Part shown: piece by piece, positions 1-64,000 of the stretch
Layout: every line of letters begins with the position of its first letter
Position numbering within the stretch: the stretch's first letter is position 1
Origin: a plasmid
Direction: 5' to 3' (one strand)
Length of the DNA stretch: 64,000 nucleotides
Sequence record: CP132319.1
The notes under the pieces: model-generated
Seen by the model: only the letters and a program-made list of their open reading frames with translations
Databases searched by the model: none
What the model was told of the DNA's origin: nothing
Made by a program: the position numbers and the translations under genes

Positions 1-929
1 GGAAGCCCGATAAAGAGCGCCGACCCCAGCGTGCCGAAGGAAACCGGCTTACCCGGCCGCATGGCGACATCAAGCACGCCGAGCGACCCGCCGCTGCGTG
101 TTAGCGCGTCCCGCACATGATCCTCGCCACCCTTGGACATCCCGCCTGACGTCACGACGATATCGTGCTCCGTAGCAGCGCTGTGAATGATATCGGTGGT
201 CGCCTCAATCGTGTCCGGCGTCGCCCCGAGATCGCGGACTTCAAGCCAGGGATGCGACAGCATGGAGGCGAGAAGGTAGCGGTTGGAATTGTAGATCTGG
301 CCAGCTGCCAGGTGCTCACCCGGCTCTTTCAGTTCAGAGCCTGTTGTGATGAACCCGAGTCGGATCTTTCAAACGATGGAAATCCGAGACAAGCCTGCGG
401 CCGCGAGCAGCGCAATCCGGTGTGCTGTCAGAACCGTCCCGGCCTTGAACAGCAGAGAGTTTTGGTCGACGTCTTCGCCCGCCCTGCGGATGTTCTCGCC
501 TGGGCGGGGCCGGTAGGCGGTGGTGAACTCGCGATCGTGCCGCGAGCATTTTTCACGGATGATCACGGCGTCGAAACCGGCCGGGATCATCGCGCCGGTG
601 AAGATTTCCACGGCCTCAGCACTTTCGAAACTGCGGCTGCTGGCCTGATCTCCGGCTGCCACTCTGTCTGCGACCAGAAAGGTCCAGGGACCACTGCCGG
701 AAAAATCTGCCGAGCGGACCGCAAACCCATCCATCGCCGAATGATCAAAGCGCGGCAAGGCACAGGGCGAGCGGATGTCGGCGGCCACAACTCTTCCCGC
801 AGCAGAGAACAGTTCTAGATTTTCGCTGGCGGTCACGGGCCGACAGAGGCTGATGGCGCGGCTCACCGCATCGGCAACCGACAGCATGGGGCGAGCAGCG
901 TAGGCTGGCCCGCAGTCGAGAGAGTCCAA
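1..929 (-). pseudogene. moeA: molybdopterin molybdotransferase MoeA. The 3' end runs off the window start. One in-frame TGA at 369-371, otherwise intact
   Basis: Minus-strand translation gives MLSVADAVSRAIS...FDHSAMDGFAVR (MoeA N-domain). After the TGA the same frame continues KIRLGFITTGSELKEPGEHLAAGQIYNSNR...VVTSGGMSKGGEDH...AMRPGKPVSFG (MoeA C-domain). The stop aligns with a conserved Arg position (CGA to TGA). Confidence 0.6.
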
Positions 930-1110
930 CTGGACCGAGGTAGAGCGTGACGAGGATGAAGCCCCACTTCATCACGGCCGGTTCTGGATTGTTCCTGAAT
1001 TGATCCCAGGCAACATATGCCGTGCTCAAGCCTGAAAGGACGAACCAGATGAAAAGCAGGTAGTCGATGGGCTGAATAAACACAGTGCACTCCATGTCCG
1101 TGAGAATCAT
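930..1110 (-). CDS. small hydrophobic membrane protein (N-terminal part). ORF 745-1110 runs on into the moeA 5' end in another frame
   Basis: MECTVFIQPIDYLLFIWFVLSGLSTAYVAWDQFRNNPEPAVMKWGFILVTLYLGPV shows two predicted TM helices. The distal part overlaps moeA, so the true end is unclear. Confidence 0.3.
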
Positions 1111-1264
1111 GACATGGAGCGCACCGTACCGATTCCTAGTGTTGGAAGGTCAAGGGCGGCGCCCCTATTTTGGACCCTCCATTTCTTGGACATCCCAACC
1201 CCGTCAAGCCAAAAGGAACCATAGGTACGCCGGTGGAGCGGGGGCAATAGCTTACCGAGGGCTA

Positions 1265-2266
1265 TCAAAATGACAGAAACCGCTTCAAGCTCAAACCCGC
1301 CGACAGAATGTAAGGCGGCATAGCGAGTGAATAGTGACCACAGTTCAATTGCAAAATACTTGGTCTAGCGCCTGCGCAGGTCAGCCTCTGTATTAACCTC
1401 TCCGACAGCTCTGGCAACACCACTTTATCTCTCTTCGCCAGCACAACGTGAAGAATGAGATCCGGTCGTGCCAAACGATCCGCGTAATTCTCGATGTTAA
1501 GTGGCGCCCAGGCTCTCCTGAGATCAGTAAGCTCAATATCCGGTTCAAGGCTCTCTCGAATTGATCGCGTGGCACGGCCGGTCCAAACCATATCCGCGAG
1601 GCTTCCTGCCGCCAGAAACAGCGAGGCCTTAGAAACGGTCGCGTCGTGCGCCGCGATGAGGCCTGCGACCCAGGAGCCCAGGCTCATACCGAGAACAGAA
1701 ATCTCTCTGTAGCCTTCACTCTTTAACCAACGAATGAGTTTGCGCCCATCCCATACCCCCTGCCTTATCGATTGGATCGTTCGACCGAGATTCGCGCTAA
1801 GCATGTAGTCGGCGTGCGTGGACCCCGGACGGCTGCGCTCGAGGTGATACGGCATAGCAATTTCCACAACCGTTATGCCTCGCTTGGAAAAGAACCTAGC
1901 AAGCTGATTATTCCGCGCACTTGCATTCCAATGGTGAAAAACCACCATCGCTCGGTCGAGCGATCCACTCTCGGTGATCCTCGCCCAAACGACATTATTC
2001 TCGTCGATGTCGGTCAGGGTGTCCGATGGAAACTTGAGCCATCCATCTCGCCGTTTAAAACCTTGATCGCTCCTAGTCGGCTCATCGAAGAAAGTCTGAT
2101 CAGCCACGGCTTGGTCGGCGAGAAGACAAAACTCCTCGATACTCCCGATCTTCGCAGCGCCTGAAAAGGCCCGTTCCGCGTCGAGCGCGAAAACCGTTGC
2201 TTTCTTGCCTTCCTCACCGCGCTTTGCCCGCCGCTCATCCCAACGATCAAGCCAATTATGAAACAT
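1265..2266 (-). CDS. alpha/beta-fold hydrolase
   Basis: 333-aa ORF with GMSLGS nucleophile elbow (GxSxG) and downstream acid/His-type residues. Confidence 0.7.
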   Translation of the reverse strand: MFHNWLDRWDERRAKRGEEGKKATVFALDAERAFSGAAKIGSIEEFCLLADQAVADQTFFDEPTRSDQGFKRRDGWLKFPSDTLTDIDENNVVWARITESGSLDRAMVVFHHWNASARNNQLARFFSKRGITVVEIAMPYHLERSRPGSTHADYMLSANLGRTIQSIRQGVWDGRKLIRWLKSEGYREISVLGMSLGSWVAGLIAAHDATVSKASLFLAAGSLADMVWTGRATRSIRESLEPDIELTDLRRAWAPLNIENYADRLARPDLILHVVLAKRDKVVLPELSERLIQRLTCAGARPSILQLNCGHYSLAMPPYILSAGLSLKRFLSF

Positions 2267-3968
2267 TCAGATTGGTCCCTACTTCACTCGCCCGCCAACG
2301 GCCGAACGCCGGATCAAACAGGCCGTAAAGCGCAAGAAGCACTCCAAGGCCCAAAAGGATCGAAAAACCAGAAAAAGCACCGATCAACAAGTAGCCTGCA
2401 ACGAGCAACGCTACGACCGTCGACATCTTCCACAAAGGTACACGAAACCGGTTTCCGGTACCCAAACCGATGGCGCCAAACAAAAAAACGATGCAGGTGG
2501 AAATAACGACAAGAAGGCTGCTGTAGTGCGTCGGCATTCTATAGCCGATCGTGCCGCTCAGATTGTCGAGCCCAAAAATAGCCGCTGACATATCTCTGAT
2601 CAACCAAGCCGCAATATTCTCGCCGGCCGACGTCAGGTACGAGCTTTGGCCCTTCATGCATATGGCGACCAAAATCCCCAAAACAGTACACCTGAAAATT
2701 CCCCGGATCAGGGTCAGTCCGACTTCGTTGAGCTGGGATCGGCAATCCACCTCAGGTCGCGTTTCCAGTTTCTTTCTGATTTTGCAAAAATCATAAGCGA
2801 TCGTGTAAAGCAAAATGAGGCCTGCAAAGAAAATATAGAAAGAGATCGCCATGTACAAATATGCAATCCCTGTGAATAGCATCGCCTCCGGCACTGATAT
2901 GACATCAGGGCGCACGATCGCTAATTTTCCCCAGTCCATGGCATATTCGCCGCCGCCTTTCATTAGCGGGATCAAACACACTTCGATCCACTGAACAATC
3001 CCAGCGAATACAAAGCAAACCAGAAAAACCGCCCAATAGGTAGAGGAAGAGCTTTCTACGTTGCGCGCCCAAGCATCGTGGGAGTCCGTCCCGTCGGCCT
3101 GCGCGACAAGCTTCAGACGCCCCTCGAATTTCCAGAAGGCCAGAAGCTCTATCACGAACACGAAGAATAGTGGCAGGAACACCATGAAGACGAATGTCCA
3201 ATTTGGCGCCCAGAGAAACCCGACCTGCTTAACGACCCCGTCCATTCGGTCGTAACTCGCGCTGTGAACCCCCGTAACATAGGACAAAAACCCAAGAGCG
3301 GTGGCGCCCGCAAACACCGCCGCTGGCAAATTCAAGGGAGAGCCGGAGCTAAAAAGCGCCTCTGATCTCATCGCCAAACCCAAACGCCGAACTGGCGTCT
3401 TGGCGTCCGCATCCCCTGCCAACCCTACCGAGGGCATCGTCTCATCAGGGGCGGTCGCATTTTGTGCTATATCTGGGGCTTCCGGTGCAACGCTGCTTCC
3501 GGCTTTCCTCCCGTCTCGCCTCTTGGCCGTTAATCGAGATTGGGCCTCACTCAACTCCATCTGCCATTCGCTGGTTGCGACCGGATCATCGCACCCAAAA
3601 ATCCTTGCCAGCCAACGAATGTTGGCGGTGCTGATTCCCTTGTCGTTCTCTTGAAACCAAAGTTGCACCGTGCGCAGGTCGATCCCAATCCGGTTGGCAT
3701 TAATCTGTGAAATCGCCTCTGCAAGTAGCTCCGGCGTCCATGGTCCTGCTGGAAATCCATCGCTGCCAAGCGGCCGTCCCGCTCCGGCCGCGGCCGTTCG
3801 TTTGAATAGTTCTTTGAAATCACTCCCGTCCTTCGGCGGAGGGAGAAAAAACTTTCCGTTGTTCAACAAAGACTTAGTGGCTCGCGTTTCGTTTCGTTTC
3901 GCTAGATTTCGTATCTTGTCGTGCCTTCGTTCCCAAATAGAGGCCTGTTCCCCCCGCAACAGACCCAC
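2256..3968 (-). CDS. hypothetical protein: N-terminal HTH-like cytoplasmic domain fused to a multipass membrane domain (about 8 TM)
   Basis: 570-aa ORF. The N-terminal 120 aa is hydrophilic with an HTH-like stretch IGIDLRTVQLWFQENDKGISTANIRWLARIFG. A long Ala/Pro/Asp linker follows, then several hydrophobic helices. Confidence 0.5.
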   Translation of the reverse strand: MGLLRGEQASIWERRHDKIRNLAKRNETRATKSLLNNGKFFLPPPKDGSDFKELFKRTAAAGAGRPLGSDGFPAGPWTPELLAEAISQINANRIGIDLRTVQLWFQENDKGISTANIRWLARIFGCDDPVATSEWQMELSEAQSRLTAKRRDGRKAGSSVAPEAPDIAQNATAPDETMPSVGLAGDADAKTPVRRLGLAMRSEALFSSGSPLNLPAAVFAGATALGFLSYVTGVHSASYDRMDGVVKQVGFLWAPNWTFVFMVFLPLFFVFVIELLAFWKFEGRLKLVAQADGTDSHDAWARNVESSSSTYWAVFLVCFVFAGIVQWIEVCLIPLMKGGGEYAMDWGKLAIVRPDVISVPEAMLFTGIAYLYMAISFYIFFAGLILLYTIAYDFCKIRKKLETRPEVDCRSQLNEVGLTLIRGIFRCTVLGILVAICMKGQSSYLTSAGENIAAWLIRDMSAAIFGLDNLSGTIGYRMPTHYSSLLVVISTCIVFLFGAIGLGTGNRFRVPLWKMSTVVALLVAGYLLIGAFSGFSILLGLGVLLALYGLFDPAFGRWRASEVGTNLNVS

Positions 3969-4114
3969 GATTACGCAGGCTGTTTTCGGTCGACGGTCAT
4001 TTGTTTCGATGAACCCCCCTCAACCGATCATGCGGCGCGCCGCGGTACTTGGCAGCCGATTGTGTTTTCTCGTGGTCCAACGCGTGTGTGGAAATTCGAG
4101 ACGGTGTCATTATT

Positions 4115-4885
4115 ATGGAACGAAATATGGGCAAGCCTTTGCGTGGTCAGACAGTCCTGGTCACCGGCGCGTCGGGCGGCATAGGGGCGGCAATCGTGGA
4201 GCGCCTCGCCTCGGAGGGTGCGCGGCCAATCATCCACTATTGCCAGGACGAGGATGCGGCGGAGACACTATTGGCCCGTATTGGTGGCGACGGCTTGATG
4301 GTGCAAGCCGATCTTTCGACTTCGGAGGGGCCATGCACATTGTGGCGGAAAGCGGTTGCTTTCGCGGGACGTATTCACGGTGTCATTAACAATGCGGGTA
4401 TCCGTACCGAAATTCCGATAGAGAATTCAGCCGCGGCCTGGAAGGCCGCATGGCAAATGGAGTTTCAACTCAATCTCTTTGCTGCGGCCGATCTCTGTAG
4501 GGAGGCGATCAGGCATTTTCGAACCGAGGGTGGTGGGCGCATCATTAACATGGCAGGCCAAGCCGGTCAGCGTGGCTCCGCCGCCGACATACTGCCTCAT
4601 GGCGCGACCAAGGCCGCGCTCATCAATCTCACCAAATCCATCGCCTCAAGCTTCGCTCGTGAGGGGGTGATAGCGGTGTCTATCGCACCTGGCCTCGTCC
4701 GAACGGAGATGGCAGAGAAATACATCGCCGCCCATGACAAGGGAGAAGCTGTAGGGGACATTCCAATAGGGGATATGGCCGAAGCATCCGAAATAGCTGA
4801 ACTTGTCGCGTTTTTGTTGCGTCACTCTCAGGAGTCGCTCAACGGTGCCACCCTCGATGTCAATGGCGGCAGCTATATTCGCTAA
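4115..4885 (+). CDS. short-chain dehydrogenase/reductase (SDR) family oxidoreductase
   Basis: TGASGGIGAAIV Rossmann motif, NAG motif and a ...ATKAAL.. active-site region. Start chosen at MERNMGKPL within ORF 4049-4885. Confidence 0.8.
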   Translation: MERNMGKPLRGQTVLVTGASGGIGAAIVERLASEGARPIIHYCQDEDAAETLLARIGGDGLMVQADLSTSEGPCTLWRKAVAFAGRIHGVINNAGIRTEIPIENSAAAWKAAWQMEFQLNLFAAADLCREAIRHFRTEGGGRIINMAGQAGQRGSAADILPHGATKAALINLTKSIASSFAREGVIAVSIAPGLVRTEMAEKYIAAHDKGEAVGDIPIGDMAEASEIAELVAFLLRHSQESLNGATLDVNGGSYIR

Positions 4886-4935
4886 CCCGGGATAGCAACC
4901 AGAAGCAGTTTCAGCAAATCCGCGTGAAGCCGAAA

Positions 4936-7059
4936 TCATTCATCGGCAAGCGCGAGCGTGACCTCTTTCCGGACCTTTTTCGCCGCCCGCTTCTTCGCGG
5001 GAGAGCTTTTGAATATGGTCAAGATCTTCTCGATAGATTGGTCTGCCCCGGCCTTTCGTAGAGCGCTTGCGTCCAACGCCGATTTAAAGTCTGGAGCTGG
5101 ACTTGTGCAGGACGGGTCGCTGTTCTGGCCGGGGCGCGGGGTCTCATTGGCACCCTCGGGCAGTTCATGAAATTGCTCGGGTTGCAATTGACTCGGCGGC
5201 TTCCTGAGAACCGCCGAGCTATTCGCAGCAAATTTTGCTCCGGGTATCGATATGATCTGCGAAGCGCTGACAGGAGACGGCCCAGCCTCTGGTACTTCGA
5301 ACTCGAAATTGCCAACGCCTTCAACCGACGTTTCCTTTGATGGCGCTCGCATCTGCAGCCATGCGCGCTTCGTAAGCTCCTTATCAGCATAATAGAAATT
5401 CCGTACGCCCAATATCGGCTGCTGATTTCGGAGCTTGATGATGCATCGTGTCTCGTTCATCGAACCCAATTCATCGGGGCGCATCAGGGGCCGCATCGCA
5501 GTCTTGTGGGACATCGTGGCACCCTTGCGATCGAACAGAGTCACGCCGGTCGAAACGGCCTTATCGACCGTAACTTCCTTCCGCTCGCCGAGCAGCTGGG
5601 ACACGTAGCGCTGATCCTCCGGGTCTTGCGCGCCGAGGAAGATCTGAGCGCGCGCCGAATTGACGAGGGCCTGCCGTCCCTCGCGGGTATAGACGTTGTC
5701 GATCGACCGCAGGGACTGGACGAAGAACCAGCAGGGAATGCCATAGCCACCGAGAACGGTAGCAACAGTGAGGGCATTTTCCAGCTTGCCCAGGTTTTGG
5801 AATTCATCGAGCAGGACCAGCACGCGCCGCTCGCCGCGCTTCATCATGTTGCGCGACATGTAGTCCATGAACTGGACCATGAGCACATTAAAGATCGGCC
5901 CGATCGAGGCGATCTGCTGGATGCGGAAATCCAGATAGAGGCTCATATTCTCGCGGCGCATCGCGCGGATGTCGAAGGTCGACCGCGCCGTCGCGCGCAG
6001 GATGCGATTGTTCTTGAACGGCCGCACCGCTGCGGCCAGCGACCCGTAGATACCATCGAACTGCTTGCTGGCCATGACGGCGAAGCGGGCGAGGGTGGTA
6101 TAGGTGAAGGAACTGATCCAAGTTTCGCGAAGCTCCGGATTGGCGACTTCCTCAAGCCATTCGCGGAGTGGCTGATCGCCACCCTCCACGACATTGAGGA
6201 CCGTGCCGAGATTCTTGTCCTTGTCGAGAATATCGGGGTTTTCCAATACCCAGGACGTGACGCCGGCGAACAGCGCACGGGCGTCGGAGATCCAATAGGC
6301 ATCGCCCTTGGGCGTCGGCAACAGCGCCATCGCGATCGAGTTGATGTCGATATCGCGTTGATCAGGATCGATGGCGACGAAGTCGAGCGGATTATAGCAT
6401 TCGGTATCGCCATTCTCGTCGGCTGGCGAGAAACGCAGGACGCGGGAGAATTTCGAGCGGAAGCCGGCCGTCGCCTCATAGGTCTCGCCGCGCATGTCGA
6501 GCACGACGATGCTGTCCGGCCATAGCAGGCAATTCGGCACGATGAGCGACGCGCCCTTGCCTGACCGGGGCGGGCCGATGACGAAGCCGCCTACGTCGTC
6601 GCCGTCGATCCAGAGCTTCTTGCCGCCGAACAGCATCGGTTTCAAGAACCGTCGCCGGCCAGAGCCGCGCTGGGTGAAGCCGCCCGGCACCTTGATCAGG
6701 CTGCCGCCGATCCGGCCGACGAACACACCGCCGGTGCGCGTCAGGCCGAGGGCGCGGGCTTCCAGCGGGCCGAGGAACCGGGCATCCGTCGATTTCTTCT
6801 TGCCGGTCATCGCGGTGACGAGCATGGCGCCGCCGGCGAGGAGGCCTGCCGCCGTCGCTATCGCCGGCCGATGCCAGTCGCCGGCGGCGATATCGAGCCG
6901 CGCGGCCCGATAGGACGCCAGCATATCGTCCTGCAGCGCCTGGAACATCCATGTCGAATCGTCGAAGGCATAGCAGAGGCCGGCATAGGCGAGCGAGGCA
7001 ACGAACGCCGCCGCCGCTGCGGCGATGATCAGCCCGAACAGCAGGATCGCTGGGTTCAT
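4936..7059 (-). CDS. virD4: type IV secretion coupling protein VirD4/TraG
   Basis: 707 aa, N-terminal TM segments, Walker A GPPRSGKGASLIVPN, TraG/VirD4 core. Overlaps the virB11 stop by 4 nt. Confidence 0.9.
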   Translation of the reverse strand: MNPAILLFGLIIAAAAAAFVASLAYAGLCYAFDDSTWMFQALQDDMLASYRAARLDIAAGDWHRPAIATAAGLLAGGAMLVTAMTGKKKSTDARFLGPLEARALGLTRTGGVFVGRIGGSLIKVPGGFTQRGSGRRRFLKPMLFGGKKLWIDGDDVGGFVIGPPRSGKGASLIVPNCLLWPDSIVVLDMRGETYEATAGFRSKFSRVLRFSPADENGDTECYNPLDFVAIDPDQRDIDINSIAMALLPTPKGDAYWISDARALFAGVTSWVLENPDILDKDKNLGTVLNVVEGGDQPLREWLEEVANPELRETWISSFTYTTLARFAVMASKQFDGIYGSLAAAVRPFKNNRILRATARSTFDIRAMRRENMSLYLDFRIQQIASIGPIFNVLMVQFMDYMSRNMMKRGERRVLVLLDEFQNLGKLENALTVATVLGGYGIPCWFFVQSLRSIDNVYTREGRQALVNSARAQIFLGAQDPEDQRYVSQLLGERKEVTVDKAVSTGVTLFDRKGATMSHKTAMRPLMRPDELGSMNETRCIIKLRNQQPILGVRNFYYADKELTKRAWLQMRAPSKETSVEGVGNFEFEVPEAGPSPVSASQIISIPGAKFAANSSAVLRKPPSQLQPEQFHELPEGANETPRPGQNSDPSCTSPAPDFKSALDASALRKAGADQSIEKILTIFKSSPAKKRAAKKVRKEVTLALADE

Positions 7060-8054
7060 AACGTGTCCGCCTTGGTGAAGACGATTTCCGAGACGACGCG
7101 GCGACCGTCCGTTAGTCGCTCGAGCTGAACGACAATGGGAATGACTTCTTTCAGGTAGTCGATGATCTCCTGCTTTCTTAGCGTGACGCCGCTCTGTAGC
7201 ACCATCAGCGCCAGGCGGTCGTATGCATCTCGCGCGCTGTTTGCGTGGACCGTCGTGAGGGAACCGGGATGACCTGTATTGATCGCCTGCAGGAAGGAGA
7301 ATGCCTCTTCACCCCGAAGCTCTCCCAACATTACGCGGTCCGGACGCATGCGCAACGAAGCTTCCAGCAACTCCTGCGGCGTGACTTTGGCGCGCCCCTG
7401 ATCGCCCTTTGACGCAATCAGGGCAACCGTGTTCGGGGTGATCGGCCTGAGCTCTCGTGTATCTTCTATCGTCACGATGCGTTCCTCCTCCGGCACTTCT
7501 TTCAGCAGTGCATTGAGGAATGTGGATTTGCCCGTTGAGGTGCCACCGGACACCGCGATCGAAACGCGCGAGCGCACGGCCGTCCGAAGAAACTGCAGGA
7601 CGTCGACATCCCCCTTCATCATGGCAGCAAGCTGTTCCTCTGCTGCTGAGAGCGTGAGTTGCCGACCGACCTTAGTGTCATCGAAGGCACCACGGCTCTT
7701 ATAGATATCCAGGCCGATATCGTGGATCACCTGCTTGCGGATCGAGATCGCGCCTCCATCGGGCGCGGCCGGCGGCAGCACGCACTGGAAGCGTTCGCCT
7801 GTCGGCAGGGACGCAGACAACATGGGCCGTTCATCGTTTACGACCTGATTGGTGGAGCCGGCGACGCGTTCGCTCAGCGTCCGTATCCATTCGGCAGAGA
7901 ACTGCGTGTCGACGACACGCTCCATGCCAGCGACGCCAAGGCGTTCGACGAACAGTTCGCCGGGGCGGTTCACCGAGATTTCCGAGACGCGCTCATCCGA
8001 AAGAAACGGCTTCAGCCGCTCCAGTGCTTTGTCGAGGAACGGAAACTGCTTCAT
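7056..8054 (-). CDS. virB11: T4SS ATPase VirB11
   Basis: 332 aa, Walker A GGTSTGKSTFLNAL, VirB11/TrbB hexameric ATPase signature. Confidence 0.9.
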   Translation of the reverse strand: MKQFPFLDKALERLKPFLSDERVSEISVNRPGELFVERLGVAGMERVVDTQFSAEWIRTLSERVAGSTNQVVNDERPMLSASLPTGERFQCVLPPAAPDGGAISIRKQVIHDIGLDIYKSRGAFDDTKVGRQLTLSAAEEQLAAMMKGDVDVLQFLRTAVRSRVSIAVSGGTSTGKSTFLNALLKEVPEEERIVTIEDTRELRPITPNTVALIASKGDQGRAKVTPQELLEASLRMRPDRVMLGELRGEEAFSFLQAINTGHPGSLTTVHANSARDAYDRLALMVLQSGVTLRKQEIIDYLKEVIPIVVQLERLTDGRRVVSEIVFTKADTL

Positions 8055-9472
8055 TTGTAGACCGGCGCGACTGGATAGTAGGGCGTCGGATCGACGTTGC
8101 GCCGGATTTGTCCACCGCGCTTCAGCCGCATCATCTCCTGCCGGACCGGATCAGCGTAGAAGGCGGAGAAATCGAGATCGCGTCGCAGATAGACGATGAT
8201 CGACTCGCCCTGGGCGACATAGATCGTCGGCGGGATTTTCGAACTTTCCTTGAACGCCTCGTTGGCGATGTCCTGCAGGATGGCCGATGATTTCTCGGCG
8301 GCAATCGAACGGGCTTCGGCGGCGGTGCGGCTCGGCTCGGTGGTGATCGTCGTCACCACGCCGGTGATCGGATCGACGGTCGAGATCGAGCGGGCGCTTT
8401 CCGTGGCGGTGTCGCCGAGCGCCGAGACATATTCCGCCGCGCCGCCTATCACCGACAGCATGATCGCGGAACCGAAGCGCTCCCAGAAATGCGTGTCGAT
8501 CTCGCCGGTCAGCCCGGCGCGGCCGAGACGGTCGGCGCCGGGCGAGGCGATCTCGGCGGAAAGGCCGTCGGAGCGAATGACACGCGACCAGACGACGAAG
8601 ATGCGCTTCTGCCCCCGCGCCGGGCCGGACTTGTATTCCCCTATCAGGCGGGAGCCCTTCGGAATGAGGATGCGAGCGCCATCGAGCGAACGGACGTCCT
8701 CGCGCACGACGGCGCGCACCATGCCCGGCAGGTCCGTGTTGATCGCTGTCTCCAGGAACCCTCGAATCATCGTGCCCTGGGCGACGAGCGCGTCGGTCCG
8801 GTCGAAGCGTGTTGCCTTGACGATGCCGGCGGTCTGCTTTTCCGACTGCGCGAGGAACGCCTTGTTGGCGTCGCTCTCCGCGCCGGGAACCGCGACAAGC
8901 TGACCCTCATCGGCGATCGTCACCGACTGGTCTCCGGCCGACAGGCTTTCGCGGCCGGAACCGTCGACGATGATCTGTTCAGAGCGCAGCCGTTCCCAGC
9001 GCGCCTTCTCTTCATCTTCCAGGCGTTTGGCCTCCAGCGCGGCAAGCCTCGCATCCTCTTCGGCACGCCGGCGCGCTTCTTCCGCCCGAAGCCGCTCCTC
9101 CTCGGCGCGACGACGCGCCTCTTCGATCTGGTGCAACTTTTCGAGATCGTCACCCTGATTGACGGTGACGTCGACAGTAGCGGAGTCCACCGGCTTCTTC
9201 TCTTCGACCGGAATCTGCACCAGGTTCGGATCGGCCGCCTGTTTCACCGGCTCGTCGGGGAAATCGCGGATGCTGGAGTTCGACGTCTCGAAGGTCTCGC
9301 CGGTGCCCTCAGTCAGATTGGAGGTCTGCGGGCCGGTCGGCCAGTTAACATAGGCGAGGATGCCGGCGCCGACGACAAGCAGGAGAGGGAGGGCGAGCTT
9401 GCCCAAGCGACCGTTGCGGTCGCTCGCCACGCTGCTTTGCCCGTCGAGGTGGTCGAAATCGATCTTGCTCAT
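8051..9472 (-). CDS. virB10: T4SS protein VirB10
   Basis: 473 aa: N-terminal TM helix, Pro-rich stretch, Glu/Arg-rich coiled coil ([23 protein letters not shown]), C-terminal TrbI/VirB10 beta-barrel domain. Confidence 0.9.
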
Positions 9473-10251
9473 CGCTGGCGCTCCTCTTTGCTGCCGAGGC
9501 GCTTCGGCCCGTAGGCGTCTTCGATGAGATCGAAGGATTGGCGATTGGCCTGCCGATTATAGAGGCACAGCCACTTGTCGCCGGCGCGCAGCGTGAACTG
9601 CGCCGCGATCTTGTCGACCACCACGTATTTGCCCTGGGTGCGCAGGTTGACGAGCGATTCCTGACGCTTGCCCTCGACGACGAAAATGGCGGGGATTTCG
9701 TCGGGGAATTCCAGATACATATGCGTGCCGTCGTCGAAAGCGACACGCGGCTTCAGGCTGGTATCGCCCTTGAACACATAGTCGTAGTTCAGACGGCCTG
9801 GATCGAGATCCTTGAGCAGCGGATCCTTGGCGCTTTCCTGTGCGGCGGCCAGCAGCCGCGCGTTGACGTCCTCGTCCGGATATTTGAACCGCACCTGGAA
9901 TGCCGCGCGCAGGTCGGCCGCCGCCGAGCCTTTCAGCAGCAAGGCATAAACGCGCTGGTTGGTGACGATGTTGACGTTCGTTTCGGCATTCTCGCGCAAC
10001 GGCTTCACGAACAGGATGCCGGAGCCCTTCTTGGGGACGATCGACCAGCTGGCCGTGTCGCCGGCCGAGATCGTCTCGATCACCTCGGAGCTGCCGAGCT
10101 GGATCATCGTCGAGACGCCAAGCCCCGCCGGCACGGTCACGACGGAATTATTGTTGAAGGTGATGTAGCGGATGCGAGGATCGGCCGCCGTGGATGTGAT
10201 CGCTGTGACGAGCAGCGCGAGCGTTGCGAGAGCAAGGAAGGATTTCCGCAT
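9469..10251 (-). CDS. virB9: T4SS protein VirB9
   Basis: 260 aa from internal ATG ([14 protein letters not shown] signal peptide). ATGA overlap with the virB8 stop. CagX/VirB9-like domain. Confidence 0.85.
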
Positions 10252-10985
10252 CAGCGTGCCGCCTTGTCCGCCGGCAGGACTTCGGGCAGCGATTCCTGGT
10301 CGCGCCTGTATTCGACGACCTGAAAGCCGAGAGGATTGTCGAAGCGATATTCGTTCTTCAGCGGCGCCGTCGTATAGCGGAAGCGGACCACCGAGACCCA
10401 GTGCTCGCGGCGAAGGGTGTTGTCGCGCCGCGTCTCCGTCGAAAAGCGCACGGTCGCCGTGGAGGCGTTGAGGAACGAGACCGACTTGATGGTGACAGCG
10501 ATGCGCGTGTCGCGGCCGAGCACCTTGTCCTTCGACTGCGGGTTCGACGGCTCGAACTCGTGTCGCAAGTCCGCCGAGGCCTGACCCGTCGAATAGAGTT
10601 GGGCGAGATCGTAATTGTCCTTCAGTGCCCGAGGATCGTAGGTCTCGCGCGCGCGGATGTAGCGCACGATGTTCGCCGTCTTGATCGCGTCGTTTTCGGA
10701 AAGCTTGCTCTCGTTCAGGGACCGGGCGACCTCGACGAAGCCGGTGGTCTTGTCGGCGATCACCACCACGGCCTCGAATTGCTTCAGAGGAACGAGAAGG
10801 TTGAGGGCCGAGAGGCTGAGCATCGTGGAGATGCCGGCGACTGTCGCAACCGTCCAGGCAATTTTCCGTGAGCGGCGCTCCTTGCGATAAAGCTCCGCCT
10901 CCCAAGAGGCGCCGGCTTTCCAGTAGGCGGTCAGGTCGATCGGCGGAGTTTCGGGTGTGTGTTCGGTTGGATCTGCGTTGCTCAT
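10251..10985 (-). CDS. virB8: T4SS protein VirB8
   Basis: 244 aa, single N-terminal TM helix and NTF2-like periplasmic domain typical of VirB8. Confidence 0.85.
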
Positions 10986-11020
10986 TTGGGCTTCCGATAA
11001 ACCGCCAAGTACGACGGAAT

Positions 11021-11033
11021 TAAATATAGTTTA
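11021..11033. promoter_or_regulatory. degenerate copy of the TAAACTATAGTTTA palindrome (TAAATATAGTTTA) in the virB8-upstream intergenic region
   Basis: Direct sequence comparison with the perfect palindrome at 51276-51289. Confidence 0.35.
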
Positions 11034-11143
11034 TTCGTCAGGCCGAGCGATCACCTCTACCGGCCAAATCGGTGCTGAGGTGAGGGCTGGTTTGCCTGGA
11101 TTACTGGAGCGCGTTCAGCTCCGTGGCGCAGTCGTCCGAAGAG

Positions 11144-11515
11144 CTAGCTGCACCACTTCATCAGCGTTTTCTTCGACGCCGTATTGGAGAAGTAGAAAGA
11201 GCGATCATCCTTCACCTCGATGCGGACCGTGTCGGGGTCACCGTCTGATTCATCAGAGCCAGCCTCGACCCATAGGACATCGAGAACATAGGAATTTCCC
11301 TCGTTTTTGACGGATAGAACCTTCCCGGCGGTCTTGTTGGCGCCAATCCCCTTGTCCTCGATATAGATAAACGCGGCGGCCGCGGCTTCGCAGCCACCTT
11401 CGACCGGTGCATATGCGCCGGTCAGCACAGGCAGGATCGAGCTTGGCGATTGGGACCATGCCGTTCCGGGGAGCAGCAGGCCGACCGCAGTCATGGTCGA
11501 GGCGATTTTCTTCAT
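11144..11515 (-). CDS. secreted T4SS-associated protein (signal peptide, 123 aa)
   Basis: MKKIASTMTAVGLLLPGTAWSQ signal peptide. Embedded between virB6 and virB8, so possibly an entry-exclusion or outer-membrane accessory protein. Confidence 0.5.
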   Translation of the reverse strand: MKKIASTMTAVGLLLPGTAWSQSPSSILPVLTGAYAPVEGGCEAAAAAFIYIEDKGIGANKTAGKVLSVKNEGNSYVLDVLWVEAGSDESDGDPDTVRIEVKDDRSFYFSNTASKKTLMKWCS

Positions 11516-11530
11516 GGAGAAGTTTCCCGC

Positions 11531-11767
11531 TCAGAATCCGAACATGCTGCCGACGCTTTGTGCATATCCGGCCAGCGTGTTGTAGAGGTCGATGCAATAT
11601 TCGGCGAACGGTTTGAAGAAGATGACGGCGCCGATGAAAAGCAGGACGCCGAGACCTCCGCCCTTCTTGGCCTCGGCGCGATCGTTGTCTGCCATCTCTT
11701 CGTTGAGACGGTTTTGCGCGTCCATGGCGGCGAAGCGCCGACGGTCATCTTGCCAAGGGTGATCCAC
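11531..11767 (-). CDS. small single-TM T4SS-associated protein (78 aa)
   Basis: Charged N-terminus then GGGLGVLLFIGAVIFF TM segment. Located immediately downstream of virB6. Confidence 0.45.
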   Translation of the reverse strand: MDHPWQDDRRRFAAMDAQNRLNEEMADNDRAEAKKGGGLGVLLFIGAVIFFKPFAEYCIDLYNTLAGYAQSVGSMFGF

Positions 11768-11784
11768 GGCTATTCTCCTTCGGA

Positions 11785-11797
11785 TAAATTATAGTTA
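11785..11797. promoter_or_regulatory. degenerate copy of the TAAACTATAGTTTA palindrome (TAAATTATAGTTA) between virB6 and the 78-aa gene
   Basis: Sequence comparison. Confidence 0.3.
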
Positions 11798-11822
11798 CCA
11801 AGAATGCGCATAAGAGACTACC

Positions 11823-12842
11823 CTAAAGTTGCCCATTCTTTTCGGTTTCTCGCTGGATTGCGCGGGCTCGAGCTGCCTGAACATCCGTCGATGTGCGGCG
11901 ACGACCAAGGCCGGCACGCAGGAGCCGAGCGCGTCCGCTGACCTGGCGTTCAGCATAGGCGACCGAACGCCGGCCGCCGATAAAGGCGGAATCGCCTTGC
12001 CCCAAAACACTGCCTCCAACGATGGATGCGGCGAAGGAGGGGATGAAGCGAAAAACGACGATCCCGAGCAGGCAGACGATCACGAACGGAGCGACATAGG
12101 AGAGCTTGCTTTCCGTAGCGGTATTGTTGGCCGTGTTGATCGCCAGTTCGATGAGTTGGTAGAGGAAGGCGAGGAACGCCATCATCAAGGTCTGCGTCAC
12201 CATCAGGTTGACCATCAACAAGAGCCAGCCGTCGGTAAAGCGGAAGGTCCAGCGGTAGAGCGCCAGGATGATGAACACCGGCGCCAGTGCCAGGGTGATG
12301 AACAGCATCAGCTTGGCGGCGAGAATCGCGGCCGCTGCGACGGCGATGAAGATCATCGCGACGACAAAGACGATCGCACCGATCAGAGCGCCGACATATT
12401 CGAAGGTGCCGGTCGCCACCTGCTCGTAAATCTTACCTGCGGTCTCAAAGACGGCGTCTAGGATCTTCACCACGCCCGTCGTGTCGCCCGTGCCGCCATC
12501 GAGCGCCCCACCCGAGCCAGCGATCGACTCGATGATCGTGTCGGAAATCAGATTGGGGACCTCCTGGACGAGCTTGTAGAGCGTGGCGGAAAATGCCCCC
12601 CAGTTCGTCGCCATATAGTAGATGAAGAATGCGCGGCCGAGCCGCCAGGCCGCCTCCGGCACGGAGAAACCGTCGCGGCCGGCGAGGATCATATAGCCCC
12701 ACCAGAGAACGTAAAGCGTCAGCATCGACCCGAACAGGACATTCACCTGTAGCGCGAGACCGTCATAGGCGTTCTTGATAAACGTCTCGCCGATGGCGTC
12801 GAGCTTGGAAAAAATGTCCGAGATGATCGTGGTCGCCGCCAT
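11823..12842 (-). CDS. virB6: T4SS inner-membrane protein VirB6/TrbL
   Basis: 339 aa polytopic membrane protein with VirB6-like hydrophobic core and a Gly/Arg-rich C-terminal tail. Confidence 0.8.
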   Translation of the reverse strand: MAATTIISDIFSKLDAIGETFIKNAYDGLALQVNVLFGSMLTLYVLWWGYMILAGRDGFSVPEAAWRLGRAFFIYYMATNWGAFSATLYKLVQEVPNLISDTIIESIAGSGGALDGGTGDTTGVVKILDAVFETAGKIYEQVATGTFEYVGALIGAIVFVVAMIFIAVAAAAILAAKLMLFITLALAPVFIILALYRWTFRFTDGWLLLMVNLMVTQTLMMAFLAFLYQLIELAINTANNTATESKLSYVAPFVIVCLLGIVVFRFIPSFAASIVGGSVLGQGDSAFIGGRRSVAYAERQVSGRARLLRAGLGRRRTSTDVQAARARAIQRETEKNGQL

Positions 12843-12846
12843 TCGC

Positions 12847-13020
12847 CTATTCCTTCAGGACGGGGGCGAAGACGTCGTTGACCGGCATGGCCGGACCGCA
12901 CAGGTCATCGGCCTCGGCATATCCCGAGATCGGCGGGCAGGGGGCCTTCTTCTCACCTTTCGTCTGGCAACCGACGAGCAGGGCGAGACCGGAAAGCATG
13001 ATGGCAACGGGCATTCTCAT
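12847..13020 (-). CDS. virB7: VirB7-like lipoprotein (57 aa)
   Basis: Not in the ORF track (<60 aa). Minus-strand ATG at 13018-13020 gives MRMPVAIMLSGLALLVGCQTKGEKKAPCPP... with lipobox LLVGC. Lies between virB5 and virB6. Confidence 0.6.
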   Translation of the reverse strand: MRMPVAIMLSGLALLVGCQTKGEKKAPCPPISGYAEADDLCGPAMPVNDVFAPVLKE

Positions 13021-13026
13021 GCGGCC

Positions 13027-13743
13027 TCACTTGAACGGGTTGACGTCTTTGTATTGCAGCATCTTGGCTGTCTCCGACTGCTGGGTCAGCCGCATCTGCA
13101 TTTCGGTGTTCAGAGCCGAGACCGCGCCGTTCGAGACGCCGATCAACTCGTTGATGGTGCGCGCCGTCTCCAGCTGCATGCGGGTGTTGGCGTCGACCGA
13201 ACCCTTCACATCTTCGGCCGAGCCGATCTGGCCGGTGGCCGACTGCAACGACTGCTCGCGCTGCGACACGCCTTTGGTTGCCTGCTGCGTCAGCGCCGAG
13301 AGCAGCGCCACCGTATTGACGGCGCCGGAAAAGGCATTGTTCATCGCCCCGGCATCCTCGCCTTCGACGATCGCCTTGACCTGTTTCACCAGCTGCAGGC
13401 CGTTGATCAGCGTCGCCGCGATATTCTGCGCGCCTGAGCCAAGTCCACCGAACGACAGCGTGCCGCCGTTCATAATCGAGCTGAATGACGGTGCGGCCGA
13501 GACCGACATGTTGCCGCCGAGGCCGGTCGAGGAAATCCCCATCGAGCCGTCGCGACTACCGGAGAGCGCGCCGAGGATCTCCTTGGTCTTTTCGAGGATG
13601 TTGGTGTTGGTCTTCATGATCTCGCCGGTGTTTTCCGCGTTCTTCCTGGCGATCGCGAGATTGGTGTTATCGATCACCGGTATGTCGGCGAGCGCCGGCG
13701 TCGAGAAGGCGAGGGCGGCGGAGACGATGAGCAGCTTGTTCAT
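13027..13743 (-). CDS. virB5: T4SS minor pilin/adhesin VirB5
   Basis: 238 aa, signal peptide ...ALADIPVIDNTN, alpha-helical VirB5/TraC-like body, C-terminal ...SETAKMLQYKDVNPFK. Confidence 0.75.
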   Translation of the reverse strand: MNKLLIVSAALAFSTPALADIPVIDNTNLAIARKNAENTGEIMKTNTNILEKTKEILGALSGSRDGSMGISSTGLGGNMSVSAAPSFSSIMNGGTLSFGGLGSGAQNIAATLINGLQLVKQVKAIVEGEDAGAMNNAFSGAVNTVALLSALTQQATKGVSQREQSLQSATGQIGSAEDVKGSVDANTRMQLETARTINELIGVSNGAVSALNTEMQMRLTQQSETAKMLQYKDVNPFK

Positions 13744-13753
13744 GGGAACCCCC

Positions 13754-14917
13754 TTAATCGGCCGCGTTGGCGGCGTTCTGGATGGATAGAAGATTGTTGC
13801 CGATCGAGCGGTCCGTACCGCCGGACGAGAGAATTTCTGTATCGGCGTCGGCGGCCGCGACCACCGCGCAGCGCGGCCAGTCCTCGCGCGGCACCTTCAT
13901 CTCTTCGAGGATGACCCGGTCGCAGCTGTAGGGATTGACCTTGGCGTCGGATTTGAGGGTCTTGGCCGTCTCGGACGTTTTCGACAGATTCATCTGCATG
14001 CGCGCCTGCAGCAGTTCGTTGAACAGGTTGCGGGCGGTGATCAAGTTGTTGAGCAGCTCGGCATTGACGGCGCGAGCCTGCGTGTTGTCGTCCCAGGCAT
14101 CCTGGTAGATCTCCGACGCGCCGACCGAGGCCGACAGCGCATCGATGCGACGGCCCGCCTCCTGGACGCGTGCGGTGCTTGCGTCGATCCCCGAAACGGC
14201 ACGGTCGACCGCGCCGGCCGCCGCTCTGTTGGAACTGCGGGTCGCTCCGGAACCGTAATCGACATAGGATTTATAGGACGGCGAGGAGATGTCCTCGATG
14301 TTCGAGCCGCCGGCGAATGAATTAAACCAGCCATGGTTCCGGCCGACCTTGCCGGCCCAATTCTTCTGCTCCGCCGCCGTCGAGCCGTTATACCAGGACG
14401 CGAGGCAGGCATAGTCGGTGCTGCCGCACTTGTTGACGCCCATGCCGAGGTATTTGACGCCGCCCTCGATATTCTCCTCGTTGATGTCTCGGTCGAAGCC
14501 CATGCCTTTGCCGGTCCGCTTCGTCAGCTGCATCACGCCCTTCACGCCGGTCGGCGAGCCCGAGCAGGTCGAGATGCCGGATTCCGCATGCGCAACGGCC
14601 AAAGCAAGGCCAACCGGAACATTGTACTTTTCCGCATAATGCTTGATCAATTCAACGTTCTTGGCATCCTCCTTCACCGCCTGCGCCGGCGAACGGTAGA
14701 GACGGCGGTTCTTTTCCTTCTGGGAGATGTTGCAGTTCGTCACCGTTTGCTCTTCGAGCTGGTCGGATTGTGTTTCGGTGTCCTGCTTGGAATGTCCTTC
14801 ATCCTCCGCCCGCTTTTCCTTCACATCGTCGTCGATGACCGGAATGTCGGCGAATGCCGCTGGCGCCGGTGCGGTGACGAGCGCGGCAGAAAGCAGGAGC
14901 AGGATCGTTCTACGCAT
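13754..14917 (-). CDS. VirB5-like protein with an embedded SLT lytic-transglycosylase domain
   Basis: Start at the internal ATG (MRRTILLLLSAALVTAPAPAAFADIPVIDDD, same post-signal ADIPVID motif as VirB5). The middle carries ...AHAESGISTCSGSPTGVKGVMQL (SLT catalytic Glu/ES motif). The C-terminus ARMQMNLSKTSETAKTLKSDAKVNPY parallels the VirB5 C-terminus EMQMRLTQQSETAKMLQYKDVNPF. Confidence 0.7.
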   Translation of the reverse strand: MRRTILLLLSAALVTAPAPAAFADIPVIDDDVKEKRAEDEGHSKQDTETQSDQLEEQTVTNCNISQKEKNRRLYRSPAQAVKEDAKNVELIKHYAEKYNVPVGLALAVAHAESGISTCSGSPTGVKGVMQLTKRTGKGMGFDRDINEENIEGGVKYLGMGVNKCGSTDYACLASWYNGSTAAEQKNWAGKVGRNHGWFNSFAGGSNIEDISSPSYKSYVDYGSGATRSSNRAAAGAVDRAVSGIDASTARVQEAGRRIDALSASVGASEIYQDAWDDNTQARAVNAELLNNLITARNLFNELLQARMQMNLSKTSETAKTLKSDAKVNPYSCDRVILEEMKVPREDWPRCAVVAAADADTEILSSGGTDRSIGNNLLSIQNAANAAD

Positions 14918-17321
14918 CGGCCGCCTCCGGAATGGTCCAGCCACAGAAATGAGGGAGCCACGCGGCCGGCTCGTCGCCATAGGTCTCGCGCAGCGTCTGG
15001 CACTCGCGCACCGTCTCCGGCCGCCCGGACAAGACCTTCACCAGGTCGGGCATCGCCGATAGATCGAGCCGCGCGATCACCGAGTCCTGGGCGTGCTTGA
15101 TGAGGAAGGTGCGGCTCGTCTTGTCTGCCTGCTTCACGAAGCGGAATTCCTTTTCCGACAGGCCGAACGCCTTGCGGTAGCTCTCCTCGTCGGCCGACGC
15201 ATTCGGGAAGAAGATGTTGGTCATCGTCTGTTCGATGATCGTGTTGCGCAGGTCGGAACGCACCACGTCGGCGGCCGACTGTGTGCCGAAGCCGACTATG
15301 CCGTTCATCTTGCGGATCGTCTTCAGCCAATCCTTGATGAAGCCGGAGAAGACCTCGTCATCGAGCAGGCGCCAGCCTTCGTCGAGGAAGATCATCGAGG
15401 GGCGGCCGTCGAGGATCTCCTGAATACGATGGAACATATAGAGGAGCGCCGCCGAGCGCGTGCGCTTGTCGGACAGGATCTCAGTCATGTCGAAGCCGAT
15501 CACCGAGCCGGCAAAATCCAGCCTGTCGGTCGGGTTGTTGAACAGCCAGCCCTTGTCGCCCGTCGTCCATTCCTTCAGCCGGTCGGCGAGATCGCCAATG
15601 CCGGATCGCATCCTGCCGCGAAGCGCTTCCGCCAGCATGTCGAGACGCCGCTGTGGTCGTTCGAAATCGGTGTAGATGCTGTCGACCGCATCGGAGATGA
15701 CCGCCATCTCCTCGGCATTCAGCACCCGGTCCGACGGTGTGACAAGATAAGAGACCAGCGTCTTGCCGAAGCTGCGGTTGGCGGGCGTGTCTTCAAGCTG
15801 CAGCGGCGCAAAGCCGGTCGGCTCGCCCGGCGAAAGTCGCTCATAACGCCCGCCCATAGCGCGCACGAAGATCTCGCCACCGCGATCCTTGTCGATGAAG
15901 ACGCAGCGCGGCCGCGGGTTAACGCGCATGCCCTGGGCGAGAAGGAAGGAAAGCGCCACCGTCTTGCCCGAGCCGGTCGGGCCGATGACGGTGAAGTTGC
16001 CGACATCTGCCTCATGGAAATTGAAGAAATAGGCGGTCTGGCTGGTAGTCTCCAGCAGCGAGATCGGCAGGCCCCAATGGACCTTTTGCGTCTGCCCGGA
16101 CGGAAAATTGTGCGCGGAGAAGAGGCCGGCGAAGTTGACCGACGAGATTAACCCCTGCCGGGCAATGTAGGAAAAGTTGGTCGGCAGTTGCGCCCACCAG
16201 GCCGCTTCCTGATTGAGGTCTTCGCGCACGGCGACCACACCCATGCGCGCCAGCTCCGCCGTGACGTCTGCGACGGCGCGGTTGAGCCGCGGCAGGTCGC
16301 GCTCAAGCACCGCCACCGTCATGTGATGTTTGCCGAACACCACTTCGCCCGAGGCCAGCCGGTCGCGCGCCGTTTCGATATCGTCTTCGACCGCCGTGCC
16401 GCCATCGTCGGAATTCGAAATTTGCCGGCTGATGGTGGCGATCGCCTCCGTGACCGTCGTCCGGTCCTCCGGGGCGAAGGAATGGGTGACGATGAACTCG
16501 TAGGGCAGGCGCAGCAGCCCATCGAGCTGGCCGGGCGTCGTCATCGGCGGATATTCCTTGATCGACACCATGGCGGCGACCTTGGAGGTCGCGCCATCCG
16601 CCGACCAGATTTCCGTGGCCTTGCGACCAAACATGATCCGGCCGGTCCCGACATAATCGGCGAGCGACATGCGGGGCAGGGGCATCGTCCGCTCGTCGCC
16701 GGCGGCGAGGATCTTGGCGAAGAACTCGGCCGGCTCGGAATAGAGGCCGCCATCGCGGCTGACGCAGGAAAGGATTTCCGGGCGGTAGGAGCGGAAATCG
16801 CCGACAATGCCCGAGACCATGTCCTTCAGGTCGCGCAGCGCCTCGCCGCGGGCTTCGACCTCGTTGTCGGCCATGCGGAAGACATCGAACATCCGGTCGA
16901 CCTTGCCGGCGCGGCCAGTCATCGGCCGGCGGATGACCGTCAGGTATAGTTCGTTGACGAACATCGTCCGGTGCTGCAGCCCATCCATGTAGCGGGCGTT
17001 CAGCTCATCTGCGAAGGGATTGTCGAATTCACCGTCAATTGCCGGCTTGATCTGCCGGCGGATGATCGTGGCATAGAGCGCAAAGCGTGACGATCCGAGG
17101 GAGCGGACCGTCATGTTGCGGTTGGCGAGGCGAGCATTGATCTCCGCCTGATCCATCGTTTGATAGGGCAGGCCAGAGAGACGGATGACCTGTAGCAGCA
17201 GGCCGGACTTGGTGACGATCGTCTCCTCGTCGACATGGCGCAGATAGGGGACGTGCGTGCCGATCCCCAGGTCGCGAGCGCGTTCCCGGCCGAACTTCAG
17301 GTCGTGATTGACGATGTTCAT
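14910..17321 (-). CDS. virB4: T4SS ATPase VirB4
   Basis: Start at internal ATG MNIVNHDLKF (ATGA overlap with the virB3 stop). CagE/TrbE/VirB4 domain with Walker A GPTGSGKT. Confidence 0.9.
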   Translation of the reverse strand: MNIVNHDLKFGRERARDLGIGTHVPYLRHVDEETIVTKSGLLLQVIRLSGLPYQTMDQAEINARLANRNMTVRSLGSSRFALYATIIRRQIKPAIDGEFDNPFADELNARYMDGLQHRTMFVNELYLTVIRRPMTGRAGKVDRMFDVFRMADNEVEARGEALRDLKDMVSGIVGDFRSYRPEILSCVSRDGGLYSEPAEFFAKILAAGDERTMPLPRMSLADYVGTGRIMFGRKATEIWSADGATSKVAAMVSIKEYPPMTTPGQLDGLLRLPYEFIVTHSFAPEDRTTVTEAIATISRQISNSDDGGTAVEDDIETARDRLASGEVVFGKHHMTVAVLERDLPRLNRAVADVTAELARMGVVAVREDLNQEAAWWAQLPTNFSYIARQGLISSVNFAGLFSAHNFPSGQTQKVHWGLPISLLETTSQTAYFFNFHEADVGNFTVIGPTGSGKTVALSFLLAQGMRVNPRPRCVFIDKDRGGEIFVRAMGGRYERLSPGEPTGFAPLQLEDTPANRSFGKTLVSYLVTPSDRVLNAEEMAVISDAVDSIYTDFERPQRRLDMLAEALRGRMRSGIGDLADRLKEWTTGDKGWLFNNPTDRLDFAGSVIGFDMTEILSDKRTRSAALLYMFHRIQEILDGRPSMIFLDEGWRLLDDEVFSGFIKDWLKTIRKMNGIVGFGTQSAADVVRSDLRNTIIEQTMTNIFFPNASADEESYRKAFGLSEKEFRFVKQADKTSRTFLIKHAQDSVIARLDLSAMPDLVKVLSGRPETVRECQTLRETYGDEPAAWLPHFCGWTIPEAADA

Positions 17322-17617
17322 GGGGCGTAGCTCCCCGCTTTCCAGAAGCGCCGGTTGCGGATCGCCCGCCGCATCGACAGGAACACCTGCGCCACGCGGA
17401 CGATGTGGATGTCCCGCTGGCACAGGTACAGGGCGATGAAATGGACGGGCAGGACGATCAGCGGCGCCAGGAAATTCGACGACGCGATGAAGACGACGAT
17501 CCCGAAAATGCCGTTCACCACGAACACGATGATGTCGACCCCGAAATACATCGGCGGCTTGGTCAGCGGCTGGATGAGAGGTTCGACATCGGGAGCGTCG
17601 TCACGCATGTCAGACAC
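17318..17617 (-). CDS. virB3: T4SS protein VirB3
   Basis: 99 aa, two TM helices, VirB3-like. Confidence 0.8.
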   Translation of the reverse strand: MSDMRDDAPDVEPLIQPLTKPPMYFGVDIIVFVVNGIFGIVVFIASSNFLAPLIVLPVHFIALYLCQRDIHIVRVAQVFLSMRRAIRNRRFWKAGSYAP

Positions 17618-17933
17618 CCCCGGCCGCCTTCATGGCGTCGACCAGTTCGGCGGCGCCGAAGATGATCGCGATGCCGATGACGATGGAGATCGCGCCCTGC
17701 CAGGCCATGCGTCCGGTCAGGAACAGGAAGCCGAGGAAGCAGACGGCGATGATCGCGAGCGACCGGGCGACGCTGCCCTGCAGGACGCCGGTGAACCATT
17801 CGAGGATGCCTTCGACCGGCGCGGCCGATTGCGCATAGGCCAATTCCGGGACCAGCGCGATGGAAGTCGCAAGGACCGCCAGCGACAGGAGGGCCTTGCC
17901 GGGGAGGCGCGGCGTCATCGTGGAAATGCTCAT
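17610..17933 (-). CDS. virB2: T4SS pilin VirB2
   Basis: 107 aa, long signal peptide then two hydrophobic helices (TrbC/VirB2 pilin architecture). Confidence 0.75.
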   Translation of the reverse strand: MSISTMTPRLPGKALLSLAVLATSIALVPELAYAQSAAPVEGILEWFTGVLQGSVARSLAIIAVCFLGFLFLTGRMAWQGAISIVIGIAIIFGAAELVDAMKAAGGV

Positions 17934-17981
17934 TCGAAAGTCCTTCTGATCTTGGGAGGTTGAGGTTGGAGGGAACCAGCG

Positions 17982-18542
17982 CTAGTCGGCGGTCCAGACG
18001 TGTTGGTCGCGCCAGGGGGAGGGCGCGAGCGCAACCGTCTCCGTGCGGGCGTCGTTATTCCCGCGGCGCTTTTCCTCGGCCGCCGACGCCTTGGCGTTCA
18101 GCGTCCAGCGGTTCATCACCTTGACGATGTACTGGGCTGTCTCGTTGAACTCAGGGATGCCGCCCTTCTGGTAGACGCGCTCCGGTCCGGCGTTGTAGGC
18201 GGCCAGCATCAGCAGGGGATCGTCGAACTCGCCGTAGAGCTTCTTGAGGTAGCGAACGCCGGCGCGGATGTTCGATTCCGGATCGCAGCGGTCGGTCACG
18301 CCATAGTCGGAGGCGGTCTCGGGCATCAGCTGCATGATGCCGATGGCGCCGGCATCGGAGACCTGGTGCCTGCCGCCGGCGCTCTCGACATCAACCACCG
18401 CGAGCGCCAGATCGGGGTCCAGTTCTTCCTCGGTGGCGATGGTCCGAACCAGTTCCATTACGCGCTCGCTATCGACAGATTCGCACGCTTGCGCGGTCAT
18501 AGCCGACGTCGAGAGGAGGAGAAAAATCAGGGTGGTTTTCAA
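17982..18542 (-). CDS. virB1: lytic transglycosylase VirB1
   Basis: 186 aa, signal peptide, SLT motif ...VESAGG...AIGIMQLMPETA... Confidence 0.8.
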   Translation of the reverse strand: MKTTLIFLLLSTSAMTAQACESVDSERVMELVRTIATEEELDPDLALAVVDVESAGGRHQVSDAGAIGIMQLMPETASDYGVTDRCDPESNIRAGVRYLKKLYGEFDDPLLMLAAYNAGPERVYQKGGIPEFNETAQYIVKVMNRWTLNAKASAAEEKRRGNNDARTETVALAPSPWRDQHVWTAD

Positions 18543-18572
18543 ATCGTTTATCCGGGTTGTCGCATCGAGTAA

Positions 18573-18586
18573 TAAACTATAGTTAA
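18573..18586. promoter_or_regulatory. TAAACTATAGTTAA palindromic operator-like motif in the virB1 promoter region
   Basis: 13/14 match to the perfect palindrome TAAACTATAGTTTA found at 51276-51289. Lies 30-45 bp upstream of the virB1 start. Confidence 0.45.
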
Positions 18587-18630
18587 TTCCTATGGGATTC
18601 CCCTGTCAATTCGGAAATGGCATGGCTGCT

Positions 18631-19251
18631 ATGCGACAACAACTCAAAGTAATCGGGTTCGCCCTCATATCCCTGGCGGGAGACGCCACCGCAGTCACCA
18701 TGGCGCAGGGCGAAAATCCCTACGGCGAGCCGCCTCCGGGATACCTCCGCCAATTTGTGGAGCAGGGGGCGAAGGCATTCGTGCTGGAGCGTTTCGACGC
18801 CGAGGGAAACCTGGTGGCCAGGTCGGTTGAGAAGCTGAATGAGAGCGTCGAGATCGACGGCCCGGTCGAGCGAAGTATCGCGGGGCAAAGAATCAGTTTG
18901 CGTGGGCTGACCGCCTGCCCAACCGAAAACGTCGTTTATAATCGCGTACAGACATGGCGTTGCACCGACGCGGCGCGCGACTACGCCGAGACGGTCTATA
19001 ACAGGCGTGCCAAGGTCATTCTCTGCAAGACCCTGGTGCTGACCCCGGCTGAAAACGAGGCGATCCCTGCGTCATGCTTCGTCCTCGTTGGTGGCGACGG
19101 GGAGCCCTTCAAGACGGTCAATGACGACGACAGCATGGTGTTTCTCGGACTGGCGTCCATTGGACGAACACAGGATGGGCGCAGCCGTAGGCCTGACCTC
19201 GAAGCGTCGCAATCTCTCTCACGATCGATGGGGTTCCAGAATGCGGACTGA
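18631..19251 (+). CDS. secreted thermonuclease-like (SNase-fold) protein, paralogue 1
   Basis: Signal peptide MRQQLKVIGFALISLAGDATA. Cys pattern and segment order parallel to the downstream paralogue. Start position uncertain (18622/18631). Confidence 0.5.
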   Translation: MRQQLKVIGFALISLAGDATAVTMAQGENPYGEPPPGYLRQFVEQGAKAFVLERFDAEGNLVARSVEKLNESVEIDGPVERSIAGQRISLRGLTACPTENVVYNRVQTWRCTDAARDYAETVYNRRAKVILCKTLVLTPAENEAIPASCFVLVGGDGEPFKTVNDDDSMVFLGLASIGRTQDGRSRRPDLEASQSLSRSMGFQNAD

Positions 19252-19750
19252 GTTTTCGATGGCCATCGCCATGCTGGTCGCGTTCGCAGCCGTTGCGCAG
19301 GACAAGACCATCTCATTTCCGTCTAACGTAAGCTTTGAGACGGGCGATACCTGGGCTTACGAAGGCCGGAAATACAGGGTTTTCGGGGTTCAGTCATGTC
19401 TGCGCGGCACGACTTTTCGTTCCTCTGATGGTGACGAGGTCGACTGCGGGATGCGTTCGATCGCATCGATAGCAGCGCTGTTCTCGACGGGTTCGATCGG
19501 TTGTCAGCCTGTCGGCAACGCCAAGGATGGCGCCACGTTCGTCGTCTGCGCAGCCGAGATCGATGAGATGACGGTCGATGTCGGAACGGCGCTCATATCG
19601 TCGGGCGGGGCATTTGCGGCCGTGTTCCCTTCTGGCGCGCCGGTATCGGCATCCTACGCGATCGCGGAGAAAGCCGCCAAAGACAGCCGCGCCGGCCTAT
19701 GGGCGGGGCGCTTCGTTCATCCCGTCTCCCTGCTTCTGGGCGAGCAATGA
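19241..19750 (+). CDS. nuc: secreted thermonuclease/SNase-like nuclease (plasmid nuc-type)
   Basis: Signal peptide MRTEFSMAIAMLVAFAAVAQ. C-terminal ...YAIAEKAAKDSRAGLWAG typical of staphylococcal-nuclease homologues. Confidence 0.65.
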   Translation: MRTEFSMAIAMLVAFAAVAQDKTISFPSNVSFETGDTWAYEGRKYRVFGVQSCLRGTTFRSSDGDEVDCGMRSIASIAALFSTGSIGCQPVGNAKDGATFVVCAAEIDEMTVDVGTALISSGGAFAAVFPSGAPVSASYAIAEKAAKDSRAGLWAGRFVHPVSLLLGEQ

Positions 19751-19957
19751 CCAGACCTCCGAAAGATCGATGTGAAGGCATTCCGTAATCATGGCGACTT
19801 CCCGCAGGGTCATGAGCTGCCATGCGCCTTCCTGCAGAAGCTCCAATCGCTCTTCAGCAATGCCGGTCAGTTCGGCAAATTCATGAGGTTTGGTGTCGCG
19901 GCGCCTTAATTCGTCTGCGAGGAATTGCACAAGCTCTACAGCACTTTCACTGGCCAT
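19697..19957 (-). CDS. XRE-family HTH transcriptional regulator (86 aa)
   Basis: HTH segment ...HEFAELTGIAEERLELLQEG.... Confidence 0.55.
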   Translation of the reverse strand: MASESAVELVQFLADELRRRDTKPHEFAELTGIAEERLELLQEGAWQLMTLREVAMITECLHIDLSEVWSLLAQKQGDGMNEAPRP

Positions 19958-20170
19958 TTGCGGTCATCCTTTCCGGTCACCGGCACGACGGTTTCGCGTC
20001 GTTGTGGTGCGGGTTTGCTTTGCCTGCATGCGCGCTCGCCAGTGCGAAGTCGGGCAAGGCGATGTCGGAACGGACGGGTGTGATTCCCCCGGCCGAATGT
20101 CTCGCTCAACCTTTCCACGAGTGAAAAGCGGCGTTTTCGCGGCAGCCGCTGATTATGTTTGTCCGGCGAG

Positions 20171-20185
20171 TAAATTATAATTAAC
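20171..20185. promoter_or_regulatory. degenerate copy (TAAATTATAATTAAC) of the TAAACTATAGTTTA motif
   Basis: Sequence comparison. Lies in the 450-bp intergenic region 19958-20412. Confidence 0.3.
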
Positions 20186-20244
20186 TTGGTGACTCGCCTT
20201 GTGGGCGAATGAGCCAGGGAGGTTTCATGCCGTAGACAAAATAA

Positions 20245-20267
20245 AACCCGCCTCGGAGAGACGGGTT
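20245..20267 (-). terminator. hairpin (10-bp stem, 1 mismatch, loop GGA) followed on the minus strand by a T-rich tail (TTTTATTTTGT)
   Basis: AACCCGCCTC-GGA-GAGACGGGTT. No annotated minus-strand gene ends here. Confidence 0.4.
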
Positions 20268-20412
20268 CAGTGACACACGGAGATGTGCGCAAAAGTCTTA
20301 TAGCCAATGATTTTTTCGCACATTGATGAGGCCGCTGCAAGTTAATTCTTGCCACGAATACGTGCGTCCTGCGTCCTGGATTTCTCTCCGCTGACCACAA
20401 CGAGGAGAGAAA

Positions 20413-21219
20413 ATGCTTGTTGCATCACCAGCGGCCTACGGGCCGAACCTATTGTCGCGCCTACTCGCCGCGCGCACCCTCCAGCAGATTGACGACTGCG
20501 CGAAATCCGCCTGGATACTGAATGGGGAGGGGCTCGTAGACGACCGCGAGATGGCATATCTAGCCCCGGTCATCGAGCATCAGCGGCGCGCGATCCGCGC
20601 GCAACCTTGGCGTCTGGGCGATCCGATTGGTCATCTAAGACCGACGACGGCCAAGCCGGTTCACCGACGCCCGTCAATTCCCGCAGACAGGCGAGCTGCA
20701 TCCTGGGTGCGCCGCCGCTCGCTCGCCAAAAACTGCATCATCCCGACTTGCATCGCCGGAAGGTTGACAATCAGCAAGCTTGCCGTGCTTTCGGTCATTG
20801 CCCGAGCGGTGATGGACCGTGGAAGATCGAATATGTCTCTCCCTGAGATCGCCGCACGCGCTGGCGTCGGATGCACAACAGCGCGGTATGCCATTCGGGA
20901 TGCCTTGCGAATGGGGCTGATCAGCGTGTCCGAGAACCGGATCAACGGATTTTGGAGCCGCCCCAACACGATCAGGATCGTCTGTGGTCGTTGGCTTCGA
21001 TGGCTGAAGGAGCATGCAGGGTTTTCGCCACGGAGAAAATCGGACGACGGAATTGCTGTCGATTGCGTCGGCACCCCCCTCAGAAATCTGATCCCCACGA
21101 TTGAAATTATTTCATTCTCGCTGCGAGGCGCGGTTCATCATCGATGGGGAGCGCGTGCAAATGTGCCTTACTGGCGCGGGGATACATGCCTTGATAGGGG
21201 AGTGAGGGCTTTGGAATAG
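20413..21219 (+). CDS. winged-helix DNA-binding protein (plasmid replication/regulator-like)
   Basis: 268 aa. HTH-like ...MSLPEIAARAGVGCTTARYAIRDALRMGLISVSENR.... No confident family assignment. Confidence 0.45.
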   Translation: MLVASPAAYGPNLLSRLLAARTLQQIDDCAKSAWILNGEGLVDDREMAYLAPVIEHQRRAIRAQPWRLGDPIGHLRPTTAKPVHRRPSIPADRRAASWVRRRSLAKNCIIPTCIAGRLTISKLAVLSVIARAVMDRGRSNMSLPEIAARAGVGCTTARYAIRDALRMGLISVSENRINGFWSRPNTIRIVCGRWLRWLKEHAGFSPRRKSDDGIAVDCVGTPLRNLIPTIEIISFSLRGAVHHRWGARANVPYWRGDTCLDRGVRALE

Positions 21220-21229
21220 CATTGCGCTG

Positions 21230-21573
21230 GTTTCACGGAACCTCTGGTCATCGAACTTCCGGCTAGTGGAAGTGGAGCACCGCTCGCAATACATGATGCT
21301 GAAGCCCACCTTGCCGAAGCCGTCCGCGATGATCATTCCGTTCCGTCATGTCGAGACTCCATTCGAGTTCAGCTGGGAAGAATGGTCCTCGGTGTAGTGC
21401 TCGTTGAGGCGAAACGCCGGCTTGATCAGTTCCAGCCCGTCGGCTTTACGATCGGATGGAATGTCGGAGCCACCGGCGGCCAGCACATCTTCCATGCCCA
21501 TATGCATGTGGTGTGTCGCTACGAAAGAGACGCCAAGGCTGGTCTCGGCATCCGCGACTTTCTGCGATCCTAG
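21230..21573 (+). pseudogene. HIT-family hydrolase remnant: frameshifted near 21375-21395, N-terminus missing
   Basis: Frame 3 gives ...AMIIPFRHVETPFEFSWEEW (HIT middle). Frame 1 (ORF 21382-21573) gives ...GATGGQHIFHAHMHVV (histidine triad HxHxHxx). Confidence 0.5.
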
Positions 21574-21585
21574 AAGGCGCGACCG

Positions 21586-22104
21586 TCAGGCGCAGCACTT
21601 TGAGCCGCCCGTTGCCGGCGCGCAGCAAGAGTTCGTTGCGGTCGCCTGCTCCGCCAGCCATCGGTCGCGCGGCTTGCAGCTCGACGGCCGCGCCGCCAGC
21701 GCCACCTCTAACCTGCCGTCTGCCAAGCGCGGCGACGATGCGCAATAGAGCGCCATCGGCCGCTTCCCATCGCTGACCTCAAAGGTGAGCTTGGCCGCCG
21801 GATCGAGCCGAACGTGATCAGAAACCTTGCGGATGATCGCGGAGAACTTTCCTGCAGGCATGTGGCTCCTGCCGTCCTCGTAGATATCCCAGAGCTGGAC
21901 GAACATCTCCGACCAGGCTTCCGGATTGGCACCGCAGTCGAGCGCCGAGAATGCACCCGCCTTGACCTCGGTGACATGATAGCCTGCCTTCACCGGCTGA
22001 CCATCGTAGAGAAACACCAGCGACGCCTCGGGCGCAGCCGCAAGGCCGTCAAGAAGCTGGCCAAGCGTGATATCGGACGAAACAGCCTTGTCGATCGCAT
22101 TCAT
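21586..22104 (-). CDS. hypothetical protein divergent from arsR, with C-terminal vicinal Cys pairs (CC...CC)
   Basis: 172-aa ORF starting 43 bp from the divergently transcribed arsR. Ends ...NSCCAPATGGSKCCA. No confident family. Confidence 0.4.
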   Translation of the reverse strand: MNAIDKAVSSDITLGQLLDGLAAAPEASLVFLYDGQPVKAGYHVTEVKAGAFSALDCGANPEAWSEMFVQLWDIYEDGRSHMPAGKFSAIIRKVSDHVRLDPAAKLTFEVSDGKRPMALYCASSPRLADGRLEVALAARPSSCKPRDRWLAEQATATNSCCAPATGGSKCCA

Positions 22105-22147
22105 GTGCGATACTCCTATTGTTCAATGATTCAAGGATTATTGAAAT

Positions 22148-22516
22148 ATGAATGAGTGTCAAGCCCTCACATCATTCGCGGCCCTGTCGCAGGAAACCCG
22201 CCTCGCCATCGTCCGCACGCTGGTCGTCGCCGGACCGGATGGGTTGGCCGCCGGGCTGATCGCCGAGCGCATGGGCGTCTCGCCCTCAAATGTGTCGTTC
22301 CATCTGAAAGAGCTGGAGCGATCGGGCCTTATCGCGCAGCGGCGAGAATCTCGCTCGATCGTCTATAGCGCCAGCTACGATGCGCTGGCCGATCTCGTAA
22401 AATTCCTGATGGAGGACTGCTGCGCTGGCCATCCGATGGTCCGAGAGGGTGTCGAGCGATCCGATGGCTGCTGCAAGACGGATGTTGCCCGGAGCGAGGG
22501 CGACGTCATTGCGTGA
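22148..22516 (+). CDS. arsR: ArsR/SmtB-family arsenic-responsive repressor
   Basis: HTH ...LAAGLIAERMGVSPSNVSFHLKELERSGLI.... C-terminal Cys pairs DCCAGH...GCC. Confidence 0.8.
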   Translation: MNECQALTSFAALSQETRLAIVRTLVVAGPDGLAAGLIAERMGVSPSNVSFHLKELERSGLIAQRRESRSIVYSASYDALADLVKFLMEDCCAGHPMVREGVERSDGCCKTDVARSEGDVIA

Positions 22517-23726
22517 TCGGAAGGTACCTGTCGGCATTGTTGCCGCACTCGGCCTGACCCAGATCATCGGCTACGGCACCCTCTACTACAGCTTCAGCAT
22601 CCTGGCGCCTGGCATGGCCGCGGATCTCGGCATCACCGTCGCGCAGGTTTTTGCGGTCTTCTCGACCTCGCTGTTCGTTGGCGGCCTGTCAGCGCCCTAT
22701 ATCGGCCGGCAGATGGATCGCATCGGCGCCGCGACGGTCATGGCGATCGGCTCGGCATTGTCCGCACTGACCTTGATCTTGTGCGCCTGGTCGCCATCGG
22801 TGGCAGTCTTCGCGCTGGCCATCGTCCTGTTGGAGATATCGTCCGGCATGGTCCAGTACCAAGCCGCTTTCGCGGCACTGGTCGAGGCCGATCCCCGGTC
22901 AGCGTCACGCAGCATCACTTATCTCACCCTGATCGCGGGATTTGCCTCGACGATCTTCTGGCCGATTGCCACGGCGCTGCTCGGCTATCTCTCGTGGCGG
23001 GAAATCTACCTCGTCTATGCCGTGCTCAATCTTGCTGTCTGTATGCCGTTCCATGTCTGGATCATGCGGAAGGGAAAGGTAGCGGCAGCCGGCGGGCAAA
23101 GACCTATGCGCGAGCCTGTCGTCGGAGCTGTTCCGCGCGAGCGTCGGCGCGGTACGGTGGTCGTCGTGTCGGCTGCATTCGCGCTGCTGAGCTTCACCCT
23201 TGGCGCGATGCTGGCGCATATGGTGCCGATGCTCGGGTCGCTTGGCTTCGGAAGTGCCGCCGTCGGCATCGGCTCCCTGTTCGGTCCGGCGCAGGTTCTT
23301 AGCCGCCTGATCAACATGATCTTTGGAACGCGCCTCGCGCCGCCGGGCCTCGCGGTTCTCTCCGCAGTCTTCATGGTGCTGAGCGTCGTTATTCTGGCGC
23401 TGTCCGGCAACTGGCTCCCCGGCGCGGTCGCCTTCTCGATCTGCCTCGGCCTCGGATCGGGCATCAACAGCATCGCGCAGGGAAGCTTACCGCTCTACCT
23501 GTTCGGCTCGGATGGCTATGGTGCGCTCACCGGCAAGATGGCCGCCTCGCGGCTGGCTGCCGGCGCAGCAGCGCCGTTTGCCTTCGCGGCGACGATGGAG
23601 CAGTTCGGCATAGGCGCATCGCTCGTCCTGAGCGCCGCGCTTGGCTCGATCGGTATTGCGGCGTTTGTCGCGGTAGCGATGGCGACGAAGCGGAGCCTCG
23701 TCACCTCGCCAAGCCCGTCAAATTGA
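22482..23726 (+). CDS. MFS transporter (ArsK-like arsenite/antimonite efflux candidate)
   Basis: 12-TM MFS topology. Directly downstream of, and overlapping, arsR. Start uncertain (22464/22482). Confidence 0.7.
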
Positions 23727-24461
23727 CCGCAGCGATACCCGCTTCTCAAGCTCGGCCGCCTGTTCCTTGCGCTCGCTGTAGCGGTCGGTGAGATAGGCCG
23801 AAGCATCGCGCGTGAGAATGGTGAACTTCACCAGTTCTTCGCAGACGTCCACGACCCGGTCGTAATAGGACGAGGGCTTCATCCGGCCGTCGGCGTCGAA
23901 TTCCTGATAGGCCTTGGCGACGGAGGACTGGTTGGGGATGGTGATCATCCGCATCCAGCGGCCGAGAATGCGCATCTGGTTCACTGCATTGAAGGACTGG
24001 CTACCGCCCGACACCTCCATAACGGCAAGCGTTTTGCCCTGCGTCGGCCGGACCGATCCGACCGAGAGCGGAATCCAGTCGATCTGGGACTTCATTATCC
24101 CGGTCATCGCGCCGTGGCGTTCCGGGCTCACCCAGACCTGCCCTTCCGACCATTGCGAAAGATCGCGCAATTCTTGCACCTTCGGATGGCTCGCCGGCGC
24201 TTCGTCAGGGAGCGGCAGGCCCTTCGGGTCAAAGATACGAACCTCGCATCCAAGGCGTTCGAGCAGCCGGCGGACCTCGAATGCGAGCAGGCGGCTATAC
24301 GACACCTCACGCAGCGAGCCGTAGAGGATCAGGATGCGCGGCTTATGCGTTGAGAACGCCGGACGCAGGGCATCGAGATCTGTCGAATATAGGTGATCGC
24401 CCTGCAGTGCTGGGAAAGTGTCAGGCAATGCGCTTTCCTTCCTGGTCGAGGATCTGTTCAC
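23718..24461 (-). CDS. arsH: NADPH-dependent FMN reductase ArsH
   Basis: 247 aa, flavodoxin-like ...[20 protein letters not shown]... ArsH signature, in the ars cluster. Confidence 0.85.
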
Positions 24462-24846
24462 CGTCCTCCTTGAAGAACGGTCCCCTGAAGGTGTCGGGCA
24501 GGATGTCGAGCACCGCCTCGGACGGACGGGCGAGCCGGGTGCCGAGCGGTGTCACGACGAAGGGGCGATTGATCAGGATCGGCGTTGCGATCATCGCGTC
24601 GAGCAACTGCTCGTCAGTCAGGTCTGGGTTGTCCAGACCGAGTTCGGCATAAGGCGTGCCTTTCTCGCGAATGGCTTCCCGAACGTTCAAGCCAGCGTCC
24701 GCGATCATCGTCGCAAGCTGCTCGCGCGTCGGCGGGTGCTGCAAATACTCGATGACAACAGGTTTGATCCCGGCAGCGCGGATCAGCGCCAGCGTGTTGC
24801 GGGACGTCCCGCAGGCGGGGTTGTGATAGATGGTCGCGTCCATGGT
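24421..24846 (-). CDS. arsC: arsenate reductase ArsC (glutaredoxin-dependent family)
   Basis: [25 protein letters not shown] matches the E. coli ArsC N-terminal catalytic Cys motif. Start taken at the internal ATG of ORF 24421-25077. Confidence 0.85.
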
Positions 24847-25904
24847 CAGTGCCTTTCGGTGGCGGTGGTTCTGGAAACAGCGGGGGCGGCCTCGTACCAA
24901 TCTTTCGAGCGGTTCACGATCCACACGACCGAGAGCATGACCGGAACCTCGATGAGAACGCCAACGACGGTGGCGAGTGCTGCGCCGGACTGGAAGCCGA
25001 ACAGGCTGATGGCTGCGGCAACTGCAAGCTCGAAGAAATTGCTGGCGCCGATCAGGGCTGACGGGCCGGCAATGCAATGCCGCTCACCGGTCATCCGGTT
25101 GAGTAGATAAGCCAGCCCGGAGTTCAGATAGACTTGGATCAGGATCGGCACGGCGAGCAAGCCGATGACGGCTGGCTGGGCGATGATCTGTTCACCCTGA
25201 AAGGCGAAGAGCAGAACCAGCGTCGCAAGTAGCGCCACCAGTGAGATCGGCTGCAACCTTGCCAGCACGCCATCCAGTGCCCGGGCCTTACCGCCAACCG
25301 TGAGGCGGCGGCGGATGACCTGCGCGATAATGACGGGCACGACGATATAGAGGGCGACGGAAAGAACGAGCGTATCCCAAGGCACGGTGATCGCGGAGAG
25401 GCCGAGCAGCAAGCCAACGATCGGAGCAAATGCGACGACCATGATGGCATCGTTCAACGCGACCTGAGACAGCGTGAACAATGGCTCCCCGCGCGTCAGG
25501 TTGCTCCAGACGAACACCATAGCGGTGCAGGGAGCCGCGGCGAGAATGATCAGTCCGGCGATATAGGAGTCGATCTGGTCGGCAGGCAGGTATGGGCGGA
25601 ACAGCCAACCGATGAACAGCCAACCGAGGACGGCCATGGAGAACGGCTTGACGGCCCAGTTGATGAACAAGGTCACGCCGATACCGCGCCAGTAGGTGCC
25701 GACCTGCGCCAGAGACCGGAAATCGATCTTAAGCAGCATCGGAATGATCATCAGCCAGATCAGGATCGCGACGGGAATGTTCACCTTGGCGACCTCGGCC
25801 GCGCCGATGATCTGAAAGAGACCGGGCATGAGATGGCCGAGGGCGACACCGGCGATGATGCACAGGAACACCCAGATGGTCAGATAACGCTCGAACGTGG
25901 ACAT
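24846..25904 (-). CDS. acr3: arsenite efflux permease ACR3
   Basis: 352 aa, 10-TM, ACR3/ArsB-type N-terminus MSTFERYLTIWVFLCIIAGVALG. Confidence 0.9.
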   Translation of the reverse strand: MSTFERYLTIWVFLCIIAGVALGHLMPGLFQIIGAAEVAKVNIPVAILIWLMIIPMLLKIDFRSLAQVGTYWRGIGVTLFINWAVKPFSMAVLGWLFIGWLFRPYLPADQIDSYIAGLIILAAAPCTAMVFVWSNLTRGEPLFTLSQVALNDAIMVVAFAPIVGLLLGLSAITVPWDTLVLSVALYIVVPVIIAQVIRRRLTVGGKARALDGVLARLQPISLVALLATLVLLFAFQGEQIIAQPAVIGLLAVPILIQVYLNSGLAYLLNRMTGERHCIAGPSALIGASNFFELAVAAAISLFGFQSGAALATVVGVLIEVPVMLSVVWIVNRSKDWYEAAPAVSRTTATERH

Positions 25905-26431
25905 CAGGCGGACTTTCCTTGCGGCGACGTCGAACCTTCCATCGCACCGATCTGGCGAAGCTTGGTCTCAAGCGCCATGTGATCGAAGGATGCCAGCGGC
26001 AGGCTGACGAACGCCGCGATCCGGTTCTTGAGGAAACGCGCGGCCTGAGCGAAGGCGCGCTGGATCTCGATGTCCGAGCCAGCGACGGCGGCGGGGTCTT
26101 CGACACCCCAATGGGCGGTCATCGGATGGCCGATCCAGACCGGGCAGGCTTCGCCGGCGGCGCTGTCGCAGACGGTGAAGATGAAATCCATCTGCGGCGC
26201 GCCGGGCTCCGCGAACACATCCCAGCTCTTCGACGAGAAGCCCGTCGATGGATAGCCCAGCGCTTCCAGCTCCTTCAGGGCATGCGGATTGACTTCGCCC
26301 TTCGGCTGGCTGCCGGCGGAGAAGGCTTTGAATCGTCCGCCGCCCTCCTTGTTGAGAATGGATTCGGCGAGAATAGAACGAGCGGAATTGCCCGTGCAGA
26401 GGAACAGCACGTTGTAGGTCTTGTCGGTCAT
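25904..26431 (-). CDS. arsC2: arsenate reductase, LMW-PTP family (thioredoxin-coupled ArsC)
   Basis: CTGNSARS P-loop at the N-terminus, 175 aa. Confidence 0.85.
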   Translation of the reverse strand: MTDKTYNVLFLCTGNSARSILAESILNKEGGGRFKAFSAGSQPKGEVNPHALKELEALGYPSTGFSSKSWDVFAEPGAPQMDFIFTVCDSAAGEACPVWIGHPMTAHWGVEDPAAVAGSDIEIQRAFAQAARFLKNRIAAFVSLPLASFDHMALETKLRQIGAMEGSTSPQGKSA

Positions 26432-26446
26432 GGTCGTGGTCCGTGG

Positions 26447-26887
26447 TTAGGCCGGCGGCCGGGTGAGCCTCATGATGGTCGCCGACGATGGGCAGATGGA
26501 GGAAAGCTGACGGGTCGCCAACACGGCTGCGGGAACGCTGTCCCGCTGGAATTCAGAAAATCCGATGCGCGTGAAGAACGGCGCTGCACTCGTCGTGGCA
26601 AGGAAGACGTCGCCGGCCTGATCGAGACCCGCCACCGCCCGCTCGACCAAAACGCTTCCCAGTCCTTGCCCCCGATGATCGGGAAGCACGACGACCGAAC
26701 GGAGGAGAAAATCGTCGCCGCAGCGCTCAACACCGATGAAACCGACAGCCCTGCCGTCCGATGACTGCGCCCTGAAGAAGGTGCGACCATGATCCTCGAT
26801 GTCGTCGGTGGGCAGATGCGCTTCCGTCAAGGCTGCCTTGAGGCCAGCGTCGTTGCCCTCAATCTGCTCCAACCTGATCGCGCTCAT
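26447..26887 (-). CDS. GNAT N-acetyltransferase (ArsN-like, ars-cluster associated)
   Basis: Start at internal ATG MSAIRLEQIEG. Acetyl-CoA motif ...RGQGLGSVLVERAV.... Confidence 0.65.
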   Translation of the reverse strand: MSAIRLEQIEGNDAGLKAALTEAHLPTDDIEDHGRTFFRAQSSDGRAVGFIGVERCGDDFLLRSVVVLPDHRGQGLGSVLVERAVAGLDQAGDVFLATTSAAPFFTRIGFSEFQRDSVPAAVLATRQLSSICPSSATIMRLTRPPA

Positions 26888-27237
26888 AACACCTTCGCCT
26901 CCGGGGCGCAGCACGGCGTCAACTCGGCGATGAGCGGAGCGCAAAGCTCCGTCGATCCGCCGCAGCAGTCTTTGAGGAGGAACAGCGTCAGCTCGCGCAA
27001 GCCATTGAGGTCGGCCCGGTAGATGATCGATCTGCTCTGCCGCTCGCTCGTCACCAAGCCTGCCCGCGAAAGCGTTGCGAGATGCGCCGACATGGTGTTT
27101 TGCGGTACATCGATAAGGCGGGCGAGTTCGCCGGCCGGGATGCCATCGGGTTCGTGCCGCACCAGAAGCCGGAAGGTCTCCAGTCGCGTGGTCTGTGCCA
27201 AGGCGCCGAGCGCTGCGATTGCTGTGATATTATCCAT
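26884..27237 (-). CDS. arsR: ArsR/SmtB-family repressor
   Basis: 117 aa, HTH ...IPAGELARLIDVPQNTMSAHLATLSRAGLV..., C-terminal CC motifs. Confidence 0.8.
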   Translation of the reverse strand: MDNITAIAALGALAQTTRLETFRLLVRHEPDGIPAGELARLIDVPQNTMSAHLATLSRAGLVTSERQSRSIIYRADLNGLRELTLFLLKDCCGGSTELCAPLIAELTPCCAPEAKVL

Positions 27238-27416
27238 ATATCCAGAATATCGGATATGTTTTCGATGTCAAGACGAATCCGGGCCTCGACGTCCGGCGGA
27301 TAAAGGTCGAGAACGGCTGCTACGAGGTCTATGCGATCGATGCCAAGGGCGCCAAGGTCGAGACGATCTTCAATCCGCAGACCGGTGAACCGGTCGGCTC
27401 GGAAGGAGCGGAATGA
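27228..27416 (+). pseudogene. 5'-truncated PepSY-like small periplasmic protein fragment
   Basis: Open frame with no start codon: ...DVKTNPGLDVRRIKVENGCYEVYAIDAKGAKVETIFNPQTGEPV*. Begins exactly where arsR (start 27237) abuts. Confidence 0.3.
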
Positions 27417-27967
27417 TGGCGCCACTCTCCCGAACCAGCGGGGCGGGGGAAAGCGTCAAGGTGTGGGACCCGCTCGTGCGGGTCTTTCACTGGTCGCTTG
27501 TCTGCCTCTTCGTTTTTTCCTTCGTTACCGGCGACGAATGGAAGAAGGCTCATATCCTCTCCGGCTATGCCATCGCAGGGCTGATCGCCCTGCGCCTGGT
27601 CTGGGGGCTGCTCGGGCCGCATCACGCCCGCTTCGCCAACTTCCTCTATTCTCCTCCGACGATCCTAGCGTTCCTCCGTGACAGCCTCGCCTTCCGCGCC
27701 AAGCGGTATCTCGGCCACAATCCGGCGGGGGGCGCGATGGTCGTCCTGCTGCTCGTTGCGGTGTCCGGTATCGTGACCACCGGCTACATGATGACCACGG
27801 ATGCCTATTGGGGTGTCGGCTGCGTGGAGGATACGCATAAGCTCCTGGTCTATTCGACCATCGGGCTGATTGCCCTGCACATCGCCGGCGTCGTCTTCGC
27901 CAGCGTCGAGCACCGGGAAAACCTCGTGCGCGCCATGGTGACGGGAAGGAAGCGCCGCGAAGGTTGA
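27413..27967 (+). CDS. cytochrome b561 family protein
   Basis: 184 aa, 4 TM helices with conserved His (FHWSL... HILSGY... IALH). Confidence 0.7.
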   Translation: MMAPLSRTSGAGESVKVWDPLVRVFHWSLVCLFVFSFVTGDEWKKAHILSGYAIAGLIALRLVWGLLGPHHARFANFLYSPPTILAFLRDSLAFRAKRYLGHNPAGGAMVVLLLVAVSGIVTTGYMMTTDAYWGVGCVEDTHKLLVYSTIGLIALHIAGVVFASVEHRENLVRAMVTGRKRREG

Positions 27968-27985
27968 TGTGCGGCTGTCTATATG

Positions 27986-28016
27986 GCATGTATTTAGAAT
28001 TATTCTAAATACATGC
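27986..28016. promoter_or_regulatory. perfect 15-1-15 palindrome containing an Irr ICE-box (TTTAGAA-TTA-TTCTAAA)
   Basis: GCATGTATTTAGAATTATTCTAAATACATGC lies 49 bp upstream of the VIT-family gene. The core matches the Irr iron-control-element consensus TTTAGAA-N3-TTCTAAA. Confidence 0.6.
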
Positions 28017-28064
28017 CTGACGTCATAATGCAACCACAGTAGATCTGCTGAAATCGGAGATGTT

Positions 28065-28760
28065 ATGCGCGCCGTTCACAAGGAAAGCCACCTCATCGAA
28101 CGTATCGGCTGGCTCCGCGCGGCGGTGCTGGGCGCCAATGACGGGCTGATCTCGACGTCGAGCCTCATCGTCGGTGTCGCGGCGGCGACCGCGGCATCGC
28201 AGGAAATCCTCGTCGCCGGTGTCGCCGGTTTGGTGGCCGGCGCGATGTCGATGGCGGCGGGGGAATATGTCTCCGTCAGCTCGCAAGCCGATACGGAACA
28301 GGCCGACATGGCGCGCGAGCGCCACGAGCTGGCCACCCAGCCGGAGGCGGAGCTGGCCGAGCTTACCGCGATCTACGAGCAGCGTGGCGTCTCACCGGAT
28401 CTTGCCCGCCAGGTTGCCGAACAAATGATGGTGAAGGACGCCTTCGAAGCCCATGCACGGGACGAACTCGGCCTGTCGAGCCACGTAATGGCGCGGCCTG
28501 TCCAGGCGGCGCTGACATCGGCGGTGACCTTCGCGACGGGCGCGGCCCTGCCGCTGGCGGTCGCCCTGCTGGCGCCGTCGGGAACGGTCGTCTGGGCTGT
28601 GTCCGTTGCCTGTCTCATCGGGCTTGCCGTCCTCGGCGCGATCGGCGCGCGTGCCGGTGGTGCTGGCATCTGGAAGCCGACCGTCCGGGTCGTCTTCTGG
28701 GGCGCGGTCGCCATGGCGTCGACCGCAGCCATCGGCGCGCTTGTCGGCCGGGCGGTCTGA
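28065..28760 (+). CDS. VIT1/CCC1-family iron/manganese exporter
   Basis: 231 aa. GANDGLISTSSLIVG motif and C-terminal TM bundle typical of the VIT family. Confidence 0.8.
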   Translation: MRAVHKESHLIERIGWLRAAVLGANDGLISTSSLIVGVAAATAASQEILVAGVAGLVAGAMSMAAGEYVSVSSQADTEQADMARERHELATQPEAELAELTAIYEQRGVSPDLARQVAEQMMVKDAFEAHARDELGLSSHVMARPVQAALTSAVTFATGAALPLAVALLAPSGTVVWAVSVACLIGLAVLGAIGARAGGAGIWKPTVRVVFWGAVAMASTAAIGALVGRAV

Positions 28761-28762
28761 TC

Positions 28763-30742
28763 ATGAAACGCCTGTCGTTCGATACGCCCACGGTGATGTC
28801 GCTGCTGACGGTGCTGGGCATGGTCCTCGCCACGGCTGGAACCTGGCCGCCGGCCGAGGGGCTTGCCGTCCTGCGCTGGCCGGGGCTGGCGCTCGTCTAT
28901 CTCGCCGGCGGACTGCCGGCGACGGGGAGCGCGCTTCTGGCCCTGTGGCGGCAGCATGTCCTCGATATCGACCTCCTGATGGTGGTTGCCGCGGTTGCCG
29001 CGGCCGTCGTCGGAGCGCCGTTCGAAGGTGCGGTGCTACTGACGCTGTTCAGCGTGTCGAAAACGCTCGAGCATCAGGCGCTCGGCCGCGCGCGCCGCGC
29101 CGTCGAGGCGCTAATGGCGCTTCGTCCCGAAACGGCGTTCCGCAGGCAGGCCGATGGCTCGGTGCTGGAGGTTCCCGCAGCGGAGCTTGCCGTCGGGGAT
29201 GTCGTGATCCTGCGGCCCGGCGCCCGCGTGCCGGCCGATGGCGTCATCCTGCTGGGACGTGGTGGCATCGACGAGGCCAATATCACCGGCGAATCCATGC
29301 CCGTTTCCAAGGAGCCGGGCCAGCAGGTGTTCGAGGCCACCGTCAATCTGGACGGCATTCTGGAGGTGGAGGTCGCAAGAACGATCGGCGATAGCACGAT
29401 CGCCCGCATGATCCGGCTGGTCACGGAGGCCCAGGAGGCCAAGGCCCCCTCCGAGCGTTTCAGCGCCTGGTTCGGACAGCGTTATACCGTCGCGGTTCTC
29501 CTCGGCGCCGCTCTCGCCTTCGCCGTTTTCTATGGGGTCGGGCGCGATTGGGAGCAGGCGCTTTATCGGGCCGCGACGCTGCTGGTCGCCGCCAGCCCCT
29601 GCGCGATCGTCATATCGGTACCGGCGGCGATCCTGTCGGCGCTTTCGGCGGCCGCGCGCGGCGGCGTTCTGTTCAAGGGCGGCGGCGCGCTCGAAACGCT
29701 GGCCGCCGTCAATATCTTCGCCTTCGACAAGACCGGCACCCTCACCAACGGCCGGGCGGCCGTGACGCGGATCGTCGCGCTGGACGCGGACGAATGCGGC
29801 TTCCTGTCGTTGCTCGCCGGGCTCGAAGCCCATTCCGAGCATCATGTCGCGGCGGCCATCCGCCGGGAGGCGGCTGCACGTGGCATCGCGCCGGCGCATG
29901 TCGTGGATGTCAGCGCGCGCCCAAGCGCAGGGATCGTCGGGTCGGATGCGCTTGGTGTCCTCTGGGCCGGCAATCTTCATCTCGTTCGGGACATGGGGGC
30001 GTCGGTTGATCACGCCCGGCTTCGGGAACTGACCGACAGCGCCGAGACCGTCGTCTATCTGGGACGAGGACCGGCTGTCCTCGGCGCCGTCGGAGTGGCG
30101 GACGAGGCGAGGGCGAGCTCGGCCCCGGCGCTCGCCGCGCTGCGGGCCGGCGGCGTGCGCCGCATCGTCATGATGACCGGAGACCGCCGGCCGGTGGCCC
30201 TGCGGATTGGCGGGCAGCTCGGCCTTGCTCCCGACGAGATCCACGCCGAAATGCTGCCGCAAGACAAGGTGCGCCATGTGGGGGACCTGGCGAGCGGCGG
30301 CACGGTGGCCTTCGTCGGCGACGGCGTCAATGACGCGGCCGCTCTTGCCCGCGCCGATGTCGGCATCGCCATGGGCGCGGCCGGCTCGGATGTCGCCCTT
30401 CAGGCCGCCGATGTCGCCCTATTGTCGGAAGACATGAAGAAGCTGGCCGATGCGCAGCGTCTGGCACGACGGACCGCCGCGATCATCCGGCAGAACCTCG
30501 TCGTCGCGATCGGCGCCATGCTGGTGCTGGTAACGGGCGGGTTGTTCTTCGATCTGCCGCTGCCGCTGGCGGTGGTCGGACATGAAGGCGGGACCGTGCT
30601 CGTGGTCCTCAACGGCTTGCGGCTGTTGTCGGATCCGATCCGGCGGCCAGTGGACAGGGCCGCATCCGTCCGTGCGCTGGAGGACGGGTTGGCGACGTCG
30701 CCACCGGTTGCGGCCACGTCGCCGGCCGACACGCCGGTATAG
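28763..30742 (+). CDS. P1B-4-type heavy-metal P-type ATPase (Co/Fe/Ni exporter class), no N-terminal metal-binding domain
   Basis: 659 aa. SPC motif in TM6 (AASPCAIVIS), DKTGTLT phosphorylation site, GDGVNDAAAL, HEGGT in the last TM (P1B-4 signature). Confidence 0.85.
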   Translation: MKRLSFDTPTVMSLLTVLGMVLATAGTWPPAEGLAVLRWPGLALVYLAGGLPATGSALLALWRQHVLDIDLLMVVAAVAAAVVGAPFEGAVLLTLFSVSKTLEHQALGRARRAVEALMALRPETAFRRQADGSVLEVPAAELAVGDVVILRPGARVPADGVILLGRGGIDEANITGESMPVSKEPGQQVFEATVNLDGILEVEVARTIGDSTIARMIRLVTEAQEAKAPSERFSAWFGQRYTVAVLLGAALAFAVFYGVGRDWEQALYRAATLLVAASPCAIVISVPAAILSALSAAARGGVLFKGGGALETLAAVNIFAFDKTGTLTNGRAAVTRIVALDADECGFLSLLAGLEAHSEHHVAAAIRREAAARGIAPAHVVDVSARPSAGIVGSDALGVLWAGNLHLVRDMGASVDHARLRELTDSAETVVYLGRGPAVLGAVGVADEARASSAPALAALRAGGVRRIVMMTGDRRPVALRIGGQLGLAPDEIHAEMLPQDKVRHVGDLASGGTVAFVGDGVNDAAALARADVGIAMGAAGSDVALQAADVALLSEDMKKLADAQRLARRTAAIIRQNLVVAIGAMLVLVTGGLFFDLPLPLAVVGHEGGTVLVVLNGLRLLSDPIRRPVDRAASVRALEDGLATSPPVAATSPADTPV

Positions 30743-30763
30743 GCGCCGGCCGCGTTCTGCGGA

Positions 30764-31489
30764 TCAACAGGACAGGAAGCGGGTGCGCGTGTTCTCTTCG
30801 AGAAGCAGACCCGTGATTCCGCCGAACACCCATTCCCGCAGGCGGCTGTGACCATAGGCGCCGGTGACGACGATATCGGCGTCGCTTTCGTCGACGAATT
30901 GCAGAAAGCCGATCGTTTCGTCGGCGCTTTTGATCATCTGCGGCCTGGCTTTTACATTGTGCCGGGCGAGATAGGAAACGATATCGGCGAGGCTCTGCCT
31001 CTCGGCCGGTGCGGGCTCCGGGGAAACGGAAACGACGGCGACGTCATAGGCGACCGATAGCAGGGGAATTGCATCGGCAATCGCGCGGCGGGCCTCACGG
31101 GTGTCCTTCCAGCCGATGACGATCTTTCTTGTCGCAATCGCGTCCCGGTCCCTCCCGACCACCAGCAGCGGCCGGCCGGCGCGCAGGACGATGGCCGCCG
31201 GGTCCGCGCGCTCTTCGGCCGCCATCAATACGAGATCGGCGATACGGGCGGCGGCCACGACCGCCTCGGTCGGCGCCATTGTTTCGCCGCGCCATTCCGC
31301 CTCGATCCTGTTTGCCGCCAGATGGAGGAACGCGGCGCGGGCCTCCTCCATGCGCTCTGCGAGCGTTTCGGCGGCGCAAAGCCCGACGAGCCGCGCGCCC
31401 GAGCGGGATGCCAAATCGATGGCGGCCTCCGTTATCGGCTCGAACGGCCGGTCGATATCGAGATTGACGAGAATGGATCGATAAACCAC
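30764..31489 (-). CDS. universal stress protein UspA (tandem USP domains)
   Basis: 241 aa with two USP repeats (..VVGRDRD.., ..VVTGAYGHSRLREWVFGGIT..). Confidence 0.8.
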   Translation of the reverse strand: MVYRSILVNLDIDRPFEPITEAAIDLASRSGARLVGLCAAETLAERMEEARAAFLHLAANRIEAEWRGETMAPTEAVVAAARIADLVLMAAEERADPAAIVLRAGRPLLVVGRDRDAIATRKIVIGWKDTREARRAIADAIPLLSVAYDVAVVSVSPEPAPAERQSLADIVSYLARHNVKARPQMIKSADETIGFLQFVDESDADIVVTGAYGHSRLREWVFGGITGLLLEENTRTRFLSC

Positions 31490-31833
31490 GCGTAGATTCC
31501 TTCCGGTCCAGGTAAGCGGTCGGAAGCATAGCGCCGATAGCGCGGTAGATATTGATCCTGGTCAAGTATCGCGTAGGGCCTGCCAAAGGGCCGGGTCAGC
31601 CGCCCCGTTCCGCCTCCGGAGGCCTTACCTTGGATTGCGAGCATGCGCTCCACGTTCGCCGAGAGGATCGGGGGCAGGAACGGCCGCAGAAGTTCCAGCC
31701 GGGCGACGATTGCACCGTGAGCGGGTCCAGCAATTTCCCCGACGCCCCGGTGAAGACGGACACGTTTTAACGGGCCATTGCAAAGATTTTGGGCGCTCCT
31801 ATCTCTTGCTAGAGATCGTTGGAGACACCCGCG

Positions 31834-32076
31834 ATGAAGACCATCCCTATCGAAACTCTCATTTCCGACGCGGCTGAAATTATGTTGCCGCGGCGGTGCG
31901 CCAAGGCAACCCGACCGGCTGTGGCCTGTATCTGCTGCGGAAACGCTGATCGGGCAATGGACGACGACGGGTGCGGCATCTGCGATGCTTGCCTCGATGC
32001 GCCGCTGCAGGCGATTTGTAATCTGGAAGGATTTGATTTGCCGGAAGTCTTTCCTCATTTATCGCGGCGACGGTAG
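31834..32076 (+). CDS. small Cys-rich hypothetical protein
   Basis: MKTIPIETLI...CICCGNADRAMDDDGCGICDAC.... GGAGACA upstream. Confidence 0.3.
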   Translation: MKTIPIETLISDAAEIMLPRRCAKATRPAVACICCGNADRAMDDDGCGICDACLDAPLQAICNLEGFDLPEVFPHLSRRR

Positions 32077-32229
32077 CCGTCGCGCGTTCGCAACCATACG
32101 GTTCGGAAGGGCGCTCTCCGAATGGGTCGAGCGCCCTTCGGCATTACTGGAAGGTGCGCCCGGCGGATCATGCGGGTCGCCGCGAGCGTTCCATCTGATT
32201 ACCTCTCGCCTATCATTTCGATACCGCCG

Positions 32230-32480
32230 CGAAGCTCCACCACGAATATGTCCGGCGGCTCGGTGTCTTCGACGCGGACCTCGCGGGCGGGATAGGCATG
32301 GCTAAGCGGGAAGGACAGGCACATCAGCCGACGTGCTGCACGGACAGGGCACGGGCGGAAGCGGCCTGATCAGCGATTTTGCGGAGACGGAAGGGTCGAG
32401 CCAGTCCGCCCAGGTGTTTCGCTCAAGGATCACGATTTGCCGATCGTGGTAGGGAGCGATATCGGGGCCGGGCGGCATGG
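32230..32480 (-). pseudogene. degraded SOS-response-associated peptidase (SRAP/YedK, DUF159) fragment
   Basis: Minus-strand frame reads ...MPPGPDIAPYHDRQIVILERNTWADWLDP... (the SRAP C-terminal HDRMPVIL-type motif) with stops on both sides. Confidence 0.35.
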
Positions 32481-32737
32481 TGAAGGCCTCACCGACCTAA
32501 TCGGTGGCCCGCCAGATGCCGACAATAGCAAAGATCAGCTCCGCGATCTTGCGAAATAGCCACTAATCCTTGCGTTTTTTTTGCCTTTCTCGGCCGGTTC
32601 GGTGAACTCAGTTATGCGGACCCCCTTTGTTTTTCCCGCGGCGTTTTTGGCGAGGTCCGCCTTGCGAAGCCTTCAATTCTACCTCAGCGCGGCGGACCTC
32701 GATAGCAAACCATCGCAATTTTGGCGCCCGCGAGCCA

Positions 32738-33487
32738 CTAATGCCGCCACACCTTCACTGCGGAGATCAGCAAGATGATCGCTAGGGCTGGCAGCAGTAC
32801 CGCGTTCGGAACGATCCCGAGAAGCAAGCCGCCGACAAAGGTGCCGACAATCGAACCGGCAGCCATGATCAAGAGAAAGGCCTTGTTGCGGCTGATAACA
32901 GAGAAGCTCCGATCACGGCTATAGCGAGTGAACCCGACCAGCATGGTTGGCAGGCTTATGGCAAGCGAAAGGCTGCCACCGAGCTTGATGTCCGCTCCAA
33001 AGAGGAGAACCAGTGTCGGGATCAGTAGTTCGCCGCCCGCTACTCCCAGCAGTGATGCGACGATGCCTATGATGAAGCCGGCGAAAACACCCGCGATGAG
33101 CTGGCTGACGCCGGTCAACATCGGTTGGCCGGCTGTCGCGTCGTGCCCGAACACCAGGACGATCGCGATTGCCACGAGCATGATGGCGATAACCTTGTAG
33201 AGCGTCTCCGACCGCAGCTTTGTCGCCCAGCCTGCGCCGAACCAGGCGCCGATCAGGCTTCCGGCGAGAAGATTGAGGACGATCGGCCAATTGTCGGCGA
33301 CGGCGCTGAACGGAACGGTTCCTGCCCGAAAAGGAAGCGCGGTCGCAACGACCACGAGGCTCATCGCTTTGTTGAGGATGACAGCCTCAAGCGCTGCAAA
33401 GTTGAAGAGCCCGATCAGGATTGGGAGGCGGAACTCCGCGCCGCCGAGCCCGATGAGTCCTCCAAGAGCGCCAATAATCGCGCCAAT
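32738..33487 (-). CDS. TauE/SafE (DUF81) family sulfite/sulfonate exporter; no recognisable start codon (TAA immediately upstream)
   Basis: Frame is open from 33487 (..FTIGAIIGALGGLIGLGGAEFRLPIL..), which matches the TauE N-terminus, but is preceded directly by TAA. The annotated ATG at 33364 would remove the first TM helix. Confidence 0.6.
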   Translation of the reverse strand: MGAIIGALGGLIGLGGAEFRLPILIGLFNFAALEAVILNKAMSLVVVATALPFRAGTVPFSAVADNWPIVLNLLAGSLIGAWFGAGWATKLRSETLYKVIAIMLVAIAIVLVFGHDATAGQPMLTGVSQLIAGVFAGFIIGIVASLLGVAGGELLIPTLVLLFGADIKLGGSLSLAISLPTMLVGFTRYSRDRSFSVISRNKAFLLIMAAGSIVGTFVGGLLLGIVPNAVLLPALAIILLISAVKVWRH

Positions 33488-33690
33488 TGTGAATTAGCCC
33501 CGAAAGGCTCTCGTGTCGCCCCCCAATTTGAACGGACAGTTGGCATAAGCAGAAAGGCATAGCGTCTGAACGCTGCAACCTGCGTATGTCGGAGCGTTGG
33601 ACCCAAGGTAGCACCTTGTCTGTAGCGCCCATTATTCCCGGCGTCGTGAGTGGAACGCCACGCACAGAGGCACCGTGGCGGACATTGTGA

Positions 33691-34485
33691 TCAAGCCATC
33701 GTCGGCCCCCAGCTTCGGTAGAAGATGTAGCCAGCGACGACGAAGATGAGCGCCGCGAACAGACGGTTGAGTGTGTTCTTGTAGCCACTCAGTCGAGTTG
33801 CCAGCCTCATTCCGAGGATGCCGCCTGCGATGCCTCCACCGATGAACTCCGTTGCAAGCCACCAGTCCACCAGCCCGGATGCCGCATAGTTCAGCGCGGT
33901 CGCCAGTCCGAAGGCGCCGACGGACAGAAGCGACGTGCCGATCGCATTGATCATCGGCATGCCGGTTGCCAGCATCAGACCTGGCACAATCAGGAACCCC
34001 CCGCCGATCCCGAAGAAGCCTGACGCCGCTCCGGCGGCCAGCGCCACGGCTGCTGTGACAAAGCACATCTTAAGGTCGATCGGCCGGCTTTCGACCGACG
34101 GCGGCTTCCTGGGCTTAAGCATCAGGGCGCCGACGACGACCATCAGAATGCCGAACAGGAGAATCAGTCGGTCTCCGTCCATCGCCTTTCCGAGGCTGGA
34201 GCCTGCTAGCGCGCCGAGGACGCCGAGCGCTGCAAACACCGCGGCGCACCGCCACCAGACGTGTCCCTTGATTGCGTGGCTCGTAAAGTTCGCGAAAGCG
34301 TTGACCGAAACTGCAAGCGCACCGGTTCCAATCGCGACATGAGGCTGCGCGACTCCGACGACGTAGAGGAGGAGCGGGGTCGCCAGGATCGAGCCGCCGC
34401 CGCCGAGAAGGCCGAGCATGAAGCCGACGATCCCGCCGGAGCCGACAGCCGCTAGAACGGAACCAATCATGTTCTTCTGCTCCAC
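33691..34485 (-). CDS. TauE/SafE family membrane transporter
   Basis: 264 aa, two DUF81 repeats with GxGGG motifs. Confidence 0.75.
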   Translation of the reverse strand: MEQKNMIGSVLAAVGSGGIVGFMLGLLGGGGSILATPLLLYVVGVAQPHVAIGTGALAVSVNAFANFTSHAIKGHVWWRCAAVFAALGVLGALAGSSLGKAMDGDRLILLFGILMVVVGALMLKPRKPPSVESRPIDLKMCFVTAAVALAAGAASGFFGIGGGFLIVPGLMLATGMPMINAIGTSLLSVGAFGLATALNYAASGLVDWWLATEFIGGGIAGGILGMRLATRLSGYKNTLNRLFAALIFVVAGYIFYRSWGPTMA

Positions 34486-34898
34486 GCTCTGTCGTAGACT
34501 GCCATACCGATTAACATGGCGGCGACGAACAACACCGTTTGTGGGATGCCAACCGATAGGGAGGCGACTGCAGGGCCGGGACAGAAGCCGCCGATCCCCC
34601 AGCCAATTCCGAACAAGGCCGATCCGATGAGCAGCGGCGCGTCGATCTTCCGGGTCGTGGGCACATGGAAACTGTCGTCGAAGGTGGGATGGCGCATCTT
34701 CTTCATCACCTGAACGCCGATGAAGGCGACAGCGACGGCGCCGCCGAGGACGAAGGCAAGACTTGGATCCCAGTTGCCGAAGACGTCAAGGAAGCCTCGG
34801 ACGCGAACCGGATTGAGCATGCCCGAAAGCGACAGGCCGAAGCCGAAGACGATGCCGGATAAGAGGGCGGCGCCGAACTGATAGATGGTCCTGTTCAT
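34467..34898 (-). CDS. YeeE/YedE-family sulfur-compound transporter half-protein
   Basis: 143 aa, 4 [15 protein letters not shown] motif. Confidence 0.75.
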
Positions 34899-35305
34899 AG
34901 TCCGAAACCTCGTAGAATGGCGACCGCGACCACGCCCGCGGACAGGAATGTGGCAACGGCCACCATCGATCGCGGCGACAGGCGGGCAAGCCCGAGCACG
35001 CCGTGTCCGCTGGTGCAGCCGGATCCCATCCGCGAGCCGAAGCCGACCAGCAGTCCGGCCACGATGATCAGCGGCCAGGCTGTGATGATCTCAACAGTCG
35101 GCCAGCCACCAATGACCAGCAGGTAGACGAGCGGCCCGAGCAGGAGGCCAAGAACGAACGCAAGATTGGTGGTCAGGCCGACGCCTTGAGCCAGACGCCC
35201 GACAATGCCGCTGATGCCGGCAATCCGGCCGTTCAAGAGCAGGAGCATGACCGCGGAGGCGCCGATCAACATGCCGCCGCTCAGCGACTGGAAATAGATG
35301 CTCAT
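34895..35305 (-). CDS. YeeE/YedE-family sulfur-compound transporter half-protein
   Basis: 136 aa, GSGCTSGHG motif. Confidence 0.75.
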
Positions 35306-35649
35306 GTCTCTTCCTTTACGCAGAAGATGTCATAGAGGGCGGAGACCAGCTGTGCGGCTTTCTCCTCGGTCAGGCGGTAGAAGATCTGCTTTCCCTCCCG
35401 CCGGGTTTCGACGATGCCAGAGCTCCGCAGCACGGTCAGATGCTGCGAAAGATGCGGCTGATGGACGTCAAGCTTTTCCTCGAGTTCGCCGACCGAGAAC
35501 TCGCCCTCGACCAGCGTGCATACGATCATCAGACGCGCCTGGTGGGACAACGTCTTCAGAAGATCGGCGACGGCTCCGGCTCGGCCCGCCATCTCGGCGG
35601 GAGAGAGCCGCGCCTTCATCATTTTCTCTGAGTCGGTGCTCATTCCCAT
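35302..35649 (-). CDS. bigR: ArsR/SmtB-family persulfide-sensing repressor BigR
   Basis: 115 aa, HTH ...HQARLMIVCTLVEGEFSVGELEEKLDVHQPHLSQHL.... Sits between blh and the YeeE/YedE/TauE genes, as in the Xylella/Agrobacterium BigR operon. Confidence 0.7.
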   Translation of the reverse strand: MGMSTDSEKMMKARLSPAEMAGRAGAVADLLKTLSHQARLMIVCTLVEGEFSVGELEEKLDVHQPHLSQHLTVLRSSGIVETRREGKQIFYRLTEEKAAQLVSALYDIFCVKEET

Positions 35650-36938
35650 GCGGCTCCCTGCAATGCGTCGAGCGGAAACTTCAGGTAGCGCTTGCCGTTC
35701 GCTTCCGGCTCCGGCAGTCGCCCACCGCGGATGTTCACCTGCAGGGCATGCAGGATGAGCTTCGGCATGGGCAGCGTCTTGTCACGCTTCGTCCGGAGCG
35801 TCACGAACTGTTCTTCTGTCACGCCAGCAAGATGCTCGTTGAATTTCTTCTGCTCGGCCACGGTGCTTTCCCAGCGCGGAGCACGGCCGTCCGGCTGGTA
35901 GTCGTGTCCGGTGAAGATGCGTGTCTCGTCCGGGAGAGCGAGGATATCCTGAATCGACTTCCATAGGATGCGGACATCACCGCCGGGGAAGTCGGCGCGC
36001 GCCGTGCCGCTGTCGGGCATAAACAGCGTGTCATGAACGAAGGCCGCGTCGCCGACCACATAGGTGATCGAGGCAAGTGTATGCCCTGGCGAGAACATCA
36101 CCTTGGTGTCGATGGAGCCGACCTTGAACGTCTCACCATGTGCGAAAAGCCGGTCCCATTGCGAGCCGTCGATCGCTAGCTCAGGCCAGTTGTAGATCTC
36201 CTTCCAGAGCTTCTGAACATCGACAACGCGTTCGCCGATCGCGGTTCTGCCACCGGTCTTCTCCTTCAAATACTGGGCCGCGGAGAAATGGTCGGCATGT
36301 GGGTGGGTATCGAGGATCCACTCCACCGTCAGGCCATTCTCCCGGACATAGTCGAGGATCGCGTCGGCGTTTATGGTGCCAGTGGCTCCGGCCTTCTCGT
36401 CGAAATCGAGCACTGGATCGATGATGGCGCACTTGCCCGTCGCTGGATCGGACACAACATACTGGACGCTCCAGGTGCGCCTGTCGAAGAAGCCCATCAC
36501 CTTCGGGCGACGCGTTGCGTTCTGCTCGAGCCATGCCGCAGCTGCACTAGTGTCGAAGCCGTTGGCTCGTCCGAATTCGACGACGTCCTCAGCAGCCATC
36601 CGGCCGTCGAGGACCTCCCCGATCAGGTACAGGCTGAGAGATCTCGTGCCGGACTTGCAGTGTGCGAAAACCGGTCCGCCGGAGTCGTCGAGCGCCTTCT
36701 GGAACGACCGCACGTCCGCTTCGGTGATCGTGCCGAGCGTGACAGGAACGAAAGAGTAGGACAGGCCGCAATGCTCGGCCGCCTGTTTTTCGGCGTCCGT
36801 TCCCGGCTGGAGAGCGTCTTCGGCGTCCGGTCGGTTGTTGATCAGCGTCGTGAACCCCAAGCTGCGCAGGGACCGAATGACGTCGACGCTCGGCTGCGGC
36901 GAGACCGATAGCTTCTCAGAAATCTTGATGGCAGACAT
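35640..36938 (-). CDS. blh: Blh: DUF442 phosphatase-like domain fused to an MBL-fold persulfide dioxygenase
   Basis: N-terminal ...FAHCKSGTRS... (DUF442 CX5R-like). C-terminal ...LDTHPHADHFSAA... metallo-beta-lactamase/ETHE1 motif. Start set at MSAIKI, preceded by GGAG. Confidence 0.8.
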   Translation of the reverse strand: MSAIKISEKLSVSPQPSVDVIRSLRSLGFTTLINNRPDAEDALQPGTDAEKQAAEHCGLSYSFVPVTLGTITEADVRSFQKALDDSGGPVFAHCKSGTRSLSLYLIGEVLDGRMAAEDVVEFGRANGFDTSAAAAWLEQNATRRPKVMGFFDRRTWSVQYVVSDPATGKCAIIDPVLDFDEKAGATGTINADAILDYVRENGLTVEWILDTHPHADHFSAAQYLKEKTGGRTAIGERVVDVQKLWKEIYNWPELAIDGSQWDRLFAHGETFKVGSIDTKVMFSPGHTLASITYVVGDAAFVHDTLFMPDSGTARADFPGGDVRILWKSIQDILALPDETRIFTGHDYQPDGRAPRWESTVAEQKKFNEHLAGVTEEQFVTLRTKRDKTLPMPKLILHALQVNIRGGRLPEPEANGKRYLKFPLDALQGAAWE

Positions 36939-36962
36939 GCCTGACTCCATGTTTCGATACAT

Positions 36963-36987
36963 TATACAATATAATATAATATATAAT
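36963..36987. promoter_or_regulatory. AT-rich repeat (ATATAAT x3) promoter/operator of the blh-bigR operon
   Basis: TATACAATATAATATAATATATAAT immediately upstream of blh. BigR operators are AT-rich palindromes overlapping the -10 region. Confidence 0.4.
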
Positions 36988-37252
36988 GAACAAATTACAA
37001 CGGGGTTCGATGACCAGATTGTCGCAGCGGGTTGTCGAGAATGTGCACCGGCCTACACCTGACGGCGTTGTGAGTTGCTCCGACTACTATGAGGCCTGCA
37101 GCACGCTGAAAATGCTGTCATTGTTTCGCGAGCGATATAAGCCGCGGTTCCATAATAGAACTTATGCGATATGTTATAACATAACAAGGTGCAGATAGTG
37201 ATAAAGTGCAGCTTGCAGTGGGCAAGAGCTAATTGTCAGTCGAAGGGGTGAC

Positions 37253-37948
37253 TCATGAGAGAGACCGCGGGACCATCATTTCAATTAGTTCGCGCCCCGC
37301 AGGCACTACTGTGATATAGACGGCGGTAAATGGCATAGGTGCTTTATCGGCCCAGAAGATTCCGGCGATTTTCGTTCGCCGGAGGGCCGAAAAGGCGATG
37401 GCGCCATTCGCCTCAAGATCCGCCAGCATAGTGCCCATTTCGTGGTTATACGAGAGTTTATCGGAGAAAGAGATGTCGTCCCGAATATCCTGCATGTCCT
37501 GCAGGTAGTCGAAGAGGGCCGCGGCGATCTCCTTTGCATCAGTGCTCAAGCCGTCATCCATATGGAGGACCAGGCCGGTGGAGACGTCCGTGAGGCGGCC
37601 GAGAGCGTCGCCATTCGCGACACGTTCCGCAGGAAGCTTCATATGGTCCGGGAACTGCTTTTCCATGGCTTCCTGGCTTGTGCCATTCAGATCGCCAAGG
37701 ATCTTGTAGACCGAAGAGACAAACTCCGGGCTGTCGAATATGTCGGAGTTGTCGTAGCCGAGACCGCGTGCCAACGCCCTGCGGGTAGTAATGCTGGCCG
37801 GCTTTCCAGCTTCAACTCGCTGGATGGTGCGCACATCGATCCCGGAACTCGCCGCAAGGGCTTCCTGTGACCAGTTAGATGTTTCTCGGATGCACTTGAC
37901 CCAGAATCCGAGCACTTTGGGCTCGAGCAGGGGTTGGGCGGTGTTCAT
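37253..37948 (-). CDS. XRE-HTH domain protein with 170-aa uncharacterised C-terminal domain
   Basis: Start at MNTAQPLL. HTH_XRE ...WSQEALAASSGIDVRTIQRVEAG.... The C-domain has no recognised family. Confidence 0.55.
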   Translation of the reverse strand: MNTAQPLLEPKVLGFWVKCIRETSNWSQEALAASSGIDVRTIQRVEAGKPASITTRRALARGLGYDNSDIFDSPEFVSSVYKILGDLNGTSQEAMEKQFPDHMKLPAERVANGDALGRLTDVSTGLVLHMDDGLSTDAKEIAAALFDYLQDMQDIRDDISFSDKLSYNHEMGTMLADLEANGAIAFSALRRTKIAGIFWADKAPMPFTAVYITVVPAGRELIEMMVPRSLS

Positions 37949-38048
37949 GAGCAATGCCTTTCGCTGTTGATATGACACCACCATATCGTCGTGCAGCCAA
38001 GTCCGACACGACAGCATCCCGACACTTTGCCGACAGATCGCCGCCTGG

Positions 38049-38630
38049 TCAGCTGTTGGCTGTTGGCGGGCCAGCGGTTACGACAACCGCCGCCGGCGTC
38101 GCGTAGAACTCCTCCACCAGGGCTTCCCAGAAGTGAAACACCGCGGTGGCGATAGGCTCGAGCTGAACCTCGCGTCCGCCCTCATCCATCTTCACTTCCG
38201 GACCGCCGCCATAGGGACCCTCGCCGTAACCACCCTCACCGTAGCCGGTGGTCTGGATAAAGGTGTTGGCAGAGTGGTGCATGGCCGTCGACGGCCCGCC
38301 TTTCTTTGTAGGGAATGTGAGCTTGGCGTGTTTGGCCGCGTTGTTGAGATCACGGATAAAGCCGGCGTCGGGCACGTGCTTTTCGACGACCTGGTGCCAG
38401 AGATCTGCCGACTTGACGATACCCGCTCCGAATTTGGCCTGCACCTTGGCAAGGTCATGAACGCACATCCATTCACCGATGTGGTAGAGGCCTGTGGCCA
38501 GGGAATAGACGGCGAGGAAGGTTACTTCGCCAGCCATGAACTGCCGATAGGCGGCTTTGGTGATATTCTCGAAGTAATCGCGGGTGTTTTCCAGCCGGTC
38601 CTTGTTCATGGTGTCTCTCGGTTTCAGCAT
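38049..38630 (-). CDS. hypothetical protein (possible HEPN-like R..NxxxH motif IRDLNNAAKH; Gly/Tyr/Glu-rich low-complexity insert)
   Basis: 193-aa ORF co-oriented with, and directly upstream of, the XRE-domain gene. No confident family. Confidence 0.45.
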   Translation of the reverse strand: MLKPRDTMNKDRLENTRDYFENITKAAYRQFMAGEVTFLAVYSLATGLYHIGEWMCVHDLAKVQAKFGAGIVKSADLWHQVVEKHVPDAGFIRDLNNAAKHAKLTFPTKKGGPSTAMHHSANTFIQTTGYGEGGYGEGPYGGGPEVKMDEGGREVQLEPIATAVFHFWEALVEEFYATPAAVVVTAGPPTANS

Positions 38631-38820
38631 ATACGGTTGACCTTATAGCAGGTCGACAGGGGACCAGATCAAGATTCTAAGGAGCTCCGCCCCTTGCGCC
38701 GGTAAGAGGGCCGAGCCTCGCTGCGCTGCGGCCGCACCAACCCAATTGCCCTTGCTACCCCCGGACCTCGCCGGTCAGGCAGGGTTGCAGGGGACCTGCA
38801 CCTGCCTCTCCATTCAGGAA

Positions 38821-38846
38821 GAGAAAAGGCGCTCATGTGCGCCTTT
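38821..38846. terminator. bidirectional rho-independent terminator hairpin (AAAAGGCGC-TCATGT-GCGCCTTTT)
   Basis: GC stem flanked by an A-run and a T-run. Lies just 3' of the small minus-strand gene at 38833-38958. Confidence 0.5.
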
Positions 38847-38958
38847 TCCACGCAAGGAGGCCGATTACGACAAGAAACGCCAGTGCGGCGAGTGTCTGGC
38901 CGTAGATGCCGGCGCCCTTGATGCCGATATCAAAAATGGTGACTTCGAATGTACCCAT
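38833..38958 (-). CDS. small membrane protein (41 aa), paralogue of the 46-aa protein at 58193-58330
   Basis: MGTFEVTIFDIGIKGAGIYGQTLAALAFLVVIGLLAWKRRT. GGAG 9 nt upstream, terminator downstream. Shares the pattern EV..I..G..G.Y...A.L.F...G.LA.RK with the 58193 product. Confidence 0.4.
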   Translation of the reverse strand: MGTFEVTIFDIGIKGAGIYGQTLAALAFLVVIGLLAWKRRT

Positions 38959-39162
38959 AGCGGTGCTCCGTTGCAGCGATGCGGACAGGCTGCACGGGAC
39001 GGGATCGCCACGCAAAGCACAGGCCTGCACGCAACATTGTGAGGCCACCGGGAGACCGTTAAGTGCGGAACACGTGTAATATTATCCAATAAAAACAATG
39101 GGAGAGTTTATGCGCCGGCTAATAAAATCGGCGAACAGGTTGGATGAAGCTGAGTGATTCGG

Positions 39163-39507
39163 CTACGAATCATCGCGGGAGCGGAGGATCTCATTGGCCT
39201 CGGCGAGCGGAATGCCAGGCTCACTGCCTACGGCGGTCATGACCCCACGACTGCGCTTGCCCTGGCCCTTTTTGATCCGCGCCATCGCGTCCAGCACCGC
39301 TTCCATATCATTGGAATTGTCCGGAAACGACGGGGACTTCCGGCCGGCTACGACGCCATCGTAGACCATCTGGATCTTGTAGACGTACTGCGGCTCGCCG
39401 TCGCCCCAGTGCTCCACGCCCCGCGAGACGCGATAATAGGTTTCTGGCGGATGGGGAGCGCTGGCTTTCACATCTTCATAGAACTGCGGAAAATAGACTC
39501 TCGACAT
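39163..39507 (-). CDS. hypothetical protein (114 aa)
   Basis: ORF only. No recognisable motifs. Confidence 0.35.
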   Translation of the reverse strand: MSRVYFPQFYEDVKASAPHPPETYYRVSRGVEHWGDGEPQYVYKIQMVYDGVVAGRKSPSFPDNSNDMEAVLDAMARIKKGQGKRSRGVMTAVGSEPGIPLAEANEILRSRDDS

Positions 39508-39516
39508 GGAAAACTC

Positions 39517-39550
39517 CTATAGGACCTATGGAATCTATAGGACCTATAAG
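39517..39550. repeat. tandem direct repeats CTATAGGACCTAT (x2, 4-bp spacer), candidate res/accessory site upstream of the resolvase gene
   Basis: CTATAGGACCTATGGAATCTATAGGACCTATAAG. Confidence 0.3.
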
Positions 39551-39711
39551 CTTAAAAGTCAATTTGCTTCCACTGCCGCATTCGGGGTGATGATAGAGTG
39601 TTCAGAAAACGGTCGTTTGCTGGACAGCCGCAACACGATCTGATTTCCATAGGCAGGCGAAACAGAATCTGTTAGCTTTCCCGTCATGAAATCAACGTCA
39701 CGGAATTGTTC

Positions 39712-40311
39712 ATGAATCAACGCATTGGTTATGCGCGGGTTTCGACAGATGATCAGCACCTTGATCTGCAGCGCGATGCCCTTCGCAAGGCCGGATGCCA
39801 GGTGATTTATGAAGAAGCTGTCAGCGGCAAGAGCGCCAATCGTCCGGAGCTCGAGCAATGCCGTAAGGCGCTCCGCGCCGGAGACACCCTTGTTGTCTGG
39901 CGACTTGACCGCCTCGGCCGTAGCCTCCCGGACCTTGTCCATATTGTGGGCGAGCTTGAGGGCGCCGGCGTCGGCTTCGAAAGCCTGACTGAAAAAATTG
40001 AAACCTCGAGCGCGGCCGGCCGGCTCGTATTCCATGTCTTCGCGGCGCTGTCAGAGTTCGAACGGAACTTGATCCGCGAGCGTACGCAAGCTGGCCTTGC
40101 TGCTGCCCGAGCCCGTGGCCGCTCCGGAGGTCGTAAGCCGAAACTTGACGCCACGCAGGTGCGCGAGATCAAAGCCCTTCTGCGAGATCCGTCGATCCCG
40201 GTGGGTGCTGTTGCCAAGCGCTATAACGTATCCCGCACCACTCTATATAAGCACATAGGCGTGGTTCAGCCGCGCCAGGCTGAAAGATCTTCCCATGCCG
40301 CGGCACGCTAG
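39712..40311 (+). CDS. serine recombinase (resolvase/invertase family)
   Basis: MNQRIGYARVSTDDQHLDLQRDAL... catalytic Ser10 region and a C-terminal HTH. Confidence 0.85.
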   Translation: MNQRIGYARVSTDDQHLDLQRDALRKAGCQVIYEEAVSGKSANRPELEQCRKALRAGDTLVVWRLDRLGRSLPDLVHIVGELEGAGVGFESLTEKIETSSAAGRLVFHVFAALSEFERNLIRERTQAGLAAARARGRSGGRKPKLDATQVREIKALLRDPSIPVGAVAKRYNVSRTTLYKHIGVVQPRQAERSSHAAAR

Positions 40312-42073
40312 AGCTTCCCGGCTCCCGCCCATCGATGTCGGCGCCACGCGGATTGAACTCGGCCGCGCCCGTTACCTGGCCCGCAGCCTCGCTCAGACGA
40401 TCGCCGATGATGACCGGGCGGCATTTGCGGCCCTGGTCACGCGCGAAGCCCTGCGGGTCTTCGGCGAACAGCATGTTGCAGATTTCAAACTGCGGCCGGC
40501 GCTTACCGACCTCGCCGGAGACCTTGATGCAACGACGTGCCAGCTGGCCGAGAACATTGGCCGCACGGCGGCAGTCCTTTCTTTCGAGGAAGGTGCCCAC
40601 GCGATAACTAGCCTCTACACCACGTTGATCGCCAGCAAAGACCGCAGCAGCCTTGGAGCTTTCTATACGCCACCGGCGCTGACCCAACGACTGGTCGATC
40701 TCGCCGAAGAGGGCGGTGCGGATTGGGCCACGGCGCGCGTGCTGGATCCGGCCAGCGGCGGAGGCACATTCCTACTCGCCGTGCTCGAGCGCATGCGCGG
40801 AGCCATGTCGGGCAGTGACCCGGCGTTTGTGCTGGCGCAACTTGGCACACGCCTCGCCGGCTTGGAAATCGATCCTCACGCTGCGGCCTTGTCGCAAGCC
40901 CTGCTGGATATCTCGCTCTGGCCGTTGGCTGCAGCCAGCGGGCGCGAAATCCCCACGTTCGTTCGGGTTTGTGACACGCTGGAGGAGGAGGCCGCGCCCC
41001 TTTATGACGTTGTCATTGGGAACCCGCCATATGGACGGGTAGGCCTGACACCTATCCAGCGCGAACGGTTTGGCAGGAGCCTGTATGGTCATGCCAACCT
41101 CTATGGTGTGTTCACGGATATTGCGTTGCGCTGGACGAAGCCGGGCGGGGTCATCGCGTATCTGACGCCCACGAGCGCCTTGGGCGGGCAATATTTCGTG
41201 GCCTTGCGCAAGCTCCTCGCCCAGGAAGCTCCGCCGGTCGCGATCGACTTCGTCCATGCGCGCAAGGGCGTCTTTGAGGACGTGCTGCAGGAAACCCTGC
41301 TGGCCCTCTATAAGCGAGGTGCCAAACCTTCCCGCTTCCAGGTCCACTATCTGGACGTGGACAGCGAGTTGGAGGCAAAGCTCACCAAGAATGGCAAAGT
41401 AGCCCTGCCAGCGGATCCTGCGGCGCCCTGGTTAGCTCCCCGCAATCCGGAACATGTCGCGCTTATTGCGGCCAGTGAAGGCATGAAACACCGGTTGTCC
41501 GATTGGGGCTATGAGGTCTCAACCGGTCCGCTGGTTTGGAATCGGTTTAAGCCTCAGCTGCGAAGCCGACCTGGCCCCGGCACCCTGCCCCTGGTTTGGG
41601 CTGAATCCGTGACGGCGGATGGGCGCTTCGTCTTCAAGGCTGAAAAGCGCAACCATGCCCCGCATTTCAAGGTCGAGGCTACCGATGCCTGGCTGATAGC
41701 GGATAAGGGGTGCGTGCTCCTGCAGCGGACAACGTCGAAGGAGCAGTCGCGCCGCCTGATCGCGGCCGAGCTGCCGGCAAGCTTTGTTGAGGCTCACGGG
41801 GGGGTCATTATCGAAAACCACCTCAACATGATCCGAGCAAAGGGCAAACCCAAGGTATCGGCCAGCGTTGTCGCAGCGGTTATGAACAGTGAGATTGCCG
41901 ACCAGGTATTCCGCTGCATCAGCGGTTCTGTCGCAGTCTCCGCGTTTGAACTGCGGTCACTGCCACTCCCGCCTGCCAAAGCCATGGGCGCGATCGAAAA
42001 ACTCGTTGCCGCTCAAGCTCCTCGCCGGGACATCGAGCGCGCGTTGTGTCAACTTTACGGAATAGCCACTTAA
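40295..42073 (+). CDS. N6-adenine DNA methyltransferase (Type II, M.PstI/M.BsuBI-like)
   Basis: Motif I LDPASGGGTFL, motif IV VIGNPPYGRV. 592 aa. Start may be slightly downstream. Confidence 0.75.
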   Translation: MPRHARASRLPPIDVGATRIELGRARYLARSLAQTIADDDRAAFAALVTREALRVFGEQHVADFKLRPALTDLAGDLDATTCQLAENIGRTAAVLSFEEGAHAITSLYTTLIASKDRSSLGAFYTPPALTQRLVDLAEEGGADWATARVLDPASGGGTFLLAVLERMRGAMSGSDPAFVLAQLGTRLAGLEIDPHAAALSQALLDISLWPLAAASGREIPTFVRVCDTLEEEAAPLYDVVIGNPPYGRVGLTPIQRERFGRSLYGHANLYGVFTDIALRWTKPGGVIAYLTPTSALGGQYFVALRKLLAQEAPPVAIDFVHARKGVFEDVLQETLLALYKRGAKPSRFQVHYLDVDSELEAKLTKNGKVALPADPAAPWLAPRNPEHVALIAASEGMKHRLSDWGYEVSTGPLVWNRFKPQLRSRPGPGTLPLVWAESVTADGRFVFKAEKRNHAPHFKVEATDAWLIADKGCVLLQRTTSKEQSRRLIAAELPASFVEAHGGVIIENHLNMIRAKGKPKVSASVVAAVMNSEIADQVFRCISGSVAVSAFELRSLPLPPAKAMGAIEKLVAAQAPRRDIERALCQLYGIAT

Positions 42074-43137
42074 TGACATTGCCCGCCCTCCTGCCCTGGT
42101 CTGACATTCACAGCCGGCTCGCCGAAATCTTCCCGCCCGGGATGCAGAATCGTGAGCACTCGATATGGGAGATCTCCGCAAAGACCATTTTCGTCATGCT
42201 CTATACCGGCGCCATCGAGGGACGGGATGCATGGATGCGTCCCGACCAGGTGACGAAGATGACTGACGCGCAGGCCTCTAGGACTGCTGACGCCGATCGC
42301 CGCGATTGGATCGCGCTGTCGCTGAAACCCGGCCGCGACGATGTGCCCGGCCGCTGGTATGCGGTCAATTCGCGCGAATCCATCCGAGATGATACCATCC
42401 GCTATAGCCTGATCGAGAATGGGGCCGTTATCGAACGCGCCGGCCTGAAAACGACGTCACCCTCGCCGCGGTACGCGCTGCAGGCGGAGTTCGCTGCGCT
42501 TCTGGATCCTGGGTTGGACGAGGCAACTTTCAAAGCTAAGGCGGATGCGTGGCGGGTGAAGCACCTTAATCCCGGTGCTCTGGCACGTATCACGCTGAAT
42601 CGCTCCGGAACCGTTTCGTCAGGGACGAACGTCCTGGTTAAATTCCCTAATGGCGAAACCCGCCAGATGGTACCAGGAGAGAGTTCCGATATATCCAAGG
42701 CCGTGATTGAAGTTTTCGCGATCAACTTCCTCAAGGTGCCGGGTGTCATCGCATTGAGCGAAAGCGGCAACAAGGTCGTGGCCCGGGATGACAAACTGGC
42801 GAAGGCCATCGGCCTGAAGATCCCGGCCGACCGCAGCTTGCCGGATATTGTCCTGGTCGATTTGGGCCCTGCACATCCCCTGCTGGTTTTCGTCGAGGTT
42901 GTATGGACAGACGGGCCGGTCAACGAAGCGCGCAAACGGACCCTGCTCCAGATTGCGAAGGGTGCGGGATTCGAGCCTGAAAATGTGGCTTTCGTGACAG
43001 CGTTTCTCGATCGTAGTTCGGCGCCGTTCAAGAAGACCGTCAACAGTCTGGCATGGGGCAGCTATGCTTGGTTCGCCTCCGAGCCCGATAAGCTGATCAG
43101 GTTCAGCGACAAGCCGATTCAAATCGAAGGAAGCTAG
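42074..43137 (+). CDS. restriction endonuclease, BsuBI/PstI-family-like (cognate of the upstream MTase)
   Basis: Starts at the ATGA overlap with the MTase stop. C-terminal region ...PDIVLVDLGPAHPLLVFVEVVWTD... resembles the BsuBI/PstI REase C-domain. The gene order M-R is classical. Confidence 0.5.
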
Positions 43138-43158
43138 CCAATTGCTTTGTACGCTGCG

Positions 43159-44111
43159 CTAGCGTTCCTCGCCATTTGCCGCCGTCGGCCGGCTGGCATG
43201 GTTGAGTACGAAATTCGCACGTTCGTATAGCTCGTCGTATGTCAGGATCTCGATATTGCGCGAGTCCCGGCGGAACAGTTCAAACGTCTTGAGCTTGACG
43301 TCCCGCACCTGCGCCGGACCGTGGAAGGCGTTTTCCGAGCCGATAAGCAGGATGCATTTCGGATCAACAGTTTTCTGCCGGATCAGGACCCCGTTTCGGT
43401 CGTAGTTTTTATTGGCGTTGGTCTCGGCTTTGAGTTGCCAGGCTGCCTTTTGCTCAAGGATCTGCGAGACGGCGTCGACGAGGTCACCGGACAACGACCA
43501 CGCGCCCGCGCGGTTCTTCCGATTGTCGAAAATGGGTGTAGACGGCTTTTTCACCTCGACGAGCACGGTGAAATGGCTGCTGTTGAGGAGGAAATCACTG
43601 ATCGCCGCATCGCGGCCGGCCAAGTCCGTTGCGGCAATATGAGCTTCGTCCTGCAGGATCCCAAGGAACTGATAGTCGAGGCCGAACCCAAATATCCATT
43701 CGTTGCGTGCCAGGAAGTGCTGCCACACCTTTTCCACCTGCTGCGATCGGATCCCATGCTCCTGGCGGTAGGAATCCACATAGCCTTCCTCGGCCATAAG
43801 GCGCCGGAAAACCTCCAGCTGGCACTTGCGGTAGCCGAGGTTGACGATGTCATGGGAGGTGACCAGGCCGTTAGCGAGCAAATCGTCAATGATCTGGCCA
43901 CCACCTTGCTGGGTGAGGAGGCGTTTCAGCTTGTCCGCCGTCTCCGAATCTATCCCGCTTCCACCTTCTTGCAACCCGATCCGTCGTTCACGAAGGTTGA
44001 TCAGGTCGAGTTCCGAGAGTAGCTGCAGGAAGGCCGTCAGCTTTTCGAAGGTGAAGTGGGAGAACTTCATCGGCTCGCCCGCCCCCCATGGAAGCTCCTG
44101 CCAGCCTTCAT
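43159..44111 (-). pseudogene. sduA: Shedu-like defence nuclease (DUF4263/PD-(D/E)xK), 3' portion, separated from its 5' portion by the transposon
   Basis: ...DFLLNSSHFTVLVEVKKPSTPIF... PD-(D/E)xK core typical of the SduA C-domain. The reading frame is open upstream of the annotated ATG as far as the transposon IR. Confidence 0.5.
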
Positions 44112-44156
44112 GGCGTCACGACACGAAAGTGGTGAATCTGTCCGACATTTGAGAAC
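44112..44156. repeat. left terminal inverted repeat (IR-L) of the Tn3-family element
   Basis: GGCGTCACGACACGAAAGTGGTGAATCTGTCCGACATTTGAGAAC. Confidence 0.8.
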
Positions 44157-44165
44157 ATATGGTGA

Positions 44166-47132
44166 TCACGCAGCGAGGAAGGAGGTTTCCCGCCGCAGCG
44201 GCCTGAGATCGGGGCTGTCCGTCGGGGTCCAGATGTAATCTCCGGTCAGACTGATATGCTGCCAACCGAGCGGGGTGATATGTTTGATCACATCAGGAGG
44301 CGTGGCGATGCCTTCACGATTGAGCTGGGCGAAAGTCGGTTCGAGATAGAGCGTATTCCAGTAGACGATGGCATTGATGAGTAGGTTCAGTCCGGACGCC
44401 CGGTAGAACTGGCTCTCGAAGGTCCTGTCCCGCAGTTCTCCCAGGCGATTGAAGAACAGCGCGCGGGCCAGGGTGTTCTGCGCTTCGCTCTTGTTGAGGC
44501 CGGCGGTAGCGTTCCGGCGCATTTCTGGGTTCTGCCACCATTGCGGCAGGAAGATGGATCTGTTGATGCGTCCGATATCGCGAAGTGCGAGCGCCAGTCC
44601 GTTTTGACGCGGAAAGGCGGACAGCTTCGCCAGCAAGGTCGAAGGCCGGACCTGGCCGGAACGGATCGTCGTGACGAGGCGGAGGATATCGTTCCAATTT
44701 GCCTTGATCCGCTCGATGTTGATGGGCTCGCCAACGAGCGATGCAAGATTTTCGGGCGGCGTATCGCCCGGGAAGAGATAAAGCTTGCGATCCTTGAGGC
44801 CGCGCAGCCGAGGTACAAGCTGGAAACCAACAAGGTGGCAAAGCGCAAAACTTATGTCGCTGACCCCGCCGGTATCGACATAGTGCGTTTCGATGGCGAG
44901 ATCGCTGCCGTGATAGAGCAGTCCGTCGAGAACATAGATGGCCTCGCTCGCATTGGCGTTCATGGCGATGATGTGGAAAGCGCCGTACTGGTCAGACGTA
45001 AAGCGGTAAAATTTGGCGCCGGGGTTGGGGCCGTACCGCGCGTTGAGATCGCCAATCGCCTCGGCATGGCCTCCCGCCGGAAAATATTGTCCGTCTGAGG
45101 ATGATGTTGTTCCATCGCCCCACAGCTTCGTGAGAGGCAATTGCTTCTGGGCGTTGACGAGGATGGCGTGAGCGGCGTTGTAGCCTTCCTCGCGAATGTG
45201 CCAGTCATGCGCCCAGGCGAGCTGACGCATCGTCAACCCGGGTGAAACATCGGCCATTCTCGTCAGGCCAAGATTGATACCGTCCGCCAGGATTGCGGTG
45301 AGCAAAGCGAGCTTGTCGTCGGCCCACCGACCGGTGCGTAGATGTGTGAAAGCGTTGGAAAATCCCGTGCGAGCATCCACCTCGAGCAAAAGATCGGTGA
45401 TGCGGATTGCGGGCAAACGGCTTTCCACTTGTCGCTTCAGCGACTTGGCGATGTCTGGAAACATCGCCTTGTGCGGCGTGACGCTGAATCCAGCCTCGGT
45501 CAGTTCGACATCATCGAGTTCGCCGACGGCTGCAAGACGGGAGAGGTCAGCCAATCCCTCATTCAGAATCTTGCGCTGCTGGCTGAGATAGGTTTCCACG
45601 TCGGTATCGACGGCGACCGGAAGTGGACCTTCCTCGCGCATCAGCTCAAATGTCGGCGTGGGAATGAGAAAGCTTTCGAATGACTGGAAGCGCTTCGCCC
45701 CCTCCACCCAGACATCGCCCGCATCAAGCCGGCGCTTCAACTCGCTAAACAGGCAGAGTTCGTAAGCCCGGCGATCAATCTTGCCATCCTGAAGGAGGAG
45801 CGGCATCCAGCCTTTCGGTGCGAAGGATGTGGGAGCGTTGTCCGGTATTGCCCGTTTCCCTGTGCGGTAGAGATCGGCAATCACGGAGAGCGCGCGCAAG
45901 AGATTCGCCGCCACGGCGTGACCGCGGAACACGAGGGTCGACAGGAATTGCGGCGCCAGTTTCCGGATCGTCGGATAGCGCTGGAGCATTTCGATTTTAC
46001 CGTCGATGACATCCGGCTCGATCAGCGTATCGACCGCCTGGACACTGGTCGCGAAGACCGGCCATTGAACGGCCTGTTCGAGCGCCTTGGCAACATCCTG
46101 GCCTTTCTCCTTGGCGTCAATGATCGCGTGGCAAACTCTCGAAACGTCCCTCAGCTGTTTCTGAACCTCCCGCACGGAACGAGTGATGCGGGCGGTTGCC
46201 TGATTGTCGGCCCGTCGCGTCAGGACGCCCATGAGTTTCTTAAACATGTCGATGGCGCCGTCGGTCAGATGGCGGGAAAGGTGCAGTACCGTCGCGGCCA
46301 ACACGGCATGCCGGCGTTCGGGGTTGAGATCGCGTAGATGCTGCGCGCTCATTCGCATCCCCTCTGCGGCCAATTCATCAAAGACCTTGGCCGGAATGCG
46401 CTCCATCAACGTCGCCGGTAGGTTCAGGGACCGAAGAAAGCGAATGCGCTCGGCTATCCTGTCGAGGTTGACGGCGGCTGGCGACAATGCCGGTGTCCTG
46501 GCCCAAGCGAGGACGGTGACGCTTGTCCCGTCACGCGCGTCGAGAAGTTTGTCCAAATCGAGCTTGTGAGCCTCCGACAAGCCGCTCGCCAGCGCCCGAT
46601 GGGCTATGCGAATCCCGCGCCGGATTGCCAAATGAAGGATGGCTTCGAGCGCCGCGCGCGCCGGAAGAAGAATTCGCCGGCGCCGCAATTCCTCCACCAC
46701 CATATCCGCTAGAGCATCGGCCTGGCGCAGCGTTTGCGCGGCAGGCGTCAGCCAGCCGGTAAGCGCTTTCACGTCCGCGGGCACAAAAGGACGCATCTTC
46801 ATCCTGTCGAAAAGCAGGGCGAGATGCTCACGCCGGGTCTGCGGGCGCTCGAAATAAGGATCGATCTCGCGGTGATCGACGCCAATCTGCCCTGCCAGAA
46901 ACCGCAAAACGCCAAACGGCAAGACCTCGCCATCCGCAAGCGGCCGGCCGGGATATCGCAGCAAGGCTATGACACAGGCAAGGCCCAACCTGTTCGAGGC
47001 CTTGTTCTGCCGCATGATCAGGTCGAGATCCGGCCGGTCCAGCGTGTAATGTTTGGCGATCTCTCTTTCGTCCTGCGGGATGGTTGTCGCCTGTTGCCAC
47101 CATATCTCGCTCAGCAATGCTCTTCTGGCCAT
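44166..47132 (-). CDS. tnpA: Tn3-family transposase TnpA
   Basis: 988 aa from the internal ATG (MARRALLSEIWW...). N-terminal DUF4158-like region and C-terminal DDE_Tnp_Tn3 domain (...HYVDTGGVSDISFALCHLVGFQLVPRLRGL...). Confidence 0.85.
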   Translation of the reverse strand: MARRALLSEIWWQQATTIPQDEREIAKHYTLDRPDLDLIMRQNKASNRLGLACVIALLRYPGRPLADGEVLPFGVLRFLAGQIGVDHREIDPYFERPQTRREHLALLFDRMKMRPFVPADVKALTGWLTPAAQTLRQADALADMVVEELRRRRILLPARAALEAILHLAIRRGIRIAHRALASGLSEAHKLDLDKLLDARDGTSVTVLAWARTPALSPAAVNLDRIAERIRFLRSLNLPATLMERIPAKVFDELAAEGMRMSAQHLRDLNPERRHAVLAATVLHLSRHLTDGAIDMFKKLMGVLTRRADNQATARITRSVREVQKQLRDVSRVCHAIIDAKEKGQDVAKALEQAVQWPVFATSVQAVDTLIEPDVIDGKIEMLQRYPTIRKLAPQFLSTLVFRGHAVAANLLRALSVIADLYRTGKRAIPDNAPTSFAPKGWMPLLLQDGKIDRRAYELCLFSELKRRLDAGDVWVEGAKRFQSFESFLIPTPTFELMREEGPLPVAVDTDVETYLSQQRKILNEGLADLSRLAAVGELDDVELTEAGFSVTPHKAMFPDIAKSLKRQVESRLPAIRITDLLLEVDARTGFSNAFTHLRTGRWADDKLALLTAILADGINLGLTRMADVSPGLTMRQLAWAHDWHIREEGYNAAHAILVNAQKQLPLTKLWGDGTTSSSDGQYFPAGGHAEAIGDLNARYGPNPGAKFYRFTSDQYGAFHIIAMNANASEAIYVLDGLLYHGSDLAIETHYVDTGGVSDISFALCHLVGFQLVPRLRGLKDRKLYLFPGDTPPENLASLVGEPINIERIKANWNDILRLVTTIRSGQVRPSTLLAKLSAFPRQNGLALALRDIGRINRSIFLPQWWQNPEMRRNATAGLNKSEAQNTLARALFFNRLGELRDRTFESQFYRASGLNLLINAIVYWNTLYLEPTFAQLNREGIATPPDVIKHITPLGWQHISLTGDYIWTPTDSPDLRPLRRETSFLAA

Positions 47133-47297
47133 TGTCTCGGCTTCCAGTTTCGTTGCGGAAACCGCAGCGAACTGGAAAACACATGTCCGACAAACGACCG
47201 TTTCGCGGCATCCACAGTTTTTGTCCGCAAACCTTGTGCTTGAACGGCAAATCGGACATTGTCCGAGTTCAACGAGAAAACGGACAAACCACGTCTC

Positions 47298-47879
47298 ATG
47301 ACCTCTATCGGCTATGCAAGGGTCTCCACCGGCGACCAGGACACCGCCCTGCAACTCGACGCTTTGCGCAACGCGGGCTGTGAAAGACTGTTCGAGGATA
47401 AGGCATCCGGCGTGAAGACTGACCGGCCCGGACTGGCGGAGGCGATCCGCTACGTTCGCGACGGCGACACGCTCACAGTCTGGAAGCTCGACCGCCTCGG
47501 TAGGTCGATGAAGCACCTCATTGAGATCATCACCGAACTGGAGGCCAAAGGCGTCGGCTTCCGATCCATCACCGAAAACATCGACACGACGACATCGGGC
47601 GGTCGACTGGTATTCCACCTGTTCGGCGCGCTGGCACAGTTCGAGCGCGATCTGATCAGGGAACGAACACGTGCCGGTCTACAAGCCGCAGAAGAACGCG
47701 GCCGACGCGGTGGCCGACAAGTCGTCGTAACCCCGGAGAAACTAGCCAAAGCCCGCCAGCATCTGGCGGCCGGTTTGAACGTCCGGGAGGCCGCGGCCCG
47801 CGTCAAAATAGGCAAAACCGCCCTTTACGAAGCTCTCAGGGCTGAAAAAGCAACGACATCTGCGGTTAAACCAACTTGA
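47298..47879 (+). CDS. tnpR: Tn3-family resolvase TnpR (serine recombinase)
   Basis: MTSIGYARVSTGDQDTALQLDAL.... Divergent from tnpA, with a 165-bp res region between them. Confidence 0.85.
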   Translation: MTSIGYARVSTGDQDTALQLDALRNAGCERLFEDKASGVKTDRPGLAEAIRYVRDGDTLTVWKLDRLGRSMKHLIEIITELEAKGVGFRSITENIDTTTSGGRLVFHLFGALAQFERDLIRERTRAGLQAAEERGRRGGRQVVVTPEKLAKARQHLAAGLNVREAAARVKIGKTALYEALRAEKATTSAVKPT

Positions 47880-47890
47880 GTTCTGGATAC

Positions 47891-47935
47891 GTTCTCAAAA
47901 GTCGGACAGATTCACCACTTCCGTGTCGTGACGCC
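47891..47935. repeat. right terminal inverted repeat (IR-R) of the Tn3-family element
   Basis: Reverse complement GGCGTCACGACACGGAAGTGGTGAATCTGTCCGACTTTTGAGAAC. Confidence 0.8.
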
Positions 47936-48181
47936 TTCATTCTTGTAGTGACGGAATTTCTTCAGCGTCACCTCTTTGATGTCGTTCTTGTCCTTGAGGA
48001 AGGTGACCGTCAGCTTGACGCGGTTTTTTGTCTGAGGGAACGGCTGAACATATTCAACTTCCGTGCTGTCGTCATCGTGCGTGACGACATGGAAGAACTT
48101 CCCTTTGCCGTCCCGGAACTCGTTGCCGTAAATATGGTCGAGCCGGTAACCGCCAATGTACTCCTCGTCTGTTGCCATCAC
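47936..48181 (-). pseudogene. sduA: Shedu-like gene, 5' portion (N-terminal 81 codons), in frame with 43159-44111 once the transposon is removed
   Basis: MMATDEEYIGGYRLDHIYGNEFRDGKGKFFHVVTHDDDST.... Conceptual excision (keeping one TTCAT) restores one 397-aa ORF. Confidence 0.5.
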
Positions 48182-48594
48182 TGCCCTTTCTGTTGCACAG
48201 CGAGCTTACAACAAGGAGCTGCATGTTCCTACCGCCGTAGAGATAGGCCGGCGCCAATTCCTGTGGGGCGAAAGCTGCCGCCGGAAAGAGGGCAGAATGG
48301 CGTTTGCCGCTGTTGAAGGCGTCAACTTGCCCTTTTTTCGCCCTATCCGGGTGAACCGTGAGCCAGACCCCTTCTAAGTCCTATTGCTCTACTGCCGCTT
48401 CGCCCTTTTCAGGAATGTCCTGATTGACGATTCATGATTCTTTGGGTGATCCACGCTTCACCGGCTCCCCGAACGGCGGGACGGGCCAGGGGCGAACTTA
48501 AAGCCACCCCGGAGCGAAGCTGAGTTCGCCCCTACCAACCTTGCAAGTCGCGCCTAACCACCGGATATATAGGACATACACGAACGCAAGGAGC

Positions 48595-49095
48595 ATGCAG
48601 ATGGAAGAAACCGTAAAGGCTAAGTCGCCGGATGTCCAGGCGCTGAAGCAGAATGAAAAGAAGTGGACGCCGACGATGATGAAGGCCGGCTGGAGCGCCT
48701 TCCCGAACATCATCATCGAGAAGCAGCGGGCTCTGGGCTTGGATGCCATGGACATGAACATCCTGCTGCACCTGGTCCAGTATTGGTGGCTTGAGGAAAA
48801 CGTGCCGCATCCTTCCGTGGCGACCATTGCCGATGCGATCGGCGTGACCCCGCGCGCAATCCAGAAGCGCATCACCGCGCTGCAGGCAGCGGGGCTGATC
48901 ACGCGCGAAGAGCGCCGGCACAGCAAGTTCGGAAGCCAGACGAACCTTTATCGCTTCGATGGCCTGATCAAGGCCTGCCTGCCGTTTGCAGAGGAGAAAA
49001 TCGCCGCAGCGAAGAAGAAGGCGGAAGACGAGAAGGATCGCGTCAAGCGCAAGAAGCCGAAGCTGGTGGTGAACAACGACGCGCCGAGCGTCTAG
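48595..49095 (+). CDS. winged-helix DNA-binding protein with Lys-rich C-terminal tail
   Basis: ...NILLHLVQYWWLEENVPHPSVATIADAIGVTPRAIQKRITALQAAGLITRE... then ...AAKKKAEDEKDRVKRKKPKL. Confidence 0.5.
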   Translation: MQMEETVKAKSPDVQALKQNEKKWTPTMMKAGWSAFPNIIIEKQRALGLDAMDMNILLHLVQYWWLEENVPHPSVATIADAIGVTPRAIQKRITALQAAGLITREERRHSKFGSQTNLYRFDGLIKACLPFAEEKIAAAKKKAEDEKDRVKRKKPKLVVNNDAPSV

Positions 49096-49140
49096 GCGGG
49101 CAGGCCCGCGATCGCAGGAACATGATCAGCCGTCTGCCCC

Positions 49141-49902
49141 ATGGGACAGGCGGTACAGATTGTGTCAGTTTGGAAAAGCAATGCCCCGGGCGCTTGCATG
49201 CAGAGGCGCTACCGGGGCTCACGAGAACAACATGGAATAGATAAGAGAGATTTTCAAGTGGTTTTTCCCTATACGCCCGCAAATATTGCGAACCTGGAGT
49301 CATCCCACTCCCCTGAACGGCTGGCACCGTACTATGCGCTCGCCGGCGGTGACAAGGAGCTGGGGCTCAAGCTGTACGCATGGAACAGTGCCCTGTCGCA
49401 AGCTTTGTACACGCCCTTGCAGGCGCTCGAGGTGACGCTGCGCAACGGCATTGGGAGCCGGCTGCAGGCGACCTATGGCGCGCAGTGGTTTGACCTTAAC
49501 CCAGGCCCCGCCCTGCACTACCCCCTGCCCGACATGCTGTTGAAGGCGCGCACCGAACTCGGCAAGCGCGGCATCATGGCCGAGCATGGACGCATCGTGG
49601 CGGAGTTGACCTGGGGGTTCTGGACCGGCATTCTTGCCAAGCGTTACGAACCCTTATGGCGCTCGGATTTGCGCCATGTATTCCAGTCTGCCGGCCCCCT
49701 CACCCGTAATGCAGTGTTCATGCCGCTGGACGACCTGCGCCGGCTGCGCAACCGCATCGCCCACCACGAGCCGATCTTGAACCGGAACATTGCGGCCGAC
49801 CATGCCGCGATTCTTGACCTGATCCGGCTGATCTCGCCGACGTCGGCCGCCTGGGTCGATGATCAGAGCCAGGTCATGGCCGCGCTGGCAAACCGGCCGT
49901 AG
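49141..49902 (+). CDS. Abi-like (Abi_2 family, AbiD/AbiF-type) abortive-infection protein
   Basis: Conserved ...LRRLRNRIAHHEPI... (R-N-x3-H-H-E, hallmark of Abi_2). The start may be the internal ATG at 49198. Confidence 0.6.
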   Translation: MGQAVQIVSVWKSNAPGACMQRRYRGSREQHGIDKRDFQVVFPYTPANIANLESSHSPERLAPYYALAGGDKELGLKLYAWNSALSQALYTPLQALEVTLRNGIGSRLQATYGAQWFDLNPGPALHYPLPDMLLKARTELGKRGIMAEHGRIVAELTWGFWTGILAKRYEPLWRSDLRHVFQSAGPLTRNAVFMPLDDLRRLRNRIAHHEPILNRNIAADHAAILDLIRLISPTSAAWVDDQSQVMAALANRP

Positions 49903-49972
49903 GTACCTCGTAGGATTTGCAACCTGCGCATTTCAGTGGCAACGGTAGAGTAATCTGGCGCAGGAGGAATGC

Positions 49973-50329
49973 ATGGCGACCGTGGAAGACCTTGAAGAAG
50001 CCCGCCGCGAGCTGGCCAGGTGGAACGAGCGTTTCGACAATTACTCTGGCAACAATCCCAACAAGTACCGATCGGACATAAATGCGGCGCGGCAGCGCGT
50101 GCGGGATCTGGAAGACTACCTAAAGGCGGCGGGCGCCCTCCCCCGCTCCGATCACGAGCAGTTGGAAGCCGAGCTAGACCGCGCCTTTCCGAATGCGAAG
50201 AGCAAGCAAGTCGTCGAACACGAAGGGCGCAAATACATGCGCCGGTTCTGGCCGCTCGGGCGCAGCAACTCCGGGAAGACCGTGACCGGTTGGGGCAAGG
50301 GCTGGGAATTGCTCATGGAAAACGCCTGA
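49973..50329 (+). CDS. hypothetical protein (118 aa)
   Basis: ORF with charged N-terminal helix. No family recognised. Confidence 0.35.
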   Translation: MATVEDLEEARRELARWNERFDNYSGNNPNKYRSDINAARQRVRDLEDYLKAAGALPRSDHEQLEAELDRAFPNAKSKQVVEHEGRKYMRRFWPLGRSNSGKTVTGWGKGWELLMENA

Positions 50330-50448
50330 ATGTCCCCCTAGTGCATATAGTTTTTCGCGGTACTGCATTTCCTATCAGCGCAGGAGCGTCTAGTTCACGA
50401 TGAAGGAAGTGGAGCGCTCGCCATTCTAGCAGCCGCCCTTAGATTGCG

Positions 50449-50892
50449 CTATTTCTGCGGAGTGCAAATTAGAGGTCTTAACTCTTGCAGGGTGACTCCC
50501 GACTTCGGTGAGGACAATACACCAATCCAGTTGTCGGAAAATGTGCCCGCCGCATCGGCCGGTGAAAGCCAGATGACCTCATTGGTGTCGAGTTCGATTT
50601 TCACCTCGCTGCCGATAGGGCTGCCAGCGACGGTCTGCACATAGTGGCGCCTGATCGACTGGGTCTTTCCTTCTGGATCGACCACCTGGTTCTCGCGATA
50701 GGCTATCTGGATCTTGCCGCCCTGCCCGCTCGACACGCAATCGGTCGACCGCTCGCAGCGAATGACCGAGGAAAATGTGCAGGACCAGGTGAAGCCGCTT
50801 CGCCACATGGGATTATCAGCAGCCCATGCGGAAGGCGCCGTCAGCAGCAGCGCCGAGATCAGCCGATACTTCAAAATTCGCCATCCCCTCAA
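50449..50892 (-). CDS. secreted hypothetical protein (signal peptide, 147 aa)
   Basis: LISALLLTAPSAWAADN signal peptide. Confidence 0.45.
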   Translation of the reverse strand: MRGWRILKYRLISALLLTAPSAWAADNPMWRSGFTWSCTFSSVIRCERSTDCVSSGQGGKIQIAYRENQVVDPEGKTQSIRRHYVQTVAGSPIGSEVKIELDTNEVIWLSPADAAGTFSDNWIGVLSSPKSGVTLQELRPLICTPQK

Positions 50893-51004
50893 TTGGCTCG
50901 AACGTCAGGTTCGGCCGTGAACATGCAGGGATGACGATAAAATATAATTTTCGTTATGCGCAACGGAATCGTCGCGATGTCCGAAGTGAACGTATCCACA
51001 AAAC

Positions 51005-51271
51005 TCAACTGTCGTCCGATTTCATACCAAGCATTAGGTCTTGCAGAGGCACCTTCAGATTGGTGCTGATCCGCGTAATGACCTGAAGGGACGGGTTCGC
51101 CGTGGCGTCGAGAATCCTGAAATAGTAAGGCGTGGTAATCTCGCAAAGCTTCACCAGCTCCTTTTTCGTCAGGCCGCGCTTCTCCCGCTCACGCTCCATG
51201 ACGATCGCCATGTTTCGCAGGATCATCGTCCCAAGGTCTGTATCGGCCTTCTTGCGTTTACTCGGTGCCAT
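51005..51271 (-). CDS. XRE-family HTH repressor
   Basis: ...LTKKELVKLCEITTPYYFRILDATANPSLQVITRIS... HTH. A perfect palindrome lies 5 bp upstream of the start. Confidence 0.65.
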   Translation of the reverse strand: MAPSKRKKADTDLGTMILRNMAIVMEREREKRGLTKKELVKLCEITTPYYFRILDATANPSLQVITRISTNLKVPLQDLMLGMKSDDS

Positions 51272-51275
51272 AGGA

Positions 51276-51289
51276 TAAACTATAGTTTA
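51276..51289. promoter_or_regulatory. perfect 14-bp palindrome TAAACTATAGTTTA (candidate operator) between divergent genes
   Basis: Seen directly. Related copies at 18573, 11021, 11785 and 20171. Confidence 0.55.
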
Positions 51290-51296
51290 CTCGTTC

Positions 51297-51830
51297 GTGT
51301 TTTTGATGAGAGAGTTGCCAATGTCAGCCAAAGCCCCGCCTGCCAACGTCATCGCCGGAATCCTGCTGGCGGCCGTCGTGCTGCCCACGCCCGCTACAGC
51401 GAGCGAATGGGGCTGTGAGGTTCTGTTGTGTGCTTCGTCTTCCAACCCGTCCTGGAGGGGTGTACCGGCTTGCCATCCGCCGATGAACCGGCTGATCTCC
51501 GCGATGAAGAAACCGGGCTTCGACTGGCCGACCTGCCCGGAAGGCGGAACGGGAGAGCCGGGCTATCAGAGATATGCGGAGTGCCCGGAGGGCTATCAGG
51601 TCGGGAGCAGCAGGGACCGCAACGGCTTCGCCAGGGAAGGCGATCTGTGCGTCAAGACAGTCAACGTTTGCCAGGGCAATACGCACGGTCTCTATAACTC
51701 TGATCGGCAGCGGAGCTGCATACAAACGGTCTCCACGTCTCGACCGCTCAGGTCGGAGCCTTACTTCTTCGACATCAAGAATGACACTTCTGGCCAAACC
51801 GAGCGGCATTGGTTCGAGTTGCACAAATAA
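51297..51830 (+). CDS. secreted Cys-rich hypothetical protein
   Basis: Signal peptide ...VIAGILLAAVVLPTPATASE, then 10 Cys. Confidence 0.45.
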   Translation: MFLMRELPMSAKAPPANVIAGILLAAVVLPTPATASEWGCEVLLCASSSNPSWRGVPACHPPMNRLISAMKKPGFDWPTCPEGGTGEPGYQRYAECPEGYQVGSSRDRNGFAREGDLCVKTVNVCQGNTHGLYNSDRQRSCIQTVSTSRPLRSEPYFFDIKNDTSGQTERHWFELHK

Positions 51831-51863
51831 CCGGATTTCAGCGGTTAAGGAAGGTTTAAATCC

Positions 51864-52181
51864 ATGCGGACTGTCAACCGTCACACCCTGCTCGGCCACG
51901 TCGGAAACATCATAAAGCTCAAGAATGTGCTAAAGGTGAACATCGCCACCAATCGCGAATGGCAGGCCGACGGCGATCGGAAAACCGCCACCGACTGGGC
52001 ACAGGTGACGATCCTCGACAAGAAGCAGGCCGAGTGGATCGAAGAAAATGTCGGGCCGGGCGATCTCGTCTATGTCGAGTCCCGGATCTCGAATTCCAGC
52101 TACGAACGCGATGGGGAACAGATTTATGCCTCCGACGTCATCGCGCAGCTCTTCAATCTCGTCTCGAAGAAGCCATCCTGA
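51864..52181 (+). CDS. ssb: single-stranded DNA-binding protein (plasmid SSB)
   Basis: 105 aa OB-fold: NRHTLLGHVGN...REWQADGDRKTATDWAQVTILD.... Confidence 0.75.
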   Translation: MRTVNRHTLLGHVGNIIKLKNVLKVNIATNREWQADGDRKTATDWAQVTILDKKQAEWIEENVGPGDLVYVESRISNSSYERDGEQIYASDVIAQLFNLVSKKPS

Positions 52182-52193
52182 CAAAAGGCCATT

Positions 52194-52611
52194 GGCCACC
52201 GCCCGTTCCGGTCGGCCGCGCTCTATGCGAAGCACGAAGCCAGCCTTCGGCCGTCTCCGCCGATCCCGGTGACGATCGCTTGTCCAGTCGGTGGCTATGC
52301 CCCCGGCACTGGGGCCCGACCGGGCCGCATCTCTGTTTCCGCCCCATGACAGCGCCGGCCGTTCGGATCAAGGGGCAGGCGCGGCACAGCCGCTTGTCGC
52401 GCCGGCAAAAAAACGGCTTTCCGCCTGCGGCCGAACCTTCCGTTTTTTCCCGTCACGACCCCTTGACCCGCCCGGCCGTCGCCGCAGGGCGGGCTTTCGC
52501 CCTCCCCGCTCCGTCCGGGGGAATGTCAGAGGCCATTCCCCCGGAAAGACCGGGGAGGCTTCGCCCAAGGGGGCTTCCCCTTCGGGAAACGGGAAACCAA
52601 GGAGACAGACA
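52194..52611 (+). repeat. copy A of a ~420-bp structured non-coding repeat ending at the start codon of the DUF932 gene
   Basis: About 95% identical to 55625-56049 and 59492-59912. The three copies differ by 1-bp and 7-bp indels. Contains hairpins (e.g. GGGGGAATG-N8-CATTCCCCC) and the SD AAGGAG. Confidence 0.85.
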
Positions 52612-53460
52612 ATGAGCATCTACACCGAGACCGCCCGTTTCGACACCGGCCGCGCCCTGACCGAAACCGAAATGCGCCGCATCGCGCCGTCGATCTTTGC
52701 CGTGACCGCCCATGAGAGCCGGTCCGAGCGTTTCAAACCCATCCCGACCATCGAGGTGTTGCGCGGCCTCATGAACGAGGGTTTCATGCCGGTCGGCGCC
52801 AAGCAGTCCCGCAGCCGCACTGAAGGCAAGGCCGATTTCACCAAGCACCTCATTCGCATGCGCCGCGTCGATGACCGCAAGGTCTATAATGTCGGCGATA
52901 CCGTCTGCGAAATCCTCCTCAAAAACGCCAATGACGGAACCAGCGCCTACGAACTGATGGCCGGGCTCTTCCGCGTCCGCTGCCTCAATTCCTTGGTGAC
53001 GCAGACCGGCACCATCGACGCCATCAAGGTCCGCCATTCGGGCGACGTACAGCACAAGGTCATCGAGGGAACCTATCGCGTTCTCGGCGAGGCCGAACGC
53101 ACCCTTGCCGCTCCGCAGGATTGGTCGACCATGCGCATGAACCCCGAGGAAGCGAGAATTCTGGCGGATGCCGCCTATGTTCTCCGCTTCGGAGATAGCG
53201 AAGGCGAGACGGCCACGCCGATCAAGCCGGAGCAGTTGCTAATCCCGCGTCGCCATGACGACCGCGCAAACGATCTCTGGACGACGTGGAACGTGGTTCA
53301 GGAAAACGCCATCAAGGGCGGTTTGCGTGGCGTCGGCCGCGACGATCTCGGCAGGCCGCGCCGCGTCAAGTCCCGCGCTGTCAATGGTATCGATCAGGAT
53401 ATCAAGCTCAACAAGGCCCTGTGGCTGCTGGGAGAAAGGATGGCTGCGCTGAAGTCGTGA
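52612..53460 (+). CDS. DUF932 domain protein (plasmid leading-region family)
   Basis: MSIYTETARFDTGRALTETEMRRIAPSIFAVTAHESRSERFKPIPTIEVL.... Confidence 0.6.
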   Translation: MSIYTETARFDTGRALTETEMRRIAPSIFAVTAHESRSERFKPIPTIEVLRGLMNEGFMPVGAKQSRSRTEGKADFTKHLIRMRRVDDRKVYNVGDTVCEILLKNANDGTSAYELMAGLFRVRCLNSLVTQTGTIDAIKVRHSGDVQHKVIEGTYRVLGEAERTLAAPQDWSTMRMNPEEARILADAAYVLRFGDSEGETATPIKPEQLLIPRRHDDRANDLWTTWNVVQENAIKGGLRGVGRDDLGRPRRVKSRAVNGIDQDIKLNKALWLLGERMAALKS

Positions 53461-53560
53461 GCATCACATTTATTGTTCCCGCAGGGACGCCTGGCCGTAA
53501 GGTCGGACGTCCCTTTGCATTTGCGGAACCGCGAGCTCGACCAGATCCGGTGGCCGTGTG

Positions 53561-53645
53561 CCTGCCCCTCACCGCATCGAGCGGCGCGGTCCAGGTCGAG
53601 GGGCGCCCCAAAGCCCCGCCCCTCGAACTCCCTTCCCGCCCATAG
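53561..53645. repeat. GC-rich ~85-bp repeat (second copy at 58652-58736) with a GGGGCGCCCC self-complementary core
   Basis: Shared ...CCGCATCGAGCGGCGCGG...GAGGGG(C/T)GCCCC.AAGCCCC.CCCCTCGAAC.CCC..CCCGCCCA. Confidence 0.6.
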
Positions 53646-53648
53646 CTA

Positions 53649-54644
53649 TTAGGATTTCGAGGACAAACCGTCCTGATCGCCCGCCTTGTCGAGCTGGTCG
53701 CGAATATAGGCGTCGATGTAGTCGAAGACTTCGACCGCGCCAGCATCCGTCTCAATCAGGTCGATCGGCCGCCGACCGCCGAGATGGGCGTTAGCTTGGC
53801 GCGCCCATTTCAGGATTTCGCCATCGGTGCGCAGCACCGGGCGGGCCATGTCCAGCATTGTCGCGAGATGGTGCGGCTTCGCATACCATGAATGCGGCTT
53901 TATGCTCGCACGGCGTCGGCCAGGGACGACATCCGGCAGTTGCGACGCGCGCAGTTCGTCCTCCGTGATATGCCGCCGGACCCAATGGGCCAGCTTTGCC
54001 AGCGAGACATTGGCTTCCCGCTCGAGGTCGCCACCAGCGCCAACCTTGCGGGTCGGTATAACCAGGCCGCGGACAATTTGCGGGCAACGCGCCTCCAGCA
54101 TTTCCAGGGCCGGCGCAAGGTCCGTATCGTTGGTGACGAGCACCACCTGGTCGATCTCTCCGCTCAGGGCGTCATCATAAAGCTGGAGCGCCAGATTCAC
54201 ATCCGACTGCTTCTCCTCCAGCTTCCAGACCTGGATCTTGTCGCAATCGCGCGGCCACCGTTTCGGGTCGTCGGCTGGAACAATATGCTGGTTGGCCTTG
54301 TAGAGGGAATAGTGACCCATCACGAAAGAAAGCCGGCCGCCGCAATGCGACGTCAGCGCATTGTGATAGTGGGCCTGCGACGAGACCGAATCCTCGCCCT
54401 TGGAAGCACTCTCGATGATCTTGGCGGTGAAATACTTGATCGCGCAGTCCGGATGCAGGGCCATTGTTGCCGGATCGGCTTCCGGCGCCGCGCGATAGAG
54501 GATTGTCGGCAGAATTTGCGTCTCGAACAGGCCCAGGACGTCAAGCCATTTGAACGCCGTCTTGCGCAGGCAGCCGTAATAAAGATTGTAGCCGTCGATA
54601 TAGACGCGTGTTCTTAACGCCGGCACTCCTTGCCCCCAAGACAT
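53649..54644 (-). CDS. NYN/PIN-like nuclease domain protein
   Basis: ...RVYIDGYNLYYG..., ...SDVNLALQLYDDA..., ...VVLVTNDTDLAPALE... (NYN acidic residues). 331 aa with an uncharacterised C-terminal half. Confidence 0.6.
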   Translation of the reverse strand: MSWGQGVPALRTRVYIDGYNLYYGCLRKTAFKWLDVLGLFETQILPTILYRAAPEADPATMALHPDCAIKYFTAKIIESASKGEDSVSSQAHYHNALTSHCGGRLSFVMGHYSLYKANQHIVPADDPKRWPRDCDKIQVWKLEEKQSDVNLALQLYDDALSGEIDQVVLVTNDTDLAPALEMLEARCPQIVRGLVIPTRKVGAGGDLEREANVSLAKLAHWVRRHITEDELRASQLPDVVPGRRRASIKPHSWYAKPHHLATMLDMARPVLRTDGEILKWARQANAHLGGRRPIDLIETDAGAVEVFDYIDAYIRDQLDKAGDQDGLSSKS

Positions 54645-54671
54645 AAAAAAACCGGCTTGCGCCGGCTTTTT
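54645..54671. terminator. bidirectional intrinsic terminator-like hairpin (A7-CCGGC-TTGC-GCCGG-CT5)
   Basis: Seen in sequence immediately upstream of the NYN gene start. Confidence 0.45.
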
Positions 54672-55237
54672 CCCCCAACCGCCCGGAGCCCATGTCTCTC
54701 AGGATGCTGGGTTAGTTGTTAGCTCTCAACATAGTGTCATGGGCCTCGCTCGTCAACCGGTTCTGACCGTCGCCCATGCGTTTGAACCAGCGATTTCGCC
54801 GTAATTTCTCGTAAAATAGGCATTTTACAATCAATCTGCAAGCAGTCACCAACTGCCCTGGTCACGGTCGAGAGCCGGAGAATAGGTCAGCGGCGGTTGC
54901 GGTCCGTCCGGATGCCGTTGAGCGGGCGTAATCTTACGCTCTATCTTTTGGAGCCTCGACCATGCGTCTTGAAGTGCTCGTAGCCGGCCTGATCATGGCC
55001 TTGATCGCCCACAACTGCAAATGCCGAAATCGCGGCGTCTTGTTCAAACGCGGCGAGACATCCTGCCTTCGTGTCGACGGCGGCTCCTATCTCGCGCGCT
55101 GCGAGATGAAGCTGAACGTCTCGTCCTGGACCAGGATTCAGGATGGTTGCCCATTGACCAAACGGGTGCTGCCGAGAACGACGCTCGTCAACTAATCGCT
55201 GCACCAGGCGGCGTCGGATGCGTTGTGTAGGGCGAAA

Positions 55238-55540
55238 CTAGCCCTCACCGATCGTCTCGATGACCGCGTGGTCCTTGACGATGGCGGCAAAACCATCGTT
55301 CAGCAAAGCCATGACCGCCGCGGCCGTCATCGGGACGGTTTCGATCCTTTCCAGGCAAAGCGGGCTATCGTTGGGATCGCGACCGGCGAGCAGATCAGCA
55401 CGCAATTCCAGCAACGCCTGTTTCGCCATGTCCCTGTCATCGTAGAAATAGGGCGGTACGGAAGGGTCGTCCCAGCAATGTTCACCAGGGCGCGATTTGC
55501 CGGTCACGGTATAGAGGATAAGGGTTGGCGCGGTCTCCAT
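55238..55540 (-). CDS. hypothetical protein (100 aa)
   Basis: ORF only. Confidence 0.35.
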   Translation of the reverse strand: METAPTLILYTVTGKSRPGEHCWDDPSVPPYFYDDRDMAKQALLELRADLLAGRDPNDSPLCLERIETVPMTAAAVMALLNDGFAAIVKDHAVIETIGEG

Positions 55541-55624
55541 TGCAGTCCTCCTTCAGGGTGAATCCCTGTCGTATCGGAGCCTAGCTGCAGGATCGTCGCC
55601 GGCAACTCGCAGAAATGCTAGTTG

Positions 55625-56049
55625 GGCCACCGCCCGTTCCGGTCGGCCGCGCTCTATGCGAAGCACGGAGCCAGCCTGCGGCCGTCTCCGCCGATCCCGG
55701 TGACGATCGCTTGTCCGGTCGGTGGCTATGCCCCCGGCACTGAGGCCCGTCGCCGGGCCGCATTTCTGTTTCCGCCCCATGACAGCGCCGGCCGTTCGGA
55801 TCAAGGGGCAGGCGCGGCACAGCCGCTTGCCGCTTGTCGCGCCGGCAAAAAAACGGCTTTCCGCCTGCGGCCGAACCTTCCGTTTTTTCCCCGTCACGAC
55901 CCCTTGACCCGACCGGCCGTCGCCGCAGGGCGGGCTTTCGCCCTCCCGCTCCGTCCGGGGGAATGTCAGAGGCCATTCCCCCGGAAAGACCGGGGAGGCT
56001 TCGCCCAAGGGGGCTCCCCTTCGGGAAACGTAAACTCAGGAGACAGACC
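55625..56049 (+). repeat. copy B of the ~420-bp structured repeat, ending at the DUF736 start codon
   Basis: See copy A. Has a 7-bp insertion (CCGCTTG) relative to A and C. Confidence 0.85.
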
Positions 56050-56370
56050 ATGACCGAACTCGCAAACTTCATCCGCATCAACGAAGACAACACGATCAGC
56101 GGCAACATTGCCTCGATCTCTTACGACCTCGATATCACCGGCGAGGCCTTCACCAGCACCAACGCAAAAGCGCCGGTCTACCGCCTTTTTGCCAAGTCCC
56201 CGCGTGGTCGGCGCATCGAAGTCGGCGGCATCTGGCAGAAGAAGAACCAGACCGGCGGCGACTATCTCAGCCTCTCCGTGAACACCGGCCATGGGCGGCT
56301 CAATGCAAATCTTGGCCGCTTTCCCGGTCAGGACGACGAAGACCTGATGGCGGTGATTCCGTGGGACTGA
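56050..56370 (+). CDS. DUF736 domain protein
   Basis: 106 aa: MTELANFIRINEDNTISGNIASISYDLDITGEAF...GGIWQKKNQTGGDYLSLSVN.... Confidence 0.55.
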   Translation: MTELANFIRINEDNTISGNIASISYDLDITGEAFTSTNAKAPVYRLFAKSPRGRRIEVGGIWQKKNQTGGDYLSLSVNTGHGRLNANLGRFPGQDDEDLMAVIPWD

Positions 56371-56458
56371 TGGCGCGACCGAAACACCTGATGACCGAGG
56401 GGGATCGTTCCCTTCGGCGTACTCGGAAACCTTCGACGACGATTTCAAGGATATCATC

Positions 56459-57248
56459 ATGGATGCCCCCAACATCGACACGCTCGGCGTTGCGCTGGTG
56501 GAGAAGGGCTTCGCGCCCAACCTCGCCCTTCTCGACATCAACAATTCCCTGTCGGTCCCGCAAAGTTTCGACATGCCAGCGCCGTGGAGCCTGCCGTCGC
56601 GCATGTTCCGCTTTCCAATCGAGGTTTGCCGCCCCGATGACGATCAGCCGCGCACCCTCGGCCTTCGCCATCCCCTCTTGGCCGATCATCCCTACGTTCG
56701 GCATGTTGAGACCCGGCTGGGTTTCGAGATCGCGCGCAGCGGCGCGCCGAACCGTCACGGCTATTCCACTGCGCCGACCGCCCGCTGGTGGCATGCAGTC
56801 GATCTGGTCATGGCGGGGAAATGGCGCGAATTGCTGGAAACGCGAGAATTTACCGAGCGGGACTGCATCATGCGGGCCGTCGCCTTCGGATGCCGCTATT
56901 CCCATCACGAGGACAAGAAGGCATCCGACTATCTCTCCGTCCCAGACGCCCGAAAGGTCATGGATGCAGTCGGTTCGAAAGAACCCGGCGAACGCAGCGC
57001 GACGATCCGCACCTTCTCGGCCCCGAGCCTTTGCCGTCAGGAAAAGCGCGGAGCATTGGCCGATCAATACCGGCCGCCTGTCGGCCGAGGCCGTGGCATG
57101 GGGAATGATTTTCGGCATTGAGGATGGCTGGTTTCGCCATGACCGCGCCGGTTTCCTTCAATGGTCCGAGCTGGGGCGCGAGCGCTATGCAGCAGGCGAT
57201 AGCGCCTCATATGTGCAGGCAAGCGGTCAAGCCGCCTTCGCCTTCTAG
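56459..57248 (+). pseudogene. hypothetical protein with an apparent frameshift (frame of 56459-57121 switching to the frame ending at 57248 near 57040-57120)
   Basis: Frame 2 codes a plausible protein to 57121. The distal part of ORF 56361-57248 (..MIFGIEDGWFRHDRAGFLQWSELGRERYAAG..) also looks coding, while its proximal part is R/S/P-rich nonsense. Confidence 0.35.
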
Positions 57249-57279
57249 GCACTGGTCCAAGCGAGAAAGGAAAACCCCC

Positions 57280-57465
57280 ATGGGTAAGCAGACCGTTACC
57301 ATTATCCAGACATTCCGCACCGAACGCCGGATCACCGTGGAGGTCAATGCGGAAGATCACGAAAGCGTCATCGAGAAATTCGAGAGTGGCAGCGCCGAGG
57401 TTCCTGTCTTTGACGATCCGAGGTGGAAAACCGAATGGAATTTGCAAAGCGAGGATTACGAATGA
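57280..57465 (+). CDS. small hypothetical protein (61 aa)
   Basis: MGKQTVTIIQTFRTERRITVEVNAEDHESVIEKFESG.... ATGA-coupled to the next ORF. Confidence 0.4.
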   Translation: MGKQTVTIIQTFRTERRITVEVNAEDHESVIEKFESGSAEVPVFDDPRWKTEWNLQSEDYE

Positions 57466-57770
57466 GCCGCTATACGATCACCCTCCTGAAAGGCGAGAGA
57501 ACGGACGACGAGGCTGTCATCGGATTCGACCCGCCGTTGCGCACCTTTTTCCTTCAGGGCTTCGACACGGACGACGATTTCGGCTCGCCGGAAATCTGGC
57601 TCGGCACGCTCTTGGAGGAATTCCCGACCTTGGAAGGGGTCATCGAGGCGGCGCGCCGGCAAGGCTACGTGGTTCGCGGCCTTGAGCGCGCCGACATGAT
57701 TGCGCTTTTGGCGGAGGCGGGTCACGACTATGAGCCTTCCATCGCCGAGAAACTTGGTTTCATCCTGTAG
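57462..57770 (+). CDS. hypothetical protein (102 aa)
   Basis: MSRYTITLLKGERTDDEAVIGFDPPLRTFFLQGFDTDDDFGSPEIWLG.... Confidence 0.4.
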   Translation: MSRYTITLLKGERTDDEAVIGFDPPLRTFFLQGFDTDDDFGSPEIWLGTLLEEFPTLEGVIEAARRQGYVVRGLERADMIALLAEAGHDYEPSIAEKLGFIL

Positions 57771-58192
57771 TTCCCCTCTGCCCCGCCATCATCTCGGAGG
57801 GGCAGGACCGCTTTTGACCGATGGCGCCCGCATCGAGCGGGCGCGCATCGGTTGGGGGAGCCCTCGCCCCTCCCCTCGCTCTCCCCTTCCCGCCCAAGCC
57901 TCGCAAATCGGCCATGCCTGGCTAGATGCGGGGGTTCCGGATTCTGGTACAGGGCTAGCTAGAGTCGATTGCGCCTCTCGGCGGACCGCGCAGCTACATG
58001 AGTTTAAGCGGACGGGCCGAATCTTAAAAATAGATTCGTTTTGACCCAAAGACTTACGCTATCCGGTCTAGACCGATTTGCGGCGCCGAGCGCGCACACC
58101 CCCTTGGCGAGCCTCTGTGGTGTGATATTTTGCGCAGCAAGCAGTCCGGTTCTTTCACGTTTTCTTTTGGTGAAAGGACCAACACGATGAAG

Positions 58193-58330
58193 CCCCTCAA
58201 CAAGCTCAATCTCGAAGTCGTCGGCATCAGCGTTGGTGCTGAGGGCTACTTCGCCATCTCCGCCGTTCTCTTGACCTTTCTTTTGGCAGCGGCGGGCTTT
58301 TTGGCGGGCCGTAAGCTTGGCTGGTGGTGA
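58193..58330 (+). CDS. small membrane protein (46 aa), paralogue of the 38833-38958 product; possible type-I-toxin-like peptide
   Basis: MKPLNKLNLEVVGISVGAEGYFAISAVLLTFLLAAAGFLAGRKLGWW with AAAGGA 8 nt upstream. Confidence 0.35.
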   Translation, partial: PLNKLNLEVVGISVGAEGYFAISAVLLTFLLAAAGFLAGRKLGWW

Positions 58331-58581
58331 TGGTTTCCCGCTACCGGAAATCAAAGAGCAGCTTGTCCGCGCTCTTTTCTTTCTGCCTGTTTCCCGATGA
58401 TGATGCCCGTTTTCCAGCCGCAGCGCCGTGAGGACGGCGCGGCCGCGGCCGCAGCGAGCCGCAGGCGAGCGGAGCAGGCGGAGGAAACCCGCGCTCCCCA
58501 ATAGCGCCGTAGGGTTTTCCGGAGCCTCGTGGGAAACGGGCGGTTTTCCATGATGGTGATTTTCTTCGGTATCCTGGTGGA

Positions 58582-58630
58582 CCACTGCCCGTTCCGGTTG
58601 GGCGCGCTCTATGCGAAGCACCGAGCCAGA
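58582..58630 (+). repeat. partial (5' 50 bp) copy of the ~420-bp repeat, fused to the GC-rich 85-bp repeat (58652-58736)
   Basis: CCACTGCCCGTTCCGGTTGGGCGCGCTCTATGCGAAGCACCGAGCCAG matches the start of copies A-C. Confidence 0.6.
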
Positions 58631-58946
58631 CTTCTACAGTCTCCGCCGTTTGCCTGTCCCTTGCCGCATCGAGCGGCGCGGGACAGGCGAGGGGTGCCCC
58701 GAAGCCCCACCCCTCGAACACCCCTGCCCGCCCAAGAAAAAGCGGAGCGCTGCGAGCGGGCGCAGTCGGTCCCGGCTCGCCCTGCGGGCCGCTATGCTGA
58801 GCCTCCTGCGGCTGCGCTCCGTCCGCTCTCGCGCGACGAGAATTCCCGAAATCCCGCCCAAGGGCGGCGCGATGCCACCTCCGATGCTCTTCATCGTCAG
58901 AGGACAGCGCCTGCTCGTTTCACATCACGGCGGCGCGTCCCGCGCG

Positions 58947-59306
58947 CTACGCGCCCCCTCCCCCGGCGCGGCGTCGCTGCGCTACGCCCGCCCGCCCGCC
59001 CACAAAGCCACTCGATTTGCGCCATGGAAAGCGTCTGGCCGTAGCAGCCGCGTTCTTGTAGGTTGCCTTTGCCGCGATCTCGTCGTGATACAGTTGCGAC
59101 AGGTCCAGCTTTTGCGGCACGACGCTTCGGTCGGGACAAATCTGCTTGACCTCATGGATCGACACTACGTTCTTGACGCCGGCGGCTTTGGCGTCCCTCG
59201 GACAGACCATGACGGCTATGCGGCCGGTTCTCGCAAACGGCACAACACCGAACGGGCGACCGCGCTCCCCCTTGTTGCTCCACCGAGGTAAAACCAACGA
59301 AATCAA
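58947..59306 (-). CDS. hypothetical protein (119 aa; distal part may be non-coding)
   Basis: MISLVLPRWSNKGERGRPFGVVPFARTGRIAVMVCPRDAKAAGVKNVVSIHEV.... Confidence 0.3.
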   Translation of the reverse strand: MISLVLPRWSNKGERGRPFGVVPFARTGRIAVMVCPRDAKAAGVKNVVSIHEVKQICPDRSVVPQKLDLSQLYHDEIAAKATYKNAAATARRFPWRKSSGFVGGRAGVAQRRRAGGGGA

Positions 59307-59491
59307 GATGATTTGTTCGATATCGTCAAGTTATCGCAGGGTCGGCTCCGCCGGAAATATGGGCGAGCAAAGTCTACCCATGCACAGTGAGGCATATAGG
59401 AATAATTGCTCGGAATGAGTTTATGTTCCTTATTTGTTCTTATTCCGATTTGGAGTCAATCTGTCTCGTATCGAGCATTGTGGATGGGAGG

Positions 59492-59912
59492 GGCCACCGC
59501 CCGTTCCGGTCGGCCGCGCTCTATGCGAAGCACGGAGCCAGCCTGCGGCCGTCTCCGCCGATCCCGGTAACGATCGCTTGTCCAGTCGGTGGCTATGCCC
59601 CCGGCACTGAGGCCCGCCGCCGGGCCGCATTTCTGTTTCCGCCCCATGACAGCGCCGGCCGTTCGGATCAAGGGGCAGGCGCGGCACAGCCGCTTGTCGC
59701 GCCGGCAAAAAAACGGCTTTCCGCCTGCGGCCGAACCTTCCGTTTTTTCCCCGTCACGACCCCTTGACCCGACCGGCCGTCGCCGCAGGGCGGGCTTTCG
59801 CCCTCCCCGCTCCGTCCGGGGGAATGTCAGAGGCCATTCCCCTGGAAAGACCGGGGAGGCTTCGCCCAAGGGGGCTTCCCCTTCGGGAAACGGGAAACCA
59901 AGGAGACCGACA
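59492..59912 (+). repeat. copy C of the ~420-bp structured repeat, ending at the ParB-like gene start codon
   Basis: See copy A. Confidence 0.85.
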
Positions 59913-61948
59913 ATGACCGATATCAATGCAGGAACCGAAACCATCATGGTGGCGCTGAACAAGCTCGACCGCGACCCCCTGAACGTGCGCAAGAGCTATA
60001 GCAAGGAAGGCATCGAGGAGTTGGCCGCGACCATTCGCGGTGACGGCTACCGCATTCTGCAGAACCTCATCGTCCGCAAAGGTGACAAACGGGGTCGCTT
60101 CTTTGTGACAGCCGGCGGTCGGCGCCATGCCGCGCTCGACCTTCTGGCGGAGTTGGGCGAGATTGCGAAGGATTTCGCGGTCGAATGCAAGGAGCGCAGC
60201 GCCGCCGAGGCGACCGAAATCAGCCTCATCGAAAACATGCAGCGGGAAGCCATGCACCCGGTCGATGAATACGAGGCGTTCCGCGTCATGGCCGACGCCG
60301 GGAAGTCCGTCGAGGATATCGCCGCCCGTTTCGGCACCACCGAGGTCATGGTGCGCAAGCGCCTCGCCCTGGGCCGTGTCGCCCCTGCCCTGCTCGATCT
60401 TTACCGCAACGAGAATATCAGCTTCCAGCAGCTTTCGGCCTTCACCGTGTCCGACGATCACGAAAGGCAGGTGGAAGTCTGGAATAGTTTGCCATCGTGG
60501 AATTGCGATCACCGCGCCATTCGTACTGCCCTGCAAGGCGAAGCCGTAAAGGCCACGGACAAGCGCATGAAATTCATCGGCGGGATCGACGCCTATGAAG
60601 CCGCTGGTGGAGCCGTCAAGCGCGATCTCTTCGATGAGCAGAACGGCGGCTATGCGCTCGACGTCGCTCTTGTCGAAAAGCTTGTCGGCGACCGGCTTGA
60701 AGCCGAGGCCGGAACAGTTCGCGGGGAAGGCTGGAAATGGGTGGAGGTCGTGCCGGTCATCCCGGACGAAGCCCATCGCATGCACCGGGTTTATCCCACC
60801 GACGTTCCGTTGACGGACGAGGAACAGGCCGAGGAGGAACGGCTGGAACACGAACATGACGAGCTGGCGGAGCAGATCGAGGCAGGGGTGGCCGACGGCG
60901 GGGCCGAGCCGCGCATCGAAGCCATTCGGGCGAGGCTGGCGGTTCTATCGACGGCGCAGGAAGCCTACGCCCCGGAGGACATCGCCAAGGCCGGTTGCTA
61001 TGTCACGATGGACTATTACGGCAATGTCGAAATCGAGCGCGGTCTTGTCCGGCCCGATGATGAAGTCGAGGCCGGAGACGAGGGGGAAGACGGCGACGAA
61101 AGCGCCGAAGGCGATAACGAGGAGACGGAAGCAGGTGAGATGACGGTTGCGCAGCAGCCCGAACAGCGCCCCGAACCGACGTTCAAAATTCCCGCCCTGC
61201 TTGTGCAGGAGCTTACGGCGCAGAAGACCGCCGCCATCCGGGCCGAGCTTGCGCATAATCCGGACGTCGCCCTCGCCGTCGTGGTGCATGCCATGCTGGT
61301 GAACCTCTTCGGCAACTACGGCGGCAATGAGTACACGTCCCTTGAGGTAACGGTGAAAAGCGAAAGGCTGGAAAACAGCATTGCCAATCCAGCGGAGGCA
61401 AGGGCATCGTGGCGATGGACGAACTCAAGGAAAACTACGGGCATACCATTCCGGGCAAGCCGAGCGATCTTCTGGAATGGTGCCTTGAGCAGCCGACGTC
61501 AACGCTTCTCGACCTCCTGGCCTATGCGGCGGCAAAGTCCGTCAATGCCGTGCAACACCCGCACTATGAGCGGAAGTCGCAGCGCGCCCATGCCGAACGG
61601 CTGGCACAGGCCCTTAAGATCGACATGACGCAGTGGTACGAACCGACCGGCGAAAACTACTTCGGCCGGATCAGCAAGGCGGGGATCAAGCAGGCGGTCA
61701 CCGAAGCCGCTGGCGAGGATTTCGCGCTCGGCGTTCCCGGCATGGAGAAGGCGAAAGCCGTGGAATATGCCGAACGGAAGATCACCGGAACCGGATGGCT
61801 GCCCGCGCCGATGCGGATTGCTCTCTCCGCCGAGCAGGAGCGCGAGCGGATGGCGGAGGCCGATGGCGAAGATGACGGCGTTTGCCCGTTCGACATCGAG
61901 GACAAGCCGAACGCCGAACACCAGCAGTTCCCCGAAGCAGCCGAGTAA
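59913..61948 (+). CDS. ParB-like nuclease domain protein (large leading-region ParB homologue), apparent frameshift near 61385-61410
   Basis: N-terminal ParB/Srx domain (..LNKLDRDPLNVRKSY.. ..VTAGGRRHAALDL..). The frame of ORF 59589-61628 becomes nonsense after ..ENSIANPAEARAS, while the frame of ORF 61409-61948 continues with plausible sequence (..VAMDELKENYGHTIPG..). Confidence 0.6.
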
Positions 61949-62085
61949 TCGGTTGCGGCAGGTCGCGCCAGTCTCCGGCGCGGCCTGCTCCCCTCGCTGA
62001 ATTTCCCAAAACCAGCCGCGATGAGACGCCGGGCATCGCCCCGGCGATTGGCGACGTGCGCCCTGCGGCCCGGATAGGTGATCCC

Positions 62086-62907
62086 ATGACCTCCCCCCGT
62101 CTCAATTCCATCGTCAAGCTGTTTGAAACCTGCCGCTACAAGCATGACCTCTACACCGTCTTTGGCGACTGGTGCGAATGCTCCGCCATATCCATGAGCA
62201 ATGCCGTTGATCAGGCAAACTTCGAGAAGCGCGAGGCTCGCTATGTCGAAATCGCTCGAAAATACGGGAGCGAAACCATGGCGATATTCTCGAAAATATT
62301 CGGTGAAGTGGTCATGGCGCTGGAGGAAAAGCCGCAGGACATCCTGGGCATGACGTTCCATGCGCTCGAATTGCACAACAAGGCGAGGGGGCAATTCTTC
62401 ACGCCGTATCCCATCTGCCAATTGATGGCCCGCATCATCGCCGGGAGCGCCGAGGACATGCAGCAGGCGATTGCCAAGCGCGGCTTCATGCTTGCGCAGG
62501 AACCCGCCGTAGGGAGCGGCGCAATGATCGTCGCTCTGGCCGAAGCCATCCTTGAAGCGGGCTTCAATTACCAGCAGCTTCTTCATGTGACCGCCGTGGA
62601 CATCGACCCGCGCGCCGTCCACATGGCCTATATCCAATTCTCGCTCCTGCACATTCCGGCGACCGTCATCGTGGGCGACAGCCTGGCAATGCGGTTTCGG
62701 GAGGAATGGCACACGATGGCCCATGTCATGGGCGGATGGTCGGCCAAGCTTCGGCACGCAAGAGAAAACGCCGGGGGGCAACCGGAGGCGGCTCCTTCTG
62801 TTGCCGTACCGCACCGGGCTGCGGTGGTCGCCGGTGGCCCCGCCGCGCCGAAGCAAGCGACATCCGCGCCGGTTATTGAGAGGAATGGGCAACTGCGTCT
62901 GTTGTGA
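62086..62907 (+). CDS. SAM-dependent methyltransferase-like protein (gamma-class N6-adenine MTase motifs X and I, no NPPY)
   Basis: ..GQFFTPYPICQLMARI.. (motif X) and ..LAQEPAVGSGAMIVAL.. (motif I). No D/NPPY/F tetrapeptide found. Confidence 0.45.
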   Translation: MTSPRLNSIVKLFETCRYKHDLYTVFGDWCECSAISMSNAVDQANFEKREARYVEIARKYGSETMAIFSKIFGEVVMALEEKPQDILGMTFHALELHNKARGQFFTPYPICQLMARIIAGSAEDMQQAIAKRGFMLAQEPAVGSGAMIVALAEAILEAGFNYQQLLHVTAVDIDPRAVHMAYIQFSLLHIPATVIVGDSLAMRFREEWHTMAHVMGGWSAKLRHARENAGGQPEAAPSVAVPHRAAVVAGGPAAPKQATSAPVIERNGQLRLL

Positions 62908-62924
62908 ATTGCAGGGTACAGGCT

Positions 62925-63110
62925 AGAAGCCCCGACCGGATTGACCGGCCGGAACTTCTTTGAGAGGGGGCTGGCCGGCCCCTCTCAATCTCTCCCCCAT
63001 GAGGGGGCAGGGCAGAGCCCCGCCCCCTTCAAACCCCCTACCCATGGAGGGGGTGGACCACCCCCTCCAAACCTCCCCGGCCCATACGGACACGGCCCCT
63101 GACCGCGGCC
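62925..63110. repeat. cluster of poly-G/poly-C hairpins (e.g. GAGAGGGG-N9-CCCCTCTC, GGAGGGGGTGG-A-CCACCCCCTCC)
   Basis: Seen directly. A related cluster lies at 63775-63960. Confidence 0.6.
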
Positions 63111-63116
63111 GTGGGC

Positions 63117-63155
<39 letters not shown>

Positions 63156-63322
63156 TTCCTAGTGTCGCATTCGCCCCTGCGCCGTAAAGGACGGGCGGTT
63201 CCCCCAAAATGCTGACGCATTTCGGCTCCCCCATCCACCGCCTTCGGCGGTCGCTTCGCGTTCCTTGACTGCTTGGGTCGCCAATGCGGGCTCCTTTTCG
63301 TCAGAGCGAAAAGGAGGCTTAT

Positions 63323-63697
63323 ATGACAGACCGGAAAATCACCGTTATCGACGGCGGTAGCGCGCAATACTGGAGGCAGCGGAAAGAAGGCTTCCGGCTT
63401 ATCCACGAGGCGGAGCGCGCTGCGGAGCGGCTGGCCGATGCACCGATGTATCTTCACGGCGGCTACGACGAGGATGGCGACGTGATCGCGATCGAAAACC
63501 TCCGCTCTCATGACGATATGGAGGATGCGATCCGGGCGATCGAGGCGAACGAGACGGCCGTGAGTATCCTCGTAGCGCAGGGACGCACAAGGATAGGAGG
63601 CTGCGAGATCAGGGCGGTGATCAAGGCGATGGCGCCCGACTATGAAGGCATCGAGGATCCGGAACGCAATGCGCTCTGGGGACCGGGCACCGACTGA
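63323..63697 (+). CDS. hypothetical protein (124 aa)
   Basis: MTDRKITVIDGGSAQYWRQRKEGFRL.... AAAAGGAGG SD 6 nt upstream. Confidence 0.45.
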   Translation: MTDRKITVIDGGSAQYWRQRKEGFRLIHEAERAAERLADAPMYLHGGYDEDGDVIAIENLRSHDDMEDAIRAIEANETAVSILVAQGRTRIGGCEIRAVIKAMAPDYEGIEDPERNALWGPGTD

Positions 63698-63774
63698 GAT
63701 GCAGGCGAAAAGCGGCTACGGCCGCCTTTCGCCTTTACCTCGACGAGTGAGCCCGGTCAGCCGGTTCGACCGGC

Positions 63775-63960
63775 CGACCAAGCTGATGAAAGAGGGGCAA
63801 GCCCCCTCTCAACACTCACCCCAATGGAGGAAGGGGCAAGCCCCCTCCTCCAAACCGCCTCCCCAAGGGAAGGGCCGGCCCCTCCCTTGAACCCACCCCT
63901 GGGGAAAGGGGACGGTTCCCTCCTCCCTTTCCCCAAGCCCCTATCCCTCTCCCTGGGGCG
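63775..63960. repeat. second cluster of poly-G/poly-C hairpin repeats
   Basis: GAGGGGCAAGCCCCCTC-type units repeated. Related to 62925-63110. Confidence 0.55.
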
Positions 63961-64000
63961 AGAGACCTGGCATCTGTGGTATATCGGGCGGGTTAGCTTC

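What the first reader, a model, noticed from the sequence alone, without database searches (positions are those of the whole stretch)
27986..30742. Perfect 31-bp palindrome with an Irr ICE box upstream of a VIT-family exporter and a P1B-4 metal ATPase
GCATGTATTTAGAAT-T-ATTCTAAATACATGC contains TTTAGAA-N3-TTCTAAA. That is the iron-control element bound by Irr in Bradyrhizobium/Agrobacterium, where Irr represses the iron exporter mbfA. Here it precedes a VIT-family gene and a co-transcribed P1B-4 (SPC/HEGGT) ATPase. This implies Irr-controlled iron/cobalt export carried on a mobile replicon.
Basis: partly seen in the sequence, partly recalled or inferred. Interest (0 to 1): 0.55.

Follow-up and report, generated by a model that had tools for sequence, protein, structure and literature searches.

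The report
Irr iron operator before plasmid exporter operon
A perfect palindrome on a Shinella plasmid contains the same 17-bp iron-control element that switches off the iron exporter gene mbfA in related bacteria, and it most likely puts a plasmid-borne two-gene metal-export operon under the host's iron regulator Irr; this is a solid but unsurprising extension of a known regulatory system.

Summary
Its core (27993-28009) is an exact ICE, TTTAGAA-TTA-TTCTAAA, and is the only copy in the window. It lies 64 bp upstream of a VIT1-type gene. A P1B-4 ATPase with SPC and HEGGT(X)5N motifs and no HMA domain follows after a 2-nt gap.

The Irr reading passed every in-silico test I could run.
- All 17 bases match the mutationally validated S. 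meliloti mbfA ICE and the ICE before Shinella's own mbfA.
- Shinella encodes IrrA.
- ICE half-sites are conserved upstream of VIT homologues in six unrelated gene contexts, as single or tandem sites. The spacer and the outer palindrome arms vary.
- About 150 other VIT loci, and more distant ATPase homologues, lack an ICE.
- The full palindrome is not a dispersed repeat.

The conserved functional unit is therefore the 17-21-bp ICE. The long palindrome is specific to this plasmid lineage.

The ICE begins 20-23 nt after a TTGAnn hexamer in 10 of 13 loci. That geometry favours repression at low iron and derepression at high iron.

Irr binding, the transcription start and the transported metal are all untested. 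I rate it a new member of a known kind, of moderate interest.

The parts
27985..28017 (.). Perfect 33-bp palindrome (16-nt arms around T28001). The arms beyond the ICE core are specific to this plasmid lineage.
   Evidence: The full sequence is found only in NZ_CP132308.1 and the 99.9%-identical NZ_CP084755.1. The outer arms are the least conserved columns of alignment A2.
27993..28009 (.). ICE / Irr box, TTTAGAA-TTA-TTCTAAA: the predicted operator for the Irr dimer. With its TA flanks it forms a 21-bp palindrome (27991-28011).
   Evidence: It is the only match in the window. It is identical to the validated S. meliloti mbfA ICE (PMC7540006) and to the Shinella mbfA ICE. The half-sites are invariant in 5 of 6 type-a loci while the N3 spacer varies.
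27964..27969 (+). TTGATG, a candidate -35 hexamer that overlaps the cyt b561 stop codon. This is an inference only.
   Evidence: A TTGAnn hexamer ends 20-23 nt before the promoter-proximal ICE in 10 of 13 ICE-bearing loci from unrelated contexts. S. meliloti mbfA has TTGACG 19 nt before its ICE. The simple consensus scan found no + strand promoter.
28056..28059 (+). GGAG ribosome-binding site, 5 nt before the VIT ATG.
   Evidence: Read from the sequence. It is invariant in alignment A2.
28065..28760 (+). VIT1/CCC1-family transporter, 231 aa, with a glutamate-rich cytoplasmic loop and no ferritin/rubrerythrin domain. It is not MbfA.
   Evidence: PF01988 matched over the full length, E 2e-68. 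EgVIT1 (6IU3) E 1.9e-21, with the TM1 Asp-Gly and the TM2 Met aligned (PMC7714665). It has no significant pairwise similarity to Shinella MbfA, E 0.07.
28763..30742 (+). P1B-4-type heavy-metal P-type ATPase, 659 aa, starting 2 nt after the VIT stop codon. It is probably in one operon with VIT and translationally coupled to it.
   Evidence: E1-E2_ATPase and Hydrolase domains, no HMA domain. The best PDB hit is sCoaT, 7QBZ/7QC0, E 2e-105, with SPC and HEG(G/S)T aligned (PMC8880997). The 2-nt gap is identical in every VIT-ATPase locus examined.
27413..27967 (+). Cytochrome b561 gene immediately upstream. It is a conserved neighbour in type-a loci and has no ICE of its own.
   Evidence: PF01292. 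The same PepSY_2 - cyt b561 - ICE - VIT order is seen in L174-L178 and L183, with a single ICE per locus.

Best explanation
The 17-bp core of the palindrome is an iron-control element (ICE). It is the operator for the host-encoded, heme-responsive, Fur-family regulator Irr, and it controls the promoter of a two-gene efflux operon: a VIT1-type transporter followed by a P1B-4 ATPase.

Proposed mechanism:
- At low iron, apo-Irr binds the ICE, which overlaps or directly follows the -10 region and transcription start, and blocks transcription.
- When iron and therefore heme rise, heme binds Irr's HXH motif and Irr loses DNA binding. The operon is then derepressed and both transporters remove excess cytoplasmic Fe2+, and probably Co2+.
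- The operator is the same sequence that controls the chromosomal exporter gene mbfA. The plasmid cassette therefore plugs into the iron regulon of any recipient that has Irr.

What is shown:
- The sequence is identical to a validated ICE.
- The site is conserved across unrelated gene contexts.
- The genus encodes IrrA.
- The transporter classes are as stated.

What is inferred:
- Irr binds here.
- The promoter position, and hence that regulation is repression.
- Iron is the substrate.
- The two genes are co-transcribed.
For: 1. There is an exact ICE at 27993-28009, the only one in the window. The consensus is 5'-TTTAGAA-N3-TTCTAAA-3' (PMC1698941).
2. The identical 17-mer, preceded by the same TA, lies 13 bp before S. 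meliloti mbfA (Rubrerythrin + VIT1 domains). That puts TTCTAA at -19 to -14, the very bases whose mutation abolished Irr/iron repression (PMC7540006). The same 17-mer lies 14 nt before Shinella sp. PSBB067 mbfA.
3. That Shinella replicon also carries the 80% variant of the operon and encodes IrrA. IrrA scores 231.6 bits against NF045678 (cutoff 150) and contains an HHH motif.
4. Footprint: in six type-a sequences the half-sites are invariant, apart from 2 changes in L183. Two of the three spacer positions vary (TTA, TAG, TGG, TAA), and the outer arms are the most variable columns.
5. ICEs with 0-2 mismatches occur upstream of VIT in six unrelated contexts: after cyt b561, with or without the ATPase; after PepSY; after ABC-hypothetical genes; L184; Bosea; and a Beijerinckiaceae MAG.
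6. Specificity: about 150 other VIT loci have a best match of 4 or more mismatches in the 400 bp upstream. No locus labelled outside Hyphomicrobiales has an ICE.
7. Geometry: the proximal ICE starts 20-23 nt after TTGAnn in 10 of 13 loci. In the tandem-ICE loci the two sites are 46-49 bp apart and bracket a TTGACC. At known Irr-repressed promoters the ICE overlaps the core promoter or the transcription start (PMC7540006, PMC3413700).
8. Both products belong to families with documented Fe2+ export or transport (PMC7762939, PMC7714665).
Against: - There is no experimental evidence for this locus: no Irr binding, no mapped transcription start, and no iron-dependent expression data.
- The candidate -10 in the window is weak (CATGTA or ATGTAT), and the consensus promoter scan found nothing on the + strand. 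The repression geometry therefore rests on comparative spacing alone.
- Several VIT homologues 85-89% identical in Irr-containing hosts lack an ICE: Bradyrhizobium L006, Afipia L008, L185-L187. The ATPase homologues of Paracoccus and Rhizobium Khangiran2 also lack one. Irr control is therefore not intrinsic to these transporters.
- P1B-4 pumps have a broad metal range (Co, Zn, Cd, Fe; PMC8880997), and the operon sits in a metal and metalloid resistance region, so iron need not be the main substrate.
- irr was confirmed in another Shinella strain, not in strain 1760953 itself.
Confidence: 0.72

Rival explanations
1. The ICE is a genuine Irr site, but Irr activates the operon at low iron. The pump and VIT protein would then expel Co2+ or Zn2+, which mis-metallate iron enzymes when iron is scarce, rather than exporting iron.
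For: - Irr acts as activator or repressor depending on where the ICE lies (PMC1698941, PMC7762939).
- In Brucella, Irr binds an ICE next to the P-type ATPase gene zntA, and zntA expression is lower in the irr mutant (PMC10374146).
- P1B-4 pumps were first characterised as Co/Zn/Cd exporters (PMC8880997, PMC10800456).
- The transcription start here is unmapped, and the -10 candidates are weak.
Against: - The proximal ICE lies downstream of the conserved TTGAnn hexamer, not upstream of it. In the tandem loci the promoter is bracketed by two ICEs.
- The operator is identical to that of mbfA, which is repressed (PMC7540006).
- VIT-family proteins are Fe2+ transporters in the characterised cases (PMC7714665).
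Confidence: 0.12
2. The palindrome is the operator of a different, unidentified regulator, for example a plasmid-encoded one or another Fur-family protein. On this view the match to the ICE is coincidental or reflects shared recognition.
For: - The perfect symmetry extends 7-8 bp beyond the ICE on each side, further than a single Irr dimer is known to need.
- Many related loci have two-component systems nearby.
Against: - The extension is not conserved in the 90-96%-identical relatives, whereas the ICE half-sites are.
- No regulator gene travels consistently with the site across the six contexts.
- All 17 bases match a mutationally validated Irr operator (PMC7540006).
- There is no RirA-type TGA-N9-TCA box in the intergenic region (read).
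Confidence: 0.06
3. The palindrome acts at the RNA or DNA structure level. It could be a terminator or stabilising hairpin for the upstream cytochrome b561 transcript, or a cruciform or recombination site.
For: The region folds into a 15-bp hairpin. The minimum free energy of the 111-nt stretch is -38.2 kcal/mol, z = -4.4 against shuffles. The hairpin lies 18 nt after the cyt b561 stop codon.
Against: - No U-tract follows the hairpin (the next bases are CCUGACGUCAUAAUGC), and the terminator scan did not report it.
- The long stem is absent in relatives with the same gene order.
- Only spurious sub-threshold Rfam matches were found.
- The full sequence is not a repeat found elsewhere.
Confidence: 0.03
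4. The ICE is a non-functional relic or a chance match with no regulatory effect on this plasmid.
For: - Some relatives carry degraded sites: L183 has 2 mismatches, and L179/L180 keep only a half-site.
- Close VIT homologues manage without any ICE.
Against: - A perfect 14-of-14 match was never seen in 2263 background windows or in 20000 composition-matched random 400-mers.
- The site is maintained at a fixed distance (63-65 bp) across lineages whose flanks have diverged.
Confidence: 0.04

Closest known systems
mbfA ICE / Irr repression in S. meliloti, R. leguminosarum, B. japonicum and A. tumefaciens
   Same: - The 17-bp operator is identical to the S. meliloti and Shinella mbfA ICEs.
- It lies close to the promoter of a gene for a VIT-domain membrane exporter.
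- The host is a Rhizobiaceae member that encodes IrrA.
- The expected logic is the same: repression at low iron and derepression by heme.
   Different: - The regulated VIT protein is a VIT1-type with a glutamate-rich loop. It is not the rubrerythrin-VIT fusion MbfA, and pairwise similarity is E 0.07.
- A P1B-4 ATPase is coupled to it.
- The ICE centre is 64 bp from the ATG rather than about 21-23 bp.
- The cassette is plasmid-borne and regulated in trans.
- Relatives have a tandem-ICE arrangement around the promoter.
P1B-4 iron-efflux ATPases PfeT (B. subtilis), FrvA, CtpD and PmtA
   Same: - The same ATPase subclass by signature motifs (SPC, HEGGT).
- No classical N-terminal metal-binding domain.
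- A proposed role in removing excess Fe2+.
   Different: - Where the regulator of those pumps is known, it is Fur and/or PerR (PMC7762939). Here the predicted regulator is Irr acting through an ICE.
- Here the pump is paired with a VIT transporter in one operon.
- Its metal specificity is untested.
Brucella Irr-bound ICE at the zntA (P-type ATPase) / hemN intergenic region
   Same: It is an ICE next to a P1B-type ATPase gene in a Hyphomicrobiales member. Irr binding there was shown by DAP-seq and EMSA (PMC10374146).
   Different: - zntA is a P1B-2 Zn/Cd pump that shares its intergenic region with hemN.
- Its expression falls in the irr mutant, an apparently positive effect.
- No VIT partner is present.
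sCoaT of Sulfitobacter sp. (PDB 7QBZ/7QC0)
   Same: - It is the closest solved structure (E 2e-105).
- The aligned features are the GG kink before M1, SPC in M4 and HEGxT in M6.
   Different: sCoaT was characterised in vitro as a Zn/Cd/Co pump. Nothing about its regulation or any VIT partner was taken from that work.

Membership tests
ICE (Irr box) cis-element | [quoted passage not shown] | tested here: met
   14 of 14 specified bases match at 27993-28009.
ICE (Irr box) cis-element | Lies in the promoter region of a gene linked to iron homeostasis | tested here: met
   It is in the 97-bp intergenic region, centred 64 bp before a VIT1-family gene. The exact promoter is not mapped.
ICE (Irr box) cis-element | The host lineage encodes Irr | tested here: met
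   Shinella sp. PSBB067 IrrA scores 231.6 bits against NF045678, cutoff 150. Strain 1760953 itself could not be checked.
ICE (Irr box) cis-element | The site is conserved at orthologous loci while its flanks diverge | tested here: met
   Alignment A2. Six independent contexts carry sites with 0-2 mismatches.
ICE (Irr box) cis-element | Same sequence as an experimentally validated ICE | tested here: met
   All 17 bp match the S. meliloti mbfA ICE (mutagenesis in PMC7540006).
ICE (Irr box) cis-element | Bound by Irr, and confers Irr- and iron-dependent transcription | not testable with these tools
   This needs EMSA or ChIP, and expression assays in wild type and an irr mutant.
P1B-4 P-type ATPase | SPC motif in TM4 | tested here: met
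   AASPCAIV aligns with sCoaT AASPCAL (PMC8880997).
P1B-4 P-type ATPase | HEGGT(X)5N / HEGxT motif in TM6 | tested here: met
   HEGGTVLVVLN aligns with sCoaT HEGSTLVVVAN (PMC10800456).
P1B-4 P-type ATPase | No classical ferredoxin-fold N-terminal metal-binding domain | tested here: met
   Pfam finds only E1-E2_ATPase and Hydrolase, with no HMA domain. The protein is 659 aa.
P1B-4 P-type ATPase | Functionally important Met in TM1 | tested here: inconclusive
   A Met in DLLMVVAA aligns with sCoaT DFLMLVAA. I could not confirm that this is the residue meant in PMC10800456.
P1B-4 P-type ATPase | Transports Co2+/Fe2+/Zn2+ outward | not testable with these tools
   This needs transport or metal-sensitivity assays.
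VIT1/CCC1 transporter | Full-length PF01988 domain with the conserved TM1 Asp-Gly and TM2 Met, and a Glu-rich cytoplasmic loop | tested here: met
   PF01988 covers residues 17-224, E 2e-68. In the alignment to EgVIT1 6IU3, NDG pairs with SDG and MSM with ISM, and the loop is Glu-rich. EgVIT1 Glu72 is Gly here (PMC7714665).
MbfA (membrane-bound ferritin exporter) | N-terminal ferritin-like/rubrerythrin domain (PF02915) fused to a VIT domain | tested here: not met
   The window protein has only PF01988. Genuine MbfA proteins of S. meliloti and Shinella have both domains. Pairwise E is 0.07.
Intrinsic terminator | GC-rich hairpin followed by a U-tract | tested here: not met
   The stem is 30% GC and no T-run follows. 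The terminator scan did not report it.
Dispersed repeat / IS terminal inverted repeat | Multiple copies at unrelated loci | tested here: not met
   There is a single copy in the window. The full sequence occurs only at the same locus in two near-identical plasmids among 72,556 records.

The most novel reading that the evidence does not exclude
Irr may not repress this operon. It may instead activate it under iron limitation. The mobile VIT + P1B-4 cassette would then be a low-iron defence that expels Co2+ or Zn2+ before they mis-metallate iron enzymes. That would be an iron-regulator-driven, horizontally transferable anti-mismetallation system.

A milder version is much more likely, about 0.6. 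In that version this is the first P1B-4 pump under heme/Irr control rather than Fur/PerR control, carried on conjugative plasmids together with a copy of the host's mbfA operator.
Probability: 0.12. Interest if true: 0.6.

Novelty: new member of a known kind. Interest (0 to 1): 0.4.

Why it matters
Irr/ICE control of the exporter MbfA is textbook for rhizobia. For P1B-4 iron pumps, the regulators known so far are Fur and PerR (PMC7762939). If this prediction holds, it has three consequences.

- It adds a second, ATP-driven iron-efflux route, paired with a ferritin-less VIT protein, to the Irr regulon.
- It shows that the route moves between Shinella, Agrobacterium, Ensifer, Pannonibacter, Bosea and other Hyphomicrobiales on plasmids.
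- It shows how a mobile cassette can be regulated correctly on arrival: it carries the same operator as a core chromosomal gene.

The tandem-ICE promoters in relatives give a simple system for studying cooperative Irr repression. None of this overturns current understanding. It extends a known regulon and yields a reporter-ready promoter.

Tried and rejected
- Riboswitch or other RNA element in the leader: an Rfam E-value search of 27300-28900 gave only spurious sub-threshold hits to the hairpin (K10_TLS, mir-287).
- Terminator: not reported by the scan, and no U-tract follows.
- Sigma-70 promoter scan: nothing on the + strand, and only a weak minus-strand hit inside the palindrome. The promoter position was therefore inferred from comparative spacing.
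- RirA IRO box (TGA-N9-TCA): none in the intergenic region, read by eye.
- Hypothesis that the ICE travels with the ATPase: rejected. Loci with cyt b561-VIT and no ATPase have a perfect ICE, while ATPase homologues of 65-78% identity in Paracoccus, Qingshengfaniella and Rhizobium Khangiran2, and the Paenochrobactrum VIT-ATPase pair, have none.
- Hypothesis that all close VIT homologues in Irr hosts carry an ICE: rejected (L006, L008, L185-L187).
- The metagenome scan returned mostly 60-73% relatives and only one close one, L094. Close relatives were then obtained through the look-up of encoding contigs.
- Rudolph 2006 (PMC1347296) and Sangwan 2008 (PMC2493276) are not held. ICE-promoter geometry was taken from PMC7540006 and PMC3413700 instead.
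- One literature query was too broad to be useful.
- NCBIfam gave only generic P1B models for the ATPase and nothing above cutoff for the VIT protein.
The Shinella hit was validated independently.
Full report
**1. Observation**

Extending outward from the centre, T28001, shows that the perfect palindrome is 33 bp: GGCATGTATTTAGAAT-T-ATTCTAAATACATGCC, at 27985-28017. It is the longest perfect palindrome in the window; the next is a 25-bp GC-rich one at 63045-63069.

The region is AT-rich. The palindrome is 30% GC and the intergenic region 39% GC, against 61% for the window.

The core TTTAGAA-TTA-TTCTAAA (27993-28009) is the only match to TTTAGAANNNTTCTAAA in 64 kb, even with three mismatches allowed.

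The background is clean:
- No perfect match occurred in 2263 400-bp windows from unrelated fetched loci.
- No perfect match occurred in 20000 random 400-mers of the same AT-rich composition.

**2. Genes around the palindrome**

| Coordinates | Strand | Gene | Evidence |
|---|---|---|---|
| 27413-27967 | + | cytochrome b561 (PF01292) | |
| 27968-28064 | | 97-bp intergenic region holding the palindrome | |
| 28065-28760 | + | VIT1-family protein, 231 aa (PF01988, E 2e-68) | |
| 28763-30742 | + | P-type ATPase, 659 aa, starting 2 nt after the VIT stop | |
| 30764-31489 | - | universal stress protein, convergent | |

An ars cluster (arsR, arsN2, arsC, acr3, arsC) lies upstream on the minus strand.

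The window is 100% identical to Shinella sumterensis strain 1760953 plasmid unnamed6, NZ_CP132308.1, 119 kb. That plasmid has repABC, a relaxase with MobC, VirB2-B11 and a coupling protein. It therefore looks conjugative, although PLSDB types it as non-mobilizable.

**3. The transporters**

The ATPase has the following features:
- Its closest solved structure is sCoaT (7QBZ/7QC0, E 2e-105), the reference P1B-4 structure (PMC8880997).
- AASPCAIV aligns with the SPC motif of M4.
- HEGGTVLVVLN aligns with HEGxT of M6 and fits HEGGT(X)5N (PMC10800456).
- Pfam finds no HMA domain.

These features meet the sequence definition of P1B-4.

The VIT protein aligns end to end with plant EgVIT1 (6IU3, E 1.9e-21). 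It keeps the TM1 Asp-Gly and the TM2 Met, which are described as nearly universal, and it has a glutamate-rich cytoplasmic loop (PMC7714665). It has no rubrerythrin domain and is not detectably similar to Shinella MbfA in a pairwise comparison, E 0.07. It is therefore a different branch of the family from the known Irr target MbfA.

The 2-nt gap between VIT and the ATPase is the same in every VIT-ATPase locus I examined. This points to one operon with translational coupling, which is an inference.

**4. Is the core an Irr operator?**

The published ICE consensus is 5'-TTTAGAA-N3-TTCTAAA-3', and mbfA is a direct, conserved Irr target (PMC1698941).

A short-query search of the plasmid collection gave three relevant results:
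- The full palindrome is found only at this locus, in NZ_CP132308.1 and in the 99.9%-identical NZ_CP084755.1. It is not a dispersed repeat.
- An exact TATTTAGAATTATTCTAAA is present in S. meliloti.
- An exact TTTAGAATTATTCTAAATA is present in Shinella sp. PSBB067.

In S. meliloti the site ends 13 bp before a 327-aa Rubrerythrin + VIT1 protein, which is MbfA. That puts TTCTAA at -19 to -14. Mutating exactly those bases abolished repression at low iron, and the reporter was also derepressed in an irrA mutant (PMC7540006).

In Shinella the same 17-mer lies 14 nt before its own mbfA.

The same Shinella replicon carries the 80% variant of the VIT-ATPase operon. It also encodes IrrA, which scores 231.6 bits against NF045678 (cutoff 150) and has an HHH motif at the position of the heme-binding HXH (PMC7762939).

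The window's site is therefore identical, base for base, to a functionally validated operator, and the genus has the regulator.

**5. Comparative footprint**

I collected VIT loci from four sources:
- 80 species-representative genomes
- 80 metagenome contigs
- plasmid records
- contigs encoding named close relatives

ICEs with 0-2 mismatches occur within 160 bp upstream of VIT in six unrelated contexts.

| Type | Context | Loci | ICE |
|---|---|---|---|
| a | cyt b561 - ICE - VIT - ATPase | window, S. zoogloeoides Teo12 (L002), L094, L183 | perfect, centred 63-65 bp before the ATG; L183 has 2 mismatches |
| a' | the same without the ATPase | L174-L178 | perfect |
| b | ABC - PepSY - ICE - VIT - ATPase | Shinella HZN7, A. 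pusense, the other plasmid of strain 1760953, Ensifer adhaerens | 1 mismatch |
| c | ABC - hypothetical - two ICEs - VIT - ATPase | a Hyphomicrobiales genome, Pannonibacter | 1 and 2 mismatches |
| d | L184 | metagenome contig | two ICEs |
| e | Bosea | L189 | two ICEs |
| f | Beijerinckiaceae MAG | L007 | one perfect ICE |

In the alignment of six type-a intergenic regions:
- the half-sites are invariant, apart from 2 changes in L183;
- two of the three spacer positions vary (TTA, TAG, TGG, TAA);
- the columns matching the outer arms of the window's palindrome are the most variable in the region.

This is the pattern expected of a dimer-binding site with a spacer that is not contacted. It shows that the conserved unit is the ICE (17 bp, or 21 bp with its TA flanks), not the 33-bp palindrome.

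Specificity is also good:
- In about 150 other VIT loci the best match in the 400 bp upstream has 4 or more mismatches.
- No locus labelled as Sphingomonadales, Caulobacterales, Gammaproteobacteria, Planctomycetota, Verrucomicrobiota or Acidobacteriota has an ICE. This agrees with the reported restriction of Irr/ICE to Rhizobiales, Rhodobacterales and a few other alphaproteobacteria (PMC1698941).

Membership of the regulon is not universal, however. The following lack an ICE:
- VIT homologues 85-89% identical in Bradyrhizobium (L006), Afipia (L008), L185/L186 and R. mesoamericanum (L187);
- the Paenochrobactrum VIT-ATPase pair (L045);
- ATPase homologues of 65-78% identity in Paracoccus, Qingshengfaniella and Rhizobium Khangiran2.

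The ICE tracks the VIT promoter, not the ATPase.

**6. Mechanism and sign of regulation**

The proximal ICE begins 20-23 nt after a TTGAnn hexamer in 10 of 13 loci. The hexamer is TTGATG in type a and TTGACC in types c to e.

In the tandem loci the distal ICE ends 3-8 nt before that hexamer, and the two ICE centres are 46-49 bp apart. If the hexamer is the -35, the proximal ICE covers the end of the -10 and the transcription start, and the tandem form brackets the whole core promoter.

S. meliloti mbfA has TTGACG, a 17-nt spacer, then TATTTA running into the ICE. Its ICE was described as overlapping the core promoter (PMC7540006). In R. sphaeroides the mbfA 5' end maps inside the Irr box (PMC3413700).

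This geometry favours repression at low iron, with derepression when heme-bound Irr leaves the DNA (PMC7762939). The step is inferred, for two reasons:
- The -10 candidates in the window are weak (CATGTA or ATGTAT). An alternative CTATAT at 27979-27984 has no good -35.
- The consensus scan found no + strand promoter.

**7. Rivals**

- **Activation by Irr at low iron, to export Co or Zn.** This is the main alternative. In Brucella, Irr binds next to zntA, and zntA falls in the irr mutant (PMC10374146). P1B-4 pumps also have a broad metal range (PMC8880997). The position of the ICE downstream of the -35-like element argues against it.
- **A different regulator recognising the long palindrome.** This is unlikely because the extension is not conserved.
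- **A terminator or RNA hairpin.** This is unlikely. The stem is strong, but it has no U-tract, is not reported by the scan and is absent in relatives.
- **A dispersed repeat.** This is excluded within the plasmid collection.
- **A riboswitch.** This is excluded by Rfam.

**8. The long palindrome itself**

The left arm, GGCATGTA, resembles the left flanks of relatives: GGCACCA, GGCAATTA and GGCTATTG. The right arm, TACATGCC, is its exact complement and differs from the relatives' right flanks: TAAATAGCC, TAAGTAGCC and TATATCGTC.

A template-switch correction of an imperfect palindrome could have produced this. That is speculation from my own knowledge of quasipalindrome mutagenesis, and I did not test it. 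Nothing indicates that the extension has a function.

**9. Novelty**

In the held literature I found no report of Irr/ICE control of a P1B-4 ATPase or of a ferritin-less VIT protein. A 2020 review states that where the regulator of P1B-4 iron exporters is known it is Fur and/or PerR, and that MbfA is under Irr (PMC7762939).

The finding is therefore a new, well-supported predicted member of a known regulon, carried on plasmids. The tandem-operator variant in relatives is a further point of interest. It is not a new kind of system.

**10. Verdict**

| Question | Answer |
|---|---|
| Observation | confirmed; the palindrome is 33 bp rather than 31 |
| Confidence that this is a functional Irr operator that represses a metal-efflux operon at low iron | about 0.72 |
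| Interest | 0.4 |

Noticed in passing
L181 2840-2905; L188 2340-2405; L184 2347-2409; L189 2353-2417: Relatives of the operon have two ICE-like sites 46-49 bp apart that bracket a TTGACC hexamer. This arrangement sandwiches the promoter and suggests cooperative Irr binding. I did not find it described in the papers I read.
   Followed up: partly
window 63045-63069: There is a perfect 25-bp GC-rich palindrome, TGGAGGGGGTGGACCACCCCCTCCA. By coordinate conversion it falls inside the annotated relaxase gene (record position about 80181).
   Followed up: no
window 1-23900 and 54000-64000 (record NZ_CP132308.1): PLSDB/MOB-suite types the plasmid as non-mobilizable. The annotation nevertheless lists a relaxase, MobC, VirB2-B11 and a type IV coupling protein as well as repABC, so it looks conjugative.
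   Followed up: partly
L086 (NZ_CP084755.1): A 99.9%-identical segment sits on a repABC-type plasmid (the same rep_cluster_497) attributed to the betaproteobacterium 'Roseateles sp. XES5'. The record is flagged UNVERIFIED_ORG, so the organism label is probably wrong.
   Followed up: partly
L192 (NZ_CP132305.1) versus window; L003 and H7 (Shinella sp. HZN7): Strain 1760953 carries two paralogous ICE-VIT-ATPase operons on two plasmids, about 80% identical at the DNA level and with different upstream genes. Shinella sp. HZN7 also has two copies on two plasmids.
   Followed up: partly
L174-L178, L183, L195, L181/L182, L185/L186; window 27238-27412: There is a recurring neighbourhood around these VIT genes: small PepSY and PepSY_2 proteins, cytochrome b561, and an OmpR-type response regulator with a PhoQ-like histidine kinase. 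In the window an ars operon abuts cyt b561 where relatives have PepSY_2. The role of this module is unknown.
   Followed up: no
L006 3200-3500 (Bradyrhizobium japonicum in8p8): An 89%-identical VIT gene is preceded by a separate gene whose C-terminus looks rubrerythrin- or ferritin-like, a 'split MbfA'-like arrangement. No ICE lies within the 7.7-kb locus.
   Followed up: no
L005 (Ensifer adhaerens NER9): This copy looks decayed. The start of the VIT gene is altered and only 47% of the ATPase aligns, yet a 1-mismatch ICE is retained.
   Followed up: no
window 28018-28025: The 8-bp palindrome TGACGTCA lies directly after the long palindrome. It is conserved in Teo12 and L094 but not in L174, L176 or L183.
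   Followed up: no
L193 (CP090106.1): This 3.7-Mb S. meliloti record is labelled 'plasmid pSymB' but carries efp, irr and mbfA. It is evidently the chromosome.
   Followed up: no
L030 2578; L032 805; L138 561: ICE-like sites with 1-2 mismatches lie far from the VIT start in three other loci (Methylobacterium, Pseudochelatococcus and a metagenome contig). They may belong to neighbouring genes or be chance matches.
   Followed up: no
window about 24000-27240 and 32700-38800; record 1-2316: The operon sits in a detoxification region. It has two ars clusters (acr3/arsC/arsN2/arsR, and arsK/arsR) and a BigR-Blh-YeeE-TauE sulfide/sulfite module.
   Followed up: no

Follow-up and report, generated by a model that had tools for sequence, protein, structure and literature searches.

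Insertion of a cargo-free Tn3-family transposon into a Shedu nuclease gene, sduA, on a Shinella sumterensis plasmid

In Shinella sumterensis, a conjugative plasmid of 125 kb bears a small transposon, and the two ORFs that flank it are listed in GenBank as a 'hypothetical protein' (WLS11928.1, upstream) and a 'DUF4263 domain-containing protein' (WLS11925.1, downstream), with no disruption flagged. Are they the two ends of one defence gene, how long ago was it broken, and what can the remainder still make? A preliminary description of the window, by which is meant the whole 64,000-nucleotide (64-kb) stretch of record CP132319.1 that was analysed, had proposed that a recent insertion knocked out a Shedu-type phage-defence gene. 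Taken as a whole, the explanation that a Tn3-family transposon was inserted into sduA and split it is held here with high confidence. What can be read directly from the data is how the transposon is built, that its target was duplicated, what the site looks like when empty, which gene was hit and that the event is recent. The features of the locus are as follows.

40295-43137, plus strand: BsuBI/PstI-type restriction-modification pair (Pfam), with the methylase at 40295-42073 and the endonuclease at 42046-43137
43159-44106, minus strand: sduA 3' fragment, codons 82-396 (in-silico excision, profile matches)
44107-44111, no strand: target-site duplication TTCAT, left copy, 5 bp
44112-44160, plus strand: left terminal inverted repeat, core 44112-44156 (inverted-repeat comparison)
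44166-47132, minus strand: tnpA, Tn3-family DDE transposase, 988 aa, co-directional with sduA
47133-47297, no strand: tnpA-tnpR intergenic region, res-like, 165 bp, with resolvase half-sites
47298-47879, plus strand: tnpR, serine resolvase, 193 aa (Pfam Resolvase, 7.9e-49)
47887-47935, minus strand: right terminal inverted repeat, core 47891-47935, tip GGCGTCACGACACGG... on the minus strand
47936-47940, no strand: target-site duplication TTCAT, right copy, 5 bp (a single TTCAT in empty-site contigs)
47936-48178, minus strand: sduA 5' fragment, codons 1-81, up to and including the right copy of the duplication (in-silico excision)

The transposon is 3,824 bp long (window positions 44112-47935) and free of cargo, its gene content being tnpA and tnpR. 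As had been described, the cores of its inverted repeats, 44112-44156 and 47891-47935, agree at 43 of 45 positions, and the match stretches to 49 nt at 94% identity. These were the only two matches to the repeat in the 64-kb window, against none in 100 shuffles of the sequence, and the same search found one copy of the transposon. The TTCAT duplication at 44107-44111 and 47936-47940 was likewise borne out, and a target duplication of 5 bp is also that of Tn3. The usual tip of a Tn3-family inverted repeat is GGGG; here the tips read GGCG. The gaps between the gene ends and the inverted repeats amount to 9 and 11 bp, so that cargo cannot fit, and 'minimal' was an apt word for the element.

TnpA matched Pfam DDE_Tnp_Tn3 over the full model (PF01526, 3.3e-141, 1-389 of 389) as well as DUF4158 (PF13700, 5.7e-44). 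It scored 999.6 bits against the NCBIfam equivalog NF033527 (transpos_Tn3, cutoff 500), spanning 2-954 of 954, and aligned with the structure of Tn4430 TnpA (7QD8) over 21-985 with an E of 6e-174. The counterparts of tnpR in related elements carry the annotation 'recombinase family protein'. In the region between the two genes, TGTCCG occurs at 47184, 47222 and 47260 and CGGACA at 47253 and 47281; all five half-sites are invariant across seven family members (83-96% identical overall), and they would mark out putative res subsites at about 47184-47211, 47222-47258 and 47260-47286. Judged from these motifs, the resolvase and the res-like site would together form a putative cointegrate-resolution module. 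The features of the Tn3 family are present, namely a DDE transposase with DUF4158 and DDE_Tnp_Tn3, inverted repeats, a 5-bp duplication and a resolvase with a res-like site, and the proposed order tnpA-res-tnpR between the repeats is confirmed by the Pfam and NCBIfam matches and the half-sites.

The same unit, 3,822-3,824 bp long with identical termini and unrelated flanks, was found in 66 plasmid records. The family is widespread on Rhizobiaceae, Brucellaceae and Phyllobacteriaceae plasmids, and further members lie in the IncP-1 plasmids PB5 (CP002151.1) and CP002153.1. Ten family copies were examined, all with identical termini and unrelated flanks, and seven of them lack a target duplication; duplications of 5 bp flank two further copies, with TTCCT for the one in PB5 and TCTCT for that in a plasmid of Ochrobactrum MT180101. 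A second plasmid of the same Shinella strain, CP132320.1, holds a copy identical at 3,824 of 3,824 positions, and from this identity the insertion is judged to be very recent. The copy on CP132320.1 has no target duplication (flanks TCAAG and TACAA) and the GenBank record starts exactly at the transposon boundary; its assignment as donor, and even its placement, hinge on the assembly. The literature was searched for a Tn number under which this transposon might be registered and for Tn3-family insertions in Shedu, and nothing specific came to light.

When the transposon and one TTCAT are excised in silico, the two flanking ORFs fuse in frame, as had been predicted, through ...HYKNE-GWQELPWGAGEP-MKFSHF.... 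Read from the ATG at 48178, the restored ORF codes for 396 aa; the 397 aa first given holds if the GTG at 48181 is counted. Nineteen PADLOC SduA models match the restored protein; on the best of them, PDLC00392, residues 2-386 align with positions 12-393 of 396 (E 5.1e-153), and residues 205-375 match Pfam SduA_C (PF14082, 97.4 bits, cutoff 27). The profile search therefore agrees with the Shedu assignment originally made from the DUF4263/PD-(D/E)xK signature FTVLVEVKKP, which is present with E265 and K267. The nuclease domain aligns with the B. cereus Shedu structure 8TI8 (E 1e-19), and a Foldseek search with a model of the restored protein returned only Shedu structures below E 1e-3. D252, E265 and K267 are invariant among 57 homologues and fall in the stretches SDFLL and VEVKK, aligned with DFL and IEIK of B. 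cereus Shedu. At least 120 homologues were listed, 357-496 aa long (mostly about 390-410) and spanning 87-100% of the restored protein, and relatives bear the NCBI name 'Shedu immune nuclease family protein'. An AF2 model of moderate quality (mean pLDDT 63, with 36-72 in the N-terminal module) has beta strands to residue 85 and helices from residue 98 (98-200), with the core of the nuclease beginning near residue 205; the N-terminal module gave no match in Pfam. The one-polypeptide layout of Shedu is present in the restored sequence and in intact alleles and absent from the window, where the SduA polypeptide is split at codons 81/82, and the locus is therefore a disrupted member of Shedu.

An uninterrupted allele, a search for which had been proposed with the preliminary description, was located via a protein database and exact-sequence look-ups. 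A protein identical to restored SduA (P0124) is encoded intact on 18 public contigs, and the five of these that were read (L014-L018, from five samples) have the predicted empty-site junction exactly and the same neighbourhood. Aligned with the excised window, they run gapless across the joint and are 99.90-99.99% identical over 8.8-14.2 kb, the best with one mismatch in 14,236 bp. This near-identity, together with the perfect copy on the co-resident plasmid, bears out the description of the insertion as recent. The empty-site contigs keep the gene order of the restriction-modification pair and sduA, which form a small plasmid defence island. One other empty-site contig (L001) differs from the window by a base beside the target duplication, and the idea that this base is a scar of transposition was rejected because five other empty-site contigs have the window's base. 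Among PLSDB plasmids, a collection without CP132319.1, a megablast search with the restored gene found no match and a tblastn search with the restored protein found distant Shedu genes only, all below 60% identity; a peptide-pattern scan of a genome-contig collection with the same protein gave no confirmed relatives.

As the gene now stands, the 5' fragment comprises codons 1-81 (47936-48178), and the present ORF is longer, at 88 aa (48178-47912), since its reading frame meets a stop only after 7 codons of the right inverted repeat. The longest ORF of the 3' fragment (43159-44070) starts at Met94 and codes for 303 aa, retaining the helical linker and the whole PD-(D/E)xK nuclease domain (D252, E265, K267). 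A rival reading is that this remainder (Met94-396) is transcribed by read-through from tnpA and acts as a deregulated nuclease; such a truncated SduA could be mildly toxic, could make expression of the transposase costly or beneficial, or could still restrict DNA. In favour of it, the 303-codon ORF has stayed open and agrees exactly with the corresponding stretch of functional-looking alleles, although this may merely reflect a very recent insertion. It lies downstream of tnpA on the same minus strand (tnpA stop at 44166, ORF ATG at 44070), and no terminator-like site was found between the two. Counting further in favour are a toxic construct of the linker and DUF4263 domain of E. coli SduA (146-408; bioRxiv 10.1101/2023.08.10.552762), the constitutively active toxic nuclease formed by residues 171-380 of B. 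cereus Shedu (bioRxiv 10.1101/2023.08.10.552793) and Tn5393, a related Tn3-family element in which a promoter in tnpA can drive downstream genes (PMC3281130). A consensus scan of 43000-48700 found no sigma-70-like promoter, outward or internal, and expression of the 3' ORF is therefore left with no support beyond tnpA read-through. Expression of tnpA is normally very low and repressed by TnpR, which speaks against such read-through. Moreover, no convincing ribosome-binding site precedes Met94 (GGGCGAGCCG-ATG), this residue is internal to the native protein and not an experimentally validated domain start, and the Shinella strain with the truncated sduA is viable. A deregulated nuclease is improbable, and a shade more so is its further consequence, a coupling of transposase expression to DNA damage or sensor-less restriction through unregulated Met94-396. 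The earlier statement that the gene was knocked out is an inference: the loss of the intact protein is plain from the sequence, whereas the 303-codon ORF would have to be silent as well.

It is very unlikely indeed that the interruption arose during assembly, with a repeated transposon threaded into the intact sduA of a multi-copy strain. The strain does hold at least two identical copies of the transposon, the record of CP132320.1 begins exactly at the boundary of one of them, and short-read contigs end 29 nt inside the inverted repeat, all of which would fit such an error. Yet both filled junctions, each with TTCAT, are present in independent Logan assemblies, that of the sduA 3' fragment in L013 (SRR25480257) and that of the 5' fragment in L019 (SRR25482851). 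The contigs from these two runs, reached via the gene fragments, carry the filled form of the junction, and all samples in which the intact protein turned up are different ones. A perfect 5-bp duplication of an otherwise single TTCAT is, in addition, the product of transposition and not of mis-joining.

The notion that the flanking ORFs are unrelated genes whose in-frame join is a coincidence deserves practically no credence, refuted as it is by an SduA model that matches end to end across the joint, by the at least 120 listed homologues (357-496 aa) that cover 87-100% of the restored protein, and by the identical uninterrupted gene on 18 contigs.

The preferred reading remains the insertion of a Tn3-family transposon into sduA, for which the following course may be proposed. 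Replicative transposition would have put the 3,824-bp transposon into codons 80-81 of the single-gene Shedu nuclease, the transposase making a 5-bp staggered cut at TTCAT that led to its duplication. The plasmid and the donor replicon would thereby have been fused in a cointegrate, to be separated again by TnpR acting at res, and the co-resident 53.6-kb plasmid with its identical copy is the likely donor. The presence of one copy in the window and an identical one on a second replicon is consistent with replicative transposition and target immunity. The insertion cuts the linker and nuclease off from residues 1-81, an N-terminal, beta-rich sensor or regulatory module, and full-length, regulated SduA can therefore no longer be made. 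Judged from the sequence, Shedu immunity from the sduA locus has most likely been lost.

The case is clean and was correctly read, but the disruption of a defence gene by a mobile element is nothing unusual, and no new mechanism is involved. Its interest lies in being a natural example of a plasmid that lost a defence gene to a mobile element resident in the same strain, with the state before, the state after and the probable donor all documented behind two GenBank entries that give no sign of it. It also adds a data point on the turnover of defence islands on Rhizobiaceae plasmids, and it offers a ready-made N-terminal truncation of Shedu for the autoinhibition model, beyond the two homologues studied.

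In its build, the transposon resembles Tn3 and the cryptic elements Tn3434, Tn3434a and Tn6122 of Paracoccus, with which it shares a length of about 3.7-3.8 kb without passenger genes, a large DUF4158 and DDE_Tnp_Tn3 transposase, a serine resolvase transcribed divergently from it, a res-like stretch separating the two genes, inverted repeats of some 40 bp at the ends and a short target duplication rich in AT. The likeness is one of features: the inverted repeats of the Shinella element are 45-49 bp long and start with GGCG, whereas those of Tn3434a and Tn6122 measure 38-39 bp, and its target duplication is 5 bp as against 6 bp in the Paracoccus elements (PMC3281130). The broken gene, for its part, is like Shedu of B. 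cereus B4264 (8TI8/8TI9) and of E. coli (8PS4/8PS5) in being a single-gene system of about 380-410 aa, with an N-terminal module, a helical linker and a C-terminal DUF4263/SduA_C PD-(D/E)xK nuclease bearing the D...ExK motif; D252, E265 and K267 are the counterparts of the B. cereus catalytic residues D249, E264 and K266. It differs in that only the nuclease domain can be aligned, with B. cereus Shedu over residues 204-380 (E 1e-19) and with E. coli Shedu more weakly (E 1e-6), and in that the Shinella copy is interrupted by a transposon. The closest parallel to the event itself is the inactivation of other defence genes, such as those of restriction-modification and CRISPR-Cas, by insertion sequences and transposons, where likewise a dispensable gene in a variable island is hit and the host drops one layer of immunity. 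From these the present case does not differ in principle; here the site is documented in its empty form too, along with a probable donor copy.

When nucleotides 44112-47940 are deleted in silico, removing the 3,824-bp transposon together with one TTCAT, the two flanking open reading frames are fused in frame, as the preliminary description had predicted, and meet between codons 81 and 82. With the ATG at 48178 as start codon, the restored product has 396 amino acids; the length of 397 proposed earlier counted an upstream GTG, while the identity proposed with it, SduA of the Shedu system, was upheld. Residues 2-386 align with positions 12-393 of 396 of the PADLOC SduA model PDLC00392 (E 5.1e-153) in a match that spans the joint, another 18 SduA models match the restored protein, and Pfam SduA_C is found on residues 205-375 (97.4 bits, cutoff 27). 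Two solved Shedu proteins can be aligned to its nuclease domain, 8TI8 of B. cereus (E 1.1e-19) and 8PS4 of E. coli (SduA, E 1.1e-6). D252, E265 and K267 are invariant in 57 homologues and lie within SDFLL and VEVKK stretches aligned with the equivalent stretches of B. cereus Shedu, whose catalytic motif is D249/E264/K266 (Gu et al., bioRxiv 10.1101/2023.08.10.552793). An AlphaFold model built on these 57 homologues, of only moderate confidence (mean pLDDT 63), has a beta-rich N-terminal part (strands 53-61, 66-78 and 82-85), helices from residue 98 and a nuclease core from about 205; below E 1e-3, Foldseek against the PDB returned only B. cereus and E. coli Shedu. Its domain, its catalytic residues and the profile match along its whole length assign the gene to the Shedu/SduA family, and by the domain layout of the model the break between codons 81 and 82 lies within the N-terminal module.

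The element between the two halves carries two genes:

44166-47132, minus strand: tnpA, 988 aa, Pfam DDE_Tnp_Tn3 (3.3e-141) and DUF4158
47298-47879, plus strand: tnpR, 193 aa, Pfam Resolvase (7.9e-49)

TnpA matches the NCBIfam equivalog transpos_Tn3 over its full length (999.6 bits, cutoff 500) and the solved Tn4430 transposase (6e-174). The features of the preliminary description were all recovered here. Alignment of 44112-44156 with the reverse complement of 47891-47935 gives terminal inverted repeats (IRs) identical at 43 of 45 positions, which a repeat finder lengthens to 49 nt with 94% complementarity, and TTCAT directly abuts both ends (44107-44111 and 47936-47940). A 35-nt IR pattern (at most 3 mismatches) matches twice in the 64-kb window, at the two element ends, and not once in 100 shuffles. 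The gaps between gene ends and IRs are 9 and 11 bp, so there are no further genes on the element, in line with its description as a minimal tnpA-res-tnpR unit. The 165-bp tnpA-tnpR intergenic region contains five TGTCCG/CGGACA half-sites, invariant across seven family members that are 83-96% identical elsewhere; a three-subsite res would look like this array, with subsite boundaries deduced from the half-sites. Judged on what sequence can test, the element has the features expected of the Tn3 family. The 9-mer TGTCCGACA, which includes the conserved half-site TGTCCG, occurs in the res region (47184-47192) and inside both IRs (44139-44147 and 47900-47908), where it may reflect chance or resolvase binding to the transposon ends. 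An imperfect palindrome, CCAGTTTCGTTGCGG AAA CCGCAGCGAACTGG, lies in the tnpA leader (47144-47175), just upstream of the start codon and before the first predicted res half-site, and may be an operator or leader hairpin.

A protein search with the restored sequence gave 1,421 relatives, and the cluster of the best match includes P0124, an intact 396-aa SduA identical to the restored sequence. The same cluster holds WLS11925.1 (303 aa, 'DUF4263 domain-containing protein') and WLS11928.1 (88 aa, 'hypothetical protein'), which are GenBank fragments of the window's own locus on a 125,044-bp Shinella sumterensis plasmid contig. P0124 is encoded by 18 contigs, and the five read (L014-L018), each from a different sample, align without gaps to the excised window over 8.8-14.2 kb at 99.90-99.99% identity (for L014, one mismatch in 14,236 bp) and show the exact predicted junction ...CACTACAAGAATGAAGGCTGG... 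Window and empty-site contigs have the same gene order: SSB, HTH genes, a DnaD_N/HTH_36 gene and sduA, and beyond it a BsuBI/PstI endonuclease, methylase, resolvase and, further on, blh. A further empty-site contig (L001, Logan SRR30785880) matches the excised window at all but one of 2,805 bases; its position 848, equivalent to window 47941, the first nucleotide outside the right copy of the target-site duplication (TSD), carries C instead of T (Asn80Asp). A transposition scar was rejected, as the window's base is present in five other empty-site contigs, and the difference looks like a polymorphism at a striking position.

Logan contigs assembled from two other runs (L013 and L019) independently confirm both filled junctions, which argues against an assembly artefact; each of them stops 29 nt into the IR, as expected because repeats break short-read graphs. 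A second transposon copy, matching the first at all 3,824 positions, occupies 49732-53555 of CP132320.1 (plasmid unnamed4 of S. sumterensis UPHL-collab-3; stretches L003/L012), and the locus tags (Q9314_28280 in the window, Q9314_28390 onwards in CP132320.1) place both plasmids in one strain. The identical copies, the perfect TSD, gene halves without changes relative to intact alleles, and the detection of the interrupted allele only in records of UPHL-collab-3, with the intact allele seen in many samples, together indicate that the insertion is very recent, as had been suggested. The simplest account would be replicative transposition from one co-resident plasmid to the other, then resolution. 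The CP132320.1 copy has no TSD (TCAAG / TACAA) and is therefore the likelier donor, a choice that rests on an assembly whose GenBank record is linearised precisely at the element's end (position 1), and the placement of this copy may be a product of the assembler's repeat resolution.

What remains of the 5' part of sduA is 81 native codons followed by 7 from the IR and a stop, the 3' part has its longest ORF from Met94 onwards, and full-length SduA can no longer be made. To this extent the gene is knocked out as first described; the loss of Shedu immunity is what we infer, straightforwardly, because in each of the two homologues studied, sensing and regulation fall to the N-terminal module. 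It is very improbable that the leftover Met94 ORF is expressed and acts like toxic Shedu truncations, of which an E. coli SduA linker + DUF4263 construct (146-408) is toxic (bioRxiv 10.1101/2023.08.10.552762) and B. cereus Shedu residues 171-380 are a constitutively active nuclease (bioRxiv 10.1101/2023.08.10.552793). The ORF does retain linker and nuclease, shares its strand with tnpA and begins 96 nt past the tnpA stop, and no terminator-like site intervenes; however, the region has no sigma-70-like promoter, no convincing Shine-Dalgarno sequence precedes Met94, and the strain is viable. Transcription of tnpA, moreover, is usually low and repressed by TnpR.

The window encodes type IV secretion, a coupling protein, ParB, DUF932 and SSB, and has a backbone in common with two Shinella plasmids, NZ_CP132308.1 and NZ_CP084755.1. 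These lack the stretch of ~37.2-50.5 kb with the restriction-modification pair and sduA, so that sduA belongs to a variable defence island on a conjugative plasmid. The island edges vary among near-identical plasmids (window ~37147-37151 and ~39641): L015 (10389-13215) has an OLD-TOPRIM ATPase and UvrD helicase pair (Gabija-like) in place of the window's blh, and L017 (8873-10929) turns into a mer operon directly beside the resolvase gene (window 39706-40311), a switch suggestive of recombination at, or close to, that resolvase's site.

The element matches 66 plasmid records, with at least 80% of its length covered in 31, and its hosts include Rhizobium, Agrobacterium, Shinella, Brucella/Ochrobactrum, Aminobacter and Mesorhizobium; two records come from plasmids of uncultured bacteria, of which PB5 is typed IncP. 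Ten copies compared have common termini and unrelated flanks. Besides the window's copy, two have 5-bp TSDs, TTCCT (PB5) and TCTCT (Ochrobactrum sp. MT180101), and seven of the ten have none, as later recombination between copies would lead one to expect. Several plasmids have 2-5 places matching the element. These features, noted for L004, L005, L007, L008, L010 and L011, fit frequent inter-copy recombination or intramolecular transposition on these replicons. The same transposon family is present on NZ_CP084755.1 and NZ_CP084757.1 (hits H33, H46 and H10), labelled 'UNVERIFIED_ORG: Roseateles sp. XES5' (a betaproteobacterium), probably wrongly; their backbone is 96-99.5% identical to the Shinella plasmid. 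In Agrobacterium vitis T60/94 (L020, NZ_CP118262.1 106718-113415), a relative of the transposon (85.6% identity) and an intact but highly divergent Shedu gene (26% identity), which adjoins S8 peptidase and AAA ATPase genes, are 1.8 kb apart, a single case of another transposon-defence island neighbourhood. Transposon insertions in defence genes are common, and the one in sduA is a very well documented example with no new mechanism. No Tn number was found for the 3,824-bp element, which is similar to the cargo-free members Tn3434a and Tn6122 (PMC3281130).

Follow-up and report, generated by a model that had tools for sequence, protein, structure and literature searches.

According to a 2026 study (PMC13274422), the TraR (quorum-sensing) and RctA/RctB types are the only ones of rhizobial plasmid transfer whose regulation is known in detail. 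RctA represses the virB-type conjugative T4SS on the type II rhizobial plasmids pSymA and pRetCFN42d (PMC8628070, PMC13274422); it is positively autoregulated, the activator RctB opposes it, and RctR and RctC are placed upstream (PMC13274422). An XRE-domain regulator, TrbR, is encoded in the transfer region of the type IVa plasmid pRleVF39b of R. leguminosarum, and passages of three papers state that mutation of TrbR raises transfer and that TrbR represses trb expression (PMC7449395, PMC9601222, PMC8628070). In IncP plasmids, the trb genes for mating-pair formation are under the control of TrbA (PMC13584720). For a type IVb-like system, the literature searched, including PMC13274422, described no regulator.

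Here we analysed a stretch of 64,000 nt of plasmid DNA (sequence record CP132319.1; hereafter the window), part of a Shinella-type Rhizobiaceae plasmid whose backbone is 98-99% identical to NZ_CP084755.1 and which is closely akin to pShin-07. It encodes a small XRE/Cro-C1-type regulator (hereafter XRE), whose circuit would, by analogy, work like that of the IncP-1 global repressors KorA and TrbA. As is proposed here for XRE, TrbA and KorA of IncP-1 plasmids (RK2/RP4) are small plasmid-encoded HTH repressors, and operators at several backbone promoters co-ordinate transfer with other core functions. XRE is not a TrbA equivalog, since it matched the NCBIfam TrbA model NF010465 with 28.5 bits, over the HTH region only, against an equivalog cutoff of 96, and it has no C-terminal dimerisation or KorB-docking domain. 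In TrbA and KorA, which repress only weakly on their own, the C-terminal dimerisation domain also serves as docking site for the KorB clamp (PMC13584720), whereas XRE, with 88 aa, ends after the fifth HTH helix and has no evident KorB-type partner. The TrbA/KorA operator sequence is also unrelated to the element described below.

The likeness to TrbR, as far as the cited passages describe it, is that both are XRE-domain regulators within rhizobial transfer regions. R. leguminosarum plasmids were absent from the 32 XRE matches at E <= 1e-5 and from the best 60 of 370 matches at E <= 1. The Mpf system here is of the virB/virD4 kind, goes together with a Dtr of mobC-relaxase and has been called type IVb-like, whereas the TrbR system is type IVa. 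A TrbR operator was not reported in the literature searched, outside which the primary TrbR papers lie, and a full-text search with six variants of the sequence of the element described here returned nothing relevant. With RctA/RctB, the circuit here would share a repressor of a virB-type T4SS; the regulatory system is otherwise different, and no rctA-type arrangement is annotated in the relatives of the window. Finally, 434 Cro, lambda cI, C.Esp1396I, CylR2, SinR and ImmR of ICEBs1 have the five-helix HTH_3 fold in common with XRE, and the Cro/C1 dimers of phage and R-M systems combine, as proposed here, a palindromic operator overlapping the promoter with autoregulation. Their sequence identity to XRE is only 14-33%, and they act on one clustered switch region, whereas single operators are dispersed here over at least eight conjugative-plasmid promoters.

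From the sequence comparisons presented below, we consider it likely that an autoregulated XRE dimer, sitting on -10/start zones, represses transfer, partition and leading-region genes jointly. The comparisons thus supply a candidate repressor, an operator defined to 16 bp and, as a prediction, a regulon that takes in eight promoters.

A family of AT-rich palindromes at backbone promoters

A preliminary description of this DNA had reported a perfect 14-bp palindrome, TAAACTATAGTTTA (51276-51289), in the divergent promoter region of the XRE gene. This location was borne out, as the palindrome is situated in the 49-nt gap between the XRE ATG (51271, minus) and the ATG of a divergent gene encoding a 169-aa protein (51321, plus), 31 nt from the latter; its distance from the XRE start, given as 5 bp, is really 4 nt (51272-51275). 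The four variants listed with it were all present, with coordinates right to within 1 nt. They match the palindrome at 13 of 14 positions on the virB1 side (18573-18586), 30 nt upstream of virB1 (30-45 bp had been noted), at 12/14 (11020-11033) and, in two cases, at 11/14 (11785-11798 and 20171-20184). Two of these sites had been placed inside the T4SS operon; they occupy the virB6/small ORF and 123-aa ORF/virB8 gaps, not the genes themselves. A sixth site, TAAAATATAATTTT (11/14), was found at 50938-50951, downstream of the XRE stop codon and ahead of the gene that follows. This site, the -10-like core of the element and the probably leaderless XRE message had been overlooked. Judged by the ORF lists and by how the 98%-identical relative is annotated, each of the six sites is intergenic and near a gene start (Table 1).

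Table 1. Putative operators and associated features in the window
Feature	Position	Strand	Remarks
Putative operator, TTAAATATAGTTTA	11020..11033		34 nt upstream of the virB8 ATG (10985)
78-aa ORF, GTG start	11531..11767		follows the 11785 operator and a conserved GGAG ribosome-binding site
Putative operator, TAAATTATAGTTAC	11785..11798		24 nt after the virB6 stop; 17 nt before the GTG of the 78-aa ORF
First T4SS block: virB1, virB2, virB3, virB4, SLT transglycosylase, virB5-like, small ORF, virB6	11823..18542	-	NZ_CP084755.1 annotation
Putative operator at the divergent virB1/219-aa-gene promoter region, TAAACTATAGTTAA	18573..18586		30 nt upstream of the virB1 TTG (18542)
Perfect -35 hexamer TTGACA for virB1	18604..18609	-	17 nt upstream of the operator; kept in 5/5 plasmids compared
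86-aa HTH-like ORF	19697..19957	-	HTH_37 and HTH_26 matches, both below threshold
Putative operator, TAAATTATAATTAA	20171..20184		in the 455-nt divergent region between the 86-aa HTH-like and 268-aa ORFs
268-aa ORF	20413..21219	+	flanks the 20171 operator
147-aa signal-peptide protein (141-aa by PGAP start)	50449..50892	-	downstream of XRE; own putative operator
Putative operator O2, TAAAATATAATTTT	50938..50951		63 nt upstream of a TTG start with SD at 50874
XRE/Cro-C1-type regulator, 88 aa, candidate binder	51005..51271	-	Pfam HTH_3
Sigma-70-type promoter TTTACT-18-TATAGT for the 169-aa gene	51257..51286	+	promoter scan
Putative operator O-xre	51275..51290		TAAACTATAGTTTA at 51276-51289 plus R/Y flanks
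169-aa signal-peptide protein	51321..51830	+	first of the divergent leading-region-type genes (51321..53460)
ssb	51864..52181	+	Pfam SSB, 2.3e-14
DUF932 protein	52291..53460	+	Pfam DUF932, 1.6e-36; ORF up to these limits, true start probably later

Sites of this kind could be chance resemblances among AT-rich intergenic tracts, as they are AT-only words and a replicon of 61% G+C concentrates AT-rich words in its intergenic DNA. In dinucleotide shuffles of the whole window, 0.00 occurrences with at most 2 mismatches were expected against 3 observed, and a degenerate pattern produced 12 strand-hits at 6 places against 0.05 expected. Because this null is blind to the clustering of AT-rich words in intergenic DNA, a stricter one was applied, in which each of the window's 65 AT-rich islands was shuffled separately, 5000 times. 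Besides the seed, five islands carried a word within 3 mismatches of the palindrome, compared with a mean of 0.24 and a maximum of 4 in the shuffles. The frequency of the motif in AT-rich DNA, a point on which the preliminary description had let its proposal stand or fall, is therefore above chance, the observed count being reached in 0 of the 5000 island-restricted shuffles. When every AT-rich 14-mer of the window was taken as seed, the palindrome family was the most repeated one.

The distribution of the sites in related plasmids bears on the same question. The complete NZ_CP084755.1 (102.9 kb) contains exactly eight sites scoring at least 21.3, all of them at backbone promoters, namely those of mobC-relaxase, parA, XRE/169-aa, 147-aa, virB1, the small gene after virB6, virB8 and HTH/268-aa; the next best score, 15.5, falls in low-complexity AT tracts, and no site occurs in the cargo, ~55 kb of metal-resistance and transposon DNA. 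Six of the eight correspond to the positions found in the window. The parA site of this plasmid lies 19 nt upstream of parA, and mobC and parA are located a few kb beyond the right end of the window. The same eight positions are occupied in an R. daejeonense plasmid (XRE 68% identical), and six of them in the portions examined of Ensifer canadensis pT173c (XRE 81%) and in the part examined of a Nitratireductor (Phyllobacteriaceae) plasmid (XRE 76%). Altogether, the multi-promoter pattern, with the regulator's own promoter included, was seen again in four plasmids besides NZ_CP084755.1. Spacing is conserved as well: the virB1 site is found at about -31 in pShin-07, pT173c and the R. daejeonense and Nitratireductor plasmids, the site before the 78-aa ORF at -17/-18 and the virB8 site at -34 in four plasmids each, and the 20171 site has an orthologue in pT173c and the R. 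daejeonense and Nitratireductor plasmids. Since the sites are kept at orthologous positions while their flanks diverge, among plasmids ~83-98% identical over the T4SS region, these positions, the eight-site census and the island-restricted shuffles effectively refute chance resemblance, to which we assign a negligible probability.

At the XRE gene itself, we compared orthologues from plasmid records and from 20 further loci of a one-genome-per-species scan. Each of the 25 orthologous genes with upstream sequence has the palindrome 1-7 nt ahead of its start codon, and none of them has a Shine-Dalgarno sequence there. The majority-base frequency averages 0.87 over the palindrome columns against 0.53 in the 70 nt upstream (the spacer and the start of the divergent gene), where the ribosome-binding site of the divergent gene is the exception to low conservation. 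Distant XRE homologues (43-56% identity; loci L005 and L006 examined) have no such palindrome. Co-variation of the operator in distant homologues was likewise discarded as a line of evidence, because those of S. meliloti pSINME02 and A. vitis pRvVAT039d (52-56%) come without an AT-rich palindrome. The homologues on these two plasmids are apparently co-transcribed with an upstream ORF, and they neither help nor hurt the case.

Symmetry and promoter context of the element

A pool of 67 distinct sites, taken from the window and from 28 related loci, yielded the 16-bp consensus R-TWAAnTATAnTTWA-Y, whose R and Y flanks, although outside the scoring matrix, are retained in 68 of 76 cases. For a test of symmetry independent of the matrix, every TATA core in 661 kb of related loci was taken, 640 in total. 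A left AA was accompanied by a right TT at 76 of these cores; 19 and 24 had one side only, and 521 had neither (odds ratio 87). Because the left and right half-sites are coupled in this manner, the element is, at the sequence level, two-fold symmetric, as for a dimeric protein, and more than a one-sided -10 context. Two RNA-based explanations were dismissed, since Rfam gave 0 matches in the window for a structured RNA and the sites fold no better than shuffled sequence, as opposed to a hairpin.

The core of the element, CTATAG/TATAGT, can also be read as a -10 hexamer. The sigma-70-type promoter of the 169-aa gene (Table 1) was the only one called between 50850 and 51400, and its -10 hexamer is inside the palindrome. 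The idea of a canonical sigma-70 promoter at every site had to be abandoned, as only this plus-strand promoter (51257-51286) qualifies. Besides the virB1 -35 hexamer, a TTGCGG/TTGCGA hexamer is kept 16 nt upstream of the parA operator, and the small-gene and parA operators each have a conserved GGAG ribosome-binding site 6-12 nt downstream. The virB8, 78-aa (small-gene) and 147-aa-gene sites had no evident -35 in the promoter scan or the comparison, and sites of this type may work as roadblocks or as internal promoters of low strength. The precise register of the -10 is uncertain, because the virB1 and parA -35 hexamers are 21-22 nt away from the TATAGT core. Given the called promoter, the conserved -35 hexamers and the ribosome-binding sites, the operators appear to cover the -10/start zone of real promoters, where a bound protein should block RNA polymerase.

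This overlap also admits a reading without any dedicated regulator, in which the sites reflect a shared strong promoter design (an AT-rich -10 and its surroundings), either inherited or converged. The core variants TATAGT/TATAAT/CTATAG fit the sigma-70 -10 consensus, the core matches the rhizobial -10, CTATAT, and one site was indeed called as a promoter -10. Promoter design, however, leaves unexplained the invariant A3, A4/T11, T12, the T1/A14 ends and the R/Y flanks, the half-site coupling (odds ratio 87), and the presence of the best palindrome always on the start of an HTH repressor gene, and we judge this explanation very unlikely.

The position of O-xre has a consequence for the regulator's own message. 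The XRE start codon comes 7-10 nt after the TATAGT hexamer, with no Shine-Dalgarno sequence between palindrome and ATG, and the first 20 residues of XRE are conserved at the protein level, the N-terminal residues being invariant across 27 homologues; in two records PGAP calls a shorter XRE ORF. From this arrangement, the XRE message is likely leaderless or near-leaderless, starting at or within 3 nt of the ATG. Lambda cI, which also has a basic N-terminal arm, is translated from a leaderless message when transcribed from PRM.

XRE as the candidate binder

XRE contains a Pfam PF01381 HTH_3 domain (residues 27-79, 30.1 bits against a cutoff of 23). Its AlphaFold2 model (pLDDT 83) comprises five helices in the Cro/C1 fold with its helix 2-turn-helix 3, spanning residues 11-32, 36-42, 47-54, 62-72 and 76-81, preceded by a disordered basic N-terminal arm (SKRKK) and followed, after helix 5 ends at residue 81, by a disordered tail. 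Foldseek matched it with probability 1.00 to C.BclI, C.AhdI, DdrO-NTD, SinR and 434 Cro (TM ~0.6-0.78), with CylR2, C.Esp1396I and ImmR as further structural neighbours. The modelled fold is one seen in small proteins that bind palindromes as dimers. The XRE family is narrow, with 54 clusters that are 71-98% identical and carry generic names only.

C.BclI, C.AhdI and C.Esp1396I are the top Foldseek matches, which raises the alternative that XRE binds the sites as an activator, or as an activator first and a repressor later, like the controller C-proteins of R-M systems, and so times backbone expression after entry. Most of the sites lack a good -35, as is often the case in activator-dependent promoters. 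Against such a role, the sites overlap the -10/start region instead of lying upstream of the -35, virB1 with its perfect TTGACA should need no activator, and each promoter has one site in place of the paired C-boxes typical of C-proteins. Activation is thus, in our estimation, quite improbable, and repression by XRE is the reading retained below.

The genomic setting of XRE points to the same protein. The 169-aa gene is linked to XRE in every locus with upstream DNA included, and a site ~300-380 nt downstream of the XRE start occurs in most orthologous loci, being missing from those without the 147-aa gene (L012, L018, pMl4 and pShin-03). In the window, this downstream site (O2) lies 45 nt upstream of the longest-ORF start of the 147-aa gene (50892). 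The invariant module reads 169-aa gene / operator / XRE / operator / 147-aa gene, in which XRE is the only DNA-binding protein, both neighbours having signal peptides. The 169-aa, 147-aa, 219-aa, 268-aa, 123-aa and 78-aa proteins matched no Pfam or NCBIfam family.

The XRE orthologues form two clades that differ in the half-site, TAAA in clade A and TTAA in clade B, at XRE's own site and at other sites of the same plasmids (28/8 versus 2/11, Fisher p = 1.3e-4), and the same clades differ in the XRE recognition-helix residues F51L and R52Q. This co-variation supports XRE as the binder, short of proof; it is not specific to XRE, because it reflects a single phylogenetic split across which every backbone protein differs too.

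The same co-divergence of all backbone proteins with operator type leaves room for the sites to be true operators of another protein, with the XRE gene as a mere target. Candidates would be a partition protein resembling KorB/ParB or ParG (either the 126-aa protein encoded after parA or the large ParB-domain protein), the 86-aa HTH-like protein next to the 20171 site, or an AT-tract binder of the host such as MucR/Ros. For a partition protein there is the precedent of IncP KorB, which acts on single palindromes scattered over backbone promoters (PMC13584720), and one of the sites stands 19 nt upstream of parA; the 86-aa ORF, for its part, has weak HTH matches and a site of its own nearby. However, 7 complete plasmids have retained XRE but not the 86-aa protein, and pMl4, the one of these that was checked, which also lacks a T4SS, retains the XRE, parA and mobC-side sites. 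The ParA-partner had no match in the Nitratireductor plasmid, with its six sites, nor in pShin-03, where an intact XRE gene and its own operator stand alone among unrelated genes. Strains with an isolated XRE also carry complete sister plasmids, so trans-acting factors could come from there. The perfect copy, moreover, always abuts the XRE start codon, a classic autoregulatory layout, and the strict 16-bp consensus is unlike the AT-tract binding of MucR-type proteins. On these distributions, the 86-aa HTH-like protein and the ParA-partner are disfavoured as binders, and we regard a binder other than XRE as unlikely.

A proposed regulon of the plasmid backbone

Taking XRE as the binder, we infer binding, the sign of regulation, operon boundaries, the leaderless start and induction behaviour as follows. 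The six sites of the window would be operators of one plasmid-wide regulon, and the 88-aa XRE, encoded beside the perfect copy, would bind the element as a dimer, presumably with residues 47-54 (TPYYFRIL) as recognition helix and with the basic arm SKRKK free to make additional contacts. As every site lies across the -10/start-site zone of a backbone promoter, bound XRE should keep RNA polymerase out. XRE would thereby be negatively autoregulated, with its message starting at or within 3 nt of the ATG, and the divergent leading-region genes (169-aa protein, ssb and DUF932) as well as the 147-aa gene would be co-repressed. The same would hold for three T4SS units, namely virB1-B6, the 78-aa and 123-aa ORFs, and virB8-virD4, for the 86-aa HTH/268-aa pair and, just outside the window, for mobC-relaxase and parA. 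The first T4SS block is presumably transcribed from the virB1 promoter, whose operator lies ~31-35 nt upstream of the divergent 219-aa gene, and the 11020 operator heads the block virB8-virB9-virB10-virB11-virD4. When the plasmid enters a repressor-free cell, all promoters would fire together and then shut down, as in zygotic induction.

A more elaborate version is doubtful when all its parts are taken together. In it, the element would be both an operator and a palindromic bidirectional -10, one dimer would gate XRE/169-aa and another virB1/219-aa, the XRE message would be leaderless, and XRE would be the sole master switch of an unclassified type IVb-like rhizobial backbone, with T4SS, relaxosome, partition and leading region forming one zygotically induced regulon.

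The preliminary description had proposed one repressor coupling T4SS expression with a leading-region/defence block. The first part of this coupling agrees with the distribution of the sites, which joins the XRE promoter, the T4SS cluster and the divergent leading-region genes (169-aa, ssb, DUF932) at conserved positions. The defence block is not supported: a weak Abi/HEPN-like ORF (49141..49902) is encoded on the other strand and has no site. On the sequence evidence, the first reading thus appears largely right in that an autoregulated repressor would couple T4SS and leading region, once it is widened to the relaxosome and parA promoters and the defence block is dropped. The site family is wider than first proposed, since in complete relatives it extends to the mobC-relaxase and parA promoters. 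A circuit of this kind is to be expected, and for the plasmid biologist it is useful more than surprising.

Essentially the same ~27 PLSDB plasmids contain the relaxase, the T4SS and XRE, which hence define one coherent backbone family. Its members, ~27 complete plasmids, come from Shinella, Sinorhizobium/Ensifer, Rhizobium and Nitratireductor, many with cargo for metal resistance, catabolism or symbiosis, and what silences such plasmids and what permits their transfer becomes directly testable. Two of its members, pT173b and pT173c, have been described as plasmids that 'most closely resemble type IVb', with no regulator mentioned (PMC10306167), and pT173b proteins have been placed outside both type IV subgroups (PMC13274422). 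Classical MobZ (type IVb, MOBP0) membership of the relaxase was not supported by tblastn, which at E <= 1e-30 retrieved no S. meliloti (MobZ-type) plasmid. The gene order of the relatives, with divergent parA and mobC-relaxase and a virB/virD4-type Mpf, is as in type IVb (pSmeLPU88b / pSmed03 type). In pSmeLPU88b, the oriT reportedly lies between parA and mobC (Giusti et al. 2012), and in the relatives of the window a conserved inverted repeat is located between the mobC-side operator and mobC.

Reading frame of the XRE regulator

The gene of the XRE regulator, the predicted repressor of the plasmid transfer backbone, is annotated by PGAP in two records as encoding a protein of 68 aa with an internal Met start, and in other records as encoding one of 85–88 aa. 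Because the N-terminal arm SKRKKxDTDLGT is invariant across homologues, the long form beginning at the palindrome is likely to be the product.

Coordinates of the XRE gene and of the other features described
Feature	Window	Strand	Other records	
XRE	51005-51271	minus	NZ_CP084755.1 67646-67852; NZ_CP015743.1 84904-85110	
Thermonuclease-like ORF	19088..19750
86-aa ORF	19697-19957	minus
Cytochrome-b-like ORF	27413..27967	plus
Palindrome GCATGTATTTAGAATTATTCTAAATACATGC	27986-28016
VIT-family ORF	28065..28760	plus
AT tract TATAATATAATATATAAT	36952-37000
Palindrome TATGTTATAACATA	37171-37184
Tn3-family transposase and recombinase	about 44100-47940
184-aa winged-helix ORF	48541..49095
253-aa ORF	49141-49902	plus
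Terminator-like element CGAATCTTAAAAATAGATTCGTTTT	58018-58042
Inverted repeat GTCAAGTTTGT-GGT-ACAAACTCGAC			L008 (NZ_CP084755.1) about 9480-9515

Module spacing and cargo DNA

The T4SS and XRE modules, located 30 kb apart in the window, are separated by only 4–6 kb in the close relative pShin-07, and likewise in Shinella WSC3-e and Nitratireductor plasmids. The 30 kb from the T4SS to XRE constitute a cargo mosaic comprising arsenic, sulfur and other metal-related genes, together with a Tn3-family transposon, of which the transposase plus recombinase matches Shinella sumterensis plasmid CP132320.1 at 100% identity.

Sub-threshold scores of the operator matrix in the cargo DNA come only from a low-complexity AT tract, TATAATATAATATATAAT, situated near a separate 14-bp palindrome, TATGTTATAACATA. 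Since the homologous stretch of NZ_CP084755.1, the closest complete relative, lies immediately upstream of the blh-bigR sulfur-detoxification operon, the spot in the window (36952-37000 and 37171-37184) is probably the regulatory region of this operon. Elsewhere in the cargo, a 31-bp perfect palindrome, GCATGTATTTAGAATTATTCTAAATACATGC, is found between a cytochrome-b-like ORF and a VIT-family ORF. Its core, TTTAGAA-N3-TTCTAAA, matches the Irr iron-control-element consensus of Rhizobiales, and would suggest that the plasmid cargo includes an mbfA-like iron exporter under Irr control.

Elements of the transfer and leading regions and a possible defence gene

The 86-aa ORF exhibits matches to HTH_37 and HTH_26, both sub-threshold, and is convergent with the thermonuclease-like ORF, overlapping its 3' end. 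It is kept beside the 20171-type operator (window 20171..20184) in T4SS-bearing relatives and is missing from 7 plasmids that retain XRE. Its product could serve the system as a second regulator or as an anti-repressor.

A candidate oriT repeat, the inverted repeat GTCAAGTTTGT-GGT-ACAAACTCGAC, is situated between the mobC-side operator and mobC and is conserved in three plasmids (L008, L003 and L004). It is flanked by the pair of operators, about 320 bp apart, in the divergent mobC/parA region.

An intrinsic-terminator-like element, CGAATCTTAAAAATAGATTCGTTTT, consisting of a 7-bp stem and a T-run, follows the leading-region genes that include DUF736. The 253-aa ORF, preceded by a winged-helix ORF (HTH_36/DnaD_N), shows sub-threshold Abi_2 and Swt1-like HEPN matches and may be a defence gene; no site of the XRE-type operator family was found at this ORF.

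Origin and derivatives of related plasmids

NZ_CP084755.1 was deposited under 'Roseateles sp. XES5' (Betaproteobacteria) and carries the flag UNVERIFIED_ORG. It has a repABC replicon and is nearly identical to Shinella plasmids, which points to an origin in the Rhizobiaceae. Another family member, S. medicae pMl4 (NZ_CP140919.1; L031-L033), has lost the entire T4SS and retains XRE, the leading region, repABC, parA and the relaxase, plus their operators. pMl4 is a natural 'mobilisable-only' derivative in which the predicted repressor circuit has been kept. TIR/SIR2 defence genes are present on pMl4.
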